A DNA stretch of 64,000 nt from an uncultured Candidatus Kuenenia sp. (GTDB lineage: Bacteria; Planctomycetota; Planctomycetia; Pirellulales; UBA1268): assembly GCA_964453165.1 (NCBI GenBank), contig CAYVNX010000001.1, positions 27,284 to 91,283 on the forward strand. Direction: 5' to 3'. This document shows positions 1 through 64,000 of the stretch, one piece after another (position 1 is the stretch's first letter; each line of letters starts with the position of its first letter). Position numbers and translations under genes: made by a program. The notes beneath the pieces are model-generated. The model was not told the DNA's origin. It was given only the letters and a program-made list of their open reading frames with translations, and made no database searches.

Positions 1-3000
1 CATCCGTCACGGCGGCGTTCACGACCGCCACGGTGGCCGAGATCCTCTCGGCGACGGTCACGGCCGGCGGGTCGGTGACGGTCGCCGCCACCGATTCCCC
101 CGAGGTCACCTCGGATGCCGGGGCCGGCAGCCTCGCCGTGGGCTACGGTTCGTCGGCCGCGGCGGCCCTCGCCGCGGGGGTGATCCTGGCCGAGACGACG
201 TTCGCAAACACGGTCGCCGCCCGGATCGGCGTGGTGGCCGGGAGCAGCGTGCTGCCGCGCGTCGTCGCCCAGGGTTCGGGGAGCGTGAACGTGCTCGCCC
301 ACTCGGCTGCGACGGTCACCTCGACCTCGGTCGCGGTCGCCTTCTCGGCGTCGTTCTCACCCTCGTTTCTGGCAGCGGCCGCGGCGGTCGCCTATGCGGG
401 GGCCAAGGCCTCGTCGATGAGCGCGATCACCGCCGAGATCGGCGGAGGAACCGTCAGCGGCGCCGACGTGAGCGTGGCGGCCAGCACCGGCCACACCATC
501 ACCAACACGGTCGGCGTGGGGGCCGGCGTGCTCTCCGTGGTGGGCGGCTCGACGGGCTGGTCGACCGCCGAGGCGACCGTGGCCGACACCGTGATTGCCC
601 GGATCGGGGCGGCGGCGGTGACCGCCCGGACCGGCGACGTCGCCGTCGCGGCCCGCTCCGGCAACGTGCTCTCGACTCGGAGTGTCGCCACGTCGCTGGC
701 GCTCGCGATCGGGGGGGGCGGCACGGCCGGCCATGCCAGCTCGAAGGACACCTCGACGGTCACCGCCGAGATCGGCACGAGCGCGACCCTCGCCGCGCTG
801 ACGGGCACGGTCCGCGTCACGGTCGGTGGCCTGCCCGGCACGGCCGGCCATGGCAGTGTGACGGCCGTCTCCGACGGCGGCAGTGGCGGATTGATCACGG
901 TCGGCCGCGTCGAGGCCACGGCCGAGCACGCGCAGACGCGGCGTGCGACCGTTCGCGATGGCGTGAATCTCGCCCAGGTCGGCGGACTTACGGTCGAGGC
1001 GGGATCGAGGCCGAGCGTGAAGGCCCACTCCTTCGCCGTGGACATCGGCGGCATCATGGTGCAGGTGAACACGAGCCAGGCCACGGTCGGCGGCAGTGCG
1101 CGGGCCATGATCGGCAGCGATGCCATGCTCGCTGGCACCGTGCTCGTCTCGGCCGAAGGCGGTGCGACCTTCGACGTGCTGCAGGACGGCGGCGCGGGCG
1201 GGATCGTGGGGGCCGGCGACAACGACGCCAAGGCGACGACGCGGATGGCGGTCGAGGCGGCCCTCGGCGACCGGGCGCTGGCCGCTTCCGGCCGGCGGGT
1301 CGAGCGGCTTGCGGTGACGGCCCGCCACGCCGATGTTTCGACCGTGGCGGCCGAGAACGGCACGGTCGTGGGCGCGGGCGTCGCCCAGGTGTCGGCCGCG
1401 ATCACCGATCTGACGAGCACGAAGGCGACGCTCGGCCGGGTGGGCTCGGCCGACGGCCGCACGCCGCTCGAGGTCGGCATGCTGGAAGTGACGGCATCGC
1501 GTTCGCACGACTACGCCGCGACGGCCGACTCGTGGTTCGGCGCCCTCTTCGGCGGGTCGGTTCCCGCCGCGACCTTCACCACCAAGGACGCCGACGGCGT
1601 GACCGCCGACGCCCGGGCGGTCGTGGCCGCGGGCGCGAGCGTCTCGGCTTCGGGCACCGTGACGCTCGGCTCGGCGCACGCGATCCGGCGGGTCACGAGC
1701 GGCTACTCGGCCAGGGTGCGGGGAGGCGGCCTGGTGTCGGAGGCTGGTGACGCCTTGACCGGCGGCAGCACGGTCACGATCGATGCGGGGTCTCGGGTGG
1801 TGATCGGTGACGATGCCCGGATCGTGTCCGGCACCGGACCGGCCTCCCCCGGCGGCATCGCGATCCTGCCCACGGCGCATGTCGAGATCCGGGACTCGGT
1901 CGGCACCTGGAGCGGCGGGGCGTTTTCGTTCGGCTCGCTCGCCGCCCGGGTCACGACCGTGATGACCACGAGTGTGGAGGCCGGCCGCGACGTCACGCTC
2001 GACACCCGCGGCACGCTCGACATCGGCACGGCCTCGAACGTGGCGACGACGGCGCGGGTGCAGGGCGCCTCGAGCGGCGCGACCGCCAGCGTGAACTTCG
2101 ACGCCACCGCCGACACGAGCCTCACCCAGACCGTGGCCTTCGGGCCGAACGCGGCCCTCGCGGCCGACGGGGCGATGCGGATCACGGCCGGCGAAGACCC
2201 GGCCGGTCGTGCGGCGCGGGGCGTGGTGGTCGATGCGGTGGTCGATGGCGAGACCAACGGCGCCGTCACCTTCATCACCGTCGTCGCCAAGGCCAAGCTC
2301 ACGAACACGAGCACCGTGTCGTTCGGCACAGGCGCGGTGGCCAGCAGTGGCGGCGACATGCGGATCGTCGCCGAGACCGGCCGACCGACGGTCACGCGGG
2401 ACGGCGCCGTCACGTATCACGACATCCAGGGCTTCTTCGAGAATCTCTTCGGCGGAGAAAACGTCAAGCGGTACGACCCGGCCGCCGAGGAGACGAACAC
2501 CTCGAAGGTGACCCTCGCCGGCCGGTTCGCGGCCGGCGGCCAGGGCACCGTGTCGCTCACGATTCCGGCAACGTTCGCCTCGGGGACCCTCGCCGGCACC
2601 ACCGGCACGGGACTCGTATCAGCGGCGACGGCGAGTTTCGACGATGCGTTCGACCCGCAGGCTTTCGTGAGGGCGAACTTCGGCGATTCGGCCGATTTGC
2701 TCGCTGCCGCGGTTCCAGCGACAGGCAAGGCGGTGCGGATCAGCCCGATCGTGGCGGGCGGGGGCAGCCTGACGGTCCGCGGCGACGTGCTCGAGGGGCA
2801 GGCGACGCTCGGGGGCAGCCGGGCCCACGTGGCGATTCGGAACGAGAGTCCCCACCATCTGCTCCTCGACACCCTCCAGATCGCCGCGGCCACGGGCGGG
2901 GCGGTGCGGCTGGAGCGGACGTCGGGGGCCGAGGTTGCCGCCCCCGCGGGCTGGGGCCTCACCCGCGACGCCACCAGCCCGACGATCACGATCGACCAGA

Positions 3001-6000
3001 CCTGGGCGGAGCCGCTGGCTGGCAGTGTCTACGGGCCGGCCGTGTTCCTCACGAAGGCCGCCGGCAACCCGCGGGGGGACATCGAGATCACGAACGCCCG
3101 CGGGTCGCTCGGTGTGATCGGCACGATTGCGGCCAGGAGCTTCGACGCCCACGTGCCCAACGGGGCGATGGTGATCTACGTGAAGGGGGCCGTGCACGCC
3201 GCAGGTCCGCCGGCGACCAGCCAGCCGGCCGCGGAGCTGGCCGCAAGCGACGCGGCGCTTGCGGGCGATGCGCTCACGCTGGTCCGGAACTACGGGCCGT
3301 TTTACCGCAACCGCGACCTCACCGAGACCGAGACCCTCACGGCGGCGAGCACGGCGAGTCCGACCGGCGGCACCGCTATCGACGCCCAGCAGGTGGCGAT
3401 CTTCGCCGACACGATCAACGTCAACGGCGAGATGCTGATCGGCACGGCCGCGACGGCCGATCGGAGCGTGACCGTGCCGCTGGGCCTCCAGGCCGAACTC
3501 GAGACGTACCGGGCCGAGTTTCAGGCCGGCCGGAAGTCCGATCCGCTCTACCGTATCCCGGCAGAGAAGCTCGGGGCGAAGGCCGCAGGCGATGTGAAGC
3601 TCGGCGTGACCTTCGACGCCCGCACTGGCGAACTTCTGGTCGATCCTGCCGACATCGCCGCCGGCACGCGGCTGTCGCTCGTCGGCAAGATCATCAACAC
3701 GAACGCGAGCGGCGGAGCGATCCGGGTGCGGACCGACGGCGGTGGCGTGACGATCGAGAACCTGACTACGCTGCCGCTGGTGACCCAGGCGATCTCGACC
3801 CCCGGTACCGGTTTTTCGACGACCGTGCAGATCGTCGACATGCTGCAGCCGGAGGCGACCCGGCAGACTGTCTACCAGTCGCAGGACGGCGATCTGCGCG
3901 TCCGCGTGGGGCGGGCGACGGATGATCTGCTGGAGGCGGCGGCCGGAGACGTGCTGGCCGATACGTCGGCCACGGTGTACCGCCCGGTGGCCAACGCCCG
4001 GTGGACCTCGACCCGCCAGAGGTCGATCTGGTTCGGCTTTGGGTATCCGATCGGTGATTCCGGCTGGTCGTATGGCGCTGAGAACGACATCACAACGGGC
4101 CAGGTCGAGGTCCGCCCTGCCGACCCGGCGGTCACCCGCTCGATCACAATGCAGTATGCCTTCGAGCCCGATCGGGCCGACTACACCGTCACCGACTCGG
4201 TGCGGGCCGACCATCCGATCGCCGTGTCATTCAGCGGCGCGGCGTCGGCGGGTGTGACGATCACGTCGAGCGGCGGCGTCGTCCTCCGCGATGCGATCGA
4301 GTCCACGAGCGTGAAGGTTTGGGCCGGCGGCGGGATCGGCACGGTGCCGGGCGGCGGCGAAATCACCGCCGACTCCGTGAATCTGCTGGGCGTCAGCCTC
4401 GGGACCGAAGACCGGCCACTGCCAATCGCGACCGACACGCTCCGGGCCCAGGCGTGGACGGGCGGCGTCTGGCTCGCCGTGAATCGGGAGGATCCTGCCC
4501 GCCCCGTCACGCTCGACACCGTGGCCACGTATGCGGGCGGCCCGGTGCGAATCGTCGCCGGCGGCGACGTGCGGGCCGGCCAAAGCTCATTCGTCCTTGG
4601 CGGCGGCAGGATCGCCCTCGTGTCGGAGCAGGGGAGCCTGGGCACCGCCACGGCGCCGCTCACGACTCGGGTCACGCCGCTCGCGGCGACGGCCTCCCTG
4701 CCGCCGCTCCGCCTCGATGCGACGGCCGCGGGAAACATCAGCCTGTCCCACGTCGACGGCAGCGACACGCCGGCCGCCGACGACCTGCTCGTCGGCACGG
4801 TCACGGCGACGGCCGGCGACGTGGTCGTGCGGGCCGTGGGCAGTCTCTACGACGCCCACACCTGGACGGTCGATCCCGACCGGCAGGCCAAGGTCGAGAA
4901 AGCGGTCCACGACCTGGGGCTTGCGGATATCGACGCGGTGGTCGCCGAGGGTGTGGCGGCCTTCCAGGCGGTCGTGAAGTCGCGCTACATGCAGTACCAC
5001 GCGCTGCTGGCCGACGGGGTCGTGTTCAACGGTCGGCTCCAGCTGCGGGCCGACGCCTTCGACCGCTGGGCGACTCGCGCGGCCATCGCGCTCGAATTGC
5101 CCGCCGGCGTGATGCCGACCAACCAGGAAGTGCTCGACCACGCCGCCGCGACCCACCTGGAGGCCGTCGGCTATTTCATGCGGCTGATCGGGCCCGACTG
5201 GAACTCGCTCCCCGCGTTCCGGTCGTTCGACCCCGCGTGGGTGTATCAACCCTCGGCGGCGCAGGTCGAGCAGGTGAGAGGGGATCTCGGCCTCGATGCG
5301 ATCTCGCTGCTGCGGCAGGTGGGCGTGGACATGGGCCAGGCGACGCGGCCCTGGGATCCCGCCGTCCGGGTCGGTGGCGCGGTGAACGTCCGCGGCACAA
5401 ACGTCACGCTCGTCTCGGCAGCGGGGACGGTGGGTCGCACGTCGCCGCCGGTCACGATTCGGCGGGATGACGTGCTGTACGACCGTCTCACGCCCGAGCA
5501 GGTTTTCGAAATGGAACTCGCGGGCCAAAGGGGCGATGCGACGAAGGTCGCCGCCGGTTTCGAGTTCCGCGTTCTCCGCCCGCTCGTGGTCGCCGTCACC
5601 GGTCGCCTTGACGCGGAGGGCCTGCGGGGCGTCGCCGCCGCTCAACCCACCGGCACGCTCCGGATCGGCCGCGTCGCCGCTGCCGCGGGCACGGTGGGTA
5701 TCGCGGCCCAGGACAGCATCGAAAATGCCGCCGGCGGCACCGGGATCAACACGCACGCGGTCGATCCCGTGGCCGTCACCACGACGCTCTTTTCCCGGAC
5801 CGGGTCGATCGGCTCGGCCGAGTCGCCGATCACCGTGACTGGCGGTGCGGTGACGGCCGGCGTGCTCGCCGCCGACGGCACGGTCCACGTCGCGTCGCCG
5901 TTCGCCGTGATCCCCGAAGCCCCGCCGAAGCCGCAGCCCGGGGCCCCGGGCGAGCCGCAGCCGCCGCGGACGCAGCAGCTCGACAGGCTCGACGCCCGGG

Positions 6001-9000
6001 CGGGTGACACCCTGACCGTGATGCTCGGTGGCACCACGCCCGGCGACGGCACGGGCAAGCACGACCAGCTCGTCGTCACGGGGCCCGCGGTGCTCGACGG
6101 CACGATCGCCGTGAGGCTCTCGCCCGGCTATGTTCCCCAGCCCGGCGACCGGTTCACGGTCCTCACCTACCAGAGCGTGGTGGGCCGGTTCACCGCCGGC
6201 GACGGCCTGTTCGGGCTGTCGGGCAGCCTCTGGTTCGAGGTCGAGCAGACCGGCGACGCCACCACGCCGGGCGCCGTTACGCTCGTGGCCCGCAGCCTGT
6301 TCGTGCCCGGCATCAATGCCGCGATCGACTTCGCCGACGGGATCGTGGACGCGGCGGCGGTTCGCAGGGACATCGGGCGGTTTCTCAACGGGGGTTACTT
6401 CGGCTTCGATCTGGAGGTCTCGTTCTCGGGCGGATTCACCTACCGGGAGCTCGAGATCGAGGGCGCGGTCACCCTGCGGTACGACCGCAACCCCGGCCGC
6501 ACGAACTTTATCGAGGCTTCGGTCGCCGGCCGGACCGCGGTCGGTGAGACGGTGGAGCTCGTGGGCGACTTCCTCGTGTCGATCGGCCTGGCCGAGGGCA
6601 CGGTCACGAGCCTGGCGGTCCTCGGCCAGAACATCGATCTCGACGTCGCCGTCGGCGGCGTCACGCTCGGGGCCAGGAGCGGCAGGGTCGGGTTGCTCGC
6701 CAGCGACGCGGGCGTGGCCTTCGAGGCCTCGGCCGGCATCCGTGCCACTCTGACGAGCGACGTGTCGCTCTACGCGAGCGAAATCTTCGTATCGTTCAAC
6801 GCCACCGACGTGGACTACACCCGGCAGATGTTCGCGCTCGGGGAAGTCACCTACACCTTCGGCGACCTCGCCGCCGACACCTTCCGCGTCGGGGTGACGG
6901 GAGGCGAACTGATCGCGGGCGGCGCGGTGAGGGCGTCGGGCAACTTCGCGCTCGAGGGCCGCTCGCAGCAGGTCGCGCTCGCCGACGGCGCGCTCGTGAC
7001 CGCCGACCTGTTGACGATCGGTGGCGCGCGGCTCGGAGGATTCCTGGGCACGGCCGCCGGCACGTCGGCGGCGACCGGCGTCTCGATCGTGGACGCACAT
7101 GTCGCCGCCGCGATCGTGACGGAGCGGGGCGGCGCCGGCCGCCGGTGGCTCACGCTCGAAGGCCGCGGGGAGGCGGCGAGCCTCGTCGGTTTCGGTGGCG
7201 TGTCGGGAAGCCTCACCGATACGGCGGTCACGCTCAACCTGCCGGCCAGTGACGGCAGCCTCGTCGATTACCGCCCGGGGGCCACCGTGCTCACGATCGA
7301 CACCGGTCTGCCGCCCGGCGTCACGTTCTCGGCCGACGGCACGCGGGGCCGCATCATCCGGGCCTCCGGCACGGCCGCGCTGGCGATCGACGGAGCGGTC
7401 ACCGTGACCGGCACCGTCGGCATCAGCATCGAAGGCACGAGTGTCGTCGCGGTCGGCAGCGGGATTCGGGGCCGGCTCGGGGCCGCGACCGCCGCCACCT
7501 TCCTCGAGGTCGAGAACGGTTCGTTCGGCCTGCTCGCCACCGGCCGCGAGACCGCCTTCGAACTGCAGGGCGGGCTCTCGGCGGCGCTCGCGGGCTTCGC
7601 CACGGTCGGCGCCGACCGCGTCTTCGCCCAGTACACCTCGGCCCAGACCTCGATCGCGGCGGGACGGAGGCTCGACACCGGCACCGCGGCCTACACCTTC
7701 GCCGAGGCGATCGCCTCGGGCACGACGCTCTTCGCCGTCGAGGGCTTCACGGCGACGGTGGCGGACTTCGTGTCGCTCTCGGGCAACGTCGGCTTCCGGA
7801 GCGACGGCGACGGGTTCATCGCCGTCGGGGCGGGCATGGAAGCGACCCTGGCGGGCGGCGATCTCGCCAACCTGTCGGTGAGCGACGGCACCTTCGGGCT
7901 CCGCGTGGATGCGACCGGCACGGCCTTTGAACTCACAGCCCAAGACTTTGCCTTCCAGATCGCGAACCTGCCGGCAGCCAGGGCCGACACGGTGTTTCTC
8001 CGCTACACGTCCGCGAACGAGACCGTCGCGCAGCAAGACACGCTTTCCGTCGGCGGCATCGACTACGTGTTCCGCGAGGCGATCGCACCAGACACCGTCG
8101 CCTTCTCCTTCACCGGTTTCGAGACCGCCGTGAGCGACGTGCTGTCGGTCAGTGGCGACCTCGGGTTTGCCCGCGTCGGCAGCGACCTGATCGCGGTCGG
8201 GGAGAACCTCGACGCCTCGCTCGCCGCGGGGCCGGTGCGGGTCACGGCCACCGACGGAGCCTTCGGCCTGGTCGTGAGCGGCTCCGGCGTCGCCTTCGAA
8301 CTGCAGGGCGGCTTCGACGCGGCGATCGCGGGGCTGTTCGGTGCGTCGGCCGAACGGACGGTGGTGCAGTACGCCTCAGCCGGCGCATCGATCACTGCGG
8401 GACGGCGGCTGGCCATCGGCGCTGCCGGCTACACCTTCTCGACCGCGATCGCGGCCGGCACGGTCGGCTTCTCCGTCGAGGGCTTTCGGGCGAGTGCCAG
8501 CGGCTTCACCCCGATCTCCGGCAGCCTCGGCTTCGCCGTCGCGGGGCAGGATCTCGTCGCCGTGGGCGCGCAGATGTCGGCCGGCTATCTCGATCCGGTG
8601 CATGGCGGCATCCTGCATGAGGAGGGCCGCTTCGGCCTGGTCTCCAACGCCTCTGGCACCGCGTTCGAACTCGGAGCTGGCCGGCTGCGGATCAAAGTCG
8701 CCGACCTGTCGGACGTCCGTTCGGGCTCGACCTTCACGCAGTTCTCCACCGCCGGCATCACGATCGGCACCGGCCGCACCGTCGCGGCGGGAGGCCTCGA
8801 GTACACGTTCGACCGCGGGATCCATCCCGGCACCACGGTGTTTTCGGTGACCGGATTCTTGGCCACGGTCAAGGACTTCGTGTCGCTCGCCGGCGACGTG
8901 GGCTTCAGTCTCGTGGATGGCCGCATCCTGGCGGTGGGGGAGAGCGTCGCGGCCACGCTCGCCGCCGGGCCGGCCAGCCTGACCGCCCGTGGCCGGCTCG

Positions 9001-12000
9001 GCCTGCGGGTCGTAGACGACGCGGTGACGCTCGAGCTCACCGGCACGAGTCTGGCCGGCAGTCTGCCTTCGATCGGGGCGGTGGCTGCCGAGCGGGTGTT
9101 CGTGCAGTACGTCTCGCCGCTCGCGTCGGTCGCCGCCGGTGAGACCTTCCGCGTCGGCCAGGCGACCTACACCTTCGCCAAGGCGATCTCACCAGGCACG
9201 GTGGCCTTCGATCTGGAGGGTTTCTCGGCCGACCTCTTCGGTGTGCTCTCCGTCGGCGGCGACATCGGATTCGCGTATCGGCCGAAGGAGCTGCTGATCT
9301 CGGCCTACGCGACCGACGTCAATGCCCGGTTCGCGATCGGTGACGACGTCGAGGCGAGCCTCGCGCATGCCTCCTTCGATATTCGCTTCGGTTCGCAACT
9401 GCTCTTCGCCCTGCAGGGCGAGGCTCGTGTGAAGATCAAGGACATGATCGACGAGACCGTCGCGGTGCGGATCCAGCCCGACTACACCACGCTCACGCTC
9501 GACGACGAGTTCCGCAGCCAGGTGGACGCCGCGGTGATGTCGTTCGGCGCCGCGCTCCCCGACCTCCTCTTCGGTCCCACGGTGAACACGGGGGCTCCGA
9601 TGGTCGGCCTCCAATTGCAAGGGGCCGCATTCGGATTCGCCGTCGCCACCGCCCTGGACAGCGACCGCTTCTGGGTGGCGGCGGAGGCGCGGGCGACCGC
9701 CGGCCGTTTCCTGGGGGCTTTGGGCCTCGGTGAGGCGACGATCTCCGATGCCACGGTGCTCTTCAACACCACCACGGTGATCGGGGGCGACGGCCAGTCG
9801 GTGGATTGGTCGGCGACGCCCGTGACGATCGTTCCCGTGCCCCTCGGGCAGGCGGCCGCCGCCGACCCGATCACGTTCGACATGCGTGGGCCGACGCTCG
9901 CAGCCCGGGGCGACATCGAACTCGAGTTCGAGTACGGGGCCCGCGGGCCAACCGTGGCGGGCGGGTTCTCGCTGGAGTCGTCGCGTCGCGACGTGACGCT
10001 CGTCGGGGGCGACACGGTTGACGTGACGATGCTCGCGCTCGGCGTCCACGACGCCAGCGGCTGGTTCGACTTCTCGACCCCGAGCCTCCGCCGGGGCATC
10101 GAAGTCGACGGCGTCGATCTCGCGTTCGGGCTGTTCCAGGAGCGGGCACCCGCGGCCGGCCAGACGGCCCGCCAGTGGTCGCTGCTCGACGCGTCGGTCG
10201 GCGCGGCTGCGGTCGTCGGCGTCGAAGGCGTGACGCTCGCCGCCCGCGACGTGTCGATGGGCTACATCCATCTACCTGCCGATGGCTCCTCGATCGACAC
10301 CTCCACGCCGATCGCTTACGACGAAGACCTCGCCTTCTCGATGACGGCCGACCGGCTGCGGCCGGGGGCCCGCAGCCTGTTCGCCTTCGCAGGTGATTTC
10401 GACGTCGATGTCAGGGGCGTCGTGCAATTCCAAGACGCCGTCGACATCCAAGTCGAGCTCGACACCCTCGAGGTCTACGATCCGGCCACCCGCGGGCACA
10501 CAACTGAAGACGTGGTCACGCTCACCTTTGCGGCTCTCGATCAGGACCTCTTCGCCGGCAGGCAGTTCGAGGACCGGCGGGTCGGGCTGGAGCTGCCCGA
10601 CGTTGACGTTGCCGCGATGATCGCCTTCGGGCCGCAGACCGGCTCGCTCTGGGTGGCGGTGGACGCCGGCACGACCGGCGCGTCGGTCGTGGGCATTCCG
10701 CATGTGTCGCTCGCGGCCGAAGCGATCGATCTCCGCATCAATACGGCCGACTACCGCGGCCGCACGATCGACTTTGCGCGGAAGCCGCTCGAGGTGCCGA
10801 CGGGCCTGGCGATCCGGGCGGGCGATGCGTCGGGCTCGATTTGGGGCGACGGCCAGAGCACCCTGATCACCATCGACGGCACCCGGGGCGATGAACTCGG
10901 CGTGGTCGAGATCGCCGCTGCGGTCCTCGAAGTGGACGACTTCCTCTACGCCCGCGGCGACTACGCCTTCCGGATCGGCCGGCACACCGACGGGCTCGTG
11001 GTCACCGGGCTCGAGCCGGGCGGGGCTTCCACCGCGCTCGACGGGCCGTTTGCCGTGCTGTCGCTGGCGGCGACCGACGTCGACGTGTTCGCGGGGTATC
11101 GCGGGCCCGACTCCGCCGGCACCTCGCCCTTCACCGACACGGGGGTCCGCGAGGGCGCCATCGGCATCTTTGCCCGCGACGTCGATCTCGGCTACGCCGT
11201 GTTCACCGATGTTCAGCACGTCTTCGACTCGCTGAAAGTCAACCTGCCGGCGGCCGGTCTGGTGGGCCTTGAAGACATGGTCTCCGCCCTGCCGACCGAC
11301 GCCGCGGATGCCACGCGGGACTGGCTGCGGGAGAACGGCCTGGCGGAGGGCATCACCGCGTCGCTGACGGATGTGACCATCATCCGCAACGGCGGCCTGA
11401 GGTTCGTGGGAGCTCAGGTGGCACCGCTGCTGGCCGCGATCGACTTCCAGGCGAGTTTCCCGGGCGGCCAAGGCCTGCCGGCCGGCTACACGCTCGCCAC
11501 GCCGGGCGGATCGATCCTGCTCGACACGGCCGACGCAGTGCAGACGGTGGGGGCCAGCGTGGGCAACGCCACGCTCATGGTCAACGGCTTCCTGGAGGTC
11601 TCCGGTTCGCTGGCCTTTACGGTCGGCGGGAGAATCGGCGGGGCGAAGGCCGATCCCGGCGTCGTGGGGCTGATCCCGGGCGTCGCCGCGACCGGCATGA
11701 CCCACGATCTGTATTCGATCGAGATCGGGGGCAGCGGTCTCCGGGGCTTCGCCGGAGTGACGGTGCCCGCCATCAGGGGCGTGCCAGGGTTCGAGACGCC
11801 CGTCAGGATCGGCTACGAGATCGAAGACGCCACGTTCGGCTTCGCGATCATGCCGTCGCTGAGCGTGAGCGGGATCACCGTTCCCGGTCTCCCCGCGGTG
11901 TTGCCGACGTACATCGCGGGCAAGGTAACGGCGGGGGCCGCGCGGGCCGTCGGCTTGGAGAGCTGGCTTGGTCGTCTCCCTGGCGTGCTCCATCCCTCCT

Positions 12001-15000
12001 TCGAGGACGTGTCGATCGAGATCAACACCGGGTTGATCCCGCTCCTGACGGCGACCCTGCCGGCGCTTCAGGCCCTCGCCCAAGCCGCGCTGCCGATGCC
12101 CGCGCTCGACCTCCAGGGCGAGGCATTCTCGGCTGGTGGGCCGGGCCTGGAGATCGCAACCGGTGATCCGGCCAGGCCGGTGGTGCTCGGCTTCCGCGAG
12201 GAGGTGTATGCGATCGACATCGGGTATTTCGATGCGTCGCTGTTCAGCTTTTTCGACGCCGTCAACGGAGCCGATGGACTTATTCCGCGGCCCGAGGCGG
12301 CCGGCGTGGATCTCGTGAACCTGGGGATTCTTGCCGCTTCGACGGCAGTGGCGGCCCCGTCGCTCCAGGTAGCCGGCGCGGCGACGTTCGCCAAGCGCGG
12401 CGTGGAACAGGTGACGCTGGTCGACGGCCGGCAGATCGAGGTGATGTCGCTTGGTTTCTCGATGGTGGACGTGCGAGGCTTTCAGGGAGCCGGGGCCTAT
12501 TGGGGCCGCAACCCGGCCACCGGTCGGATCGACGGCAGCGTCGTGGACGAGGCGGCGATCGGCGTGGCGATCGACGACCTCGACCTCGGTGCGGTGTTCA
12601 TGGTGCGGATGCCCACGGGGTTGAGCCCGGTGCCGGCGGTCTACGTGGCCGCTTCGGCCGAGCTGGAAAGTGCGCGGCTGGTCGGCATCGAGGAACTGGC
12701 GAATGCGGAACTGTCCAACCTCGAACTGCAGGTCAATCTCGCCGCCAGCACCGACTTCAAGGTGGTCGATCTCGGCAAGTCATCGCATGCGGTCGTCCAT
12801 CCCGACGGCAGCCTCTCGACTGCTGCGGGCTACGCCGTGGCCGGTCCACGGAGCGCCCCGGCGGTGATCCTCGATTTCGCGGAGCCACTGCTCGCGACCC
12901 GGGGCACGATCGACGTGAACCTGCTCGACGTCGTCGTGCTTGAAGGCGACTTCCTGCTCCGCGCGGGCGGGTCGAGCATCCTGCTCTATGTCGATGGCAC
13001 GGGCCGGATCGGCCCCGCGGACACTCCCTGGATCACGAGCGACGTCGAGGCGTTCTTGCGGATGGACTCCCGCGGCGTCGTGTCGCGGGTGGTGCTCGAC
13101 ACCGATCCGATCAGAATCGGCTCCGCGGTCGAGATCGTGCCCGGTAGCCTGAACCTCCTCGCCAACACGACGGGTGAGGATGCCTCGTTCACGATTCCCG
13201 AGGAGCTCCGGCGGCCGGGCCAGCCCGATGCGATCACCGTCTCGGCGATCCCGCCGGGCAAGACGGAGGCAGCCGGGTATGTGGTCGCCTCGGGCGGCGG
13301 CCGCGTGCGACTCACCGATGCCTTTACGTTCGAGGGTGGTTTTGATCTCCGTCTGGAGCGGGAACGCTCGACCTTCGTGTTCGACGCCACGCTCGATCTG
13401 CCGGTGCTCGAGCCGCTGCGGATCGCGGGCTCACTCGAATACCTGCCGGGGGGCGACGGCGGTCTGTTTGGGAGCGTCGCGGCTGCGCCCGTCGGCGGCG
13501 ACATCATCTCCGTGCCCGGCATCACCCTCGGCGGCGAGATGCTGCTCGAAGTGAACACGAGCCCGGTCGTGCGGCAGGTGCGGTCGATCCGGCGGGCGGG
13601 CGAAAACGACCCCGACGGCGATGGCTACGTGCTCCGCGACGTACCCGCCGACCTCATCCGGCTCGGTGGGGCCGGGCGGCTCGAGGCGGGTGGCGTAAGC
13701 TTCGTCGGCACGCAGAGCCTCACGTTCGAGCCGGGGAAGATCAGGCTCGACCTGGCCAGCGGCGTGGACGTCGGCTTCGGGTCGCTCGGCGTGGCCGGCG
13801 AGGCCTGGCTGCTCCACGGCGAGGGCCGGCCGACGACGTTCGTGTTCGAGGGCACCGCCCGTGGCTCGCTCGGCGCGGTCAGCGGGATCGACGGCACGGT
13901 GCTCGTCAACACCGACGCGGGCGATGTGACGCTCACCAGTGGCACGACCGTCGCGGCCAACACGCCTTTCGACGTGCGGCTGACGGCGGGCATCGACATC
14001 GGCCTTTTCAAGCTCGACGTCGGCGGCCGGCTCTTCAAGCAGGGCGACCTGTGGGAGATCCGCGTCGATCGCGGCCTGGGCCGGCTCAATTTCTTCGATG
14101 TCGCCTCGCTGGCCTTCGATGCTGGCGGGTTCTATCGCTCCAACGGCGCCTATCTGTTCGAGCCCGTCGGCACGATCTCCCTCGGGGGTAAGCCCGTCGG
14201 GGCCGAGGGCACGCTGCGGCTCTCGCTCGGCCGCGATGCGGCCGGCGTGACGAGCTTCAAGGGCGACCTCTGGGGTACCACGCGATACGACATCGGCATC
14301 GCGCGCGGGGATGGGCCGGCGTTCCGCGGCACGCTGGCTTTCGGTCCGCAGGGGGCGTCGTTCGCCACCAGCGTCGAGCTGCCGATCATCGGCTGGTGGA
14401 CCTTGGGACCATTCGACTGGCGGTGGCGGGGCGACGGCGGAATCCGGCCCGACCCGGTGATCGGCCGGCTGGCTGACGGCGTGCTCACGCTCTCGAGCGG
14501 CGACGCGGCCGAGCGGTATGGCGATGCGGGCGGCCAATGGTACGGCACGCTGCTCAACGAGAGCTTCCAGATCGAGGCGGTGCGAAACGACCTCGGACGG
14601 CCGATTCCCGGCCAGGTGCGGGTGCGGTCGCTCGGGTACGAACAGATGTTTACCGGTGTCACGACGATCCGAGCGGCCGGCGGCCAGGGCAACGACACAT
14701 TCGACGTCGGCGCCGACGTCGACGTCGTGCTGGAGCTGAACGGCGGACCGGGCAGCGACGTCTTCCTGATCGGTTCGTTCGTGCCCGGTAGCCGCTTCGA
14801 CGGTGGCGTCGGCACCGGCTACGACGACCTCCGGCTTGCCGGTACGGTCGGTGACTACCGCCTCACGGCGATCGATGCCACGACGCTCGTCGCCCTGGCC
14901 GAGTCACCCGCCGCCACGGCCGCGGCCACGGGGATCGACGTCTTCCGCTTCGATGACGGCAGCCTCGGATCCCCGGCCGTGCCGACCGACACCCGAGCGC

Positions 15001-18000
15001 TCGCCGGGCCGATCGTCAATGAGAGCGTCTTCTTCGATCTGCGCACCTACGAGAACGGTGTGCTCGTCGCTGAACTCGACATCGCCCCGGGGCCCGGTGA
15101 GGCTACGACCACGACCGACTCCCGCGGCGTGTTCAACCTGCCCGACTCGCTGTTGTCGGCCTACGACCAGAATCGCGATGGCTTGGTCGACTTCAGGGAC
15201 GGCATGATCGTGGTCGGGACCTACTCCGACAACGGGGTGGGAACGGTGATCAGCGCGATCGACTCGATCACCGGAGCCGATCTCGGCATTCCTCTCGTGG
15301 GGCTGCCCGGCCACAGCGCGAGCCTCGTCTCGACGCTCAAGTACACGACGCTGCTCCGCTGGCGACCCGACCAAACGATCGCGGGGGTGCCGGTCACTCC
15401 CGAACTGATCGAAACCGTGCTCAGTCGGATCCTCGCCGACGTGCCATCTACGTTCACTGACGACAACTTCTCCCCGTACATCGCCCTCTCGTCATCCGAT
15501 TCGGCCGAGGTGGCCAAGGCGGTGGAGACGCTGCGGTTCTCCTACACGCACCTCGGCAACGTGCTCGCGGTCCGCGCACTGCTCGACGAACTGGGGCTGG
15601 ACTTTGGTCGCGGGAGAGACGTCTGGGGATATGACCCCGATCCCGCGCGAGCCGACCGGGTCGAGGTGATCGCATTCAGTGCCTATCTCAATGCGATCGC
15701 CACGCGGTTCGGAGAGCGGCCGCTCGACGTACTTCACCGGTCGCCCGTGGCCGCGACGTTCGATCCCTTGAATCAGTCCCATGTCCGAGCCGTGTTGGTG
15801 GAGATGCTCTCCAACTATCCAACGAAGCGGCTCTTCGAACTCGAGCCTGCCGTGCTCGCCGAATTCCTCGCTGACCCGCGCGGCGTGGCGGCCGCCTTCC
15901 CCACCCTCGAGGCCCAGTCTCGAGTCGAGGCGGCGATCGAGCGGCACTTCGGCACGCTGCTCGACAACGTCTCGGAGGGGCTCGTGCTCACGCAGAAAGC
16001 CCTCGTCCGCCGAGTCGTCGATGGGGCGGCCTTGAGCGATCTCGCGCCGGCCCTCGGTACCCAACTGCTCGTGCCCAGCGTGGCGGGGCTGAAGCGGCTG
16101 CTCGTCGAGGAGCTCGCGGAGTCGCTCGTGGAGGACGGTTGGCAGAATCGGGACGACTTCCTCGCCGCCTACTATCCGGTCTTCTATCAGCCCAAGCCGG
16201 TCGAGAAGGCGAGCCAGCCGGTGGTCGGACTGATCGGGCTTGCAGTGGCCGGCGGCGACGCGGCCGGCGGCAGCCTGGTGACGCTCGGTGAAGGCGACGA
16301 GATCGTCCGCCTCCAACTCGACTACAAGGACTCGCTCGCCCCGCTCCTTGCGCCCGACTACGGCCTGGCGGTTCGCTACCGGCTCGGCGGCACCGCCCGG
16401 GAGGGCATCGACTACTCGATCGTGGGCAACGGCGGGATTCCGATCGCCTCGATCCGTGCCGGCGAGTCGACCGGAAGCTTGAGCCTGCGGGTGACGCCCG
16501 AGGCGCTCGCAGCCGGAGACCGGTACATCCAGATCGAGCTCCTCTCGGCCGACTCCGGGATGCGGGTCGACGACACCCGCGCAGTGGTCACGATCGCGCT
16601 CGGCGTAGCTGGCCTGCCCCCCGGTGAGGCTCCCACCGGCGGCCGCTCCAGCTTCGTGCCCCACGCGCTCGTCACCGCGACCGGAGCCGGGCCGGCGATC
16701 ATCCGCGCTCCGGCCGGTGGCAGGAACGTCGTGCTCCGCGGGGAGAACGGCCGCGCCGATTTGTTCGTCGTCGGCGATCAGCAGTCCTCCGGAGTCCCCT
16801 TCGTCGAGAACTTCCGCGCGGAGGACGGCGACCGCATCTGGATCGCTGCGGGCGACCTCGTGGCCCATCGACGCAAGAACCTTGTGACCGATCCGACGAA
16901 GCGGGCGGCGGCTCGCGAGGTTCTCGCAGCGCGATATGGCGAGGAACTGGTCTCGGGCTTCGAGCCCGCTCGGCTCGAAGAGCTGATCGCCGCTGAGATC
17001 GAGGCCACGTCGCTCCAGCCGTTCGTGATCACCGAGCTCAATACCTACGGGGGCTTCATCTTCGACGTGGTCGGTCGCAACCCCGTGGCGATGGTGAGCG
17101 ACTATTCGGTCAGCGCAGGGGACAAGGCCTGGGCGTCGCTGAGCATGAACCCGGCGGGCGGGACGGCCTTCGCGACGGTGATCACGCTTTCGAGCATGAG
17201 CGTGGCGGAGGACATAGCGGCGGGTACGAGGGTGGGCGAGGTGTTCGTCCAGTCGCCGGTCGCCGCCGGTGCCTCTCAGGTGACGCTGGCGGCGGGCGAC
17301 GGCGACGATGACAACACCCTCTTCGAGGTCGTCCGGGACGATTCGGGCTCGAGTCCCCGGTCGTTCCTCGTGGCCCGAGGGCCCTTCGATTACGAGACCG
17401 ACCCCCGACTGTCTGTTCGCGTGCGGGCCACCGGAGCCGATGGCGTCGCCTTCGAGCAGGTGTTCGTGCTTCAGGTCGGTGACGTTCCCGAGCAGGTGAT
17501 CGTCGAGGTCGCGGCGTCGGAGTCGGTCGTGCTCGACGCGTTGCTCTGGAGCCGGGATACGCTCGTCGTCCGGGGCGGCGGCCGGGTGATCCTTGACTCG
17601 CCCAATCGCCACACCGGTGGCGTGGTGGTCGAGGCCGGTGAGCTGGTCGTGCGCGACCCGGCTGGCCTCGGGTCAGGGCCGCTCGCGGTCCGCGGTGGGG
17701 CGCGGGTGGTCTTCGATGTCGGATCCGACCTGGTGGCCTTGGCGGCGCTCGACCTGGCTGAGGGAGCCTTGATCGACGTGGGGCTCGGCCGGCTGACGAT
17801 AGCGGCCGGTGGATACGACGCCACGGACCTCCGGGCCTGGATCAGCACCGCCCGAAACGGCGGGGCCTGGGATGGCCCCGGGATCACGAGCGCCGCGGTC
17901 GCTACGACCCCGAACCGGGCGATCGGCCATCGCGTGTTCGCCGACGGTTCGGTGATCGTCGGCTTTGCGGCGATCGGCGATGCCACGATGGACGGCCGCG

Positions 18001-18347
18001 TGGACATCCAGGACCTGATCGCGTTCAACACGGGCGGCGCCTTTGGGACGAGCCAGGCGGATGCCGCCTGGTGGCAGAGCGACTTCAACGACGACGGCCG
18101 CGTGAACGTGTTCGACCTGATGGCGCTCGTCAGTTCTGGTCTTTATGCCGCGGGTACCTACCAAGCACAGAACGCCGGTCCGACCACCGAGTCAGCGGCA
18201 GCGTCGAGCCGTTTTGCACTCGCCGCGGACCCCGCGTCGGCGCGAGGGCTCGATCCATTTACCTGGGCCGCTCTCGCCATTCAGACCGAGGCCGAGGCGG
18301 CTCCAACCCGGAAGTCGAACCGCTTCCGGCTGCTCGGCCAGGGTTGA
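1..18347 (+). CDS. Giant (>6,100 aa) secreted repeat/adhesin-like exoprotein; 5' end probably outside the window
   Basis: Single uninterrupted frame 33..18347 in the track (GTG at 33). The frame stays open back to nt 3, so the true start is likely upstream. Ala/Gly/Val/Thr-rich beta-helix-like N-terminal part, internal 123-aa tandem repeats, and C-terminal RTX-like, Calx-beta, cadherin-like, PATR and dockerin-like modules. All overlapping ORFs in other frames are Arg/Pro/Gly-rich artefacts. Confidence 0.85.
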   Translation, partial: SVTAAFTTATVAEILSATVTAGGSVTVAATDSPEVTSDAGAGSLAVGYGSSAAAALAAGVILAETTFANTVAARIGVVAGSSVLPRVVAQGSGSVNVLAHSAATVTSTSVAVAFSASFSPSFLAAAAAVAYAGAKASSMSAITAEIGGGTVSGADVSVAASTGHTITNTVGVGAGVLSVVGGSTGWSTAEATVADTVIARIGAAAVTARTGDVAVAARSGNVLSTRSVATSLALAIGGGGTAGHASSKDTSTVTAEIGTSATLAALTGTVRVTVGGLPGTAGHGSVTAVSDGGSGGLITVGRVEATAEHAQTRRATVRDGVNLAQVGGLTVEAGSRPSVKAHSFAVDIGGIMVQVNTSQATVGGSARAMIGSDAMLAGTVLVSAEGGATFDVLQDGGAGGIVGAGDNDAKATTRMAVEAALGDRALAASGRRVERLAVTARHADVSTVAAENGTVVGAGVAQVSAAITDLTSTKATLGRVGSADGRTPLEVGMLEVTASRSHDYAATADSWFGALFGGSVPAATFTTKDADGVTADARAVVAAGASVSASGTVTLGSAHAIRRVTSGYSARVRGGGLVSEAGDALTGGSTVTIDAGSRVVIGDDARIVSGTGPASPGGIAILPTAHVEIRDSVGTWSGGAFSFGSLAARVTTVMTTSVEAGRDVTLDTRGTLDIGTASNVATTARVQGASSGATASVNFDATADTSLTQTVAFGPNAALAADGAMRITAGEDPAGRAARGVVVDAVVDGETNGAVTFITVVAKAKLTNTSTVSFGTGAVASSGGDMRIVAETGRPTVTRDGAVTYHDIQGFFENLFGGENVKRYDPAAEETNTSKVTLAGRFAAGGQGTVSLTIPATFASGTLAGTTGTGLVSAATASFDDAFDPQAFVRANFGDSADLLAAAVPATGKAVRISPIVAGGGSLTVRGDVLEGQATLGGSRAHVAIRNESPHHLLLDTLQIAAATGGAVRLERTSGAEVAAPAGWGLTRDATSPTITIDQTWAEPLAGSVYGPAVFLTKAAGNPRGDIEITNARGSLGVIGTIAARSFDAHVPNGAMVIYVKGAVHAAGPPATSQPAAELAASDAALAGDALTLVRNYGPFYRNRDLTETETLTAASTASPTGGTAIDAQQVAIFADTINVNGEMLIGTAATADRSVTVPLGLQAELETYRAEFQAGRKSDPLYRIPAEKLGAKAAGDVKLGVTFDARTGELLVDPADIAAGTRLSLVGKIINTNASGGAIRVRTDGGGVTIENLTTLPLVTQAISTPGTGFSTTVQIVDMLQPEATRQTVYQSQDGDLRVRVGRATDDLLEAAAGDVLADTSATVYRPVANARWTSTRQRSIWFGFGYPIGDSGWSYGAENDITTGQVEVRPADPAVTRSITMQYAFEPDRADYTVTDSVRADHPIAVSFSGAASAGVTITSSGGVVLRDAIESTSVKVWAGGGIGTVPGGGEITADSVNLLGVSLGTEDRPLPIATDTLRAQAWTGGVWLAVNREDPARPVTLDTVATYAGGPVRIVAGGDVRAGQSSFVLGGGRIALVSEQGSLGTATAPLTTRVTPLAATASLPPLRLDATAAGNISLSHVDGSDTPAADDLLVGTVTATAGDVVVRAVGSLYDAHTWTVDPDRQAKVEKAVHDLGLADIDAVVAEGVAAFQAVVKSRYMQYHALLADGVVFNGRLQLRADAFDRWATRAAIALELPAGVMPTNQEVLDHAAATHLEAVGYFMRLIGPDWNSLPAFRSFDPAWVYQPSAAQVEQVRGDLGLDAISLLRQVGVDMGQATRPWDPAVRVGGAVNVRGTNVTLVSAAGTVGRTSPPVTIRRDDVLYDRLTPEQVFEMELAGQRGDATKVAAGFEFRVLRPLVVAVTGRLDAEGLRGVAAAQPTGTLRIGRVAAAAGTVGIAAQDSIENAAGGTGINTHAVDPVAVTTTLFSRTGSIGSAESPITVTGGAVTAGVLAADGTVHVASPFAVIPEAPPKPQPGAPGEPQPPRTQQLDRLDARAGDTLTVMLGGTTPGDGTGKHDQLVVTGPAVLDGTIAVRLSPGYVPQPGDRFTVLTYQSVVGRFTAGDGLFGLSGSLWFEVEQTGDATTPGAVTLVARSLFVPGINAAIDFADGIVDAAAVRRDIGRFLNGGYFGFDLEVSFSGGFTYRELEIEGAVTLRYDRNPGRTNFIEASVAGRTAVGETVELVGDFLVSIGLAEGTVTSLAVLGQNIDLDVAVGGVTLGARSGRVGLLASDAGVAFEASAGIRATLTSDVSLYASEIFVSFNATDVDYTRQMFALGEVTYTFGDLAADTFRVGVTGGELIAGGAVRASGNFALEGRSQQVALADGALVTADLLTIGGARLGGFLGTAAGTSAATGVSIVDAHVAAAIVTERGGAGRRWLTLEGRGEAASLVGFGGVSGSLTDTAVTLNLPASDGSLVDYRPGATVLTIDTGLPPGVTFSADGTRGRIIRASGTAALAIDGAVTVTGTVGISIEGTSVVAVGSGIRGRLGAATAATFLEVENGSFGLLATGRETAFELQGGLSAALAGFATVGADRVFAQYTSAQTSIAAGRRLDTGTAAYTFAEAIASGTTLFAVEGFTATVADFVSLSGNVGFRSDGDGFIAVGAGMEATLAGGDLANLSVSDGTFGLRVDATGTAFELTAQDFAFQIANLPAARADTVFLRYTSANETVAQQDTLSVGGIDYVFREAIAPDTVAFSFTGFETAVSDVLSVSGDLGFARVGSDLIAVGENLDASLAAGPVRVTATDGAFGLVVSGSGVAFELQGGFDAAIAGLFGASAERTVVQYASAGASITAGRRLAIGAAGYTFSTAIAAGTVGFSVEGFRASASGFTPISGSLGFAVAGQDLVAVGAQMSAGYLDPVHGGILHEEGRFGLVSNASGTAFELGAGRLRIKVADLSDVRSGSTFTQFSTAGITIGTGRTVAAGGLEYTFDRGIHPGTTVFSVTGFLATVKDFVSLAGDVGFSLVDGRILAVGESVAATLAAGPASLTARGRLGLRVVDDAVTLELTGTSLAGSLPSIGAVAAERVFVQYVSPLASVAAGETFRVGQATYTFAKAISPGTVAFDLEGFSADLFGVLSVGGDIGFAYRPKELLISAYATDVNARFAIGDDVEASLAHASFDIRFGSQLLFALQGEARVKIKDMIDETVAVRIQPDYTTLTLDDEFRSQVDAAVMSFGAALPDLLFGPTVNTGAPMVGLQLQGAAFGFAVATALDSDRFWVAAEARATAGRFLGALGLGEATISDATVLFNTTTVIGGDGQSVDWSATPVTIVPVPLGQAAAADPITFDMRGPTLAARGDIELEFEYGARGPTVAGGFSLESSRRDVTLVGGDTVDVTMLALGVHDASGWFDFSTPSLRRGIEVDGVDLAFGLFQERAPAAGQTARQWSLLDASVGAAAVVGVEGVTLAARDVSMGYIHLPADGSSIDTSTPIAYDEDLAFSMTADRLRPGARSLFAFAGDFDVDVRGVVQFQDAVDIQVELDTLEVYDPATRGHTTEDVVTLTFAALDQDLFAGRQFEDRRVGLELPDVDVAAMIAFGPQTGSLWVAVDAGTTGASVVGIPHVSLAAEAIDLRINTADYRGRTIDFARKPLEVPTGLAIRAGDASGSIWGDGQSTLITIDGTRGDELGVVEIAAAVLEVDDFLYARGDYAFRIGRHTDGLVVTGLEPGGASTALDGPFAVLSLAATDVDVFAGYRGPDSAGTSPFTDTGVREGAIGIFARDVDLGYAVFTDVQHVFDSLKVNLPAAGLVGLEDMVSALPTDAADATRDWLRENGLAEGITASLTDVTIIRNGGLRFVGAQVAPLLAAIDFQASFPGGQGLPAGYTLATPGGSILLDTADAVQTVGASVGNATLMVNGFLEVSGSLAFTVGGRIGGAKADPGVVGLIPGVAATGMTHDLYSIEIGGSGLRGFAGVTVPAIRGVPGFETPVRIGYEIEDATFGFAIMPSLSVSGITVPGLPAVLPTYIAGKVTAGAARAVGLESWLGRLPGVLHPSFEDVSIEINTGLIPLLTATLPALQALAQAALPMPALDLQGEAFSAGGPGLEIATGDPARPVVLGFREEVYAIDIGYFDASLFSFFDAVNGADGLIPRPEAAGVDLVNLGILAASTAVAAPSLQVAGAATFAKRGVEQVTLVDGRQIEVMSLGFSMVDVRGFQGAGAYWGRNPATGRIDGSVVDEAAIGVAIDDLDLGAVFMVRMPTGLSPVPAVYVAASAELESARLVGIEELANAELSNLELQVNLAASTDFKVVDLGKSSHAVVHPDGSLSTAAGYAVAGPRSAPAVILDFAEPLLATRGTIDVNLLDVVVLEGDFLLRAGGSSILLYVDGTGRIGPADTPWITSDVEAFLRMDSRGVVSRVVLDTDPIRIGSAVEIVPGSLNLLANTTGEDASFTIPEELRRPGQPDAITVSAIPPGKTEAAGYVVASGGGRVRLTDAFTFEGGFDLRLERERSTFVFDATLDLPVLEPLRIAGSLEYLPGGDGGLFGSVAAAPVGGDIISVPGITLGGEMLLEVNTSPVVRQVRSIRRAGENDPDGDGYVLRDVPADLIRLGGAGRLEAGGVSFVGTQSLTFEPGKIRLDLASGVDVGFGSLGVAGEAWLLHGEGRPTTFVFEGTARGSLGAVSGIDGTVLVNTDAGDVTLTSGTTVAANTPFDVRLTAGIDIGLFKLDVGGRLFKQGDLWEIRVDRGLGRLNFFDVASLAFDAGGFYRSNGAYLFEPVGTISLGGKPVGAEGTLRLSLGRDAAGVTSFKGDLWGTTRYDIGIARGDGPAFRGTLAFGPQGASFATSVELPIIGWWTLGPFDWRWRGDGGIRPDPVIGRLADGVLTLSSGDAAERYGDAGGQWYGTLLNESFQIEAVRNDLGRPIPGQVRVRSLGYEQMFTGVTTIRAAGGQGNDTFDVGADVDVVLELNGGPGSDVFLIGSFVPGSRFDGGVGTGYDDLRLAGTVGDYRLTAIDATTLVALAESPAATAAATGIDVFRFDDGSLGSPAVPTDTRALAGPIVNESVFFDLRTYENGVLVAELDIAPGPGEATTTTDSRGVFNLPDSLLSAYDQNRDGLVDFRDGMIVVGTYSDNGVGTVISAIDSITGADLGIPLVGLPGHSASLVSTLKYTTLLRWRPDQTIAGVPVTPELIETVLSRILADVPSTFTDDNFSPYIALSSSDSAEVAKAVETLRFSYTHLGNVLAVRALLDELGLDFGRGRDVWGYDPDPARADRVEVIAFSAYLNAIATRFGERPLDVLHRSPVAATFDPLNQSHVRAVLVEMLSNYPTKRLFELEPAVLAEFLADPRGVAAAFPTLEAQSRVEAAIERHFGTLLDNVSEGLVLTQKALVRRVVDGAALSDLAPALGTQLLVPSVAGLKRLLVEELAESLVEDGWQNRDDFLAAYYPVFYQPKPVEKASQPVVGLIGLAVAGGDAAGGSLVTLGEGDEIVRLQLDYKDSLAPLLAPDYGLAVRYRLGGTAREGIDYSIVGNGGIPIASIRAGESTGSLSLRVTPEALAAGDRYIQIELLSADSGMRVDDTRAVVTIALGVAGLPPGEAPTGGRSSFVPHALVTATGAGPAIIRAPAGGRNVVLRGENGRADLFVVGDQQSSGVPFVENFRAEDGDRIWIAAGDLVAHRRKNLVTDPTKRAAAREVLAARYGEELVSGFEPARLEELIAAEIEATSLQPFVITELNTYGGFIFDVVGRNPVAMVSDYSVSAGDKAWASLSMNPAGGTAFATVITLSSMSVAEDIAAGTRVGEVFVQSPVAAGASQVTLAAGDGDDDNTLFEVVRDDSGSSPRSFLVARGPFDYETDPRLSVRVRATGADGVAFEQVFVLQVGDVPEQVIVEVAASESVVLDALLWSRDTLVVRGGGRVILDSPNRHTGGVVVEAGELVVRDPAGLGSGPLAVRGGARVVFDVGSDLVALAALDLAEGALIDVGLGRLTIAAGGYDATDLRAWISTARNGGAWDGPGITSAAVATTPNRAIGHRVFADGSVIVGFAAIGDATMDGRVDIQDLIAFNTGGAFGTSQADAAWWQSDFNDDGRVNVFDLMALVSSGLYAAGTYQAQNAGPTTESAAASSRFALAADPASARGLDPFTWAALAIQTEAEAAPTRKSNRFRLLGQG
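5980..6300 (+). other. Internal module DRLDARAGDTLTV...HDQLVVTGPAVLDGTIAVRLSPGYVPQPGDRFTVLTYQSVVGRF inside the giant ORF, preceded by a Pro-rich linker
   Basis: Translated motif seen directly. From memory, this pattern (DQL.VTG...L.GTL.V.L..G..P..GD.F.IL) resembles modules near the C-terminal ends of large PATR/autotransporter-like exoproteins. The Pro-rich linker PEAPPKPQPGAPGEPQPP lies at about 5905-5975. Confidence 0.35.
7150..9420 (+). repeat. Intragenic tandem repeats of 123 aa (369 nt): 5 clear units plus degenerate flanking units
   Basis: Anchor F/L-G-L codons start at 7524, 7893, 8262, 8631 and 8997 (spacing 369, 369, 369, 366 nt). Each unit carries FEL(Q/T)G ... (Q/R)Y(T/A/V)S ... 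Y(T/V)F..AI..GT..F...GF...V.DF.S(L/V)SG..GF. Degenerate copies sit near 7150 (LTLEG) and 9400 (FALQGE). Confidence 0.8.
14679..14790 (+). other. RTX-like (hemolysin-type Ca-binding) GGxGxD motifs in the giant ORF
   Basis: GGQGNDTFDVG and GGPGSDVFLIG are separated by about 10 residues. An EF-hand/dockerin-like DQNRDGLVDFRDG lies further downstream near 15170. Confidence 0.5.
16266..16605 (+). other. Calx-beta-like domain in the giant ORF
   Basis: LVTLGEGDEIVRLQLDY...YRLGGTAREGIDYSIVGNGGIPIASIRAGESTGSLSLRVTPEA...DRYIQIELLSADSGMRVDDTRAVVTIAL. This matches the Calx-beta pattern (GTA..G.DY ... F..GE....I.I....D...E..E.F.V.L). Confidence 0.65.
17181..17493 (+). other. Cadherin-like domain in the giant ORF
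   Basis: SVAEDIAAGTRVGEVFV...LAAGDGDDDNTLFEV...LVARGPFDYETDPRLSVRVRATGADGVAFEQVFVLQVGDVPE. This is the typical cadherin-repeat pattern (V.E....G..VG......D.D.......F......G.L......DYE......L.V.A.D..G......F.I.V.DV.E). Confidence 0.65.
17563..17715 (+). other. Autotransporter-associated beta-strand (PATR)-like repeats in the giant ORF
   Basis: LVVRGGGRVILDSPNRHTGGVVVEAGELVVRDPAGLGSGPLAVRGGARVVF (pattern G.G.L.L...N.YTGGT.V..G.L.V). Confidence 0.6.
17975..18140 (+). other. Dockerin-like double Ca-binding repeat near the C-terminus of the giant ORF
   Basis: GDATMDGRVDIQDLIAFNTGG and DFNDDGRVNVFDLMALVSSG form two D.(N/D)(D/G)GRV...DL segments about 30 residues apart. Confidence 0.6.
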
Positions 18348-18413
18348 GGGGATTGCCGCGCACGCAGACGTGGGACTTCCCTCCTCACCGCTCGTGGGGA
18401 CAATGGGGAGACG

Positions 18414-18755
18414 ATGACGAATTCTCCGCTCGAAATCACCGCCGCCGAGGCCAGCCGGATGCTCCAGGAGGCGGGGGCAGGCGAGTGCCTGCTCCTCGAC
18501 TGCCGCACGCCCGAGGAGCATGCCACCGCCCGGATTCAGGGCGCCTTGCTCATTCCGATGCACGAATTGCCGCAGCGGGTGGGTGAACTCGGCTCCTGGC
18601 AGGCCCGGCAGATCGTCGTGTACTGCCATCATGGCGTCCGCAGCCTTCGCGTGACGCACTGGCTCCGCGAACGCGGCTACGTGCATGTGTCGAGCCTCCG
18701 GGGTGGCATCGAGGCCTGGAGCCTCGACGTCGATCCGCAGGTGCCACGCTATTAA
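18414..18755 (+). CDS. Single-domain rhodanese-like sulfurtransferase
   Basis: 113 aa. Active-site loop VVYCHHGVRS with catalytic Cys; LLDCRTPEEH and GGIEAW are typical of the rhodanese fold; purine-rich ggggaga lies just upstream of the ATG. Confidence 0.85.
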   Translation: MTNSPLEITAAEASRMLQEAGAGECLLLDCRTPEEHATARIQGALLIPMHELPQRVGELGSWQARQIVVYCHHGVRSLRVTHWLRERGYVHVSSLRGGIEAWSLDVDPQVPRY

Positions 18756-18761
18756 ATCGGT

Positions 18762-18780
18762 GGCCGGCAGGCTGCCGGCC
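18762..18780 (+). terminator. GC-rich hairpin 7 nt after the rhodanese stop (possible terminator, no U-tract)
   Basis: ggccggca-ggc-tgccggcc is an 8-bp perfect stem with a 3-nt loop. It lies between convergent genes. Confidence 0.35.
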
Positions 18781-18848
18781 GCTGGCTGGCTGCGTCGGGG
18801 GAAAGCGGGGCAGGCGTTGCCGGCCAGGCGCGGTTCCCCCGGTCTACC

Positions 18849-20537
18849 CTAGAGGCATTTGAGAAATTCGATCAGGGCCATCCGCTCGTCCTCGGTGAGG
18901 CTGTCGCCGAAGGTATGGCCCGTGTTGAGCAGGCCCGTGTAGAGCTCCGGCCGGGAGGGATCGACCTGGGAGGAGGTCACCCCCGCGAGAGCCTGCCGCA
19001 GGGCTTCCCACTGCTCCGGCGTGCGCCACTCCGGGTCAAACACCCTGACATACGTGTCGGCCTCCATCTCCTCGAGGATCTCCGCGTGGGACTTGGCCGA
19101 TTCATCGACAAACTTCCAGCCGACCCGCACCTGATCGAAGTTGTCGGGGTCGATGCTGCTCGGCCGCATGCTGTACTTCTTCGGGCGGGTCGACGATTTC
19201 AGGAGGTTGTAGAGCGTGGGGACCGAGGCGTTGTGGAGGTAGGGGCCGCGGGCCCAGATGCCCGGCAGCGGTGGCGCCACGTAGCTCTTGGTGAGGGTCA
19301 CCTTTCCGCTGAGAAACCGCTTCTTCTCCTCGACGCTCATGTCGAAGATTCCGATGATCCGCAGCGGATCCGTGCCGACCTCCTCCGGCTCGATCAGCGC
19401 CCCGGGGAAGCTGACGAGCTCGTACTGCTTCTCACCGGTTTCCTCGAATTCACCATGGCAGCGGCCGCAGGACTCCTGGAAGATTCTGTGGCCGGCCGTG
19501 GCCTTCTCGGCATCGACCGTGGCAATGAACGGATACCGTGGCGGTTTCAACGATGAGAAGTAGGCAGGGACGCACTTGGCGAACGTCTCCCGGGCCTCGA
19601 CGTAGTCTTCCCCGAGATGCCCGCGGCTGATCGCCATGGCGTAGGTCACGTCGGCGACGTTGCCCTCGAACCCACCGTCGACGTAGAGCCCCTTGCCCTC
19701 GGTGCCGTTGATCTTGTAACCGTAGTTGGTCCACGGCTGCGGCTTGAGAAACGGGATCAGCGGGACCTTCGCCTCCATCTTCTTGGTGTAGCTGTTGGTG
19801 TGGGTGTCGACGAAGAACTTGTCGTACCGCAGGATGCTCGGCTTGATGCCATCGGGCCGCAGCACGGGGACCAGGACGCCGAAGAAGTCAGCCGAGTCGA
19901 CGAAGAACCGCGGCAGGTTCTTCGCGAAAACGTGGCCCGGGCTGGTTTCGCCGCTGGCGGCGACGTTCTGGTGAAACCGCTCGAAGTCGAGAAATACGTT
20001 GGGGATGCCTTCGGCGAGTCGTGGCTCGGGGTTCCTGGGGTCGGGGCTGGTGAACAGGACGGTCGAGTGACAGAGCCGGCAGCTCGCGGTCATGCCCGGG
20101 GCACGCGAGAAGGCGACGGTGGCCTCCGTCTTGAGGAGTCCCAACGCCACCGCATCGGCATGGTGATTGCCGGGCTGCGGGCGATGGATGCCATACCGCA
20201 TGTCCATCTCCCGCCACCAGCCCTCGCTGAACTCGGCCAGTCCCTGCAGCCGCTCCTGCTCCGCCTGGGCCGTGGCCTCCTCGGCCCAGATCTCGTTGAG
20301 CGTCTCCAGGCCGTCGAAGTTCCAGAGCGGCCGCGCCATGCGGAACCGCGTCTCGACCTCCATCTTCCCCGCCTCGACGAGCTCACCCCTGGCGATCAAC
20401 GCCTCCTCCTGCTGCTGTGGCGTCGGCGGCGCGACTGACACCTCGACGCCTCGCAGGGCAGTGGGAAACGACAGTGCTGCTCCGGCCGCGAGCAGCCGGA
20501 GCAGCCGGAGCGTGAGCCCGAACAAGGGAGTTGGCAT
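18849..20537 (-). CDS. Secreted di-heme c-type cytochrome (function unknown)
   Basis: 562 aa. N-terminal hydrophobic signal-like segment LRLLRLLAAGAALSF; two CxxCH heme-c motifs (CRLCH and CGRCH). No closer family assignment is possible by eye. Confidence 0.7.
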   Translation of the reverse strand: MPTPLFGLTLRLLRLLAAGAALSFPTALRGVEVSVAPPTPQQQEEALIARGELVEAGKMEVETRFRMARPLWNFDGLETLNEIWAEEATAQAEQERLQGLAEFSEGWWREMDMRYGIHRPQPGNHHADAVALGLLKTEATVAFSRAPGMTASCRLCHSTVLFTSPDPRNPEPRLAEGIPNVFLDFERFHQNVAASGETSPGHVFAKNLPRFFVDSADFFGVLVPVLRPDGIKPSILRYDKFFVDTHTNSYTKKMEAKVPLIPFLKPQPWTNYGYKINGTEGKGLYVDGGFEGNVADVTYAMAISRGHLGEDYVEARETFAKCVPAYFSSLKPPRYPFIATVDAEKATAGHRIFQESCGRCHGEFEETGEKQYELVSFPGALIEPEEVGTDPLRIIGIFDMSVEEKKRFLSGKVTLTKSYVAPPLPGIWARGPYLHNASVPTLYNLLKSSTRPKKYSMRPSSIDPDNFDQVRVGWKFVDESAKSHAEILEEMEADTYVRVFDPEWRTPEQWEALRQALAGVTSSQVDPSRPELYTGLLNTGHTFGDSLTEDERMALIEFLKCL

Positions 20538-20584
20538 GGGTTACCAGTTGTTTCCGGGGAAAGGATTCGAGAGCGGCCGTGGAG

Positions 20585-21419
20585 TCACCGGGAGCGGGGC
20601 TGCGGCGTCATTGTGGTGTCAGTCAACGGACTCCGTCGACTCAGGGGCGAGGGTGGAACGGTCATGGACATTGCTTCAAGCGGGCGGGTCCTCATGGATG
20701 AGGGCGGGGAGGCAGTGCCCTGCCGTCCTCGCGACGTGGCGGCTGCCCGCCCCGACCGCCACGACGGGGCTTGAAGGTCTCCGTCGTCGTCCGTCCGGAT
20801 GGGTCGGTGGATGTAAAAGGTCAGGGAGCCGCCCTGGCCGAGGACGTAGGCGACCGTGCCCCGGCGGCCGCCGACTTCGTAGGTCAGCAGCCGGCTCGTG
20901 GACGACGGGGACGTGATGCCCACGATCGTCGCGCCGCGAAGTGGCCGCATCGCCGGCCGCAGCGGCTCGGGGCTGGGGATCGACCTGGCCGTCCCACTCC
21001 GTGACCTCGCCATGAAACCCGCCATTGAGATACGGATAGGTCTTGGTGGCGTGATAGTGGTGGTGAGAGTCGTCGGCCCGACCGCAATGGCCTCCGTCCT
21101 CGTCGAGTTCGCCGACGAGGAAGGCGTCTTCGTCGCGGTTGTTGAGCGGATTGAAGATCGGCACCCCGTTGACGGTCGACGCGATCGCTCCTCGCAGGAA
21201 GCGGTTTTCGTAGACGTCGGTGTCGTGGCGGGAACGGGATCGAGCGGAATCCGCCAGGCATTCTCCCCGACATATCGCTGCGGGAGCGGAACCTGCTGCT
21301 CCCAGGCCTTGATGCCCACCATCAGTTGATGCTCCGGCATGCCGCTTGACTCGACGAAGAAGAAGCGGCCGCCGCAAGGATGAGGACGGCGGTGCGAACC
21401 TGCCAGAACGGGGTTGCGA
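20585..21419 (-). pseudogene. YHYH-domain protein gene disrupted by at least two frameshifts and lacking an obvious start/signal peptide
   Basis: Protein-like sequence switches frame twice. Frame of ORF 20585..21340: GGRFFFVESSGMPEHQLMVGIKAWEQQVPLPQRYVGENAWRIPLDPVPA, good down to about 21226. Frame of ORF 20676..21377: DTDVYENRFLRGAIASTVNGVPIFNPLNNRDEDAFLVGELDEDGGHCGRADDSHHHYHATKTYPYLNGGFHGEVTEWDGQVDPQP, about 21224 down to 20969. The first frame then resumes from about 20971 (PEPLRPAMRPLRGATIVGITSPSSTSRLLTYEVGGRRGTVAYVLGQGGSLTFYIHRP). The open frame abuts the zwf stop with no ATG/GTG/TTG before 21340. Confidence 0.55.
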
Positions 21420-23345
21420 TCACGATGGTTCGTTGCCCGCAGCGGTGGGGTGACTCTGGCGACTGGCCGCGATCCGCCGAAACTCGGCCTGCATCTGGGG
21501 GAAATCGTTGGCTATTCGGTGGAAGTCGGCGGCGTCGAGTGCGAGAAGGTCGCAGTGGCAGACGGCTCGGACCGTGGCAGAGCGGGGTTGGTCAAAGAGT
21601 ACTGCCATTTCGCCAAAAAACTCACCCTCCCCAATCCGGCCGACTCGCTCGCCGGCGCGGCCCAGCGCCTCGAGTTCGCCGCGGCAGACGAAATACATCT
21701 CACCGCCTCGGTCTCCCGCTCGGACGACCGTGTCACCCGGACCGAAAGCGAGCGGTCGAAACGCGAGGAGCAGGTTGTTGAGCATGACAGCCGGGGCAGT
21801 CGCCAGAAACTCGCTCCGGGCCAACACGTCGCGGGTCAGGTTCTCATGCCAGCGGCGACCGTCGCGCGCGAGCAGACTGTTGGCCGCCGCCGGTCCCCAG
21901 GTGCCGGCGGCATAGTTGGGGAAGTCGTCGGCGGGTGTGCCACGCCAGGCGTCGAGCATGGGTTGGACGATCTGCCAGGCCGTTTCCACGAAATCGGTGC
22001 GGGAGAACAGGGTTGGGTCGTTGTTGAGCGCCGCGTAGAGGAGCACCTCGTAGCCAGTCCCGCGGGCCGCCTCGAATGTCTCGGCGTAGTCGAACCGCAT
22101 GCCCGCGGGCTGGAGGCGAAACGCGGGGCCGGGTCGCTTGGCATGCATTCGGATCTCGACAGCCTGGTAGGGCTGAATGTGGAAGATCAAGAGATTGGGC
22201 TCGACCGCTGCGGAGCCCGAGGCCGGGGGCCGAAACTGCACGACGATTTCGGTGCCCCGCTTCCAGAGCGACTTTCCCGACCGCAGGTAGATCGGCACCC
22301 CGGCCCAGCGGGCATTGTCGATCTGCAGCCTGATCGCGGCGAAGGTCTCGGTATTCGACACCGGATCGACGTCGCGTTCCTGGCGATAGGCCACGGCCGG
22401 TGAACCGTCGGGCTTCGAGCCCGCGGCATATTGGCCGCGGACGCAGTCGCGGGCGACCGCCGTGGGATCGAGCAGCCGAACCGATTCCAGGAGCCGAGAC
22501 TTTCCGTCGCGAATCGCGGCCGGGTCCAGGGACGTCGGGGGCTCCATGCAGACGTAGGCCAGCATCTGGAGGAGGTGGTTTTGCACCATGTCGCAGACGA
22601 CCCCCGTTCGGTCGTAGTAGCCGCCCCGCGTCTCCACGCCAACCGTTTCGAGCGAGGAGAGCTGGACGTGGTCTATATGGCTGGCGTTCCAGAGCGGTGC
22701 GAACAGCGGGTTGGCCAGCCGAAAGGCTAGGATGTTCTGCACCGTCTCCTTGCCAAGGTAGTGATCGATGCGATAGATCTCGTCCTCCCGCCAGTGGGCC
22801 AGCAGGTCTCGATTGAGACCGATGGCCGAATGCAGATCCTTGCCGAACGGCTTTTCGACGATGATTCGTTTCAGGCCCGGCATCCGCGTGAAGCCTGCCG
22901 CGTCGAGCCGCCGATTCACTTCGGAGAAGAAGTCGGGCGAGATGGCCAGATAGATGAGCGTGTTGCCGGCCGCTCCGGTCTGCTGCCCAACCTCGAGCAC
23001 GAGCCTCATGAGCCGGTCGTAGGCGGCCGGATCGTCGAAGTTGCCCGGCAGGTAGTGGAGTCGCGATTCCAGCCACTGACAGCGGTCCTCGTCGAGGGCC
23101 TTCCGGGTCGTGAATCGGGCGATATCCTGCCGGTGGCGTGCTCGAAACTCGGCGGTGGTCTGCTCTGTCATCGCCATGCCAACGACGGCGAACTCGTCCG
23201 GCAGCAGCCCGTCGCAGGCGAGGTTGTAGAGAGCCGGCATCAGCAGCCGCTTCGTGAGATCGCCCGAGGCTCCGAGAATGACGATCAGCCCCGCCGCGGC
23301 CGTGGACGTTTGCCCGGCCTGGTTGCTGGGGGGTGCCATGGGCAT
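21420..23345 (-). CDS. zwf: Glucose-6-phosphate 1-dehydrogenase fused to a C-terminal cyclic-nucleotide-binding domain
   Basis: 641 aa. G6PD motifs ILGASGDLTKRLL (NADP site), IVEKPFG and YRIDHYLGKE (active-site region). The G6PD part ends near GTWGPAAANSLLARDGRRWHE, followed by about 134 extra residues with cNMP-binding signatures. Confidence 0.9.
   Translation of the reverse strand: MPMAPPSNQAGQTSTAAAGLIVILGASGDLTKRLLMPALYNLACDGLLPDEFAVVGMAMTEQTTAEFRARHRQDIARFTTRKALDEDRCQWLESRLHYLPGNFDDPAAYDRLMRLVLEVGQQTGAAGNTLIYLAISPDFFSEVNRRLDAAGFTRMPGLKRIIVEKPFGKDLHSAIGLNRDLLAHWREDEIYRIDHYLGKETVQNILAFRLANPLFAPLWNASHIDHVQLSSLETVGVETRGGYYDRTGVVCDMVQNHLLQMLAYVCMEPPTSLDPAAIRDGKSRLLESVRLLDPTAVARDCVRGQYAAGSKPDGSPAVAYRQERDVDPVSNTETFAAIRLQIDNARWAGVPIYLRSGKSLWKRGTEIVVQFRPPASGSAAVEPNLLIFHIQPYQAVEIRMHAKRPGPAFRLQPAGMRFDYAETFEAARGTGYEVLLYAALNNDPTLFSRTDFVETAWQIVQPMLDAWRGTPADDFPNYAAGTWGPAAANSLLARDGRRWHENLTRDVLARSEFLATAPAVMLNNLLLAFRPLAFGPGDTVVRAGDRGGEMYFVCRGELEALGRAGERVGRIGEGEFFGEMAVLFDQPRSATVRAVCHCDLLALDAADFHRIANDFPQMQAEFRRIAASRQSHPTAAGNEPS
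21423..21824 (-). other. cNMP-binding (CAP effector-type) domain forming the C-terminus of Zwf
   Basis: FRPLAFGPGDTVVRAGDRGGEMYFVCRGELEAL...RIGEGEFFGEMAVLFDQPRSATVRAVCHCDLLALDAADF carries the classic G.FFGE.AL....PRSATV phosphate-binding cassette. Confidence 0.75.
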
Positions 23346-23552
23346 GGACGGTTCCTGGGATGGAAAAGCCGCGGCGGCCCACGGCCAGGCTGGCGATATG
23401 GCGAATCAGCGTCGCTTTTATACCAGGATGGTGACAGCGACGATCCAGGCTCGGAGTCCTACACGATTGAGTCCGGGGGCGAGATCGGCACGCACACGAT
23501 GGCCCAGGCCACCAGGCAGTGCGGCGGTGCCACAAGCGTGACTCTCCAGGGG

Positions 23553-23581
23553 GTTGACAGGGAGTGAACAGCCGTATAGAT
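23553..23581 (+). promoter_or_regulatory. Sigma-70-like promoter candidate upstream of comM: TTGACA-N17-TAGATT
   Basis: TTGACA at 23553-23558, a 17-nt spacer, TAGATT at 23576-23581, about 60 nt upstream of the ATG at 23642. Same architecture as the site at 29661-29689. Confidence 0.45.
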
Positions 23582-23641
23582 TTAGGAGGTTGGCTGGATG
23601 GCACCACGTCGTCTGCCCGCGCATCTCCGGAGACTGTTGCC

Positions 23642-25189
23642 ATGCTTGCCCGCCTGCACACGTTTTCCCTGTTCGGCATTGATGCGGTGCCGGTGGAGGT
23701 CGAGGTCGATGTTTCCGGGGGGGCGCTGCCGGCGACCGTGCTTGTGGGACTGCCGGATGCGGCGATCCGGGAGAGCACGCACCGGGTCGCCCGGGCGATG
23801 GTGAACTCGGGCTTTACGCGGCCCAACGACCGGATCGTGGTCAATCTCGCCCCGGCGGAATTGCCCAAGCAGGCGGCCACGTTCGACCTTCCGATCACGC
23901 TTGGCATCCTGGCCGGCAGTGGGCAGTTCTCGTCCGAGCGGCTCAAGGATTACGCGGTGATCGGCGAACTCTCGCTCGAGGGCTCGACGCGGCCTGCCCG
24001 AGGAGCGCTCTCGATCGCCATGGCTGCGGCCCGGCAGCGCGGGGAGCGGCCGCTCAGGGGTGTGGTTGTGCCCGCTGCCAGTGCGACGGAGGCGGCGGTG
24101 GTCGAAGACATCGAGGTGATCCCGGTGTCGTCGCTCACCGAAGCCGTGCAGTTCTTCACCGGCGACATCGACATCACGCCGACGCCGGCCCGGGTGGCGG
24201 AGTGGTTCGACCGGTTTGCCACCTACGACATCGACTTCGCCGACGTCCGCGGGCAGGAGGCGGCGAAGCGAGCGATCTGTGTCGCGGCGGCAGGGGGGCA
24301 TAATTGCCTCATGGTCGGCCCGCCCGGCGGAGGCAAGACGATGCTGGCGAAGCGAGTGCCCACGATCCTGCCACAGCTTTCGGCGGTCGAGTCGATCGAG
24401 ACAACGCGGATCTATAGCGCGCTTGGGCTGCTCCAGCCAGGGCAGCCGCTCCTGGCCACGCGGCCGTTTCGGGCGCCGCACCATACGATTTCCGAGGCTG
24501 GCCTCGTGGGCGGCCGATCGATCCCAATGCCGGGTGAAATATCGCTCGCGCATAACGGGGTGCTTTTTTTGGACGAACTTCCCGAGTTCAACCGCCGCAC
24601 GCTCGAGGTGCTGCGGCAGCCGCTGGAAGACGGCTCGGTCACGATCAGCAGGGCCAAGACGACGACGCGGTTTCCGGCCGACTTCATGCTCGTGGCAGCG
24701 CTCAATCCCTGCCCCTGCGGCTATCGCGGCGACCCGCGGCGGCAGTGTCAGTGCTCAGCGCCGCAGGTCGAGAAATACATGGCGAAGATCTCGGGGCCGC
24801 TCGTGGATCGCATCGACATCCATTTGGAGGTGCCAGCCGTACCATTCAGGGAGTTGGCGGCCAAGCGGCCAGGCACGTCGAGCGGGCAGATGCGCGAGGC
24901 GGTGCTGGCGGCGCGGCTGCGGCAGGCCGTGCGGTTTGCGGATTCGGCCACGCGGTCAAACGCCCGAATGAACAGCCGCCAGATCCGGGAGTTCTGCCCG
25001 CTCGACCCGGCGGCAGCCGAGTTGCTGCGGGCTGCCGTGGCCGATCTCGGACTCTCTGCTCGGGCCCACGACAAAGTGCTGCGGGTTGCGCGAACTGTGG
25101 CCGACCTCGATGCGGCCGAGAGCATCGGGGCCGCCCACATCAGCGAGGCGATCAACTACCGGCTGCTCGATCGCGGCTTGTGGGAGTGA
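23642..25189 (+). CDS. comM: YifB/ComM-family Mg-chelatase-like AAA+ ATPase
   Basis: Starts MLARLHTFSLFGIDAVPVEVEVDVSGG..LVGLPDAAIRESTHRV (family-typical N-terminus). Walker A MVGPPGGGKTMLAKR, VLFLDELPEF, C-terminal SARAHDKVLRVARTVADL. The track start GTG 23564 lies upstream of the predicted -10, so ATG 23642 is preferred. Confidence 0.9.
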   Translation: MLARLHTFSLFGIDAVPVEVEVDVSGGALPATVLVGLPDAAIRESTHRVARAMVNSGFTRPNDRIVVNLAPAELPKQAATFDLPITLGILAGSGQFSSERLKDYAVIGELSLEGSTRPARGALSIAMAAARQRGERPLRGVVVPAASATEAAVVEDIEVIPVSSLTEAVQFFTGDIDITPTPARVAEWFDRFATYDIDFADVRGQEAAKRAICVAAAGGHNCLMVGPPGGGKTMLAKRVPTILPQLSAVESIETTRIYSALGLLQPGQPLLATRPFRAPHHTISEAGLVGGRSIPMPGEISLAHNGVLFLDELPEFNRRTLEVLRQPLEDGSVTISRAKTTTRFPADFMLVAALNPCPCGYRGDPRRQCQCSAPQVEKYMAKISGPLVDRIDIHLEVPAVPFRELAAKRPGTSSGQMREAVLAARLRQAVRFADSATRSNARMNSRQIREFCPLDPAAAELLRAAVADLGLSARAHDKVLRVARTVADLDAAESIGAAHISEAINYRLLDRGLWE

Positions 25190-25315
25190 CTCAAGCCGGC
25201 TCAGTGTGCCAGCCAAAAAGTGACGTCGCCCGCTCTGGTGGCGACTCCGCCGACACCCCTTCGGCCCGGGGAATCCCGATGGACGTCGGCTGGGGAGGTT
25301 TGCAACACTACCGGC

Positions 25316-26089
25316 ATGGACCCTCTCACGGCAGACTCCGGAGCGATTGACAGGCCGATCCCTCGGCAGGGCTTCCCGAACGGCTCCCCACGTCGCGGCT
25401 GGTCGGGACCGATGGCAGTGAGGCTCGCCCTCGCTGCCGCGCTTGCCATCATCGGCTGCGTGGCACTGTTCGTCGATCTTCCCGTCGCTGGATGGTTCCG
25501 CACCCATCGCCTGCCGGGGGACCTGGCCCGGCTCGTGGATTTCAGCGAGGTTTTCGCCCATGGGCTCGGCGCTGCCGTCGTGCTCGGTGTCACCGTCTCG
25601 CTCGATATGCGGCTGCGAAAGCTGGGGCAGGTGGCTGCGGCTCGCCGGGATGTGATCCGGCTCTTTCTGGCGGCCTACGCGGGAGGCCTGGTGGTGGATG
25701 TGATCAAGGCGCTCGTTGTCCGGGTGCGGCCACGTTCATGTGACTTTGCCGCGATGCACTCGGCCCTCGACACCTTCGGCGCCGCGGCAGCGGGCATGGT
25801 TTCAGGCATTCCTGCCGAGGGTGGCCTGAGGAAGAGCGTCGAGCTCATGAGCTTCCCCTCGGGCCACGCGGCCGTGGCCGCCGGACTCGCCACGGCGCTG
25901 GCCTGGAAATACCCCCACGGACGCTGGATCTTTGGAGCTCTGGCGGCATGTGCGGCCTTTCAGCGCGTTGCATCGTCGGCCCACTTCCCGAGTGACGTCG
26001 CCTGGGGGGCGGCGATCGGGGTGGCTGCCGCCGCCGTCTGCCTGGCGAGAGTCCAGCCCTCGACGGCGGGCGGCGTTCAGAGCGGCTGA
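25316..26089 (+). CDS. PAP2-family membrane phosphatase (start uncertain: 25220, 25316 or 25403)
   Basis: All three PAP2 motifs are present: KALVVRVRP (KX6RP), FPSGH, and QRVASSAHFPSD (RX5HX3D). Several hydrophobic helices. Confidence 0.75.
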   Translation: MDPLTADSGAIDRPIPRQGFPNGSPRRGWSGPMAVRLALAAALAIIGCVALFVDLPVAGWFRTHRLPGDLARLVDFSEVFAHGLGAAVVLGVTVSLDMRLRKLGQVAAARRDVIRLFLAAYAGGLVVDVIKALVVRVRPRSCDFAAMHSALDTFGAAAAGMVSGIPAEGGLRKSVELMSFPSGHAAVAAGLATALAWKYPHGRWIFGALAACAAFQRVASSAHFPSDVAWGAAIGVAAAAVCLARVQPSTAGGVQSG

Positions 26090-26165
26090 GCGGCTGAGCA
26101 GCGATGGTCGCTCCATGGCAAGCGTGATATCCTAGGCACACTCCGTCGCCCTGGGAAAATCGTTC

Positions 26166-26657
26166 ATGCCCCCCGCCAAGAAGCCCCGCAGTAAGAGCAG
26201 CAAGGCCGTCGCCGCCCCCTCCTCTGAGGCCCACGAATTCGAGCAGTCCGAGCCCGTCGCCCAGACCGCCGACGGCCCCAAGGCCGGCACGCGAGGAAGC
26301 AAGCGGATCCTGCTCGTCGACGATGATCAGGAGATCATCGAGTCGATGAAGACGGTCCTCGAGTCGCGGGGCTACGAGATTCTCGTCGCGCGGGATGGCA
26401 ACCAGGGGCTCGTCATGGCCGAGGGAGAGAGCCCAGACCTCGTCGTGCTCGACATGATGATGCCCAAGCGGAGCGGGTTTCTCGTGCTCGAAAAGCTCCG
26501 CCGCAGCCGCCCGGATCCGCTCCGCGTCATCATGATCACGGCCAACGAAGGAAGCCGGCACCGCGCCTATGCCGAGATGCTGGGCGTGGATGACTATATT
26601 CGGAAGCCGTTCGCCATGGATCGGCTTCTCGATAGCGTCGATCGGCTCCTATCTTGA
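26166..26657 (+). CDS. Single-domain CheY-like response regulator with a basic Lys/Ser/Ala-rich N-terminal tail
   Basis: ILLVDDD, phospho-acceptor LVVLDMMMPKRSG, VIMITA, IRKPF. The first approx 45 aa are MPPAKKPRSKSSKAVAAPSSE... Confidence 0.85.
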   Translation: MPPAKKPRSKSSKAVAAPSSEAHEFEQSEPVAQTADGPKAGTRGSKRILLVDDDQEIIESMKTVLESRGYEILVARDGNQGLVMAEGESPDLVVLDMMMPKRSGFLVLEKLRRSRPDPLRVIMITANEGSRHRAYAEMLGVDDYIRKPFAMDRLLDSVDRLLS

Positions 26658-26716
26658 TGCAGCCGCCGAGCAGATGAGCCGGGGCGTGCGCTGGTGTTCA
26701 TGAGAGGTGCAAAAGC

Positions 26717-29482
26717 ATGGATCAGCTTGGGCGTAGGGCATCGATCTGGACTCCGCGGGCGATGGTGCTCGCAGCGGCCGCGAGCATCGTGGTGGCCGGC
26801 AGGCCGGTCGGGTCCGCTGCTGCCGAGTGGCGGCAGCCCGTCGAGCAGATGCCGCTGGCAACAGACGACGGCGGCGGCGATCAGGCGTTCCGAGTGCCCG
26901 ATGGCTTTGTGGTGGATCGGCTCTTCGTGGTTCCGCGTGAGGAACTCGGCTCCTGGGTTTCGCTTGCGACCGACCCAGCGGGCCGTCTGATTGCCAGCGA
27001 CCAGGCTGACAAGGGGCTCGTGCGGATCACGCCAGCGCCGCTCGATGGAAGCGGCGAGACGGTTGTCGAACGAATTCCCGCTGCGATCACGGGGGCCCAG
27101 GGACTGCTCTGGGCCTTCGATGCGCTGTATGTCGTCTGCAACGGCGGCACCGGCAGCGGTCTCTACCGCCTCACCGACTCCGATGGCGACGACATGCCGG
27201 ACCGGGTGGAGAAACTGCGGGCCTTCGAGGGCGCGGGGGAACACGGGCCGCATGCCATCCGCCTCTCGCCCGACGGAAAAAGGCTGTTCGTCGTCTTCGG
27301 CAATCACACGAAGCTGCCCTTTGACCTGATCGACGAGACGCCGCCCCAGGTCATGGGGGGCATCCGCGCGAACCAGCGGAGGGTGCGGCTCGGGCCCGAC
27401 GGCACGAGCCGACTGCCCTGCAACTGGGACGAGGACGTCGTGGTCCGCCGGATGTGGGACGCCAACGGCCACGCGGCTGGGATTCTCGCCCCGGGTGGCT
27501 TCATCGCCTCGACCGATCCCGAGGGCAAGGGCTGGGAGGTGTGGAGCGCCGGTTACCGGAACGTCTACGACTTCGCCTTCAACGCCGACGGCGAACTCTT
27601 CGCCTACGACGCCGACATGGAGTGGGATCTGGGCTCGCCCTGGTATCGCCCCACGCGGGTCAACCACGCGACCAGCGGAAGCGAACTCGGCTGGCGGAGC
27701 GGCACCGCCAAGTGGCCCGCCTCGTACGGCGATAGCCTGCCCGGCCTCCTCGACATCGGACCGGGGTCGCCGGTGGGGGTCTGCTTCGGCTACGGCAGCC
27801 GGTTTCCTGGCCGCTACCAACGAGCCCTGTACGTCTGCGACTGGACCTTCGGCACGATGTATGCGGTCCACCTGGAGCCCGAGGGCTCGACGTACCGCGG
27901 CACGAAGGAGGAGTTCGTGGCCCGCACGCCCTTGCCGCTGACCGACGTGACCGTCGGCCGCGACGGAGCGATGTATTTCACGGTCGGCGGTCGCGGCGGG
28001 CAGAGCGAACTCTATCGGGTGCGGTATGCCGGCACCGACCCGGTCGCCCCGGTGGACGGCAAGGACGCCAGGGAGGTGGCCGCCCGAGCCACCCGGCGGT
28101 CGCTGGAGATGCTGCATCGTCGGGTGGACGATCCTGCGTCGGCTGTGGCGACGGCATTGCCGCATCTGGCGAGTTCCGATCGCTTCCTTCGCTATGCCGC
28201 CCGGATCGCACTGGAACACCAACCGCTTGCGACGTGGAAGGACGCAGCCCTCAATCATGCCGACCCATCCGCTCGGATCGAGGCGGCGATCGCCGTCGCC
28301 CGACAGGCCGACTCGGACGCGCAGCCAGAGGTGCTCGCGGCCCTCGACTCAGTCGATGGAGCCAGTCTGTCGCCCGAGGATCAGGTGCGGCTCGTGCGGG
28401 CCTGTCAGCTTGCGATCATCCGCCTCGGAGAGCCGCCCGCCGATGTCCGGGCAGCGATCGCGGCCCGGGTAATGCCAGTCTTTCCCACCGGTACAGACGA
28501 TCTCGACCGGGAACTGGCCAGCCTCCTCGCGGCGGTGAGGGCTCCGGGAATCGTGCCGCGTCTCGTCGGCCTGCTCGCCGATCGGGGCACAACGCCACCG
28601 AGCAACATCACGGCCGACGAAGCCGAGGTTCGTTCGCTGATCGAGCGGAATGCCGGCTACGGCGAGGCGGTGCGGGCCGCGCTCGATCGACGGGGCGACA
28701 TGCTCCAGATGCACTACGCCTATGTCTTGCGGGTGCTCCAGGATCAGCCGGATGACAGACTCTGGACGGCCGCCGACCGCAAGGCCTACTTCGCCTGGTT
28801 CAAGCGGGCTCGGGAGTGGGGCGGCGGAAACAGCTTCCAGAAGTTCCTGACGAACATCGAGGACGAGAGCCTGGCGGGGCTCTCTGAGAACGACCGGCTG
28901 GCGCTCGAGGCGCTGGGCGTGCGGGAGCCCTACATTCCCCCGCCGCTGCCGAAGCCCCAGGGGCCGGGGCGCACCTGGTCGGTCGCCGAGGTCATGGCTG
29001 CCACCGAACAGGGGCTCGCTCCGGGCACCCGTAACTTTGCCAAGGGCAAGCAGGCGTTCGCCGCGGCCCGGTGCATCGTCTGCCATCGGTTCGACGGTGA
29101 CGGCGGAGCGACGGGCCCCGACCTGACGCAGGCCGGCGGCCGGTTTCAAGTGAAGGACATGGTCGAGGCGATCGTGGAGCCGAGCCGCGCGGTCTCGGAC
29201 CAATACCGCGCGAGCATTCTCGAACTCACGAGCGGCAAGGTCATTACGGGCCGGATCGTCGCGGAAACCGCAGAGTCGGTGACGGTCGTGGTGGACCCAG
29301 AAAGCGCTGCCACCTGCGTGGAACTTGCCCGCGGCGACATCGAAGCGATTACGCCATCCCCCACCTCGCTGATGCCCGCCGGCCTCCTCGACCAACTCAA
29401 CGAGGACGAGGTGCTCGATCTGCTGGCCTACACCCTCTCCCGTGGCAAGAAGAAGGATCCCCGGTTCCGCCGGGGCCGGTAG
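26717..29482 (+). CDS. PVC-type putative membrane-bound dehydrogenase / HEAT-repeat / C-terminal heme-c-binding protein
   Basis: 921 aa. N-terminal FRVPDGFVVDRLFVVPREELGSWVSLATDPAGRLIASDQ and beta-propeller-like region. C-terminal cytochrome c module with CIVCHRFDGDGGATGPDLT ... SLMPAGLL. This domain pair is, from memory, characteristic of Planctomycetes/Verrucomicrobia. Confidence 0.75.
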   Translation: MDQLGRRASIWTPRAMVLAAAASIVVAGRPVGSAAAEWRQPVEQMPLATDDGGGDQAFRVPDGFVVDRLFVVPREELGSWVSLATDPAGRLIASDQADKGLVRITPAPLDGSGETVVERIPAAITGAQGLLWAFDALYVVCNGGTGSGLYRLTDSDGDDMPDRVEKLRAFEGAGEHGPHAIRLSPDGKRLFVVFGNHTKLPFDLIDETPPQVMGGIRANQRRVRLGPDGTSRLPCNWDEDVVVRRMWDANGHAAGILAPGGFIASTDPEGKGWEVWSAGYRNVYDFAFNADGELFAYDADMEWDLGSPWYRPTRVNHATSGSELGWRSGTAKWPASYGDSLPGLLDIGPGSPVGVCFGYGSRFPGRYQRALYVCDWTFGTMYAVHLEPEGSTYRGTKEEFVARTPLPLTDVTVGRDGAMYFTVGGRGGQSELYRVRYAGTDPVAPVDGKDAREVAARATRRSLEMLHRRVDDPASAVATALPHLASSDRFLRYAARIALEHQPLATWKDAALNHADPSARIEAAIAVARQADSDAQPEVLAALDSVDGASLSPEDQVRLVRACQLAIIRLGEPPADVRAAIAARVMPVFPTGTDDLDRELASLLAAVRAPGIVPRLVGLLADRGTTPPSNITADEAEVRSLIERNAGYGEAVRAALDRRGDMLQMHYAYVLRVLQDQPDDRLWTAADRKAYFAWFKRAREWGGGNSFQKFLTNIEDESLAGLSENDRLALEALGVREPYIPPPLPKPQGPGRTWSVAEVMAATEQGLAPGTRNFAKGKQAFAAARCIVCHRFDGDGGATGPDLTQAGGRFQVKDMVEAIVEPSRAVSDQYRASILELTSGKVITGRIVAETAESVTVVVDPESAATCVELARGDIEAITPSPTSLMPAGLLDQLNEDEVLDLLAYTLSRGKKKDPRFRRGR

Positions 29483-29532
29483 CCCCTCGTCACTTCAATC
29501 GCTGGCTCGTGGGCGGCACACGTGATTCAAAA

Positions 29533-29630
29533 CGGGATCCGCTGCCACGCGGAGCCCCCGACGCGAGTCGGGGGCTTCTATGCCGCGGGGACCGATCCGA
29601 ATCAAAGCCCCGGGCGCCAGCCCGGGCAAA
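29533..29630 (+). repeat. REP-like double-hairpin element, copy 1 (plus orientation)
   Basis: Hairpin 1 at 29553-29576: agcccccgac-gcga-gtcgggggct (10 bp). Hairpin 2 at 29609-29626: cccgggc-gcca-gcccggg (7 bp). About 75-80% identical by eye over approx 100 nt to the reverse complement of 44712-44815. Starts approx 50 nt after the stop of the 921-aa gene. Confidence 0.7.
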
Positions 29631-29660
29631 CTGGGCGATTTGCGGGGGCGAGGTCTGGCG

Positions 29661-29689
29661 TTGACCCCCGAGGAGGGCGTTCATAGATT
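29661..29689 (+). promoter_or_regulatory. Sigma-70-like promoter candidate upstream of dnaG-rpoD: TTGACC-N17-TAGATT
   Basis: TTGACC at 29661-29666, a 17-nt spacer, TAGATT at 29684-29689, 74 nt upstream of the dnaG ATG at 29763. Confidence 0.45.
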
Positions 29690-29762
29690 GCGGCGGTCAC
29701 CATTCGTTGCCTGGTCATCGACTCCGCGTTCAACGTTTCGCTCCTCGCCCGCCGTTTGAACC

Positions 29763-31598
29763 ATGCAGCCCCAAACCCCCGATCGCGATGACGTCAAAGA
29801 GAGAGTTCGCGACGCGATCGACATCGTCGATCTCGTCGGCTCCTACGTGTCGTTGCGGCGGGCGGGCCGCGGCTTCACTGGCCTCTGTCCCTGGCACGAG
29901 GATTCGCGGCCGAGCCTTCAGGTGAACCCGGAACGGCAGACCTTCCGCTGCTGGGTCTGTGACGTCGGCGGCGACGTCTTCAACTTCATGATGCGGATCG
30001 AGAAGCTGGAGTTTCGCGAGGCGCTCGAGCAGCTGGCCGATCGCGTTGGAATCGACCTGCCGCGGGGCCGGGGTGGCTTGGGCGGCGACGAACGGGCCCA
30101 GCTGGGCCGCGTGCTCGACTGGGCGGCAGCTCGGTTCCGCGAGTGCCTCGTCCACCTTCCCGACGCCGCGGCTGCCCGGGACTACCTGGCTGGTCGGGGA
30201 CTCACGCCCGAGACCCTTGGCAGGTTCGACGTGGGCTTCGCGCCGGAGTCGTGGGACTGGCTCCTGCGGCAGGCTGCTGCCGCAGGTATGGCTACGAGCC
30301 TGCTGGAGAAGACGGGGCTCGCGGTGCCCCGCAATGACCGGCCCGGCCACTACGACCGGTTCCGCGGCCGCGTGATCTTTCCGATTCGGGATCCGTTGGG
30401 ACGGTGCATCGCGTTCGGTGGGCGGGTGCTCCCCGGCGGCCGGCCCGACATGGCCAAATACATCAATTCGCCCGAGACGCCGCTGTTCTCCAAGAGTTCC
30501 ACGCTCTACGGGCTCGACTCGGCTCGTGAGGCGATGGCCCACTCCCGCAGGGCGGTCGTGGTCGAAGGCTACACCGACTGTCTGGCCGCCCGGCAGGCCG
30601 GCTGTTCCGACGTGGTGGCCGTGCTCGGCACCGCCCTTGGGGAACGACACGCGAAACTACTCCGCCGGTATGCCGACCGCGTGGTGCTCGTTCTCGACGG
30701 CGACGACGCCGGCCGGCGGCGAGCCAACGAGATCCTCGGCGTGCTCCTGGCCGAGCCGATCGATCTCCGGATCGCCCGGCTGCCATCCGGGGTCGATCCC
30801 TGCGACTTCATCCTCGGTGAAGGCGGGGCGGCCTTCGAGGAGATTCTGGCGGCCGCCGTCGACCCGCTCGACTACCGGATGGACGAGGCGCTCGCCTCGT
30901 TGCCGGCCGACGCGGGCGACGACGCTGCCCTGAACGCCGTCGAGAGCGTGCTTGCCGCCCTCGCCGCCGCCCGCTCGGGATCTTCGCTCTCGCCCTCGGA
31001 ACACCGGCTCCGCGAGGATCAGGTGCTCGGCCGACTGGCCCGCCGGTTCGGGCTTTCCCGCGCCGTGCTGCTCGAGCGGCTGCAGGCGCTCCGCGGCCGG
31101 GGCAGGGGGGGGCCGGGCCCCGAGCCCGTTCCCGAAGACTCGGCGGGAGTGCCGCGGCTACCGGCCTGGGATCGGGAGGTGCTCGAGGTGCTCGTTGGGG
31201 TGCCGGAAGGCGTCGGCCTCGTCGTGCGAGAGGTGCAACCGAACGACCTTGGCAGCCTGGAAGGCCGGACGGTGATGGAGGCCGCCTGCCGGCTGCACGC
31301 CGAGGGCCGGCCCGTCGGACTTTCAGGTCTGCTGATGGCCTTGCCCGATCCGCGGATCCAGAGTCTGCTGGTGGCCGTGGACGAAACCAACGCATCCCGT
31401 GGCCCTCTCGACCCAACGGAGCGGCTCGGCCATCTGGCCGACGCGCTGCGGCGGCGGGCCGCCGGCCGCGTGGCGCACGCCAGCGCCCGCGCACTCAAGA
31501 CAACTCGGCTCGATTCCCGCGCCGAGGCGGAACTTTTGGAACAGCTCGTCGCCCAACGGCGAGCCGCACAGGGCATGTCCGAACCCAAGGATGGGTGA
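29763..31598 (+). CDS. dnaG: DNA primase
   Basis: CHC2 zinc finger CPWHEDSRPSLQV...FRCWVCDVGGDVFNF. TOPRIM region VVVEGYTDCLA ... LVLDGDDAGRRA. Confidence 0.92.
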   Translation: MQPQTPDRDDVKERVRDAIDIVDLVGSYVSLRRAGRGFTGLCPWHEDSRPSLQVNPERQTFRCWVCDVGGDVFNFMMRIEKLEFREALEQLADRVGIDLPRGRGGLGGDERAQLGRVLDWAAARFRECLVHLPDAAAARDYLAGRGLTPETLGRFDVGFAPESWDWLLRQAAAAGMATSLLEKTGLAVPRNDRPGHYDRFRGRVIFPIRDPLGRCIAFGGRVLPGGRPDMAKYINSPETPLFSKSSTLYGLDSAREAMAHSRRAVVVEGYTDCLAARQAGCSDVVAVLGTALGERHAKLLRRYADRVVLVLDGDDAGRRRANEILGVLLAEPIDLRIARLPSGVDPCDFILGEGGAAFEEILAAAVDPLDYRMDEALASLPADAGDDAALNAVESVLAALAAARSGSSLSPSEHRLREDQVLGRLARRFGLSRAVLLERLQALRGRGRGGPGPEPVPEDSAGVPRLPAWDREVLEVLVGVPEGVGLVVREVQPNDLGSLEGRTVMEAACRLHAEGRPVGLSGLLMALPDPRIQSLLVAVDETNASRGPLDPTERLGHLADALRRRAAGRVAHASARALKTTRLDSRAEAELLEQLVAQRRAAQGMSEPKDG

Positions 31599-31698
31599 GG
31601 GTGTCCAACTCGTCGTTGCAGTCGGTCCGCCGGAAGCTCCTCCGTCGGTCCGGGGGGCGGCGCGCGAGTGACGATGGTATGGTGAAGGAGAACCCCAG

Positions 31699-33417
31699 AT
31701 GAACCGTTTCGTGCAACCCTCCCACAAGCCTTCCGCCGCGGCCGAACTCGCTCCAGGGGCGAACGGTGCCGCACACACGCCATCGGCTCCCGGCGGCGAC
31801 GCCGATCTCGGACGGCTGGTAGCCCTGGGCACCTCGCTCGGCTACCTCACGTTCGATCAGGTCAACGAATACCTGCCGGACGAGGCGGTGGACCCGGAGA
31901 AGATCGACGCCCTGCTCGTCGCCCTTGAGGACAAGGGAATCGAACTGGTCGATGCTCCGCCGGAACCGGCCGCGGCCGAGCCTGCAGCTCCCGCCCGGCC
32001 CCGGCGGGACGAGGCGATCACAACGCCCCCGTCCAACGCGGGCAACGACCCGATCCGGATGTACCTGGCCCAGATGGCCGAGATTCCGTTGCTCACCCGC
32101 CGTGAGGAAATATCCCTCGCCAAGCGCATCGAGGTGACGCGGAAGCGGTTCCGTCGGGCGGTCCTGGGATGCGCCTACTCCCTCCAGGCAACGGTGGACA
32201 CGCTCCGCAAGGTGCACGAGGGCCATCTGCCCTTCGATCGAACGATCAAGGTGTCGCTCACCGAGCGACTCACGAAGGAGCAGATCCAGGCCCGAATGCC
32301 GCACAACCTCCAGACCCTCGACAGGCTGATGGCTGAGAGCCGGACTGCATTTCGGCAGCTCATCAGCCAGCGAACCGGCCCGGCCGAGGCCCGGGCTGCC
32401 CGCGAGAAATTTCGCCGCCACCGCGCGAAGTTGCTCGTCTTGGTCGAGGAACTGAGCCTTCGCACCAGGCGGGTGCAGCCGCTCGTCAAGATCCTCCGCG
32501 GCATGTCGGCCCGGATGGACGCCCTCCAGCGGGACCTCAAGGCGATGAAGGCGGGCGAACGGAGCTGCGACGACCGGGCCGACATGCGGAAGGAACTCCG
32601 CGACCTGATGCTGACCACCCTCGAAAGCCCGCGGTCGCTGCGAGAGCGGGTGGGAACGCTCGATAAGCTCCGCGAGGAGTACGAGGCGGCCAAGCGGAAC
32701 CTCTCGGCCTCGAACCTCCGGCTCGTCGTGTCGATCGCAAAGAAGTACCGCAACCGCGGCCTGTCGTTTCTCGACCTGATCCAGGAGGGGAACACCGGCT
32801 TGATGCGAGCCGTCGACAAGTACGAGTATCGCCGGGGCTTCAAGTTTTCGACCTACGCCACCTGGTGGATTCGGCAGGCGATCACCCGGGCGATCGCGGA
32901 TCAGGCCCGCACCATCCGAATCCCGGTGCACATGATCGACGTGCTCTCGAAGCTGCGGACAATGGCGAAGAAGCTGCTTCACGAACTGGGCCGGGAACCG
33001 AGCGCGGAGGAAATCGCCGCCGCGGCGGACGTGCCGCTCGAGGAGGCCCGCCGGGTGATGGACATGGGACGGCAGCCGATGAGCCTCGACCGGCCGGTGG
33101 GCGAGAGCGAGGACGCGAGCTTCAGCGAGTTCGTCGAGGATGTCGGCGTGGCCAGCCCCACGCAGTCCACGACTCACGGCCTCTTGCGGGACAAGATCGA
33201 TTCGCTCCTCAAGACACTCACCTACCGTGAACGCGAGATCATTCGACTCCGCTACGGCCTGACCGACGGCTACACCTACACCCTCGAGGAGGTCGGCCGG
33301 ATCTTCCGCGTCACCCGGGAGCGGGTCAGGCAGATCGAGGCCAAGGCCGTGAAGAAGCTCCAGCATCCGGTCCGCTCCCGGCAGCTGGAAAACTTCATGG
33401 AAAACGCGGTCAACTGA
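31699..33417 (+). CDS. rpoD: Primary RNA polymerase sigma factor (sigma-70)
   Basis: AAGGAG RBS upstream. Region 1.1-like acidic N-terminus, region 2 [30 protein letters not shown], region 4 [27 protein letters not shown]. Sits directly downstream of dnaG, the conserved pairing. Confidence 0.95.
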
Positions 33418-33495
33418 CCACCCGGCGTGGTCGCGTGACACCGGCGTGATACACTCTCCGGCGGGGCGGATGTCCCCGTCCCGTCGGAGAGCATC

Positions 33496-34218
33496 ATGTC
33501 TGTCGCCGTCGCCACTGGAACGCTTCGCACGTTGCACCGGATGTACCGGCAACTGGAGGATCTCAGCGGCCGGCTGGCAGCCGGGCCGCGACGGGTGGCC
33601 GTGCTGGCAGCAGCGGTCGCGGCGGCCGAGGCCGGGCTGCAGCAGGCCCACGACGCGCTCAAGCTGGCGAGGTTGTCGGCCGACAAGAAGCAGCTGGAGT
33701 TGAAGTCGGCCGAGGTCAAGATCCGCGACCTCGAGAGCAAGCTCAACGCCTGCAAGACCAACCGGGAATACCAGACGCTTGGCGACCAGATAGCGGCCGA
33801 CAAGATGGCTACCAAGGTGCTCGAGGACGAGATTCTCGACGCCCTCGAGAGGATCGACGCCCTCAAGCCGGCTGTGCCCGATGCCGAGGCGGCGATCACC
33901 GCTGCCAAGCGGCGGCTCAGCGAGGAAGAGGCTCGGGTGCGGGGCGAGGCCGGCCAGTTGGAGGCCGAGGTCAGTCGCATCCGGGGCGATCTCGCCGCGA
34001 CCGAGAAGGAGTTGAGCGACGACGTCCGGGAACGGTACGACCGCGCCGTCAAGCTCAAGGGAGCCGACGGCATGGCCGAGGTCGATGGCCGCAGCTGCGG
34101 CGGCTGTCACCAGCAGATCACGAGCAACATGCAATCCGAACTGCTGACCGGCAGAGTCGTGATCTGTCGGAGTTGTGGCCGCCTGCTCTACACGCCCGCC
34201 GGTTCGGGCCAGGCGTGA
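33496..34218 (+). CDS. Coiled-coil protein with C-terminal C4 zinc ribbon (COG1579-like)
   Basis: 240 aa. Long heptad-like helical region, then CGGCHQQI...VVICRSCGRLLY (CxxC...CxxC). Confidence 0.7.
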   Translation: MSVAVATGTLRTLHRMYRQLEDLSGRLAAGPRRVAVLAAAVAAAEAGLQQAHDALKLARLSADKKQLELKSAEVKIRDLESKLNACKTNREYQTLGDQIAADKMATKVLEDEILDALERIDALKPAVPDAEAAITAAKRRLSEEEARVRGEAGQLEAEVSRIRGDLAATEKELSDDVRERYDRAVKLKGADGMAEVDGRSCGGCHQQITSNMQSELLTGRVVICRSCGRLLYTPAGSGQA

Positions 34219-34256
34219 CGGGCCTCGTTGGGCGAGGCTGCTCGATCCACACGTTC

Positions 34257-34312
34257 GATGTGTCTCAGGGATTGAATGTGCATTAGGGATTGGATGTGTC
34301 TTAGGGGAGTTG
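34257..34312 (+). promoter_or_regulatory. Three tandem 18-20-nt imperfect direct repeats in the greA leader, each with an (A/G)GGGA core
   Basis: gatgtgtctcagggattg (34257-34274), aatgtgcattagggattg (34275-34292), gatgtgtcttaggggagttg (34293-34312). The third overlaps the Shine-Dalgarno-like GGGGAG just before ATG 34317. By eye this is the most AT-rich stretch of the window. Confidence 0.6.
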
Positions 34313-34316
34313 ATTG

Positions 34317-34796
34317 ATGTCCGATCGCATTCCGATGACCAGGGCCGGCTACGACAAGCTCAAGGCCGAGGTGGAGGATCTCGAAACCGTCGAGATGCCC
34401 AAGCTCGCCCAGCGAGTTGCGGCAGCCCGCAGCGAGGGTGACCTCAGCGAAAATGCCGAATACCACGGGGCCCGCGAGAGCCAGGGCATGCTCCAGGCCA
34501 AGATCAATGTGCTTCGCGACAAGCTGGCCCGGGCCGTGATCGTGGAGCGGGCCAAGGAACCGACCGGCGAGGTGGTGTTCGGGGCCACGATCCGCGTCAA
34601 AGATCTGAAGTTCGGCGACGAGGAGGAATACGTGCTCGTCGGCGCTGGCGAGGAGGACTTCGACTCCGGCCGGATCAACGTCGCCAGCCCCCTCGCCCAG
34701 GGCTTCCTCGGGCGGAAGGTCGGCGAGAAGGTCTCGATCGACGTTCCGGCCGGCACGCTCAAGTATGAAATTCTCGAGGTCCGGTTCGAGGATTGA
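34317..34796 (+). CDS. greA: Transcription elongation factor GreA
   Basis: MSDRIPMTRAGYDKLKAEVEDLE...AARSEGDLSENAEYHGARESQ...INVASPLAQGFLGRKVGE. The track start TTG 34314 is one codon upstream of ATG 34317. Confidence 0.92.
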   Translation: MSDRIPMTRAGYDKLKAEVEDLETVEMPKLAQRVAAARSEGDLSENAEYHGARESQGMLQAKINVLRDKLARAVIVERAKEPTGEVVFGATIRVKDLKFGDEEEYVLVGAGEEDFDSGRINVASPLAQGFLGRKVGEKVSIDVPAGTLKYEILEVRFED

Positions 34797-34815
34797 GCGG
34801 CTCGTGCGGTCCGGG

Positions 34816-34840
34816 GAAAAAGCCTTTCATGGCCTTTTTC
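34816..34840. terminator. Possible bidirectional intrinsic terminator between convergent greA and yggS
   Basis: gaaaaagcc-tttcat-ggcctttttc is an A-tract/short GC stem/T-tract with one bulged C, 20 nt after the greA stop. The stem is weak. Confidence 0.3.
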
Positions 34841-34925
34841 TACGTGGGCGGCCTCAGGAAATACCGAGGGTTTCCTGGGGCACTGGCCGCTGCATCCTCC
34901 GGCGGCAAACGCTTTCCACAGTCTG

Positions 34926-35681
34926 CTATCCAAGGCCCTCGAAGAGCGCCGAGCCGATCCGGACGATGGTCGCTCCTTCCAGGATGGCGGCTTCGAAGTC
35001 GCCACTCATTCCCATCGACAACTCAGCGAGGTGGGATGGCTCCGGCAAATTCGGGACCAGTCGGTCGCGGAGTTCCCGTAGCCGGGCGAAGTCCCTCCGG
35101 GCGTCGGAGTGGGGCGCATCCGGGTGGCCCGCCATGCCCATCAGCCCTCGCAGCCTGACCTGAGTGGATCGCGCCGCGGCCGCGACGAGCGCCGGCACAT
35201 CGGCCTCGGCGGCGCCCGAGCGGCTCGGGTCGCTCGTGAGGTTGACCTCGATGAGCAGGTCGCATGGCGCAAGCCCTTGCCGCCCACCCTCGATCTCGAT
35301 GGCCTCGAGCAGCCGCAGGCTGTCGAGCGTCTCCAGCATGGCCGTCAGCGGGAGCGTGCGGCGGACCTTGTTCCGCTGCAGATGTCCAATCAGGTGCCAA
35401 CTGGGCGGAGGAGTCCAGGCGGCAAGAGCGGCCGACTTCTCCCAGATCGCCTGCGGCCGGCTCTCGGCCAGCTCGCGGCAGCCGGCGGCCAGCACGGCGG
35501 CCGTCGTGGCCGCATCGACGTATTTGGTCACCGCCACAAGCACGACCTCGGCGGGATCCCGGCCGGCCTGGCGGCAGGCCGCTGCCATTCGGTCACGGAC
35601 GGCAGCAACGTTCGCGAGCACCGGCCCGCATACCCGCGGGTCGGCGGTCACTGGTCCGGATGAGTTGTCAGGACCAGTCAC
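34926..35681 (-). CDS. yggS: YggS-family pyridoxal-phosphate homeostasis protein (start uncertain: GTG 35681 overlapping the upstream stop, or GTG 35651)
   Basis: VLVAVTKY (PLP Lys), HLIGHLQRNK, LRGLMGMA, LSMGMSGDFEAAILEGATIVRIGSALF. The 489-aa track ORF is an artefactual N-terminal extension overlapping the upstream gene. Confidence 0.85.
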   Translation of the reverse strand: MTGPDNSSGPVTADPRVCGPVLANVAAVRDRMAAACRQAGRDPAEVVLVAVTKYVDAATTAAVLAAGCRELAESRPQAIWEKSAALAAWTPPPSWHLIGHLQRNKVRRTLPLTAMLETLDSLRLLEAIEIEGGRQGLAPCDLLIEVNLTSDPSRSGAAEADVPALVAAAARSTQVRLRGLMGMAGHPDAPHSDARRDFARLRELRDRLVPNLPEPSHLAELSMGMSGDFEAAILEGATIVRIGSALFEGLG

Positions 35682-37288
35682 TGGATCTCGAGGGTGCGTT
35701 TGACTTCGCCCTTCCGCTTGATGTGGCCGAGGAGGAACTCGCAGGCCACGTTGCAGCCGAGCAGCGTGCGGTTTCGCGGGGCGTCGAGCGAGCGATACAC
35801 CAGCCACTGCTCGAGGCCGGCCTGCACGCGGAAACCGGCCGCCTGATGGGGCCCGAGGTTCTGTCGGGTGTCGGCCACCGTCAACTGACGCCAGGTCAGC
35901 GGCCGACCGATCCGGGCTGGCTCGAGGTCGAGCCAGAGCGGGGCATACAGCCGGCGACCGGGCGAGTCCTGCGCGAGCCGGAGGTTCCCGGCCGTCGCGG
36001 TGAAACCCCCGCGTACCGGCACCCGCCATTCCTGAAGCGCGAGCGGACAGGCCATGAATCTCACGGCAGCGTCGCGGATAACGATCTCGCGGGTCTCGTT
36101 CGCCGCCACGGCCTCGAGGCCCGCTGCCAGCGGCAGGGAGGAGGCGTATTTCAGCCAGCCGGTGTTCGGGTCGGAATCGGCAGCGGTCAACGCCGGTGGA
36201 GCGGACGTGGTCACGGCGTCGGCCAGCAGCAGCACCCGGTCCCGGGGCAAGAGGACGAGACTCCGCTCGAACTGCCGGCCTCCGGGCAGCGCGGCGGTCA
36301 GTTCGAGATAGCAGGCCTTCGCACCCGGCTCCCAACAGGCCACGCTCCACGGGCCCTCGGGATCCAGTCGCTCGCCGTCGACCGAGAGACTCCACTCCCA
36401 GTCACCCTCGGCAAGCATCCGGTCTCCGGTCGCGATCTCGAGCCGTGGCACGGTCTGCCGGTAGTCACAGAGAACCCGAATGGCCCGCGCATCCCAGCCG
36501 GTGCGCAGGATGGCGACAGCTGCCTCAGGGTCGTTCAGATGGAGCCGGAGGCACCGGGCAGCCGGTTTGGACCCTCGCCCCGCAGCCCGGAGCATCTTGA
36601 CGGTGCGGGCTCGGCGGCCTTCCAGCGTGGCAACCGCCGCGAGCAGCGGGGCCGTGAAGGGAAGGGGCATCAGGCCTGCGCCCTCGATCTGGCGGCCGTG
36701 CCGGCCGAGCAGGCGAACGGACGCGGTCGCAGCCTCCCGCCACCGCCGTTCAGTCGGCCCGCCCCAGATCGCGGCTCCGGTCGCCTCGGCCAACTCGCGA
36801 CAGGTCGTCCAGCGAACGACCCGCCGCACCATGTCCCCACCGCTTGCGACGTTTACGACTCCGCCGGGCGAGACGAGCCGATCGATTTCGGCTGTGAGCG
36901 CGTCGGTAGCCGTGGCTTCAAGGCAGCGGCAGGCCTCGATGTCGGCGAACAGGCGGGCGAGGGTGAGCAAGAACCGGGCGGAGCTGGTGTCGCCCCGCGC
37001 GAGGAACTCCTGGGCAACGCGAGCTTCCTTCACGAGCCGTTCCAACAGGCCTCCCGCCGAGCCGCCGGCGCGACGGGCCCGGGCCATCCACCCCAGGGCC
37101 CAGGCCGCTCCCTCCGCGGCGAGCCAGCGATCCCCAGGACATCCGGATCCGACGTCGTCGAGGCAGTCGGAAATGGCGGCCTCCACGAACCGGGCCCGGT
37201 GGGGGTTGCCGGCGCCGTCCTTCACCTGGCCGGCCAGCCGCACGAGCCGGTCGCGACAGGCGGGCGTCTCAGTCCATTCGGCGATCAT
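35678..37288 (-). CDS. Hypothetical protein, possibly heparinase II/III-like at the C-terminus (start uncertain: ATG 37288 or 37495)
   Basis: Protein-like composition begins at MIAEWTETPACRDRLV. The 130 aa upstream in the track ORF are Arg/Pro-rich and would overlap the divergent gene start. The C-terminal segment ...GRQFERSLVLLPRDRVLLLADAV... weakly recalls heparinase II/III-type beta-sandwich domains (unverified). Confidence 0.5.
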   Translation of the reverse strand: MIAEWTETPACRDRLVRLAGQVKDGAGNPHRARFVEAAISDCLDDVGSGCPGDRWLAAEGAAWALGWMARARRAGGSAGGLLERLVKEARVAQEFLARGDTSSARFLLTLARLFADIEACRCLEATATDALTAEIDRLVSPGGVVNVASGGDMVRRVVRWTTCRELAEATGAAIWGGPTERRWREAATASVRLLGRHGRQIEGAGLMPLPFTAPLLAAVATLEGRRARTVKMLRAAGRGSKPAARCLRLHLNDPEAAVAILRTGWDARAIRVLCDYRQTVPRLEIATGDRMLAEGDWEWSLSVDGERLDPEGPWSVACWEPGAKACYLELTAALPGGRQFERSLVLLPRDRVLLLADAVTTSAPPALTAADSDPNTGWLKYASSLPLAAGLEAVAANETREIVIRDAAVRFMACPLALQEWRVPVRGGFTATAGNLRLAQDSPGRRLYAPLWLDLEPARIGRPLTWRQLTVADTRQNLGPHQAAGFRVQAGLEQWLVYRSLDAPRNRTLLGCNVACEFLLGHIKRKGEVKRTLEIQ

Positions 37289-37676
37289 GCTGATCCGACG
37301 GGCCGACTGGGTGCGGCGCACCCGCGGCGGTGTGGGGGAGTCCGCAGGAGCGTTCGCCCCATGAGGCTCCCGCAACGGCGGTGCTGCAGGTTGGGAGGCT
37401 GCGTCGCCCTCCTCAGTCCGGCGGACCGGAGGCCGCCGCTTCCCGTTGCGGCTGGCGTGGGACGAATCCTGGGGGCCGCGGGTCTCGGTAGGCATGCTTG
37501 GGTGGCGGGTGTTGTGGAAGGAAGTGGCCGAGCCCGTGGTGCGGGTCCGCCGGGCGGAGATGGCGCGGGAACCCCCGCGGCGGTATCGTACCGGAGGCGG
37601 GGTGCGGCATCCACGAACCGCGGGCCGCAGCCTGTCCCCGTCCAGCTGAGTTTGTCCCCCGGGAGGATCACGAGCC

Positions 37677-38411
37677 ATGCCCAGCCCCGCTGCTCGCCCC
37701 TGGTGGTTTCCGTTCGCCGGGAACGCCGTGACGGTTGCCGCCGTGGCGATCGCCCTGCCGCCGGTCTCGCGGGCGGAGCCCCCTGTCGCCGTCGACCCTG
37801 CGCCGCCGGTCGATGCCCACCCCGACCTCCGGCGGCTCTCGCCCGATCATGCCATCTGGATCGACCCCGTCCGCCGTCAGGTCGTCGTCGGGGGCGTGGT
37901 CGCGCTCGCGGAAGGGCCGATCGAGGTCTTCGCCTGTCCCGAGCGAACCAAGGAGCACGAGGCGGTGGTGGCGACCCACTGCCCCGCGCGGTTGCTGCAT
38001 GCCGGTCTCCTGGCGATCGGCCTGGAGCCGGGGAATCCTGTCTCGTTTCACCCTGAGTACGCAGCGGCCCGAGGACCAGCGGTCGCGATTCGAGTCCGCT
38101 GGCTCGACGCGGCGGGCAAGGCCCAGGAGTCCGCCGCCCAGGAATGGGTTCGCAACACGAAGACGGGCCGGCACCTCGAGGCCGAGTGGGTGTTTGCCGG
38201 AAGCGGCTTCTGGCGTGACCCTGCCGACGGCGCTGAGCACTACCAGGCCGACGGCGGCGACATGATCTGCGTCTCGAATTTTCCCACGGCGTTGCTCGAC
38301 CTTCCGCTTGAAAGCAGCGAGTCCAACGAGGCGTTGCTGTTCGAAGTCTTTGCCGGCCGGGTGCCGGCCCGCGGCACGGACGTGGAACTCGTGCTTTCTG
38401 CCGCCGAGTGA
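37677..38411 (+). CDS. Secreted hypothetical protein (YdjY-like domain suspected)
   Basis: N-terminal hydrophobic segment AVTVAAVAIALPPVSRA. I associate the motif EVFACPERTKEHEAVVATHCPARLLHAGLLAIGLEPG with YdjY-domain proteins common in PVC genomes; this is not verifiable here. Confidence 0.55.
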   Translation: MPSPAARPWWFPFAGNAVTVAAVAIALPPVSRAEPPVAVDPAPPVDAHPDLRRLSPDHAIWIDPVRRQVVVGGVVALAEGPIEVFACPERTKEHEAVVATHCPARLLHAGLLAIGLEPGNPVSFHPEYAAARGPAVAIRVRWLDAAGKAQESAAQEWVRNTKTGRHLEAEWVFAGSGFWRDPADGAEHYQADGGDMICVSNFPTALLDLPLESSESNEALLFEVFAGRVPARGTDVELVLSAAE

Positions 38412-38432
38412 CGCAGCCTAGCGTGCGGCCCC

Positions 38433-39293
38433 TTAGACCTGGCAGTGGGCCAGGATCTCGGCCGGGGTCGAGATGTAGCCGGTGTAGAAGGGCCCGAACT
38501 CGGCGTAGCGGGCGCTCGCCTCGTCGAATCGCATCGTGTAGACGATCTCCTTGAGAAATTCGGGCCGCCGGGCCCAGAGGGTCACGCCCCACTCCCAGTC
38601 GTCGAGGCCCACCGACACCGTGATCAATTGGCTGACGCGGCCACCGAACGACATGCCCGTGCGGCCGTGCTCGGCCATCAGCCGGCTTCGCTCGGCGAAC
38701 GGAAGCGTGAACCAATTTTCGCCGACCTTCCGCTTCTTGTTCATCGGATAGAAGCAGGCATTGGGCCAGGCTGGGAAATCGGGCTCGAGCCGGGCCTTCC
38801 GCATCATGTCTTCCCGAGCCGCGTAGCCCTGCACCTTGGCCTTCCAGGCGGGGCTGTCAGCCGTCTCACCCTCCTCGATCAGCCGTTGGCCGTATTGCTC
38901 GACGGTCGGCACGTATTCGCTCACCTCGGTGAGGCCCACGAACGAGTACGTGGGCACGATCGCCGCGCCGAGCGGACTCGCAAGCAGCCGTTGGTGGACG
39001 GCGTCCACCGCGAGCGGCGAGGGGTCGAGCACCATTAGTCCGAAGTCGGCTTTGTGGCCCGACACGATCCAGCTCTGGAGCCTGGTGGGCGCGTCCGGCC
39101 CGGTCGGATCGAGGGCGGCGGCAAAGGCCTCGCGGCCGGCCGCCCGTACCACCGGCGACAGCGAGGCGAGCAGCGGCCGATCAAACCGGTAGAAGGAGTG
39201 GGTCACGTGCCAGCCCGTCGCCGGTTGGATGGAGGTCTCGACCGCGTCGTGCGGAGAGGCGTGATGACCGTGAGCGGGAGCGGGCCGTGACAT
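38433..39293 (-). CDS. Chlorite dismutase-family protein (ChdC/HemQ-like coproheme decarboxylase candidate)
   Basis: 286 aa from ATG 39293 (MSRPAPAHGHH...). GWHVTHSFYRFDR, FYPMNKKR...ENWFTLPF..R..LM.EHG, VSQLITVSVGLDDWEWGVTLWA. The longer 461-aa track ORF runs antisense to the WXG-like gene and is rejected. Confidence 0.8.
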   Translation of the reverse strand: MSRPAPAHGHHASPHDAVETSIQPATGWHVTHSFYRFDRPLLASLSPVVRAAGREAFAAALDPTGPDAPTRLQSWIVSGHKADFGLMVLDPSPLAVDAVHQRLLASPLGAAIVPTYSFVGLTEVSEYVPTVEQYGQRLIEEGETADSPAWKAKVQGYAAREDMMRKARLEPDFPAWPNACFYPMNKKRKVGENWFTLPFAERSRLMAEHGRTGMSFGGRVSQLITVSVGLDDWEWGVTLWARRPEFLKEIVYTMRFDEASARYAEFGPFYTGYISTPAEILAHCQV

Positions 39294-39446
39294 GGCGAAA
39301 CTCGTGATGGGAGACGGATCGGGCGGAGGCAGTGCAGCAGCGGCGATTCGTGGACATCGGACGGCGGGCCGCCCCATGTCCACGCCAGCTGGTTTCGCGG
39401 TAGGATACCGGTTCGTTTCCAACCGGGCCATGAGGGGCAGTTCACC

Positions 39447-39719
39447 ATGGGACAGGCAATCGTCGATCCAGCCGAGCTTCGCCGTTTCGCGGGCAGCCTG
39501 CGGACCTTCAGCGAGGAGGTTCTCGCCCACATGCAGATGGTGCAGCGACAGCTGGCCGCGCTCGGCGCCACCTGGCGGGATCAGGAGCAGCAGAAGTTCG
39601 CCGAGGAGTTCGAGGCCCAGCTCACGACGTTCAAACGATTCGCCGAATCGACCGGCGAGTACGTGCCGTATCTGATTCGGAAGGCGGAGCGGGTCGAGGA
39701 ATACCTGCAGCAGCGGTAG
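39447..39719 (+). CDS. WXG100-like small helical-hairpin protein (W-x-D variant), P1 of the T7SS-like operon
   Basis: 90 aa; GAGGGG 9 nt upstream of the ATG. N-terminus AIVDPAELRRFAGSL parallels the canonical WXG100 I.V.PE.L...A. Central LGATWRDQEQQKFAEEFE lies between two predicted helices. High third-position GC and Lys/Glu/Gln/Phe-rich composition, unlike the antisense ORF. Confidence 0.6.
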   Translation: MGQAIVDPAELRRFAGSLRTFSEEVLAHMQMVQRQLAALGATWRDQEQQKFAEEFEAQLTTFKRFAESTGEYVPYLIRKAERVEEYLQQR

Positions 39720-39765
39720 GCGACACCGTCCCGGGAGGACGGGGGCGACCAGAGGAGACCGAGTC

Positions 39766-40374
39766 ATGGCCGACCAGGCCGATGTCAAATCGATCGACAC
39801 GCTGGCCTTCGTGCGCACGGCGTTTGCGTCGTTCGCCCATGAAACGGGCCAGGCCCTGGCGGAGATCGAGATTCAGGGACAGCGGGCCGTCGACTGGATC
39901 TGCGTCGATCAGGCCGCCTACTGGAAGACCGAGATCCGCAAGGCCAACGAGGTCGTCAACAAGGCGATCAAGGACCTGGAGCATTGCCGGACGTTCAAGA
40001 AGGTGGGCGATACCACCCCCTCGTGCATCGAGGAGAAGAAGGCCCTGGAGAAGGCCCGCCAGAAGCTCGCCCGGGCCGAGGCCAAGGCGGAGGCCGTGCG
40101 GCGGTGGACGCCGATCGTGCAGCAGCAGTTTCGCGAGACGGGTGTCCGGCTGGTGCGGTTCCGCGACGTGATCGACGTCGATTGCCCCCGGGCGATGGCC
40201 CAACTCGAGAAGATGCTGCGGGCGCTCGACGCCTACCGCCAGCTCTCGTCTCCCACGGGCGGCGCGGAGGGTGGCACTGGCTCGGCGGGGCCGAGCGTGA
40301 CCAGGCAATTGGAGGAGCCACCACCGGCTGCCGCCGGGCAGGCCGGGCCGGTTTCTGGAGGTGCGGCACCATGA
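39766..40374 (+). CDS. Helical protein of unknown function, P2 of the T7SS-like operon
   Basis: 202 aa. Helix-rich, charged (KKALEKARQKLARAEAKAEAVRRW), with a Gly/Pro/Ala-rich C-terminal tail. Its stop overlaps the P3 start (ATGA at 40371-40374). Confidence 0.6.
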   Translation: MADQADVKSIDTLAFVRTAFASFAHETGQALAEIEIQGQRAVDWICVDQAAYWKTEIRKANEVVNKAIKDLEHCRTFKKVGDTTPSCIEEKKALEKARQKLARAEAKAEAVRRWTPIVQQQFRETGVRLVRFRDVIDVDCPRAMAQLEKMLRALDAYRQLSSPTGGAEGGTGSAGPSVTRQLEEPPPAAAGQAGPVSGGAAP

Positions 40375-40607
40375 GAGTCTGTGACCTTTCCAGCGGCGCC
40401 TCGAAACTCGCCAACGCGCTCAAGCAGATGAATCTCAAGTGGGATGCCGCCACCGAGACCTGGAACGACGCGCGGGCAAAAGCCTTCCACAAAGAACATG
40501 TGGAGCCGCTTCTGCCGAGCGTGAAGGAGACGCTCGACGCCCTCGGCCGGCTCGCGGAGGTGCTCGACCGCGCCGCCCGCGACGTGAGTGACAGCGACGG
40601 GGCGTGA
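40371..40607 (+). CDS. Second small WXG100-like helical-hairpin protein (W-x-D variant), P3
   Basis: 78 aa: MRVCDLSSGASKLANALKQMNLKWDAATETWNDARAKAFHKEHVEPLL...LDALGRLAEVLDRAARDV. Central TWND..AKAF sits between two helices. ATG 40371 is translationally coupled to P2. Confidence 0.5.
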   Translation: MRVCDLSSGASKLANALKQMNLKWDAATETWNDARAKAFHKEHVEPLLPSVKETLDALGRLAEVLDRAARDVSDSDGA

Positions 40608-40662
40608 CCCCGGCGGCCCGATCCCTACCCGTTGCCCCCGCCCCATCCTCCGAGGTTTGAGA

Positions 40663-43600
40663 GTGAGTTCGAACGCCCCCGAGAGCGCCGCATCGCCCGC
40701 AGCCACAGCCGAGGCCCGCACCGCGTATCACCCCGACGTGCTGCGGCAGCAGATGGCGATTCTCCGTCGGGAGTCGGCGGCCAGGGCCAAGGCTGAGGCG
40801 GAGATCGCCGCGGCGTACGAAGAGGCTACGACGGCCGCGCAGGCCGCGGCGCAGCGGTCGCTCGCCGCCACCCGGGAGAAGCACGCCGCCGAGATCGAGG
40901 CCACTCGGCGGAAACACGATGACGTGAAGCGGCAGGCGGATGAGTTTCGGGCGGCAGAGCAGAAGAAGCTCGACGAGTTTCGCCAGGCGAAAACCAAGGC
41001 GATCAAGGGGGAGTGTGCCCAGCGGGTCGAAGACCTCAACGAGACCGAAACCTTCGAGCAGATCCGCTTCAAGGAGGTGGTGAAGTCGAAGACGCCAGAG
41101 CCGCAGCAGGCGGCAGCCGCGCTCGACCAGAAGCTCTCGGCCGGGCTTGCCCAACTCCGGGAGGCCGCCACCGCCGCGACCAAACTGCTCGCCTCGTGGG
41201 GCGTGAAGGGAGGCGAGTCCGCGGGAGCCGTTGCCGCGGCCGAGACAAAGGGGCCAGTCGAAGCGATCCTGGCGGCTCGCGATGCGGTGTTGGAGATCAC
41301 CAAGGCGATCAAGGGCGACGATGCGGCCAAGGCGGCGCTCTCGGGGGGTATTCGCGGGCTCTTGAGCGGCAACAAGGCCGAGAAGCGGACGGAACTCGCC
41401 GCCCGGCTCACTGAACTCGAATGCCACCTAGCGCGGGCCAACAGCCTCGAGCCGGCGGCGCGGCAATGGATCGCGGCGAAGAAGGAGGAGCACGCCCGCC
41501 GGCTCGAAACACAATTTCGCGAGGAGGATGCCGCCCGCAAGGCGGCCCTCAAGCAGGCGCTCGCCGCCGCTGCGGCGGCCCGCGACACGGCACTGGCCGA
41601 CCTGGAGGCGAAGGTGGCCGATGGCTCGGCCAAGCTCGCCGCCAAAGTGGGCGACCATCTGCGGGGAGCCGAGGAGAAGTACCCCGCCCGCGTGGCCGCC
41701 CTCGAGGCCGCGCTCGCGGCCGATGTGGATCGGCTCGAGCGGGAACGGGCCGAGCAACTCGCCGCCGCAGAGCGGACGCGGGACGATGCCCTGGCCGCGA
41801 TGACCGCCGCCTGGCGTCAGGCTCGGGAGTCGACGGCCGCGGTCTACGCCGACGCGACGCGGCTCGACGCCGAGGCGTTCAGGCCCTGGGCGGTGCTCGC
41901 CGATCCGACGGTGCCGCTGCCGGTCGACGCTCCACCGGGGCTCCGGTTCGGCGATCTGGCCCTGTCGCTCGAGCGGGTGCCCGGGGGCGTGTCGAACGTC
42001 GAAGAGCTCAACTCCTTCGGGCCGATCACCTGGTCGCAGCCGGCCACGGTCGCCTGGCCGGTCGCAGCCTCGCTCGTGATCAAGACCTCGGCCGGAGAGA
42101 AGGAGACGGCCTCGGCCCTCATCCAGGCCCTGATGCTCAGGATCGCCACCGGCATTCCCGCTGGCCAAAGCCGATTCACGATCATCGACCCGCTCGGCCT
42201 GGGCAAGCAATTTGCGGGCTTCATGCACCTCGCCGACCACGACGAGCTGCTCGTCACCAGTCGGATCTGGACGGAGCCGCAACTGATCGAGCAGAAACTC
42301 GCCGACATCACCGAACAGATGGAGGTGGTGATCCAGAAGTATCTGCGGAACGAATACGAGTCGATCGGTGCCTACAACGCCGATGCCGAAGTGCCGGAGC
42401 CGTACCGATTCGTGGCTGTGGCCAACTTCCCGGCCAACTTCAACGAGACGAGCGCCCGGCGGCTGGCCAGCATCGCCGCCTCGGGGCCGCGGTGCGGGGT
42501 GTATGTGATCGTGTCGATCGACCCCTCGCTTCAGATGCCTTCGGGCTTCAGCCGGGCCGAACTCGAGCAGCACGCGACCGTACTCGAGCTGAAGAACGGC
42601 ACCTTCACCTGGGCCGACCCGGAGTTTTCCAAGTGGCCGCTCGCGGTGGAACAGGCTCCACCCGACGATCTCTTCACCACGATCATCCAGCGGGTGGGGT
42701 CGGCGGCCAAGGCAGCCAAGCGGGTCGTGGTGCCGTTCGACCGCGTGGCCCCGAAGGAGGAGGACTGGTGGCACGGCAGCACGGCCAACGAGGTCATCGC
42801 CCCGCTCGGTCCAGCCGGCGCCAAGAAGCTTCAGTATCTCAAGCTCGGCAAGGGCACCAGCCAGCATCTGCTGATCGCCGGCAAGACGGGCTCCGGTAAA
42901 TCGACCCTGATGCACGCGATGATCACGAGTCTGGCGCTGCAGTACAGCCCCAACGAGATCCAGTTTTATCTGATCGATTTCAAGAAGGGAGTCGAGTTCA
43001 AGCTCTACGACCACTACGCGCTGCCGCATGCGCGGGTGATCGCGATCGAGAGCGAACGAGAGTTCGGCCTGTCGGTGATGGAGCAACTCGATCGCGAACT
43101 CAAGCGGCGCGGTGATCTGTTTCGCGAACTGTCGGTGCAGAACGTGGCCGGCTTCCGCCAGACGGGCCATCCCGATCCGATGCCCCGGATCCTCCTCCTG
43201 ATCGACGAGTTTCAGGAGATCTTCGTCGAGGACGACAAGATCGCCCAGGATGCCTCGCTGATCCTCGACCGACTGGTCCGGCAGGGCCGAGCCTTCGGCA
43301 TCCACGTGCTCCTCGGGTCGCAGACCCTGGGCGGCTCCTACAGCCTGCCACGGGCCACGATGGGGCAGATGGCGGTACGGATCGCACTGCAGTGCAACGA
43401 GGCTGACTCGAGTCTGATTCTCAGCGACGACAACACGGCGGCCCGACTGCTGACCCGGCCGGGCGAGGCGATCTACAACGACGCCAACGGCATGGTGGAG
43501 GGCAATAATCCCTTTCAGGTCGTGTTTCTCACCGACGAGCAGCGGGAGCAGTATCTCGGCGACCTGCGAAAGCTGGCCGACCGGCGGACCGACATTCCCC

Positions 43601-44682
43601 ACCTCCATCGGATCGTATTCGATGGCAACCAGGCAGCTGATCCGGCCCTCAATCCGTTGCTGACGGAGATGCTTGCTTCGGGCACGGTGGGTGGTCGCGA
43701 TCTGGTCGCGCCCCTGGCCTGGCTGGGTGATGCGATCGCGATCAAGGATCCGACGGCGGCGATCTTCCGCCGCCAGGCGGGGGCCAATTTGCTGATCGTG
43801 GGGCAGCGGGAGGACCTCGGCACGAGCCTGTTGGCCCTGTCGATCGTGAGCCTCGCGGCCGAGCACGATCCCCATCCTGGCGGCGGACTCGGCAAGGCCG
43901 CCCGGTTCGTGGTGCTCGAGCCGGCGATCGCCGAGGAGAAGCCCGACCTGATGCTCGCGAATCTGGCCAGCCACCTGCCCCATGAGATGGAGCTCGCCGG
44001 GCGGCTGGGAGTGACCGAGGCGATGGCAGCCCTGGCCGCGGAGGTGAAGCGGCGGCTCGATGAGCAGGTGCTCGACGGCGAGTCGGTCTACCTCGTGATC
44101 CGTGACCTGGGCCGGTTCCGCGAGCTGCGGAAGTCGGAAGGGGATTTCGGCTTCGGCGGTTTCGGCGGCGAAGAGAAGAAGGCCTCGCCGGCCGACAACC
44201 TCCTGAGCGTGCTCCGCGACGGGCCGACGGTGGGCATCCATGTGATCTGCTGGTGCGACTCGCTCATGAACCTCCAGCGGACATTCGACCGCAACGCGAT
44301 CAAGGAGTTCGAACTCCGGGTGCTCTTCCAGATGAGCAGCAACGACTCCAGCACGCTGATCGACAACCCGGCCGCCGGCAAACTCGGCCCGCAGCGCGGG
44401 CTCTTCGTGCACGAGGAGACGGGCACGGTGGAGAAGTTCCGCCCCTACTCGTTTCCCTCGCCCGAGTGGCTCACCACGATCGCGGCCCAGATGCGCGCGC
44501 GGCCCCAGGGCACTCCGGTCGAGCGTCCCCGTCCTGCGGCTGCCGCGTCCGCTCCGCCGACCGACGAGAAGAAGAGCAGCTTCTCGTTCGGCGGGGGCGG
44601 CGACTTCAATTTCACGAAACTCCTCGACGACGGCCCCGACGAGCCGCCCGCTGACGATGGCGCACGCGGATTTCTTGGTTGA
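40663..44682 (+). CDS. FtsK/SpoIIIE-family multi-P-loop ATPase (EccC/EssC-like) with coiled-coil N-terminus and no TM helix, P4
   Basis: GTG 40663 is preceded by GAGG 8 nt upstream (alternatives GTG 40588 or an internal ATG). 40663-41880 is Ala/Glu/Lys/Arg-rich coiled coil. Canonical Walker A GKTGSGKST (42880-42906) and Walker B ILLLIDEFQE (43189-43218). It is flanked by degenerate P-loop-like modules: LVIKTSAGEKETAS / RFVAVANFP / GVYVIVS at approx 42060-42540, and LLIVGQREDLGTS / VYLVIRDLGRF / GIHVICWCDS at approx 43780-44400. No hydrophobic stretch long enough for a TM helix. Confidence 0.85.
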   Translation: MSSNAPESAASPAATAEARTAYHPDVLRQQMAILRRESAARAKAEAEIAAAYEEATTAAQAAAQRSLAATREKHAAEIEATRRKHDDVKRQADEFRAAEQKKLDEFRQAKTKAIKGECAQRVEDLNETETFEQIRFKEVVKSKTPEPQQAAAALDQKLSAGLAQLREAATAATKLLASWGVKGGESAGAVAAAETKGPVEAILAARDAVLEITKAIKGDDAAKAALSGGIRGLLSGNKAEKRTELAARLTELECHLARANSLEPAARQWIAAKKEEHARRLETQFREEDAARKAALKQALAAAAAARDTALADLEAKVADGSAKLAAKVGDHLRGAEEKYPARVAALEAALAADVDRLERERAEQLAAAERTRDDALAAMTAAWRQARESTAAVYADATRLDAEAFRPWAVLADPTVPLPVDAPPGLRFGDLALSLERVPGGVSNVEELNSFGPITWSQPATVAWPVAASLVIKTSAGEKETASALIQALMLRIATGIPAGQSRFTIIDPLGLGKQFAGFMHLADHDELLVTSRIWTEPQLIEQKLADITEQMEVVIQKYLRNEYESIGAYNADAEVPEPYRFVAVANFPANFNETSARRLASIAASGPRCGVYVIVSIDPSLQMPSGFSRAELEQHATVLELKNGTFTWADPEFSKWPLAVEQAPPDDLFTTIIQRVGSAAKAAKRVVVPFDRVAPKEEDWWHGSTANEVIAPLGPAGAKKLQYLKLGKGTSQHLLIAGKTGSGKSTLMHAMITSLALQYSPNEIQFYLIDFKKGVEFKLYDHYALPHARVIAIESEREFGLSVMEQLDRELKRRGDLFRELSVQNVAGFRQTGHPDPMPRILLLIDEFQEIFVEDDKIAQDASLILDRLVRQGRAFGIHVLLGSQTLGGSYSLPRATMGQMAVRIALQCNEADSSLILSDDNTAARLLTRPGEAIYNDANGMVEGNNPFQVVFLTDEQREQYLGDLRKLADRRTDIPHLHRIVFDGNQAADPALNPLLTEMLASGTVGGRDLVAPLAWLGDAIAIKDPTAAIFRRQAGANLLIVGQREDLGTSLLALSIVSLAAEHDPHPGGGLGKAARFVVLEPAIAEEKPDLMLANLASHLPHEMELAGRLGVTEAMAALAAEVKRRLDEQVLDGESVYLVIRDLGRFRELRKSEGDFGFGGFGGEEKKASPADNLLSVLRDGPTVGIHVICWCDSLMNLQRTFDRNAIKEFELRVLFQMSSNDSSTLIDNPAAGKLGPQRGLFVHEETGTVEKFRPYSFPSPEWLTTIAAQMRARPQGTPVERPRPAAAASAPPTDEKKSSFSFGGGGDFNFTKLLDDGPDEPPADDGARGFLG

Positions 44683-44711
44683 TCATCGGGGTCGGTCTCG
44701 CCCAACGACTC

Positions 44712-44815
44712 GGTGCCACCGGACTCGCGTCCGGGGCTTGTATTCGCGGTGACTGTCGCGGCCATACCAGCCCCCGACGCAAGTCGGGGGGCTCCGCGTG
44801 GTGGCGGATCCCGCT
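44712..44815 (-). repeat. REP-like double-hairpin element, copy 2 (minus orientation)
   Basis: The reverse complement aligns with 29533-29630. Hairpins on the plus strand at 44719-44734 (ccggac-tcgc-gtccgg) and 44769-44793 (agcccccgac-gcaa-gtcggggg(g)ct, one bulged G). Read on the minus strand, the element starts approx 75 nt after the htrA stop. Confidence 0.7.
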
Positions 44816-44889
44816 TTCCCTGCCGTAGCGACGCGACGTGTGCCGCCAACGAGCCGGTGAAGTACGCCTAAGGGGCCGCGGGCGACGAG

Positions 44890-46008
44890 TCAGCGGGGGC
44901 GGCGGCCGATCTCGACGGTGAGCATCAGCGGCTTGCCTTCGCGGATGACTTCGATCGGCAGTTCGGCGCCGACCTCGGCCCGGGTGAGCATGAGCACGAG
45001 TTCGGCCGGCGACGAGATCGGCTCGTCGTCGAATCGCACGATCACGTCGCGGGGCCTGATCCCGGCGAGGTCGCCGGGAGCACCCGGCTCGGTCGCCATC
45101 ACGAGCACGCCCCGTGAGCCATCCACCGTGCCCCGGAGCGCCAGGCCGAGGTAGCCCCGCTCCACGTGGCCGAGCCGGAGGATGGCCTCCGCCACTTCCC
45201 GGGCGGTGTTGCTCGGAATGGCAAACCCGATCCCGCGGGCGTCACCGCCGGCGATCGCCGTGGTGATCCCGATGATCCGTCCGTTGACATCGATCAGCGG
45301 TCCCCCTGAGTTGCCCGGGTTGATCGCGGCGTCGGTCTGGAGGAACTCCTGGAAGGGATCGTTCACGACGCCGCGACGGCCCACACCGCTCAGGATGCCG
45401 TAGGTCAGCGTCCGATCCAGGCCGAAGGGGTTTCCGATCGCCCAGACCATCTCGCCAACTTCGACGGTATCGCTGTCGCCCCAGGCCGCTGCCGGAAGGC
45501 CCTCGGCGTCGATCTCCAGCACGGCCAGGTCGGTGCCGGCGTCGGCCCCGACGAGCCGGGCCGGAAACCGGCGGCCATCGGCCAGGGCGACGTTGATCCG
45601 ATCGGCCCGAGAGACGACGTGATAGTTCGTCAGAATCACGCCGTTGGATTCGATGATCACTCCCGAGCCGATCGACTCGTCATTGACACCGCCCGGAGGC
45701 AGGCCGTGCAGGGCCGCGATCTCGTCGGCGAAACTCCGAAGCCGGCGGTCGGCCGTGACGTTGACCACAGCCGGGCCGACCAGCCGGGCCAGCGTGGTGA
45801 AGAGCTTTGCCACCGGCGCCAGCCGCGCGCCGGCCGCGGCGTCGGCAATCGCGGCCAACTCGGCCCGCGTGCGGGCATACTGGATCCGCCCGATGAAGGA
45901 GGGCCAGGCGATCAGGCCGACGAGCACGACGAAGCCGAGAAAGAGCAAGGCTGTCCGCCAGCGTGCGGTGAAGGCCGATGCGGTCTGGTCGAAGTTCGCG
46001 TCGCTCAT
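44890..46008 (-). CDS. htrA: HtrA/DegP-family serine protease with one PDZ domain
   Basis: N-terminal TM/signal ALLFLGFVVLVGLIAW. Catalytic triad contexts TNYHVV, TDLAVLEI, GNSGGPLIDVNGRIIGI. C-terminal PDZ-like region. Confidence 0.9.
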   Translation of the reverse strand: MSDANFDQTASAFTARWRTALLFLGFVVLVGLIAWPSFIGRIQYARTRAELAAIADAAAGARLAPVAKLFTTLARLVGPAVVNVTADRRLRSFADEIAALHGLPPGGVNDESIGSGVIIESNGVILTNYHVVSRADRINVALADGRRFPARLVGADAGTDLAVLEIDAEGLPAAAWGDSDTVEVGEMVWAIGNPFGLDRTLTYGILSGVGRRGVVNDPFQEFLQTDAAINPGNSGGPLIDVNGRIIGITTAIAGGDARGIGFAIPSNTAREVAEAILRLGHVERGYLGLALRGTVDGSRGVLVMATEPGAPGDLAGIRPRDVIVRFDDEPISSPAELVLMLTRAEVGAELPIEVIREGKPLMLTVEIGRRPR

Positions 46009-47219
46009 GCCCGGACTTCTAACTCGAGGGCGAGGGTTCTCACCAGGTCGAGGGCTGCCTTCGCGGCCCGGCTGGCTGCGAGGTCGGGGCCGCCGCCGAG
46101 CACGTGCTCGAGCATGCGGCCGCCCGACGCAGTCGCGACCGCGAACCGAATTGCGGTCCTGCCATCCGCGACGGGATAGGCCGAGCCGATTCCCAGGCCG
46201 ACCGACCCGCCGAAGGACGCCCGAGCCTGCTCGGCGAGCGCGGCTGCCTCCTGCGTTCCGTCAGCAGCGGTTACGAGGCCACCGCGGAAGACCCCGGGCT
46301 GGCCCGCCGTGAACCGGCGGTGGCTTGCCTGAGCTGCCAGGCTCGTCGCCCGCCCGGCAGTGGCCGCCTCACCGATCGCCAGCGTCGCGCCGGAGGCGGC
46401 CAGGGCGGCGAGCGTCGCATCCTCCAGTTCGTCGTCTTCCTCACCGAAGACGAGTTGCCCGAGGCAGTCGCGAATCAGCACTTCGGTCGCGGCGATCTTC
46501 TCGCGACATTCGGCCTCGTTCGGGCCCCGGGCCGCAATCCGCAGCGTGATCGTGGCCTCGTGGGCCGTGATGCCGACGAGCGGATCCCGCCCGCGGCGAA
46601 TCAGATCGGGCAGCATCGCCTCGAGCGCGCTCTCGCCGGCACCGAAGCACTTGATCCGACGCTGGATGATCGTGGCCTGCTCGGGCAAGAGCCTCGCCAA
46701 CGCCGGAGCGACGGTGGCCTGCCACATCAGCTTCATCTCGGACGGCACGCCCGGGAGCGCGACGACCCGCACCGGGCGGCCGGCGACATGCAGGTCGAGG
46801 TCGATGCCGGGCGCCGTGCCGAACGGATTGGGGATTTCACGGCTGCCGGCCGGGAACAGGGCCTGGCGGAGGTTCGATTCCGGCATCGGCATCCCCCGGC
46901 GGGCGAACCGCGATTCGATCGCGGCGACGGCCTCCGACGATTGCTCCAGTGGCACGCCAGCCAGCGCGGCCAGCACGTCGCGAGTGAGGTCGTCGGCTGT
47001 CGGGCCGAGCCCGCCGGTCGCCACGACGATATCGGCCCGGCCGGCCGCGGTCCGAAACGCGGCCAGCCCCGCCTCGAGCGTGTCGGCGGCCGTGACGTGA
47101 TAGGTCACCGGTATTCCGAGCACGCCGAGCTCGGCGGAGAGCCAACGGCTGTTGGTGTCGAGCCGCTGGCCCGAAACGAGTTCGTCACCGATGGCGATAA
47201 CTTCCGCTTGTATGGACAT
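46005..47219 (-). CDS. cinA: CinA-family competence/damage-inducible protein (MoCF-binding plus nicotinamide-nucleotide amidase domains)
   Basis: Starts MSIQAEVIAIGDELVSGQRLDTNS; VVATGGLGPTADDLT. The stop overlaps the htrA start by 4 nt. The 64-aa N-terminal extension in the track is rejected. Confidence 0.85.
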   Translation of the reverse strand: MSIQAEVIAIGDELVSGQRLDTNSRWLSAELGVLGIPVTYHVTAADTLEAGLAAFRTAAGRADIVVATGGLGPTADDLTRDVLAALAGVPLEQSSEAVAAIESRFARRGMPMPESNLRQALFPAGSREIPNPFGTAPGIDLDLHVAGRPVRVVALPGVPSEMKLMWQATVAPALARLLPEQATIIQRRIKCFGAGESALEAMLPDLIRRGRDPLVGITAHEATITLRIAARGPNEAECREKIAATEVLIRDCLGQLVFGEEDDELEDATLAALAASGATLAIGEAATAGRATSLAAQASHRRFTAGQPGVFRGGLVTAADGTQEAAALAEQARASFGGSVGLGIGSAYPVADGRTAIRFAVATASGGRMLEHVLGGGPDLAASRAAKAALDLVRTLALELEVRA

Positions 47220-47330
47220 GGATTTCGCCACCGAGGGCTCACCGGAGACCCCGGCGACGCCCCATCTATAGCCTCCCTGGTCGGCCCTGCACAGCCGCAG
47301 CCCTGGCGGGCGGCGGCCTCTCCGGCGACA

Positions 47331-48515
47331 ATGGGGACGATGAAACTCGCACTGCTCGGAACGGACGATCGGATCGATCAGGTGGCTGCGGCCGCCCTGC
47401 GGGCCGGCCACGAGGTGGTCGCTGCCAGCGACCTGCCCGGAGGGAGCCGATGGCGGTCGCTGGTCCCCTGGGAGGATCTGCTCGACGCCGCTGTCTGCGA
47501 CGCCGTCTTGGTCGGCCGTGAGGGCTGGACCGAGGCCCGGGCCGAGGCGGTGCGGGCGCTCGTCCAGGCAGGCCGACCGCTGCTGGTGTCACACCCAGCG
47601 GAGCTGTCGATGCTCTGGGCTTGGGAGCTCGAAATGATCCGGCAAGACGCGGGCGGACTGCTTGTGCCGCTCTTGCCCGAGCGACTCCATCCCTTCGTGC
47701 AGCGGCTCAGAACCACGCTCGAGGCGGCGCTCGCCGGCGCCGGCCCGCTGGGGCAGGTCGAGTCGCTCGTGTTCGAGCGGCGACTCGCCGAGCGGCACCG
47801 CGATCGGGTGCTCGCATCGCTGGCCCGCGATGCCGATCTCGTGCGGGTGATCGTCGGCGAGCCAGCCCGGATCGCCGCGCTCGGGGTCGCAGCCGACGCC
47901 GAGCCATCTGCCTGGAACTCGCTGACCGTGGGGCTGACAGGGCCGACGAGTGTGCCGGTTCGCTGGCAGGTCGCCGGAGGCAACGCGGGACAGCTCGCGC
48001 TCGCCCTCCATTGCGAGCGGGGGCGAATCGAACTCGTGATTCCCGATGACTGGTCAAAACCCTGGCAGTGGACGGAATCGGACCAGCCCGGTGAACAGTG
48101 CTGGTTTGACCAGGCAGCCGCGATGCTGCCGCTCGTGTCGGGGCTGACGGAGATCAGCGCCGCGGATTCCATGACCCCGGCCCGCTGGTCCGATGCCGCG
48201 CGGGCGATCGAGGTTGCCGAGGCGGTACCACGGAGTCTCGCCAAGGGGCGGGCCATCGACCTGCACCAGGAGGAATTCAGCGAGTTGGGGACCTTCCGAG
48301 GCACGATGGCCTCGGCGGGCTGCGGACTGATCTTGCTGGCGCTCGGCCTGCTGGTGGTGGCCACCCTTGTGGGCGGCATCGCCCATGAGTTTGGCTGGGA
48401 CCAGGGGGGCCGGATTGCCGGCGTCTGGCCGGTCGTGGTGCTGGTCGCGTTGGGGGGCTTCCTGCTGCTGCAGTTGCTGCCGCTCCTGGTGACGACCGGG
48501 CGTCGGCATGAATGA
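47331..48515 (+). CDS. Hypothetical membrane-anchored protein (weak Gfo/Idh/MocA-like N-terminus, two C-terminal TM helices)
   Basis: MGTMKLALLGTDDRIDQVAAAALRAGHEVVAASD... C-terminal GCGLILLALGLLVVATLVGGI and VWPVVVLVALGGFLLLQLLPLLV. The upstream part of the 803-aa track ORF is antisense to cinA. Confidence 0.55.
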   Translation: MGTMKLALLGTDDRIDQVAAAALRAGHEVVAASDLPGGSRWRSLVPWEDLLDAAVCDAVLVGREGWTEARAEAVRALVQAGRPLLVSHPAELSMLWAWELEMIRQDAGGLLVPLLPERLHPFVQRLRTTLEAALAGAGPLGQVESLVFERRLAERHRDRVLASLARDADLVRVIVGEPARIAALGVAADAEPSAWNSLTVGLTGPTSVPVRWQVAGGNAGQLALALHCERGRIELVIPDDWSKPWQWTESDQPGEQCWFDQAAAMLPLVSGLTEISAADSMTPARWSDAARAIEVAEAVPRSLAKGRAIDLHQEEFSELGTFRGTMASAGCGLILLALGLLVVATLVGGIAHEFGWDQGGRIAGVWPVVVLVALGGFLLLQLLPLLVTTGRRHE

Positions 48516-48681
48516 TTTTGCCGCAGCCCGCACGGGCGGATTTCCCGGGTGTTTTTCTGGGAAACTCTGCCGGGGGACCTCCCCCGTGGTGGATGCTTTC
48601 CGATCAACCGCCGATCCACAACCGCATGGGGACGGGTGAGGCTGCCGCCGGGCGGCTGCCCCCGGCCTGGCCGGGGAGCGG

Positions 48682-49995
48682 GTGCCAATGCGGGACGTGC
48701 GAAGCCTGATGGCCGTCTTGGTCTGTGCCGTCGCGCTCCCCGTGGGTGGAGCCGCCTCGGAGGCCCGCCGCTCGGCGATCGTGATCGCGATCGAGAGCCA
48801 GCGGGATTCGGTCGTCAACATCCACGGCCAGAAACTCGTTCCGTCGGGCGACGACGGCGCGGGTGAGCTTCGCCGGGTCAACGGCATGGGCACCGGGGTG
48901 GTGATCGACCCCCGGGGCTACGTCGTGACGAACTTCCACGTGGTGGACGGGGTCAAGCGGATCGAAGTCACCCTGGCCAATGGTCGAACGGTCGCCGCCT
49001 CGCTCGTATCCCACGACCCGCGGACCGATCTGGCCGTCATTAAGATCGATTCGGACCAGTCGCTCCCCGTCGCCCGGATCGGCACGTCGAGCGACCTGAT
49101 GATCGGTGAGACCGTGCTGGCGCTCGGCAACGCCTACGGCTACGAGCACACGGTCACCCGGGGCATCATTTCGGCCCTCCATCGCAATGTGGAGGTCAGC
49201 CGCACGCAGCGGTACGACGACCTGATCCAGACCGACGCCAGCATCAACCCGGGCAATTCGGGTGGCCCGCTTCTCAATGTCGATGGTGAAGTGATCGGGA
49301 TCAACGTGGCGGTGCGGGCGGGCGCGCAGGGCATCGGTTTCGCGATCCCGATCGACAAGGTGCTCGATGTCGTGTCGCGGCTGCTCTCCGTGGAGAGGGT
49401 CTCCCACACCTGGCACGGGCTGGTCGTGCGCGGAGACCGTGACGGAGGGGCCGTCGTGGAAGGCGTCCACCGCCAAAGCCCGGCCGAGGGCGTCGGCATG
49501 CGAGCTGGCGACCTGATCACCCAGGTCGGTGACATGCCGGTTGGCTGCCAACTCGACCTGGAGCGGGCGCTGTTGGGCCACAAGCCGGGTGAGCGGGTGC
49601 CGGTGACTGTGGTGAGGGCCGGGGCTCAGGAGCGGATCGAGTTGCCACTGGTTGCCGTCCGCAAGGATTCGGCAAGCCTGGATGATCGGTGCTGGCGGGA
49701 GTTCGGCGTGCGGCTCGAGCCGGTGCAGGCTGCGGCCGTCCAGAAGCTCCAATCGCGGTATCGCGGCGGCCTGCTCGTGCAGGATGTTCGCGACGATGGG
49801 CCGGCGGCCGAACAGGGCATCCGCAAGGGTGACATCCTCGTCGGCCTGCATGTCTGGGAGACCATCGCCCCCGACAACATCGCCTACATCCTCGAGAAGG
49901 CTGAGCAGGAGCACCTCAATCCCATCAAGTTTTATGTGCTCAGGGGTCGGGAGACCCTGTTTGGCCACCTCGTCTCCGACACGATCCGCCGGTAG
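48682..49995 (+). CDS. Second HtrA/DegP-family serine protease with PDZ domains
   Basis: Signal-like LMAVLVCAVALPVGGAAS. TNFHVV, TDLAVIKI, GNSGGPLLNVDGEVIGI. Two PDZ-like segments. Confidence 0.85.
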   Translation: MPMRDVRSLMAVLVCAVALPVGGAASEARRSAIVIAIESQRDSVVNIHGQKLVPSGDDGAGELRRVNGMGTGVVIDPRGYVVTNFHVVDGVKRIEVTLANGRTVAASLVSHDPRTDLAVIKIDSDQSLPVARIGTSSDLMIGETVLALGNAYGYEHTVTRGIISALHRNVEVSRTQRYDDLIQTDASINPGNSGGPLLNVDGEVIGINVAVRAGAQGIGFAIPIDKVLDVVSRLLSVERVSHTWHGLVVRGDRDGGAVVEGVHRQSPAEGVGMRAGDLITQVGDMPVGCQLDLERALLGHKPGERVPVTVVRAGAQERIELPLVAVRKDSASLDDRCWREFGVRLEPVQAAAVQKLQSRYRGGLLVQDVRDDGPAAEQGIRKGDILVGLHVWETIAPDNIAYILEKAEQEHLNPIKFYVLRGRETLFGHLVSDTIRR

Positions 49996-50050
49996 ACCGC
50001 GCCGAGGTGCGAGCACGGCCAGCTCGGGCGGGATACTCAGGATTTCCTGC

Positions 50051-51007
50051 ATGACGGGTGAAGCCGAGTTCGTCACCGCCGTGCTGGCCAGCCTGCCGGC
50101 CGATCCGCGGCTCGAGGTGCCGGCTGGCGACGATGCGGCCGTGCTGCGGCCGCCCGCCGGCCGGCGTACGGTGGTGACCGTCGACATGCTGATGGAAGGG
50201 GTCGACTTCATCCTTGGTTCAGAGTGTCTTCCGGAGGCGGTCGGGCACAAGTCGTTGGCGGTGAATCTCAGCGACCTCGCCGCCATGGGCGCGAGGGCCG
50301 AGGCGGCCGTCGTGGCCGTGGCGTTGCCCCGGCGGCACGGCGGGGAACTCGGCCGTGGCATCCAGCGGGGGATCGCCGCCCTGGCCGCCGAGTTCGGGGT
50401 GGCTCTGGCCGGCGGCGACACCAACTCTTGGGATGGCCCGCTCGTGGTGAGCGTGACGGCGATCGGAAGCGTGGCCCCGGGGGCGGCCTGGCGACGCGAC
50501 GGAGCCATGGTGGGCGATCTGCTCGTTGCGACGGGGCCGTGTGGCGGCAGTCTGCTCGGGCGGCATCTCGCCGTGCGGCCAAGGTGCCGCGAAGCCGTCG
50601 CAATCGCCACCGCGTACCGAGTGCATGCGGCGATCGACGTGAGTGACGGGCTTTCGCTCGATGTGGCCCGGATGATGGCTTCCAGTAGGGTGGCGGCCCT
50701 CCTCGACCTTACCGCGATCCCGATTCATCCGGATGCGGTGCGGATGGCGGCCATGCCCGGCGACGGCCGATCTGCGATCGAGCATGCGCTTGGGGATGGC
50801 GAGGACTTCGAACTCGTGTTGGCCCTTCCCCCCGCGGAGGCCCGCCGGCTCGTGGCTGACAGCCCGATGATCACGAACGGGGAGGCATTCACGATCATCG
50901 GGGAGGTGGTTGAAGGTGAAGGGGTATTTGCCGGCACGGCCACCGGGGAACGCGTGCCGCTCGAGGTCCGAGGGTTCATCCATGCACTCGACACTCCCGA
51001 CGCCTGA
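50051..51007 (+). CDS. thiL: Thiamine-monophosphate kinase
   Basis: PAGDDAAVL, VTVDMLMEGVDF, GHKSLAVNLSDLAAMGA, LAGGDTN, AIDVSDGL. Confidence 0.85.
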   Translation: MTGEAEFVTAVLASLPADPRLEVPAGDDAAVLRPPAGRRTVVTVDMLMEGVDFILGSECLPEAVGHKSLAVNLSDLAAMGARAEAAVVAVALPRRHGGELGRGIQRGIAALAAEFGVALAGGDTNSWDGPLVVSVTAIGSVAPGAAWRRDGAMVGDLLVATGPCGGSLLGRHLAVRPRCREAVAIATAYRVHAAIDVSDGLSLDVARMMASSRVAALLDLTAIPIHPDAVRMAAMPGDGRSAIEHALGDGEDFELVLALPPAEARRLVADSPMITNGEAFTIIGEVVEGEGVFAGTATGERVPLEVRGFIHALDTPDA

Positions 51008-51500
51008 GCTCCCGCCGACGGCCGTCGTGACCGTGGCGACCGAGGCAGATCTCACGCCGCTGGCTGCGCGGCTCGTCGCCGTGCTGCCGCGGCCGATGCT
51101 GGTCGCCTTGTCGGGCGATCTCGGGGCCGGCAAGACCACGCTCGTCAAGGCTGTCGCCGCGGCCTGCGGCCTCGACCCGGCCGACGTGATCAGCCCCACC
51201 TTCGGTCTGATCCACGACTATGCCTTGCCGGAGCGGCCCGATCTGCCCGCCCGGCTCGTGCATGCCGACCTCTACCGCCTCTCCGGCAGCGACGAGCTTG
51301 CCGAGACAGGCTGGGGGGATGCGATCGCCGGCGACACCTGGACATTTCTGGAATGGCCCGAGCGGATCGCCGCGGCGTTGCCGTCTGCGCGGATCGACCT
51401 GGCCATCGAGATCGAATCAACGACGGCCCGTCGGCTCCGCTTCACCGGCCACGGGCCAGCTGCCGGCAAGGCGGTCCGTATGCTGGAGCCGGGGGGCTGA
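50982..51500 (+). CDS. tsaE: tRNA t6A37 biosynthesis ATPase TsaE
   Basis: P-loop LSGDLGAGKTTLVKA, SPTFGLIHDY, HADLYRL, EWPE. The start overlaps the thiL end by 26 nt. Confidence 0.85.
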   Translation: MHSTLPTPELPPTAVVTVATEADLTPLAARLVAVLPRPMLVALSGDLGAGKTTLVKAVAAACGLDPADVISPTFGLIHDYALPERPDLPARLVHADLYRLSGSDELAETGWGDAIAGDTWTFLEWPERIAAALPSARIDLAIEIESTTARRLRFTGHGPAAGKAVRMLEPGG

Positions 51501-51529
51501 CACAACCGGCTTCTGCTAACCTTCCCGCC

Positions 51530-52063
51530 ATGCGACTCGTTCCGGAACAGTCTCTGCTCTGCGTCATCGATGTCCAGGAGCGACTCCTGGCGGTGATACC
51601 CGATTCCGCTCAGGTGGTGGGGCGGTGTATCCGGCTGGCCGAGGCCGCCCGGCTCTTGGGAGTCCGCTGCGTGCTCACGGAGCAGTATCCACGTGGCCTG
51701 GGGTCGACCGCCCCAGGCCTGGCCGCGATGCTGCCGAGCATCCCAGAGAAACTGTCCTTCAGTTGTGTCGGCTGTGAAGCATTCGATGCCGCGGTTGCGT
51801 CAGGAGTAACTGCCGTCGTAGTGGCCGGCCTCGAAACCCACGTTTGCGTGGCCCAGACGGCGCTCGACCTGGTGGCGGCTGGACGCCGGGTGTATCTGGT
51901 CGTGGATGCGGTCGCCTCACGGCATGCCATCGATCACGAGACGGCCCTCCGGCGGCTGGAGGCAGCCGGTGTCGTGCTGGTCACAAGCGAGGCCGTCCTC
52001 TTCGAATGGTGCCGCACGGCCGCGCATCCGCAGTTTCAGGCGATCCGCCAACTGGTCCGCTGA
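51530..52063 (+). CDS. Isochorismatase-family hydrolase
   Basis: LLCVIDVQE, VVVAGLETHVCVAQTALDL (catalytic Cys context), 177 aa. Confidence 0.75.
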   Translation: MRLVPEQSLLCVIDVQERLLAVIPDSAQVVGRCIRLAEAARLLGVRCVLTEQYPRGLGSTAPGLAAMLPSIPEKLSFSCVGCEAFDAAVASGVTAVVVAGLETHVCVAQTALDLVAAGRRVYLVVDAVASRHAIDHETALRRLEAAGVVLVTSEAVLFEWCRTAAHPQFQAIRQLVR

Positions 52064-52081
52064 TTGCCCGGGTCGACGGCG

Positions 52082-52981
52082 TCACGGCCCTGGAGCCGGA
52101 ATCGGTGCCCCGGCACCCGATTCCGGCAACTCAGGGTCCGCGAGTGTGAGGTCCACGAGCGCTGCGGTCGTTTCCGACGCGGCCGCAAGACCGCGAAGCC
52201 GGGCCACCTTCATCGCCGCGGTCGGTTCGCCGGCGAGTTCCTGACCGGGCGCCGAGCCAAACCGAATCAGGCGGTCCCCGGGGCCGAGCAGTTCCCAGGG
52301 GCGGGGCGGCCTGTCGAAGGCCGACGGACGGCATTCCACGAGGCCCAGTGGTCCCCACTCGGGGCCGATCACAGCCGCGATCGCGGCCCCCTCCTCGACC
52401 CGAGGGTCGCCCCAGGCAAAGCCGGCGGCACCCCGCGGTCCCGACTCGATGCCCGTAATCTTGGGATAGCGGGCAGCCGACTCCGCGGTGAAATCCTCGC
52501 TCGGCAGCACGATGCCCTCTGCATCGACGGCGAGCAGGCCTCCGGGCACGCTCACCATGGCCACCGGCTCGCGGCAGCGAATCTCGACGCGGGCCGCGGC
52601 TGGGTGTCGGAGGGACACGCTCACGACCTCCCGAACCCAGGGATGGATGGCGAAGGCGCGGGCCAGCCGCCGGGCCAACTCGGGGTCGTCAAGCGGGAGG
52701 CCGCCGTCGAGGCTCGCATCCCGCAGCGCCTCCGCCTTCAGGTCGCCACGAATCCATTCCGCCTTGCCGAGAAGCTCGACGTTTCCGGGGAGCACGATGC
52801 TGGTGCGATCGGTGGAAACCGGCGACCGGGTCATGAGAATCCAGCCACCCGCGACGGCCGCCGCGATCACGGCCACAGCCCCCAGCCCGGCGGCATGGTC
52901 GCGGGCGAATGCCAGCGCACCCGAAGGGGGTGTCGGGGGCGCGGCCGGCGGCGGTTGCTTCGAGTCGCGGAACGGCTTCAT
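52082..52981 (-). CDS. FtsQ/DivIB-like cell-division protein (TM plus POTRA)
   Basis: Single TM GLGAVAVIAAAVAGGWILM. POTRA-like IVLPGNVELLGKAEWIRGDL...IHPWVREVVSVSLRHPAAARVEIRCREPVAMV...LLAVDAEGIVLP. Located directly downstream of murB. Confidence 0.6.
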   Translation of the reverse strand: MKPFRDSKQPPPAAPPTPPSGALAFARDHAAGLGAVAVIAAAVAGGWILMTRSPVSTDRTSIVLPGNVELLGKAEWIRGDLKAEALRDASLDGGLPLDDPELARRLARAFAIHPWVREVVSVSLRHPAAARVEIRCREPVAMVSVPGGLLAVDAEGIVLPSEDFTAESAARYPKITGIESGPRGAAGFAWGDPRVEEGAAIAAVIGPEWGPLGLVECRPSAFDRPPRPWELLGPGDRLIRFGSAPGQELAGEPTAAMKVARLRGLAAASETTAALVDLTLADPELPESGAGAPIPAPGP

Positions 52982-52996
52982 GGCACCCCAGGCCTG

Positions 52997-53917
52997 CTAC
53001 CACACCTGGATCAGAGGCGTCAGTTCCACGCCCAAGCGCTGGCGAACGCGATCTCGCACCAGTTCCACGAGCCGCCGCACGTCGTCGGCGGAGCAGCCCG
53101 GGCCCGCCACCACGTAGTTGGCATGGGGCGGATGAACCGCCGCCTCTCCCGCTCGCAGGTCGCGGCCACCGGCCTGTTCGATCATGGCCTCGGCGGTTGT
53201 ACCGAGCGGATCCTTGAACATCATCGCCACGCTGCGGGTGCCACTCGGCTGCCCGCCTCGGCCCACGATCCATTGCTTCTGCATCCGCTTGGTAAGCAGA
53301 CCGGGATCCTCCACGTCGAGTTCGAAGCAGCAGCCGATCACGAGGCAATCGTCGAGGTTGCTCCACCGCGACTCGAAGGCGAGCTTGGGGCGGCCGCGGA
53401 CTTCGACCGTGCCGTCGGCCCGCATCACGGTGACCTCCCGCACGCGTTGGCCGATATCGCCACCGTGACCCCCGGCGTTGCCCACGACCGCGCCCCCGAC
53501 CGTGCCAGGGATGTCGACGAGCATCTCGAGCCCGGCCAAGCCGGCCTGAACGGCCGCCGAGACGACGTGGACGAGTTTGGCCCCGGCCCCGGCCCGAATC
53601 ACCGGCTGCTCAACCGAAATCCCACAGAATGCCGGAGCCGAAAGCCTGATCACCATGCCGGGGAAGCCGACGCTCGGTACCAGCACATTCGATCCGCCCC
53701 CGATCACCCGCACCGGGATCGAGCGCTCGTGGCACCGCCGGACGACGCGGGCCAGGGCCTCGACATCGACGGGCTCGCAGAACCAGGCGGCCTCACCGCC
53801 GATTCCCAGCCAGGTATGGTGGGCCAGCGGCTCGCCCCGCGATACCGCCACCCCGAGTTCGTCGAACGAGGCGGCCTCCGCCTCACCGTCCACCTTGCTT
53901 TCCGCGCGTTTCGTCAT
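52997..53917 (-). CDS. murB: UDP-N-acetylenolpyruvoylglucosamine reductase
   Basis: From ATG 53917 (MTKRAES...): HTWLGIGGEAAWF, VIGGGSNVLV, MFKDP, HANYVV. Confidence 0.9.
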   Translation of the reverse strand: MTKRAESKVDGEAEAASFDELGVAVSRGEPLAHHTWLGIGGEAAWFCEPVDVEALARVVRRCHERSIPVRVIGGGSNVLVPSVGFPGMVIRLSAPAFCGISVEQPVIRAGAGAKLVHVVSAAVQAGLAGLEMLVDIPGTVGGAVVGNAGGHGGDIGQRVREVTVMRADGTVEVRGRPKLAFESRWSNLDDCLVIGCCFELDVEDPGLLTKRMQKQWIVGRGGQPSGTRSVAMMFKDPLGTTAEAMIEQAGGRDLRAGEAAVHPPHANYVVAGPGCSADDVRRLVELVRDRVRQRLGVELTPLIQVW

Positions 53918-54070
53918 GACCACCCTTCGCCCTTGTGCCGCCCGTGATCCTGTCCTCCGCCCACCGCAGCCGGAACCACCATCGGCCCGCAGCGAGGCAC
54001 CGCAGGATTGTGGCGGATCGCGGTTGGGCTCGTCCACGCCGAATCGCCCGCACTCGTTCCGGGGCTCGAC

Positions 54071-55588
54071 TCAGGCGGCCCGGCGAGTCGCGGCCAACGG
54101 GGAGGCCGTGGCCAGTTGCAACCAGCCGTCCACGAGCATCGCCAGGGGAAAGCGGCCGGCGGGAGGCAGCGGGCCGCGGCTCCTGGCAGGCAGGCCGCCG
54201 AGGGCGAGGAGACAGTCGTCGGGCCCCAGCGATTCCAGCAGTCGGTCGATCCGGGCGTAGGCCTCGAGCTCCTCGTGCCCGGCATCGTCGTCGAGCACGC
54301 CGACCGGCGCGACCACGCAGGCATCGCAGTGGCGGGCCACGAGCGGGCCGAAGCGGCCGCCACCAAGCCGGGCCACCGTCGTCTCCTCTGCGATGACCGC
54401 CAGCCGGCCCCGGGTGAGCCGCCGGAGGCTCGCGAGCGTGGCGGCCAAGGCGTGGCCGCTGGTCGGCGTGTCGAGAAAGATCGGCGTGTCCTGACCTCGG
54501 TCGAGCCGCTCTGCCCGTCCAGGCACGCAGCCTGCGACTTCGAGCCCGCGGACGGCCGTGGCTAGAGGAATGCGGTAGCGGGCGCCGACCGCGATCGCCA
54601 AGAGGCTGTCTCGCACAAAGGGCACGACGGGCGTTTCGAGCGCGACCGGCATCGTCTGGCCACCATACGAGACGAGGACGGTGCGGCCGAGGAGGCTCTG
54701 GTCGACCGGCGTGGCCGTCACATCGGCTCCCTCCGCGAGGCCGGCCCGGATGCACGAGGCGGTGGCCGGCAGGCGTCGCTGCAGCAGGGCCAGTTGTTCG
54801 GCTTCAACGCCGCTGACGAGGCAGCCATCTGCCGCAAGCGCGGCGACCGCCCGGGCCTTGACGGCATGGTAGGCCCGCTTCGTGCCATGGGCATCGAGAT
54901 GGGCGACGCCGAGATTCGTGACCACCACGGTGTCAAAGCAGACGCCCGCCAAGGCGTGCTCTGCCAGCATCCTGCTCGACACCTCGATCACCGCGTGGGT
55001 GCAACCACTGGCCTTCAGCTGGACGAGCCACGCAGCCAGTTCTTCGGGCCGGGTGCAGTCACCGGGGCAGGGGAGGGGATCGTCGGGTCCGAGGCAGCCG
55101 AGATCCGAGATCACGCCGACCCGCAGGCCGGCCTCGGCCAGGACGGCTGCGGTGAGCCACGCGGTCGTGGTTTTGCCGCTCGTGCCGGTGACGACGATCA
55201 CCCGCATGCCGACCGACGGATGGCCCGCGAGCGCCTGCCCAAGGCGGGCAAAGGCCTCGTTGCTGTCCGGCACCACCGCCAAGGGCACGCCGTCGGTGGG
55301 CACGATCCGCTCTGCAACCACGCCCGCCGCGCCCCGCGCGATTGCCCGGCTCACGTGCTCGTGACCGTCGACGGCCAGCGTGCTCCGGGCGACGAACAGG
55401 TCACCTGGCTGGCAGCGTTCGGCGTCATCCTGCACCACGGTGGCCAGAATGTCGTCACAGGCGAAGAACGTGACCTGCTGCAGAGCCTGAGAGAGTGCCA
55501 CCGGCTGCCGAGGGGGCAGACACTCGGATCCGAGTCGAATGCGGGAACCGGTCGGTGGGGTCTTCCGGGACGAGGGTTTCCGAGCCAT
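54071..55588 (-). CDS. Mur ligase family protein, MurE-like with a divergent C-terminal domain
   Basis: PGDLFVARSTLAVDGHEHVSRAIARGAAGVVAE (MurE-type N-terminus), VTGTSGKTTT P-loop, IEVSSRMLAEHALAGVCFDTVVVTNLGVAHLDAHGT..AY...KA. The usual C-terminal DNPR motif is not seen. Confidence 0.75.
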   Translation of the reverse strand: MARKPSSRKTPPTGSRIRLGSECLPPRQPVALSQALQQVTFFACDDILATVVQDDAERCQPGDLFVARSTLAVDGHEHVSRAIARGAAGVVAERIVPTDGVPLAVVPDSNEAFARLGQALAGHPSVGMRVIVVTGTSGKTTTAWLTAAVLAEAGLRVGVISDLGCLGPDDPLPCPGDCTRPEELAAWLVQLKASGCTHAVIEVSSRMLAEHALAGVCFDTVVVTNLGVAHLDAHGTKRAYHAVKARAVAALAADGCLVSGVEAEQLALLQRRLPATASCIRAGLAEGADVTATPVDQSLLGRTVLVSYGGQTMPVALETPVVPFVRDSLLAIAVGARYRIPLATAVRGLEVAGCVPGRAERLDRGQDTPIFLDTPTSGHALAATLASLRRLTRGRLAVIAEETTVARLGGGRFGPLVARHCDACVVAPVGVLDDDAGHEELEAYARIDRLLESLGPDDCLLALGGLPARSRGPLPPAGRFPLAMLVDGWLQLATASPLAATRRAA

Positions 55589-55746
55589 GACGGCCTCCTG
55601 CCATTCGGGTTCGCTCCCGGGCTGAACCCGGGAGCCGCTGATCGCTTTGCGAGGGTCATCCTTGACCGTCGCAACCGTCCGATTCTCAATGGACGCCGCG
55701 GGCGGTCAATCCCAAAGACCACGCGGGGCACACACACGGGTCGGCC

Positions 55747-55815
55747 GGGTTGCCACGACAGCCCAGGCAGCCCGGCTTGCCACACGAAACGGGCCCAGGC
55801 TAGGTTGCCATGCGG
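55747..55815. repeat. 2.5 tandem approx 27-nt repeats carrying TTGCCA in the murE-like/REC-like divergent intergenic region
   Basis: TTGCCA at 55750-55755, 55777-55782 and 55805-55810 (spacing 27 and 28 nt). The first two are each followed by gcccaggc (55761-55768, 55793-55800). Confidence 0.5.
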
Positions 55816-55836
55816 CTATACAGGTAAAATTTGGTT

Positions 55837-56727
55837 ATGCATCCCGTATCAGTGAGCCAGCCGGTTGCGTCGGGAGGCGGCTCGCCCGTTGAACGGCACC
55901 GTGTGCTCTGGATCGGGGCTGGAGTCGCTGGCGACCTCAGCATGGCTCGGATGCAAATTGCCGCGATTGCGGATGTGACTGACGCCCCGTCGCCACTGGA
56001 GGCCGCACGGAATCCACCGGCATGCTTCCGCGGTCGGACGCCCGCTGTCATCCTCCTCGCCTCAGCCACGCCGGCGACATGGAGCCGTGTCGATCTCGTC
56101 GCGCTGAAGATTGCCTGGCCACTTGCGCCGGTCGTGTCAGTGGCCTCGGGCCTGGTCGATGGACGACGCCGCAGCGGCCCTCCGCTGGCGGGCGTTGAAG
56201 AGGTGCCGTGGCACGACCTCGCCGGACGGCTGGCGTCGTGGCTGGCCGACCGTACCGCCGGGCGGCCGGGAACCCTCGGTCTTCCTGCCACCATCCGCCG
56301 CGAAGATCGATTTCTGGAGGGATCGCGGGTGCTGGCTGGCCCGCCGCCCCGCGTGGCGGTGGCGGCCCGTGGAGCCCTCGACCTCGAAGCGGTCACCGAC
56401 CTGGTTTCCGCGGCCGGAGGTAGCGTGATCGACCTGGCCCGTGGGCGGCCTCGCCTCACGGTCGCCGCCGATGTCATCCTCTGGGACATCGCCACGCCGG
56501 ACGACGCGGATGTTCCATGGCTGCGGATGCTCGTGGCCCAGCGGCCCCAGCGTCGGGTCATCGTGCTCGAGTCGTTTCCCCGCGTCGATCGAGTGGCCGC
56601 CCTGGTCAGGGCGGGAGCGAGCGGCGTGCTGGGCCGGCCCGGGTCGGCCGAAGCGGTCGCGGGCCTCCTTCTCCAGCCCACCGGATTTGGCGGAATCGGG
56701 CTTGGTTCGCCAGTCACCGCGCCCTAG
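55837..56727 (+). CDS. Protein with two degenerate receiver (REC)-like halves, no output domain (start uncertain)
   Basis: The second half, DVILWDIATPDDADVPWLRMLVAQRPQRRVIVLESFPRVDRVAALVRAGASGVLGRP, follows the REC pattern (D at the acceptor position, GA.G.L.[KR]P). The first half, AVILLASATP...APVVSVAS, lacks the acceptor Asp. Confidence 0.45.
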   Translation: MHPVSVSQPVASGGGSPVERHRVLWIGAGVAGDLSMARMQIAAIADVTDAPSPLEAARNPPACFRGRTPAVILLASATPATWSRVDLVALKIAWPLAPVVSVASGLVDGRRRSGPPLAGVEEVPWHDLAGRLASWLADRTAGRPGTLGLPATIRREDRFLEGSRVLAGPPPRVAVAARGALDLEAVTDLVSAAGGSVIDLARGRPRLTVAADVILWDIATPDDADVPWLRMLVAQRPQRRVIVLESFPRVDRVAALVRAGASGVLGRPGSAEAVAGLLLQPTGFGGIGLGSPVTAP

Positions 56728-56789
56728 CATCCCCACCCTCGGGCCGGGTCGCCGCTGGGGCGGACCGTCGGACGAGACGGAGGTAGGTT

Positions 56790-57653
56790 GTGGCACAGCC
56801 CGGATGGATCCGCAGCGTTGCGGCAGTGGCCTTGGCCTGCGGAGGCTGCGCGCACGTGGCTTCGGCTCCCGAGTGGACGGCCTCGCCCATGGCGCTCTTT
56901 CGCGGCCAGGGCCTCGACGCTGCCGACCTGCCACGCCGAGCGGAACTGGTCGTCGGACAGCTCGTGATCCGTGCCGACTTTCCTCTGGCGGGCCAGCACC
57001 GACTCGTGCGGGATCTCGAGGCGATGCGGGTCGACGTGAGCCAGGAACTCGGCCTGCCGATCTCGGATGAACCCGTCCATCTCTATCTGTTCGAGAACAC
57101 GGCGCGCTATGACGCCTTCGTGGCGGCCCGGTTTCCCGGCTTTCCGGCCCGGCGGGCGTTCTTCGTCGAGACCGACACCACGCTCGCCGTGTTCGCTGCC
57201 TGGCAGGATCGGATTGCCGAAGACCTGCGTCATGAGACGACGCACGGCTACGTGCATGCGGTGGTGCCGACCGTTCCCCTGTGGCTCGACGAGGGCATCG
57301 CCGAGTACTTCGAGGTGCCGCGGGCAAACCGCGGCCTCCATCCGGCGCACCTCGCCCATCTCGCCGGCCGCATGCTCGAGGGAACCTGGCGACCCGACAT
57401 GGCCCGCCTCGAGGCGCTCGAGTCGGCGGGTGAGATGTCGCAGGATCACTACGCCGAGGCCTGGTGTTGGGTGCACTGGCTGCTCTGCACCACGCCCGAA
57501 CGGCGGGCCTTGCTGCAGGACTATCTCGCCGGGGTGCGGCGCGACGTGACAGCGGCCCCACTCTCGGCCCGACTGCGACTCGTGTCCGGGGATCCCGCCG
57601 GCGAACTCACCGAGTATGTCGCGAGCCTCGCGTCGCTCGACAGCCCGCCGTGA
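56790..57653 (+). CDS. DUF1570-like putative secreted/lipoprotein metallopeptidase (HExxH)
   Basis: GGAGG 5 nt upstream of GTG 56790. Signal-like VAAVALACGGCA. LRHETTHGYVHAV (HExxH) and LWLDEGIAEYFE are typical of DUF1570-type proteins of planctomycetes as I recall them. Confidence 0.6.
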   Translation: MAQPGWIRSVAAVALACGGCAHVASAPEWTASPMALFRGQGLDAADLPRRAELVVGQLVIRADFPLAGQHRLVRDLEAMRVDVSQELGLPISDEPVHLYLFENTARYDAFVAARFPGFPARRAFFVETDTTLAVFAAWQDRIAEDLRHETTHGYVHAVVPTVPLWLDEGIAEYFEVPRANRGLHPAHLAHLAGRMLEGTWRPDMARLEALESAGEMSQDHYAEAWCWVHWLLCTTPERRALLQDYLAGVRRDVTAAPLSARLRLVSGDPAGELTEYVASLASLDSPP

Positions 57654-57687
57654 GCCGGCTCCGAATCGGTGGACATCCTGCCGGTGG

Positions 57688-58647
57688 TCAGCCCGAACGG
57701 TGGAAAACGACGCCGTGATCGGTGGCCTTGAAACCGAGCTTGTCGAACAGGCTCAGGGCGGCGGCGTTGCCTTCGGTCACGTGGGCCTCGACCAGCGTGG
57801 TCCCCTCCTGGGCGAGGTCGTGGAGCGCCTCGGCGACGAGGTAGTTCGCCAGCCCCTGCCGCCGCCGGGCCCCCTCGATGTCGATGCGAATCAGCCCGGC
57901 CATCGCCAGGCCCCAGGAAGCGGCCAAGGGTTGCACATCCCAGAAGGAGCCGCTTCCCAGCAGGGCGTCCGCCTCGCCGCGGAGCTCGTAGCGCCGTAGC
58001 GCGATGCCGGTCGTCGTCGCCGCCTCCCACCAACTGCGGCGGGCCGGCTCGTCGATCGCCCGCAGCGTCGTCGCCCTGCGGATGGCCAGCTGGAGCCGGT
58101 TGACGGGCGGACGAAACCCGGTCAGCGGCCGCCGTAGCACCGCGATGCGACGGTCCGCTGTGTACCCGGCTCGGTGAAACACCGCCTGCATGCCGGGCGA
58201 GGATTCGAGAATGCCCGGCAGATCGCTGCCCCCGTAGAGCCCAAGATAGAAGCCCCCGAGATCGGGCGTGCCGCCGCCGAGCATCGTCGTGGCCCCGCGG
58301 CTGCGGAGATACTCTTCGCAGCGGGCGAGCAGCCCGTCCTCGATCTCGTGCTGGCGTGCGTGGGGTGGCACGACGACCAGCAGAGTGGTGCCGACGCGGT
58401 GGTCGATGGCCGATCGATCCTCGGTGGGGCCAAAGCCGGCGTGGGCGAATCCGAGCAGGCGATCGCCCGCACGGGCGACGATCAGCCCGTGGCGATCGAA
58501 GTACGGCTTGGAGAAGACCGCCGCTTCGAGGGCGGCGGATGTCATCGGCTGGAGGGCGGCGGGGCCGAGGTCGGTGGCCCGCCAGGCATCGGCCAGCCGG
58601 GGCGGGTCGTCGTTGCGGAAGCAGTCGAAGCAGATCGTGTCAGTCAT
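57688..58647 (-). CDS. GNAT-family N-acetyltransferase (two GNAT-like halves)
   Basis: C-terminal half IDIEGARRRQGLANYLVAEAL...GNAAALSLFDKLGFK (acetyl-CoA-binding R/Q-x-x-G-x-A motif). Confidence 0.7.
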   Translation of the reverse strand: MTDTICFDCFRNDDPPRLADAWRATDLGPAALQPMTSAALEAAVFSKPYFDRHGLIVARAGDRLLGFAHAGFGPTEDRSAIDHRVGTTLLVVVPPHARQHEIEDGLLARCEEYLRSRGATTMLGGGTPDLGGFYLGLYGGSDLPGILESSPGMQAVFHRAGYTADRRIAVLRRPLTGFRPPVNRLQLAIRRATTLRAIDEPARRSWWEAATTTGIALRRYELRGEADALLGSGSFWDVQPLAASWGLAMAGLIRIDIEGARRRQGLANYLVAEALHDLAQEGTTLVEAHVTEGNAAALSLFDKLGFKATDHGVVFHRSG

Positions 58648-58982
58648 GCTTCCGCCGCGGATGATCCGGAAATGGCCGTCACCCGCACCTCCACGGTGCC
58701 CTCCCGCTCGCGAACCTCAAACACCTCCTGGCGGACGTTGGCCGACGATTGATGGCGACCGGTCGCTACGTCGAACTGCCAGCCGTGCCAGGGGCAGGTG
58801 AGCACCGCGCCGCAGAGACCGCCGGTGCCGAGCGGGCCGCCCTGATGCGGACAGAGGCCGTCGATGGCATGGAAAGTGCCACCGACGTTGGCCAGGGCCA
58901 CGATCCGTTCGCCGGCAACCCGTTCGATGCTTTGCCCTGGCGGGCACTCCGTGGCCCGGGCGATCGGGATCCAGTCGGCCAT
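58644..58982 (-). CDS. Small Rieske [2Fe-2S] ferredoxin-like protein
   Basis: 112 aa from ATG 58982. CPHQGGPL ... CPWHGWQF (CxH / CxxH). The stop overlaps the GNAT start by 4 nt. Confidence 0.8.
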   Translation of the reverse strand: MADWIPIARATECPPGQSIERVAGERIVALANVGGTFHAIDGLCPHQGGPLGTGGLCGAVLTCPWHGWQFDVATGRHQSSANVRQEVFEVREREGTVEVRVTAISGSSAAEA

Positions 58983-59028
58983 GGGGAAGCAGCAGGCGGT
59001 GAACGGGGCAGGAGCCGACGGGCGGTCC

Positions 59029-59973
59029 TCACGCCGCCGGCCTCGACACTCTAGTCTTTCGCGGCGGAGACCGCCATCGGCGATGGACCCACCAATACTG
59101 CCCCGGCTCCCGCCGGATCGCGTTTTCCAGAATCGTCGTATACCACTGCGAGAGCGAATGCAGGTCGCCAGTTTCCGGCGTGCCATCGGCCGGATCGGCC
59201 ACCCCCTCGAGCCGGAGGTCGAAGTCGAAGAGACCCCCGCGACGGGTGGCCGAGCAGACGAGCACGGGCGCCGAGGCGGACAGCGCGAACACACCGATGG
59301 CTTTGTGGACGCTCGCTGGGCGGCCGAAGAAATCCACCCAGCAGCCCTTGGGGCCGGCCGACTGGTCGCCCAACAGGCCGATAGCTCCGTTCTCCTCCAG
59401 CACGAGCGCGACGTCGGGCGCGCTCCCCTTCTTGGGGAGGATGATCTGCCCGCGGGACTCGCGAAACCGGGTCACGAATCGGTCGAGCAGCGGGTTGTCG
59501 AGTTCCCTCGCCACGGAGAAGATCCGCAGGCCGAACAGGCCGAACAGGTAGGCAGCCAGTTCGAAATTGCCGTAGTGGCCGGAGAGGATCACCTTGGGGC
59601 GGTCGAGCCAGAAGAGGCGAACCATCTCCTCCATGCCGTGGATCCGCAGATGCTGCCGCCAGTTGGTCTTGTGAATCACCCGGTTGGCGTGGGCGATTTC
59701 CACGACCATCAAGAGCAGGTGCTCCCACATCGCCCGGGCAGTCTCGCGCTGCTCTGCGGCCGTGATCTCGGGAAACGCGGTACGGAGATTCTCCCGCACC
59801 ACGCCCCGGCGGATCCGCAGCCGGTTGGCGAGGACATGCGAGAGGCCGCGGGCCCACCGCTCGCAGGTGCCCCGAGGCAGTGCCTGCACGAAGCAGATCG
59901 CGACCCGAACGGCGACGTAGGCGGCGAGGTCAGTCAGCCGGGTGACGAGCGGGCGGGACACGGCAGCGGACAT
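59029..59973 (-). CDS. LpxL/HtrB-like lysophospholipid (lipid A-type) acyltransferase
   Basis: From ATG 59973 (MSAAVSRPLV...). N-terminal TM; ILSGHYGNFELAA (HX4[D/E] acyltransferase motif); family-typical C-terminal QYWWVHRRWR. Confidence 0.7.
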   Translation of the reverse strand: MSAAVSRPLVTRLTDLAAYVAVRVAICFVQALPRGTCERWARGLSHVLANRLRIRRGVVRENLRTAFPEITAAEQRETARAMWEHLLLMVVEIAHANRVIHKTNWRQHLRIHGMEEMVRLFWLDRPKVILSGHYGNFELAAYLFGLFGLRIFSVARELDNPLLDRFVTRFRESRGQIILPKKGSAPDVALVLEENGAIGLLGDQSAGPKGCWVDFFGRPASVHKAIGVFALSASAPVLVCSATRRGGLFDFDLRLEGVADPADGTPETGDLHSLSQWYTTILENAIRREPGQYWWVHRRWRSPPRKTRVSRPAA

Positions 59974-60070
59974 CCTTGGGCTTTCGCGGGCCGCCTCCTG
60001 CAGCCTGCCGAGATTCTCGCCGGAGCCGCCCCCCTGGGCCAGACCGGTTTTCACCGGCTCGGCCGGGTTT

Positions 60071-60907
60071 TCAGCCGGCTGCGGGCACCGCGGCCGGGCC
60101 CGGATCCGCCAGCAGCAGGCCGACGCTCACGGCGTTGAAAAAGGCGTGGAGCAGGATGCAGGGAAGAATCGTTCCGGTACGGCTGGCCATGAAGCCGAGC
60201 ACGAGTCCCAGCGGCAGCAGCGGCAGGTAGGCGAGCCCCTGACCATGGTGGGCCAGCGCGAAGGCTGCCGATGAAACCAGGATGGCGGGGGCACCGCTGT
60301 CGGAGGGCAGGGCCTTGTCGAGCCAGCCGAGCAGGATGCGGCGGAAGAAGAGTTCCTCGGCGATCGGCGCGGCCACCACGGCGGCGATCACGACGGTCGC
60401 CACCGCCGCGAGGCTGCGGTTCTCCCCCAGCAGCGCCACGACCGGGTGTTCGTAGGTGACGACGGCGTTGAGGGCTGCGGCCAGGGCCAAGAGCGGGGCC
60501 AACACGAAGGCCCAGCCGGCGAGTGCGAGTTCGAGATCGCGCCGCGGCCGGACCGGCGCCAGCCCCAGGTCGGTGAGGTCGGCCCCGCGAAGCATCAGCC
60601 AGCCGATCGCGACCAGTGACACCGCCACGTTGATCACTGAATTGGCTGCGAGCATCGACTCAAGCATGGGGCTCTTGCCCAGCGCGGCCGACGCGAGCGT
60701 CGCCGCCGCGACGTAGGCGAGGACGACGACCGCCACATCAATGCCGCTCCAGGGAACAGGCCTCGTCGCCGCCTGGGGGATCAGCGGCAGCCCGGCCCGC
60801 AGCCGGCCCAGCAGCACCGCCACGACGGCCAGGAAGGCGGCCCCGGCACACCCGCCGGCAAGGCGGAGCCATTCGGGCACGGCGGCGAGAGAGTCGGAAA
60901 GGCTCAT
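60071..60907 (-). CDS. CPBP-family intramembrane glutamic endopeptidase (CAAX protease/Abi-like)
   Basis: From ATG 60907. Multiple TM helices; motifs PIAEELFFRR, FALAHH, LLHAFFN. Confidence 0.75.
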   Translation of the reverse strand: MSLSDSLAAVPEWLRLAGGCAGAAFLAVVAVLLGRLRAGLPLIPQAATRPVPWSGIDVAVVVLAYVAAATLASAALGKSPMLESMLAANSVINVAVSLVAIGWLMLRGADLTDLGLAPVRPRRDLELALAGWAFVLAPLLALAAALNAVVTYEHPVVALLGENRSLAAVATVVIAAVVAAPIAEELFFRRILLGWLDKALPSDSGAPAILVSSAAFALAHHGQGLAYLPLLPLGLVLGFMASRTGTILPCILLHAFFNAVSVGLLLADPGPAAVPAAG

Positions 60908-60963
60908 CGATATGGCGGGAGGCGAGGGCGGCGGCGAACGCCCGCGGATCGCTCCAGGCAACG

Positions 60964-61539
60964 CTAGCGGATCAGGCTCCGGGCCGCCCAGAGATACTCG
61001 AGGCCGGACCAGCCCGTGGAGATCACGGCGGCCCAGGTCGCCCAGATCGCGAGGTGGCCGAGTGACACGGGTTCGGGCCAGAGGTCGGGCCAACTGCGGG
61101 CGGCCAGGACACAGGCCACAGCCACGCACTGGAGCACCATCTTCACCTTGCCGGAGAAGCTGGCGGAAAAGTCGGAGCCGGCCCGCTCCAATTCGGCCCG
61201 CAGGGCCGTCACGACGAGTTCCCGCACGACCACCAGCACCGCCATCCAGGGCAGGATCGGGCCGGCATCGCCGGCCACGAGGATGAACGCCCCACAGATC
61301 AAGACCTTGTCCACGAGCGGATCGAAGATCCGCCCGAGCCGGCTCACCTGATCGAACCGCCTGGCATACCAGCCATCGATGCCGTCGCTGGCAGCCGCGA
61401 CGACGAACAGGATCAGGGCTGCCGGCCAGGCCTCCTGCTGGATCGCCCAAAAGGCCACGATCGCGAGCACGAACCGCGCGAGCGAAATCAGATTTGGCAC
61501 CGTCCAGACGCGGTCGCTGGCAGGATCGCCCCGCATCAC
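60964..61539 (-). CDS. pgsA: CDP-diacylglycerol--glycerol-3-phosphate 3-phosphatidyltransferase
   Basis: CDP-alcohol phosphatidyltransferase motif SDGIDGWYARRFDQVSRLGRIFDPLVDK. The start overlaps the rimO stop by 4 nt. Confidence 0.85.
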   Translation of the reverse strand: MMRGDPASDRVWTVPNLISLARFVLAIVAFWAIQQEAWPAALILFVVAAASDGIDGWYARRFDQVSRLGRIFDPLVDKVLICGAFILVAGDAGPILPWMAVLVVVRELVVTALRAELERAGSDFSASFSGKVKMVLQCVAVACVLAARSWPDLWPEPVSLGHLAIWATWAAVISTGWSGLEYLWAARSLIR

Positions 61540-62996
61540 TCGGCATCCTCGACGGCCACTGCCGCGACGTCGTATCCCGCAGCCGCGACCACGTCCACCG
61601 GGACGATGTGGCCCGTGAGCGGCGGTCCCGCCTCGCTGCCCGGCGCGGTCACGTAGGCCACGCAGTCGATATCGGGCGCGTCGGCCCGCGTGCGGCCGAT
61701 CCAGACATCGTCGCGGGCCTCGCTCCGCCGATCGATGATCACCGCCTGCCGCCGGCCCACCTGGGCCGCGGCATGCTCGTGGGCGATCGCCTGCTGGAGC
61801 GTCATGAGTTCATCGCGGCGGGCCTGCTTCTCGGCCTCCGGCAGATGGCCGTCGAGCCGGGCCGCGGGCGTGTCGGGTTCGAGCGAGTAGGGAAACACGC
61901 CCACCCGCTCGAACCGCCAGCGGGCTGCAAATTCGAGCAGTTCCTCGAACTGGCTGCGGGTCTCGCCGGGGAAGCCCGTGATGAAGGTGGTCCGGAGCAC
62001 GAGGTCGGGAACGCGTTCGCGGAGCTTGGCCAGGAGATCTTCCGTGGCAGCCCGATTCACGCGGCGTTGCATCCGCTTGAGCACCGCGTCGGAGGCGTGC
62101 TGCAGGGGCATGTCGAGGTAGGGGAGAATCTTGCCGCTGCCGGCGATCGTGGCGATCAGGCCGTCGGTGAAATGGATCGGGTAGAGGTACATCAGCCGGA
62201 TCCACTCGATGCCCTCGACCTGCTCAAGCTCCGCGAGCAATTCCACGAGCCGCGGCTCGCCGTAGAGGTCGATGCCGTAAAAGGTCGTGTCTTGGGCGAC
62301 GAGCACGAGTTCCTTCACGCCGTCGGCTGCGAGCTCCCGGGCCTCGCGCACCACTTCCTCGATCGGCTTTGTCGCATGCTTGCCCCGCATCCGGGGAATT
62401 GCGCAGAAGGTGCAGGTCCGGTCGCAGCCTTCGGAGATCTTGAGGTAGGCGACGTGCCGCGGCGTGACCCGGAGCCGACCAGTGTCGCCCAGGGCCCGGG
62501 CCGGGGCGGGCCGGAACAGGCTCCGCTGGTCGTGGAGGCCGCCGATCAGCCGCTCGGCGGCCCGGGCTACCTCGTCGCGGGAGAAGACGCCAATGACGGC
62601 GTCGACCTCGGGAAGTTCCTCGAGCAGGCTCTCCTTCTGCCGCTCGGCCAGACAGCCCGCCACGATCACGCCGCGCGTGCCTCCGGCCCGCTTGAGGGCC
62701 AGCATCTCCTCGACCGCCGCGTAGGACTCCTGCCGCGAGGCATCGATGAAGGCGCAGGTGTTGACGATCACGAGGTCGGAGCCCTCCGGCTCGCGGACGA
62801 ACTGCCAGCCGTCGTCCCGCAACAGACCCAGCATCCGCTCGCTGTCGACGAGGTTCTTGGGGCAGCCGAGCGTGACGAGCGAAAAGCTGCCGCGCCGGGT
62901 CGCGGGATCGCCCTCCGGCACCGCGGGTAGCACGGCAGGGCCGGCGCCGCAGACTTCGGCCGAGCCAGGATCGACGATCGGAAGCGAGGTTTTCAT
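61536..62996 (-). CDS. rimO: Ribosomal protein S12 methylthiotransferase
   Basis: UPF0004 N-terminus SLVTLGCPKNLVDSE, radical-SAM EGCDRTCTFCAIP, C-terminal TRAM-like region. Confidence 0.9.
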   Translation of the reverse strand: MKTSLPIVDPGSAEVCGAGPAVLPAVPEGDPATRRGSFSLVTLGCPKNLVDSERMLGLLRDDGWQFVREPEGSDLVIVNTCAFIDASRQESYAAVEEMLALKRAGGTRGVIVAGCLAERQKESLLEELPEVDAVIGVFSRDEVARAAERLIGGLHDQRSLFRPAPARALGDTGRLRVTPRHVAYLKISEGCDRTCTFCAIPRMRGKHATKPIEEVVREARELAADGVKELVLVAQDTTFYGIDLYGEPRLVELLAELEQVEGIEWIRLMYLYPIHFTDGLIATIAGSGKILPYLDMPLQHASDAVLKRMQRRVNRAATEDLLAKLRERVPDLVLRTTFITGFPGETRSQFEELLEFAARWRFERVGVFPYSLEPDTPAARLDGHLPEAEKQARRDELMTLQQAIAHEHAAAQVGRRQAVIIDRRSEARDDVWIGRTRADAPDIDCVAYVTAPGSEAGPPLTGHIVPVDVVAAAGYDVAAVAVEDAE

Positions 62997-63003
62997 GGCT
63001 CCC

Positions 63004-64000
63004 TCAGGTCGTCCGGGCCGCGATCAGCTTGTCGAGTTCACCCCGCAGCCGCGGCAGAATTTCGTCGTAGGGGAAAGCCCCCAGCTCCTCGCTCCGCTTC
63101 TTGAGGTTGACGTGAGTAGGGCCGCACCAGAGACCGAGGTCGGCGTCGTCGGTCTCGCCCGGGCCATTCACCCGGCAGCCCATCACGGCGATCGTGATCG
63201 CGTGGTCTTTGGCATAGGCCGTCATCTCCTTGACCTGCTTGGCCAGGTCGATGAAGGCCTCGTTTTCCACCCGCGAGCAGCTTGGGCAGGAGATGATGTT
63301 GAGCGAGGCGAGGCCGTAGTCGACCACGCTTCGCACCCTTCCCGCGGCAATGTCGGCCAGGATCGCGTTGGCGGCCGCGATCTCCTGCGGCTTGTCGGCG
63401 TTGGCGACGGTGAGAGAGACCCGCACGGTGTCGCCAATGCCCCGCGAGATCAGCTGCTCGAAGGCGATCCTCGTCTTGATGATGCCGTCCGGCGGCATGC
63501 CGGCCTCGGTCACACCGAGATGCAGTGGCACGTCGGGCCGTTCGGCGGCGAACCGGCGATTGACCTCGATCACCTTCTGCGGGTCAGAATCCTTGAGCGA
63601 CACGCAATACCGCGTGAAGCCGAGCGAGTCGAGCAGGCTGCAATGTTCGAGGGCGCTGGCGAGCATCGGACCGATCGAGTCGTCCTCGGCAAACTGCTCT
63701 TTCTTGGCCGGATCGACGCTGCCGCAGTTCACGCCCACCCGCAGCGCACAGTCGTTCGCCGCCGCGGTGTCGGCGATGAGCCGCACCTTGTCCTGCCAGG
63801 GCTTGGTCGGCTCGTGGTGGTAGAGGTGGCCGGGGTTGTAGCGGAGCTTGTCGACGTGCGGGGCCACCTCGAGGGCCAGGCGGTAGTTTTCCTGCAGGTC
63901 GATGGCGAGATTGGCGGCGGTGCCGGCCCGGATGGCGGGCAGGGCGGCGGCGTCTTTCTTCGAATCAACCGCGATTCGCACCACGCCGGCGCCTGCGGCA
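63004..64000 (-). CDS. ispG: 4-hydroxy-3-methylbut-2-en-1-yl diphosphate synthase, long form; N-terminus outside the window
   Basis: LRYNPGH, VGVNCGS, C-terminal cluster ligands ISCPSCSR ... [13 protein letters not shown]. The frame stays open to nt 64000. Confidence 0.9.

Follow-up and report, generated by a model that had tools for sequence, protein, structure and literature searches.

Tandem FtsK-like P-loop ATPases genetically linked to WXG100 proteins are known as EccC in T7SSa and as EssC/YukB in T7SSb. Minimal or stand-alone T7SS-like operons with an EssC/YueA-like ATPase have been recognized by Zhang et al. 2012 (Table 1, footnote 6; PMC3482391), and by Bell et al. 2024, citing Anantharaman et al. 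2012, as extensions of the CoCoNuT type III-A systems (PMC11090510). The published architecture comprises three ATPase domains of which only the central one is active, an N-terminal coiled coil instead of the FHA/TM region, and two WXG100 genes (PMC3482391; PMC11090510). In the literature searched we found no experimental study of this TM-less subfamily. The ESAT-6-like protein HP0062 (PDB 3FX7/2GTS) and the FtsK/SpoIIIE ATPase HP0066 of Helicobacter pylori have been termed a "WXG100 secretion system" (PMC4978471); the same search revealed no secretion experiment for this pair or for the planctomycete system.

The window analyzed here (the whole stretch of planctomycete DNA, 64,000 nucleotides) encodes an ATPase for which the initial annotation claimed an atypical architecture. 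The architecture is real, yet it is not novel: comparative genomics has reported it before in relatives from other phyla (PMC3482391, PMC11090510). The upstream WXG100-like and coiled-coil genes, which had gone unnoticed, define the system.

The four-gene cassette

The ATPase gene belongs to a cassette of four tightly packed genes on the same strand, in the order WXG-A, mid202, WXG-B and ATPase:

39447..39719, + strand: WXG-A, first cassette gene, 90-aa WXG100/ESAT-6-like protein
39766..40374, + strand: mid202, 202-aa helical/coiled-coil protein with a variable disordered C-terminal tail
40371..40607, + strand: WXG-B, second small helical protein (78 aa), WXG100-like below threshold, W-x-D turn
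40663..44682, + strand: EssC-like three-module ATPase gene (1339 aa, GTG start; ORF list)
44719..44734, + strand: terminator-like GC hairpin, 37 nt past the ATPase stop codon (consensus scan alone, with a site count no higher than shuffle expectation)

WXG-A matches the Pfam WXG100 family (E 1.9e-7; 31.7 bits, over the gathering score of 27.3) with a W-R-D turn motif in place of W-x-G. Its family profile matches the H. pylori HP0062 structures 3fx7/2gts over the full length (E 2.5e-17), followed by EsxB and EsxA, and the unusual W-R-D turn is common to WXG-A and HP0062. Among 57 loci WXG-A is 47-96% identical, WRD and the C-terminal RKAERVEEYLQQR being nearly invariant. WXG-B, conserved in 64 loci, scores slightly below the Pfam gathering score (E 3.6e-5, 24.4 bits; TIGR03930 E 8e-5) and shares with WXG-A only the W-x-D...F turn motif (hhalign P 0.003). 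Its start overlaps the mid202 stop (ATGA at 40371-40374). For mid202, conserved in 58 loci, no family match was obtained in Pfam, NCBIfam, PHROG or PDB; in relatives its position is taken by a toxin or nuclease fused to a coiled coil, and by profile it weakly resembles the proteins in the cargo position on the Rhodococcus (E 7e-4) and Caballeronia (E 0.03) plasmids.

The gene order is that of the minimal T7SS-like operons, with a coiled-coil gene enclosed by a pair of small WXG100-type genes, of which one is divergent. It is also kept in plasmid-borne relatives from Caballeronia (27.6% identity over 935 aa of the ATPase) and Rhodococcus (29% over 857 aa), the sequence homology extending over all three modules (27-29% identity, 857-935 aa), and in a Helicobacter plasmid, which carries an HNH toxin and a SUKH immunity gene in the cargo position. 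The ATPase linked to the latter resembles that of the window in having no TM helix and a single GKTGSGKS, although Helicobacter ATPases are shorter (820-930 aa) with a short N-terminal region. Unlike the minimal T7SS-like operons, the window cassette has no nuclease or toxin domain in mid202 and no immunity gene, and no toxin, nuclease or immunity gene was found at the cassette at all.

Architecture of the ATPase

The start of the ATPase, which the initial annotation left to be verified, is supported at 40663 (GTG, not ATG) by a GAGG motif 8 nt upstream and by the N-termini of homologs, which line up with it at MS(S/T)xxPE; more than 120 full-length homologs are 60-94% identical to the protein. 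All the peptides quoted previously were located in their places, and the product is organized as follows:

40732..41196, + strand: arm helix 1, aa 24-178, with a kink at 144-145 (AlphaFold pLDDT >90 over most of it)
41197..41373, + strand: arm tip, aa 179-237, Gly-rich with short helices (model)
41374..41877, + strand: arm helix 2, aa 238-405, 168 residues leading back to the ATPase head (AlphaFold)
41935..42762, + strand: module 1, degenerate FtsK-like P-loop domain, aa about 425-700
42763..43617, + strand: module 2, canonical FtsK/SpoIIIE ATPase, aa 701-985 (Pfam PF01580, E 4.7e-33)
42880-42906, + strand: Walker A of module 2, GKTGSGKST, aa 740-748 (G740-T748), catalytic K746
43192-43218, + strand: Walker B of module 2, LLLIDEFQE, aa 844-852 (D848, E849)
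43618..44532, + strand: module 3, degenerate FtsK-like domain, aa 986-1290
44533..44679, + strand: disordered Pro/Ala-rich and acidic tail with the conserved short motif FNFTKLLDD (44605-44631)

The N-terminal region (aa 1-405) consists of 27% Ala, 11% Glu, 9% Arg and 7% Lys, and bulky hydrophobic residues are enriched at heptad positions a/d (z=5.4 against shuffles). The helical heptad pattern noted previously thus holds, but not the continuity of a coil of approx 400 aa: AlphaFold (pLDDT 87) predicts helices at 24-143, 146-178 and 238-405, that is, two helical stretches separated by the Gly-rich tip (aa about 179-237). On this model the region most likely folds back on itself as an antiparallel coiled coil, giving an arm about 24 nm long whose N-terminus most likely lies at the same end as the ATPase head; the invariant residues of the arm cluster in the alignment at both of its ends (aa 22-48 and 336-409). 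The nearest structural matches, all of them weak with Foldseek E of 6e-3 or worse, are hairpins of antiparallel coiled coil (MukB elbow, dynein stalk, chemoreceptor, Rad50 and Smc). The likeness to SMC, Rad50 and MukB arms, to the dynein stalk and to the cytoplasmic hairpins of chemoreceptors is one of structural analogy only. Common to them is a long antiparallel coiled coil formed within one chain, one end of which bears a P-loop ATPase head and the distal tip an interaction site; the sequences are unrelated, and the head of the window protein is FtsK-type, not ABC-type. An arm of 24 nm would put the ATPase ring far from the bilayer, unlike the geometry of EccC/EssC, which speaks against the type VII-like reading given below.

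No TM segment was detected in the window ATPase read from the GTG at 40663 (the maximal Kyte-Doolittle 19-residue mean is 1.43), in agreement with the initial annotation, and the hydropathy peaks correspond to beta-strands of the P-loop modules. An FHA domain is likewise absent, and Pfam searches detected neither the FtsK alpha nor the gamma (KOPS-reading) domain. A soluble or peripherally tethered motor, as proposed earlier, is therefore the straightforward reading of this protein. That it has no TM helix is also an observation against the type VII-like reading. The replacement of the TM region by a coiled coil is nevertheless a trait of the window protein and not of most planctomycete orthologs, in which a survey of 80 loci by hydropathy, together with alignment A1, located a two-helix membrane hairpin of about 55 aa at the arm tip, in the middle of the region (insertion site at aa about 226-238 of the window ATPase, columns about 270-330 of alignment A1). 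The two TM helices of these orthologs come after some 230 aa of cytoplasmic N-terminal domain, in the same order as in EssC (FHA-FHA-TM-TM-ATPases), whereas the published minimal T7SS-like family has been described as devoid of TM domains. The hairpin has been deleted, cleanly so in the window lineage, and is also lost in at least three others; with at least four losses, a channel function for it is unlikely.

The ATPase has been shown to contain three tandem FtsK/SpoIIIE-type P-loop domains with Walker A and B kept in the central one alone, as the initial annotation had recognized. Module 2, on which the single Pfam FtsK_SpoIIIE match of the whole protein falls, also carries GIHVLLGSQ (aa 879-887), is about 95% identical throughout the family alignment, and matches EccC D1 (58.6 bits), EccC D2, EccC5, YukB and FtsK in the PDB. 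In module 1 the Walker A and B places are taken by LVIKTSAGEKETAS (aa 471-484) and RFVAVANFP (aa 582-590), degenerate in all aligned relatives, and in module 3 by LLIVGQREDLGTS (aa 1043-1055) and VYLVIRDLGRF (aa 1142-1152), the FtsK-type motif RVLFQMSSNDSS being retained. The profile of module 1 matches the EssC structures 5fv0/4lya (E 0.002), with a beta-alpha-beta pattern in the model (pLDDT 70-86). Module 3 alone gave no PDB sequence match; profile-profile alignment by hhalign relates it to module 2 (probability 94%, E 1.5e-7, 259 columns), the positions of both Walker motifs lining up. Foldseek aligns the modelled aa 406-1339, module 1 included, with EccC D1-D3 (4nh0) over 870 columns (E 2e-18).

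These data support homology to the EccC/EssC-type tandem FtsK ATPases, with one catalytically competent module. Membership in the curated EccC/EssC families, as distinct from likeness to them, is ruled out by NCBIfam scores of 99-109 bits against cut-offs of 347-778. The protein further differs from EccC/EssC in having three modules rather than DUF+D1+D2+D3, Walker motifs in one module alone, no FHA domain, no TM helix in the window copy, and a helix of about 165-168 residues that separates the TM site from the first ATPase module. The acidic disordered tail, already noted, includes FNFTKLLDDGPDEPPADDG (aa 1315-1333, numbered from GTG 40663), in which F1315, N1316, F1317, L1321 and D1322 are invariant in alignment A1.

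Distribution and genomic context

At least 57 planctomycete loci show the cassette in synteny, and it is present in essentially every related locus with enough upstream DNA, including that of Singulisphaera acidiphila. The ATPase is carried by at least 570 species-level genomes, and all three modules occur in each of the top 150 clusters (50% identity). Isosphaeraceae-type and Pirellulales-type loci share these four genes only. In the window the neighbors are syntenic and housekeeping in nature (YdjY, a chlorite-dismutase family gene, HtrA, CinA and a YggS-like gene), with no defence genes flanking the cassette. The cassette is inherited vertically across Planctomycetia in a housekeeping context; unlike the minimal T7SS-like operons it is chromosomal and lies outside mobile or defence islands. 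Further planctomycete traits are the arm itself, with its helical region of about 400 aa predicted to form a hairpin, the FNFTKLLDD tail, restricted to the Pirellulales-type clade and missing in Isosphaeraceae-type relatives, and a Ser/Thr kinase fused to the ATPase N-terminus in Gemmataceae.

WXG-A is 72-96% identical where the neighboring HemQ-like gene is 68-86% identical, and WXG-A and the ATPase modules are conserved equally to or above neighboring housekeeping genes. Such conservation is unusual for secreted effectors and speaks against the type VII-like reading.

Possible functions of the cassette

By analogy with EccC/EssC, the ATPase most likely functions as a hexameric motor that, at or across the cytoplasmic membrane, acts on a WXG-like helical complex; the reading that it powers a four-gene "minimal type VII-like" cassette handling such a complex we rate at about 0.5. 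Such cassettes have been read in the same way before (PMC3482391, PMC11090510, PMC4978471). As in the FtsK/EccC/EssC family, the protein would assemble as a hexamer, and ATP hydrolysis by module 2 would power threading or delivery of a complex of WXG-A, WXG-B and probably mid202. In EccC/EssC one domain is catalytic and the degenerate ones serve regulation and substrate docking; module 1 may accordingly be structural or regulatory and module 3 may dock the substrate, for which the invariant WXG-A C-terminus is a candidate signal. The arm would tether the motor, through the hairpin in most species and indirectly in the window lineage; that the coiled coil docks to some envelope structure, as suggested initially, is pure speculation. 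Two further points speak against this reading: planctomycetes have two membranes, yet no outer-membrane component of the system is evident, and no further type VII membrane component is co-conserved with the ATPase. Partners such as EccB/D/E/MycP or EsaA/EssA/EssB are missing.

The vertical, core-genome-like distribution, the syntenic housekeeping neighbors, the extreme conservation, the lack of toxin, nuclease or immunity genes, the long arm and the retention of the gene through repeated hairpin loss would also suit a housekeeping cytoplasmic machine, in which the motor on its SMC/Rad50-like arm assembles, disassembles or positions WXG-like/coiled-coil polymers or bundles at the cytoplasmic membrane and so contributes to cellular processes peculiar to planctomycetes (membrane invagination, budding division or envelope structures, for example); the kinase fused in Gemmataceae suggests regulatory wiring. 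We regard this as rather unlikely: all annotated homologous systems have been interpreted as secretion or conflict systems, and to our knowledge WXG100 proteins are secreted in every case studied. In addition, only one FtsK homolog has been reported in P. limnophila (PMC6952346), so that some members of the phylum may lack the cassette.

An intracellular conflict or defence module that releases or activates helical effectors on phage attack, modelled on relatives in CoCoNuT type III-A and TerY-P (VWA/PP2C/Ser-Thr kinase) islands, seems more doubtful still. VWA, CARF, PP2C phosphatase, Ser/Thr kinase and AAA genes surround the Caballeronia plasmid cassette, the Rhodococcus copy adjoins TerD genes, CoCoNuT-linked relatives have been described (PMC11090510), and the kinase fusion in Gemmataceae points the same way. 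The PADLOC matches to SspH and mad8, however, are limited to the generic P-loop module, mid202 has no nuclease or toxin domain, no defence genes flank the window cassette, and its stable synteny and vertical inheritance contrast with the rapid turnover of defence islands. A second FtsK/SpoIIIE-type DNA translocase, acting for example in chromosome transfer into the bud like the soluble SftA of Bacillus, is highly improbable, even though many sources annotate the protein as "DNA segregation ATPase FtsK/SpoIIIE", module 2 matches FtsK motor structures with E of 1e-12 to 1e-13, and planctomycete division proceeds without FtsZ (PMC6952346). Two of its three modules are dead, the FtsK accessory domains are absent, WXG100 genes are always linked to it, it scores higher against EccC/EssC than against FtsK, and a canonical FtsK of 750-900 aa has been reported in planctomycetes.

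Gene content of the cassette and P-loop modules of the ATPase

The EssC-like ATPase is encoded by the last of four genes on the same strand (the cassette); the three genes directly upstream of it had been passed over in the initial annotation, made from the sequence alone. The cassette and its surroundings comprise:

37677-38411 (+), YdjY-domain protein, cassette flank
38433-39221 (-), chlorite-dismutase-family (HemQ-like) protein, cassette flank
39447-39719 (+), WXG-A, 90-aa WXG100 protein (Pfam E 1.9e-7, above gathering score), C-terminal helix RKAERVEEYLQQR
39766-40374 (+), mid202, 202-aa helical protein, no family match
40371-40607 (+), WXG-B, 78-aa WXG100-like protein, just below threshold, ATG overlapping the mid202 stop codon
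40663-44682 (+), ATPase, 1339 aa
44890-46008 (-), HtrA-type protease, cassette flank
48682-49995 (+), second HtrA-type protease

In a window of about 70% G+C the ATPase ORF (40588/40663-44682, +) has a GC3 of 0.86 and more than 120 full-length homologs with 60-94% identity, and is therefore considered real. Its start codon, for which alternatives had been listed, was assigned to the GTG at 40663, since GAGG is located 8 nt upstream, the preceding gene stops at 40607 and the N-termini of homologs align there as MS(S/T)xxPE. The GTG at 40588 overlaps the stop codon of WXG-B, finds no support in the homolog N-termini and was rejected. A promoter scan at the locus found no promoter, terminator-like sites did not exceed the number expected by chance, and an Rfam scan of the window gave no match.

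The initial annotation had described an atypical EccC/EssC-like protein with a coiled coil in place of the FHA/TM region and three P-loop modules, only the middle one canonical. The observation was confirmed, every peptide quoted in it being found in the ATPase, and the interpretation proved right in part. Pfam recognizes a single FtsK_SpoIIIE domain, corresponding to module 2 (E 5e-33), and the only intact Walker motifs of the protein (one GxxGxGK[ST] and one hhhhDE) both lie in this module, as had been claimed, with K746 and D848/E849 as the competent ATPase site predicted from the sequence. Among solved structures module 2 matches EccC D1 and D2, EccC5, YukB and FtsK; by sequence it is closest to D1 of EccC/EssC, and its equivalent in relatives has been called a D2 homolog (Bell et al., PMC11090510).

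Modules 1 and 3 have degenerate Walker motifs in all relatives. Their comparison with module 2 was based on alignments including relatives at 46-50% identity, as hhalign with shallow alignments (Neff 1.4) gave P 0.004-0.012 only and more diverse alignments were required. Module 3 then aligned with module 2 over its whole length (hhalign probability 94%, E 1.5e-7), with LLIVGQREDLGTS placed on Walker A and VYLVIRDLGRF on Walker B; its profile found no match among PDB sequences, so that its homology is demonstrated by the profile-profile comparison with module 2. The hhalign comparison of module 1 with module 2 was weak (P 0.026), and the assignment of module 1 to the P-loop fold follows from the match of its profile to EssC structures around the Walker B strand (E 0.002), the AlphaFold model and the Foldseek alignment. 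The model of aa 406-1339 is of low confidence (pLDDT 56) and was used for the secondary-structure pattern and 3Di search, not for inter-domain geometry; it displays beta-alpha-beta alternation in all three modules and aligns over 870 columns with T. curvata EccC, across its three ATPase domains (Foldseek E 2e-18), and with two-domain EssC/EccC constructs over 480-570 columns. Tandem FtsK/SpoIIIE-type P-loop NTPase domains, by which EccC/EssC proteins are recognized, are thus present in three copies, and the P-loop folds proposed for modules 1 and 3 withstood hhalign, the EssC profile match, the model pattern and Foldseek.

WXG-A and WXG-B, both carrying W-x-D, are linked to the ATPase gene, being located directly upstream of it and syntenic in 57-64 loci. 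The mid202 product is helical only, with a disordered tail; searches of Pfam, NCBIfam, PHROGs, PADLOC and PDB profiles returned coiled-coil noise only. No match to a toxin or nuclease family was obtained, and the window cassette lacks a gene at the immunity position. An LXG-like or YxxxD/E export motif considered for mid202 was dropped as not conserved.

A scan of one genome per species revealed at least 570 loci with relatives of the ATPase, all those listed belonging to planctomycete-type MAGs, Singulisphaera acidiphila DSM 18658 and Singulisphaera sp. Ch08, and wherever a locus extends far enough upstream, the ATPase is in practically all cases preceded by the same three genes. Most Pirellulales loci retain the YdjY, HemQ-like and HtrA flanks in place, Isosphaeraceae do not, and only the four cassette genes are common to the Isosphaeraceae-type and Pirellulales-type loci. 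A protein search of 1.84 billion representatives gave 3,224 matches below 1e-30, the best 150 clusters (50% identity) of which all cover the three modules (1,020-1,594 aa); named family members include Kolteria novifilia and Urbifossiella limnaea. Judging by the predicted products of the neighbouring genes, the context of the cassette is a housekeeping one and no mobile island. A 666-aa ORF with no Pfam match (35678-37678, -) separates the YggS-like and YdjY genes.

Helical arm, membrane hairpin and C-terminal tail

The N-terminal part of the ATPase (aa 1-405, the arm) is rich in Ala, Glu, Arg and Lys, and its bulky hydrophobic residues are enriched at heptad a/d positions relative to shuffled sequences (z=5.4); together with an all-helical AlphaFold prediction this bears out the heptad-like helical region reported previously. 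In the model of aa 1-431 (pLDDT 87) helices span residues 24-143, 146-178 and 238-405; the intervening region is Gly-rich and contains short helices. The two long helical stretches are similar in length (155 and 168 residues), invariant residues are concentrated at the start of the first (aa 22-48) and at the end of the second (aa 336-409), and the nearest folds, all of them weak matches, are antiparallel hairpins: the MukB elbow, dynein stalk, chemoreceptor, Rad50 and Smc. These features point to a predicted arm in the form of an intramolecular, putatively antiparallel coiled coil, about 24 nm long and carrying the ATPase head at its base.

No TM helix was found in the window protein, since no 19-residue window exceeds a Kyte-Doolittle mean (KD19) of 1.43; the absence of a hydrophobic segment noted initially holds with the start codon checked. 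The two TM helices that precede the ATPase domains in EccC/EssC are therefore absent here, whereas most orthologs possess them (aa ~230-300), in the form of an insert of about 55 residues exactly at the arm tip with two strongly hydrophobic segments (hairpin; KD19 2.0-3.2). At this site, which corresponds to 41338-41376 of the window, the insert is cleanly deleted from the window protein and from its closest relatives (ALSGGIRG|LLSGNK). In a neighbour-joining tree with plasmid relatives as outgroup, whose ATPases are devoid of the hairpin, it is present throughout the planctomycete clade and absent in at least four places, represented by the loci L077, L043 with L059, the L020-L056 group, and the window with L001-L004. 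As the hairpin occurs in most orthologs and is deleted in the window lineage, the family is, by its predicted membrane segments, normally anchored by the arm tip and the anchor has been lost here. No separate TM protein was found next to the ATPase gene in the TM-less lineages.

The disordered acidic tail contains the motif FNF[ST]K[LMF]LD[DE] (44605-44631; aa 1315-1323), which does not vary among Pirellulales-type orthologs, whether or not they have the hairpin, and is absent from those of Isosphaeraceae type. It is probably a lineage-specific partner-binding peptide. A membrane-targeting helix was considered unlikely, the motif being acidic and clade-specific.

Relatives already described

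The three-module coiled-coil ATPase architecture has been described in three sources, among them Zhang et al. 2012 (PMC3482391), and TM-less relatives active in the middle domain have been mentioned in silico (PMC3482391, PMC11090510, PMC4978471); no experimental work on them was found in the literature searched. Bell et al. 2024 (PMC11090510) reported EssC homologs with three ATPase domains, the central one alone active, in which an N-terminal coiled coil of more than 200 residues replaces FHA and TM; the partners are two WXG100 proteins, the motif being absent from one of them, and a coiled-coil-nuclease fusion, and on the absent TM domains the authors stated that 'a different mechanism appears likely'. 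In H. pylori, HP0062/HP0066 has been noted as a conserved 'WXG100 secretion system' (PMC4978471).

The window protein likewise has an N-terminal coiled coil of at least 200 aa instead of FHA/TM, and its cassette has one canonical (WXG-A) and one divergent (WXG-B) WXG100-type gene. The WXG-A profile finds the HP0062 crystal structures (E 2.5e-17), with a W-R-D turn in common, and the WXG genes of plasmids from Rhodococcus (1e-23) and Caballeronia (1.6e-14). The ATPase is homologous over all three modules to the corresponding plasmid proteins (Rhodococcus E 5e-98, Caballeronia E 2e-75). These loci and that of a Helicobacter plasmid have the gene order of the cassette (WXG, cargo, small protein, ATPase), and their ATPases lack TM helices and contain one GKTGxGKS each. 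Because of the HP0062 match, the plasmid ATPase homology and the common gene order, the window gene is assigned by sequence to the computationally described family of WXG100-linked coiled-coil ATPases. The architecture called atypical is already in the literature, and the window gene adds variant features to it.

In the Helicobacter locus (L083, a plasmid of Helicobacter sp. NHP19-012) the cargo position is occupied by an HNH toxin followed by a SUKH (SMI1/KNR4) immunity gene. The WXG-A profile matches the first ~40 residues of this HNH-endonuclease toxin (L083 4156-5178, E 2.4e-4), so that a WXG-like targeting domain seems to be present at its N-terminus. The Caballeronia cassette is accompanied by VWA, CARF, PP2C and kinase genes.

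Unlike the published family (Zhang 2012; Bell 2024), the window cassette has no toxin- or nuclease-fused coiled-coil gene with an immunity or DNA-mimic gene. The planctomycete clade differs from that family in being chromosomal, vertically inherited and extremely conserved, in the lack of any toxin or nuclease, and in an arm of ~400 aa with the tip hairpin in most members, to which Pirellulales-type proteins add the FNFTKLLDD tail and Gemmataceae members an N-terminal Ser/Thr kinase domain. Such a kinase is fused to the three-module ATPase in P0162 (Urbifossiella limnaea, 1573 aa) and in P0243 (1594 aa), with Pfam Pkinase E values of 1e-39 and 3e-45, respectively; the fusion recalls the kinase/phosphatase genes beside the Caballeronia plasmid relative.

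The curated EccC/EssC models score 109, 104 and 99 bits against cut-offs of 509 (TIGR03924, EccCa), 347 (TIGR03925, EccCb) and 778 (TIGR03928, EssC), the matches being confined to module 2; in place of the N-terminal FHA domains of EssC the window protein has an all-helical N-terminus with no Pfam FHA match, and no EccB/D/E/MycP or EsaA/EssA/EssB partners were found among the flanking genes scanned. In the literature searched, type VII secretion in planctomycetes is represented by the 2012 footnote only, and a review of the phylum from 2025 contains no mention of such a system.

Possible function and other features of the window

We consider the cassette to be a type VII-like handling or export system, with a probability of about 0.5. 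By analogy with FtsK, EccC and EssC, the ATPase would assemble into a hexamer and act, driven by ATP, on a helical complex of WXG-A and WXG-B, perhaps with mid202, and a degenerate domain would serve for substrate docking. Secretion in the strict sense is uncertain, since the hairpin is evolutionarily dispensable, the arm would hold the ring ~20 nm from the bilayer, membrane partners are not co-conserved and the conservation of the cargo equals that of housekeeping enzymes; a non-secretory remodeller with a housekeeping role is conceivable, if unlikely. A defence module appears rather improbable: the mobile/defence context (VWA, TerY-P triad, CoCoNuT), a tendency of the published family and not part of its definition, is replaced at the window by housekeeping neighbours and stable synteny. 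That the ATPase pumps DNA is very improbable; in contrast to FtsK/SpoIIIE, with their N-terminal multi-pass membrane domain, single alpha/beta motor and C-terminal KOPS-binding FtsK_gamma, the window protein has no TM helix and neither FtsK_alpha nor FtsK_gamma in Pfam, and reaches 31 bits with the FtsK model NF007615 against a cut-off of 1566.

A further, rather doubtful reading may be sketched. The cassette could encode a planctomycete-wide housekeeping machine, not a toxin exporter, in which an EssC-like motor on an SMC-like 24-nm antiparallel coiled-coil arm, its tip inserted into the cytoplasmic membrane in most species and free here, would remodel or assemble ultra-conserved ESAT-6-like helical proteins for a cell-biological task specific to these FtsZ-less, budding bacteria, whose membranes are extensively invaginated.

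To our knowledge, type VII secretion is understood in Actinomycetota and Bacillota only. Planctomycetes offer a chromosomal, single-copy, highly conserved and toxin-free version, in which natural variants with and without the hairpin exist side by side and allow comparison of the role and membrane requirement of a minimal WXG100/FtsK module. A conserved, unannotated four-gene system is thereby added to planctomycete biology; its practical value is modest for now.

Two other features of the window were noted. ARAGORN called an 80-nt tRNA-Gly(GCC) at 46816-46895 (+), within the CinA-like gene and on the opposite strand to it; as Rfam gives no tRNA there at gathering score, the call is probably a false positive in GC-rich sequence. 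At the left edge of the window, and running past it, a stop-free ORF of at least 6,104 aa (33-18347, +; GC3 0.885) encodes a product rich in Ala, Gly, Val, Thr and Asp, with no Pfam match at E <=1e-5 and a dockerin-like stretch, DFNDDGRVNVFDLMALV, at the C-terminus, which is probably a giant planctomycete surface protein.
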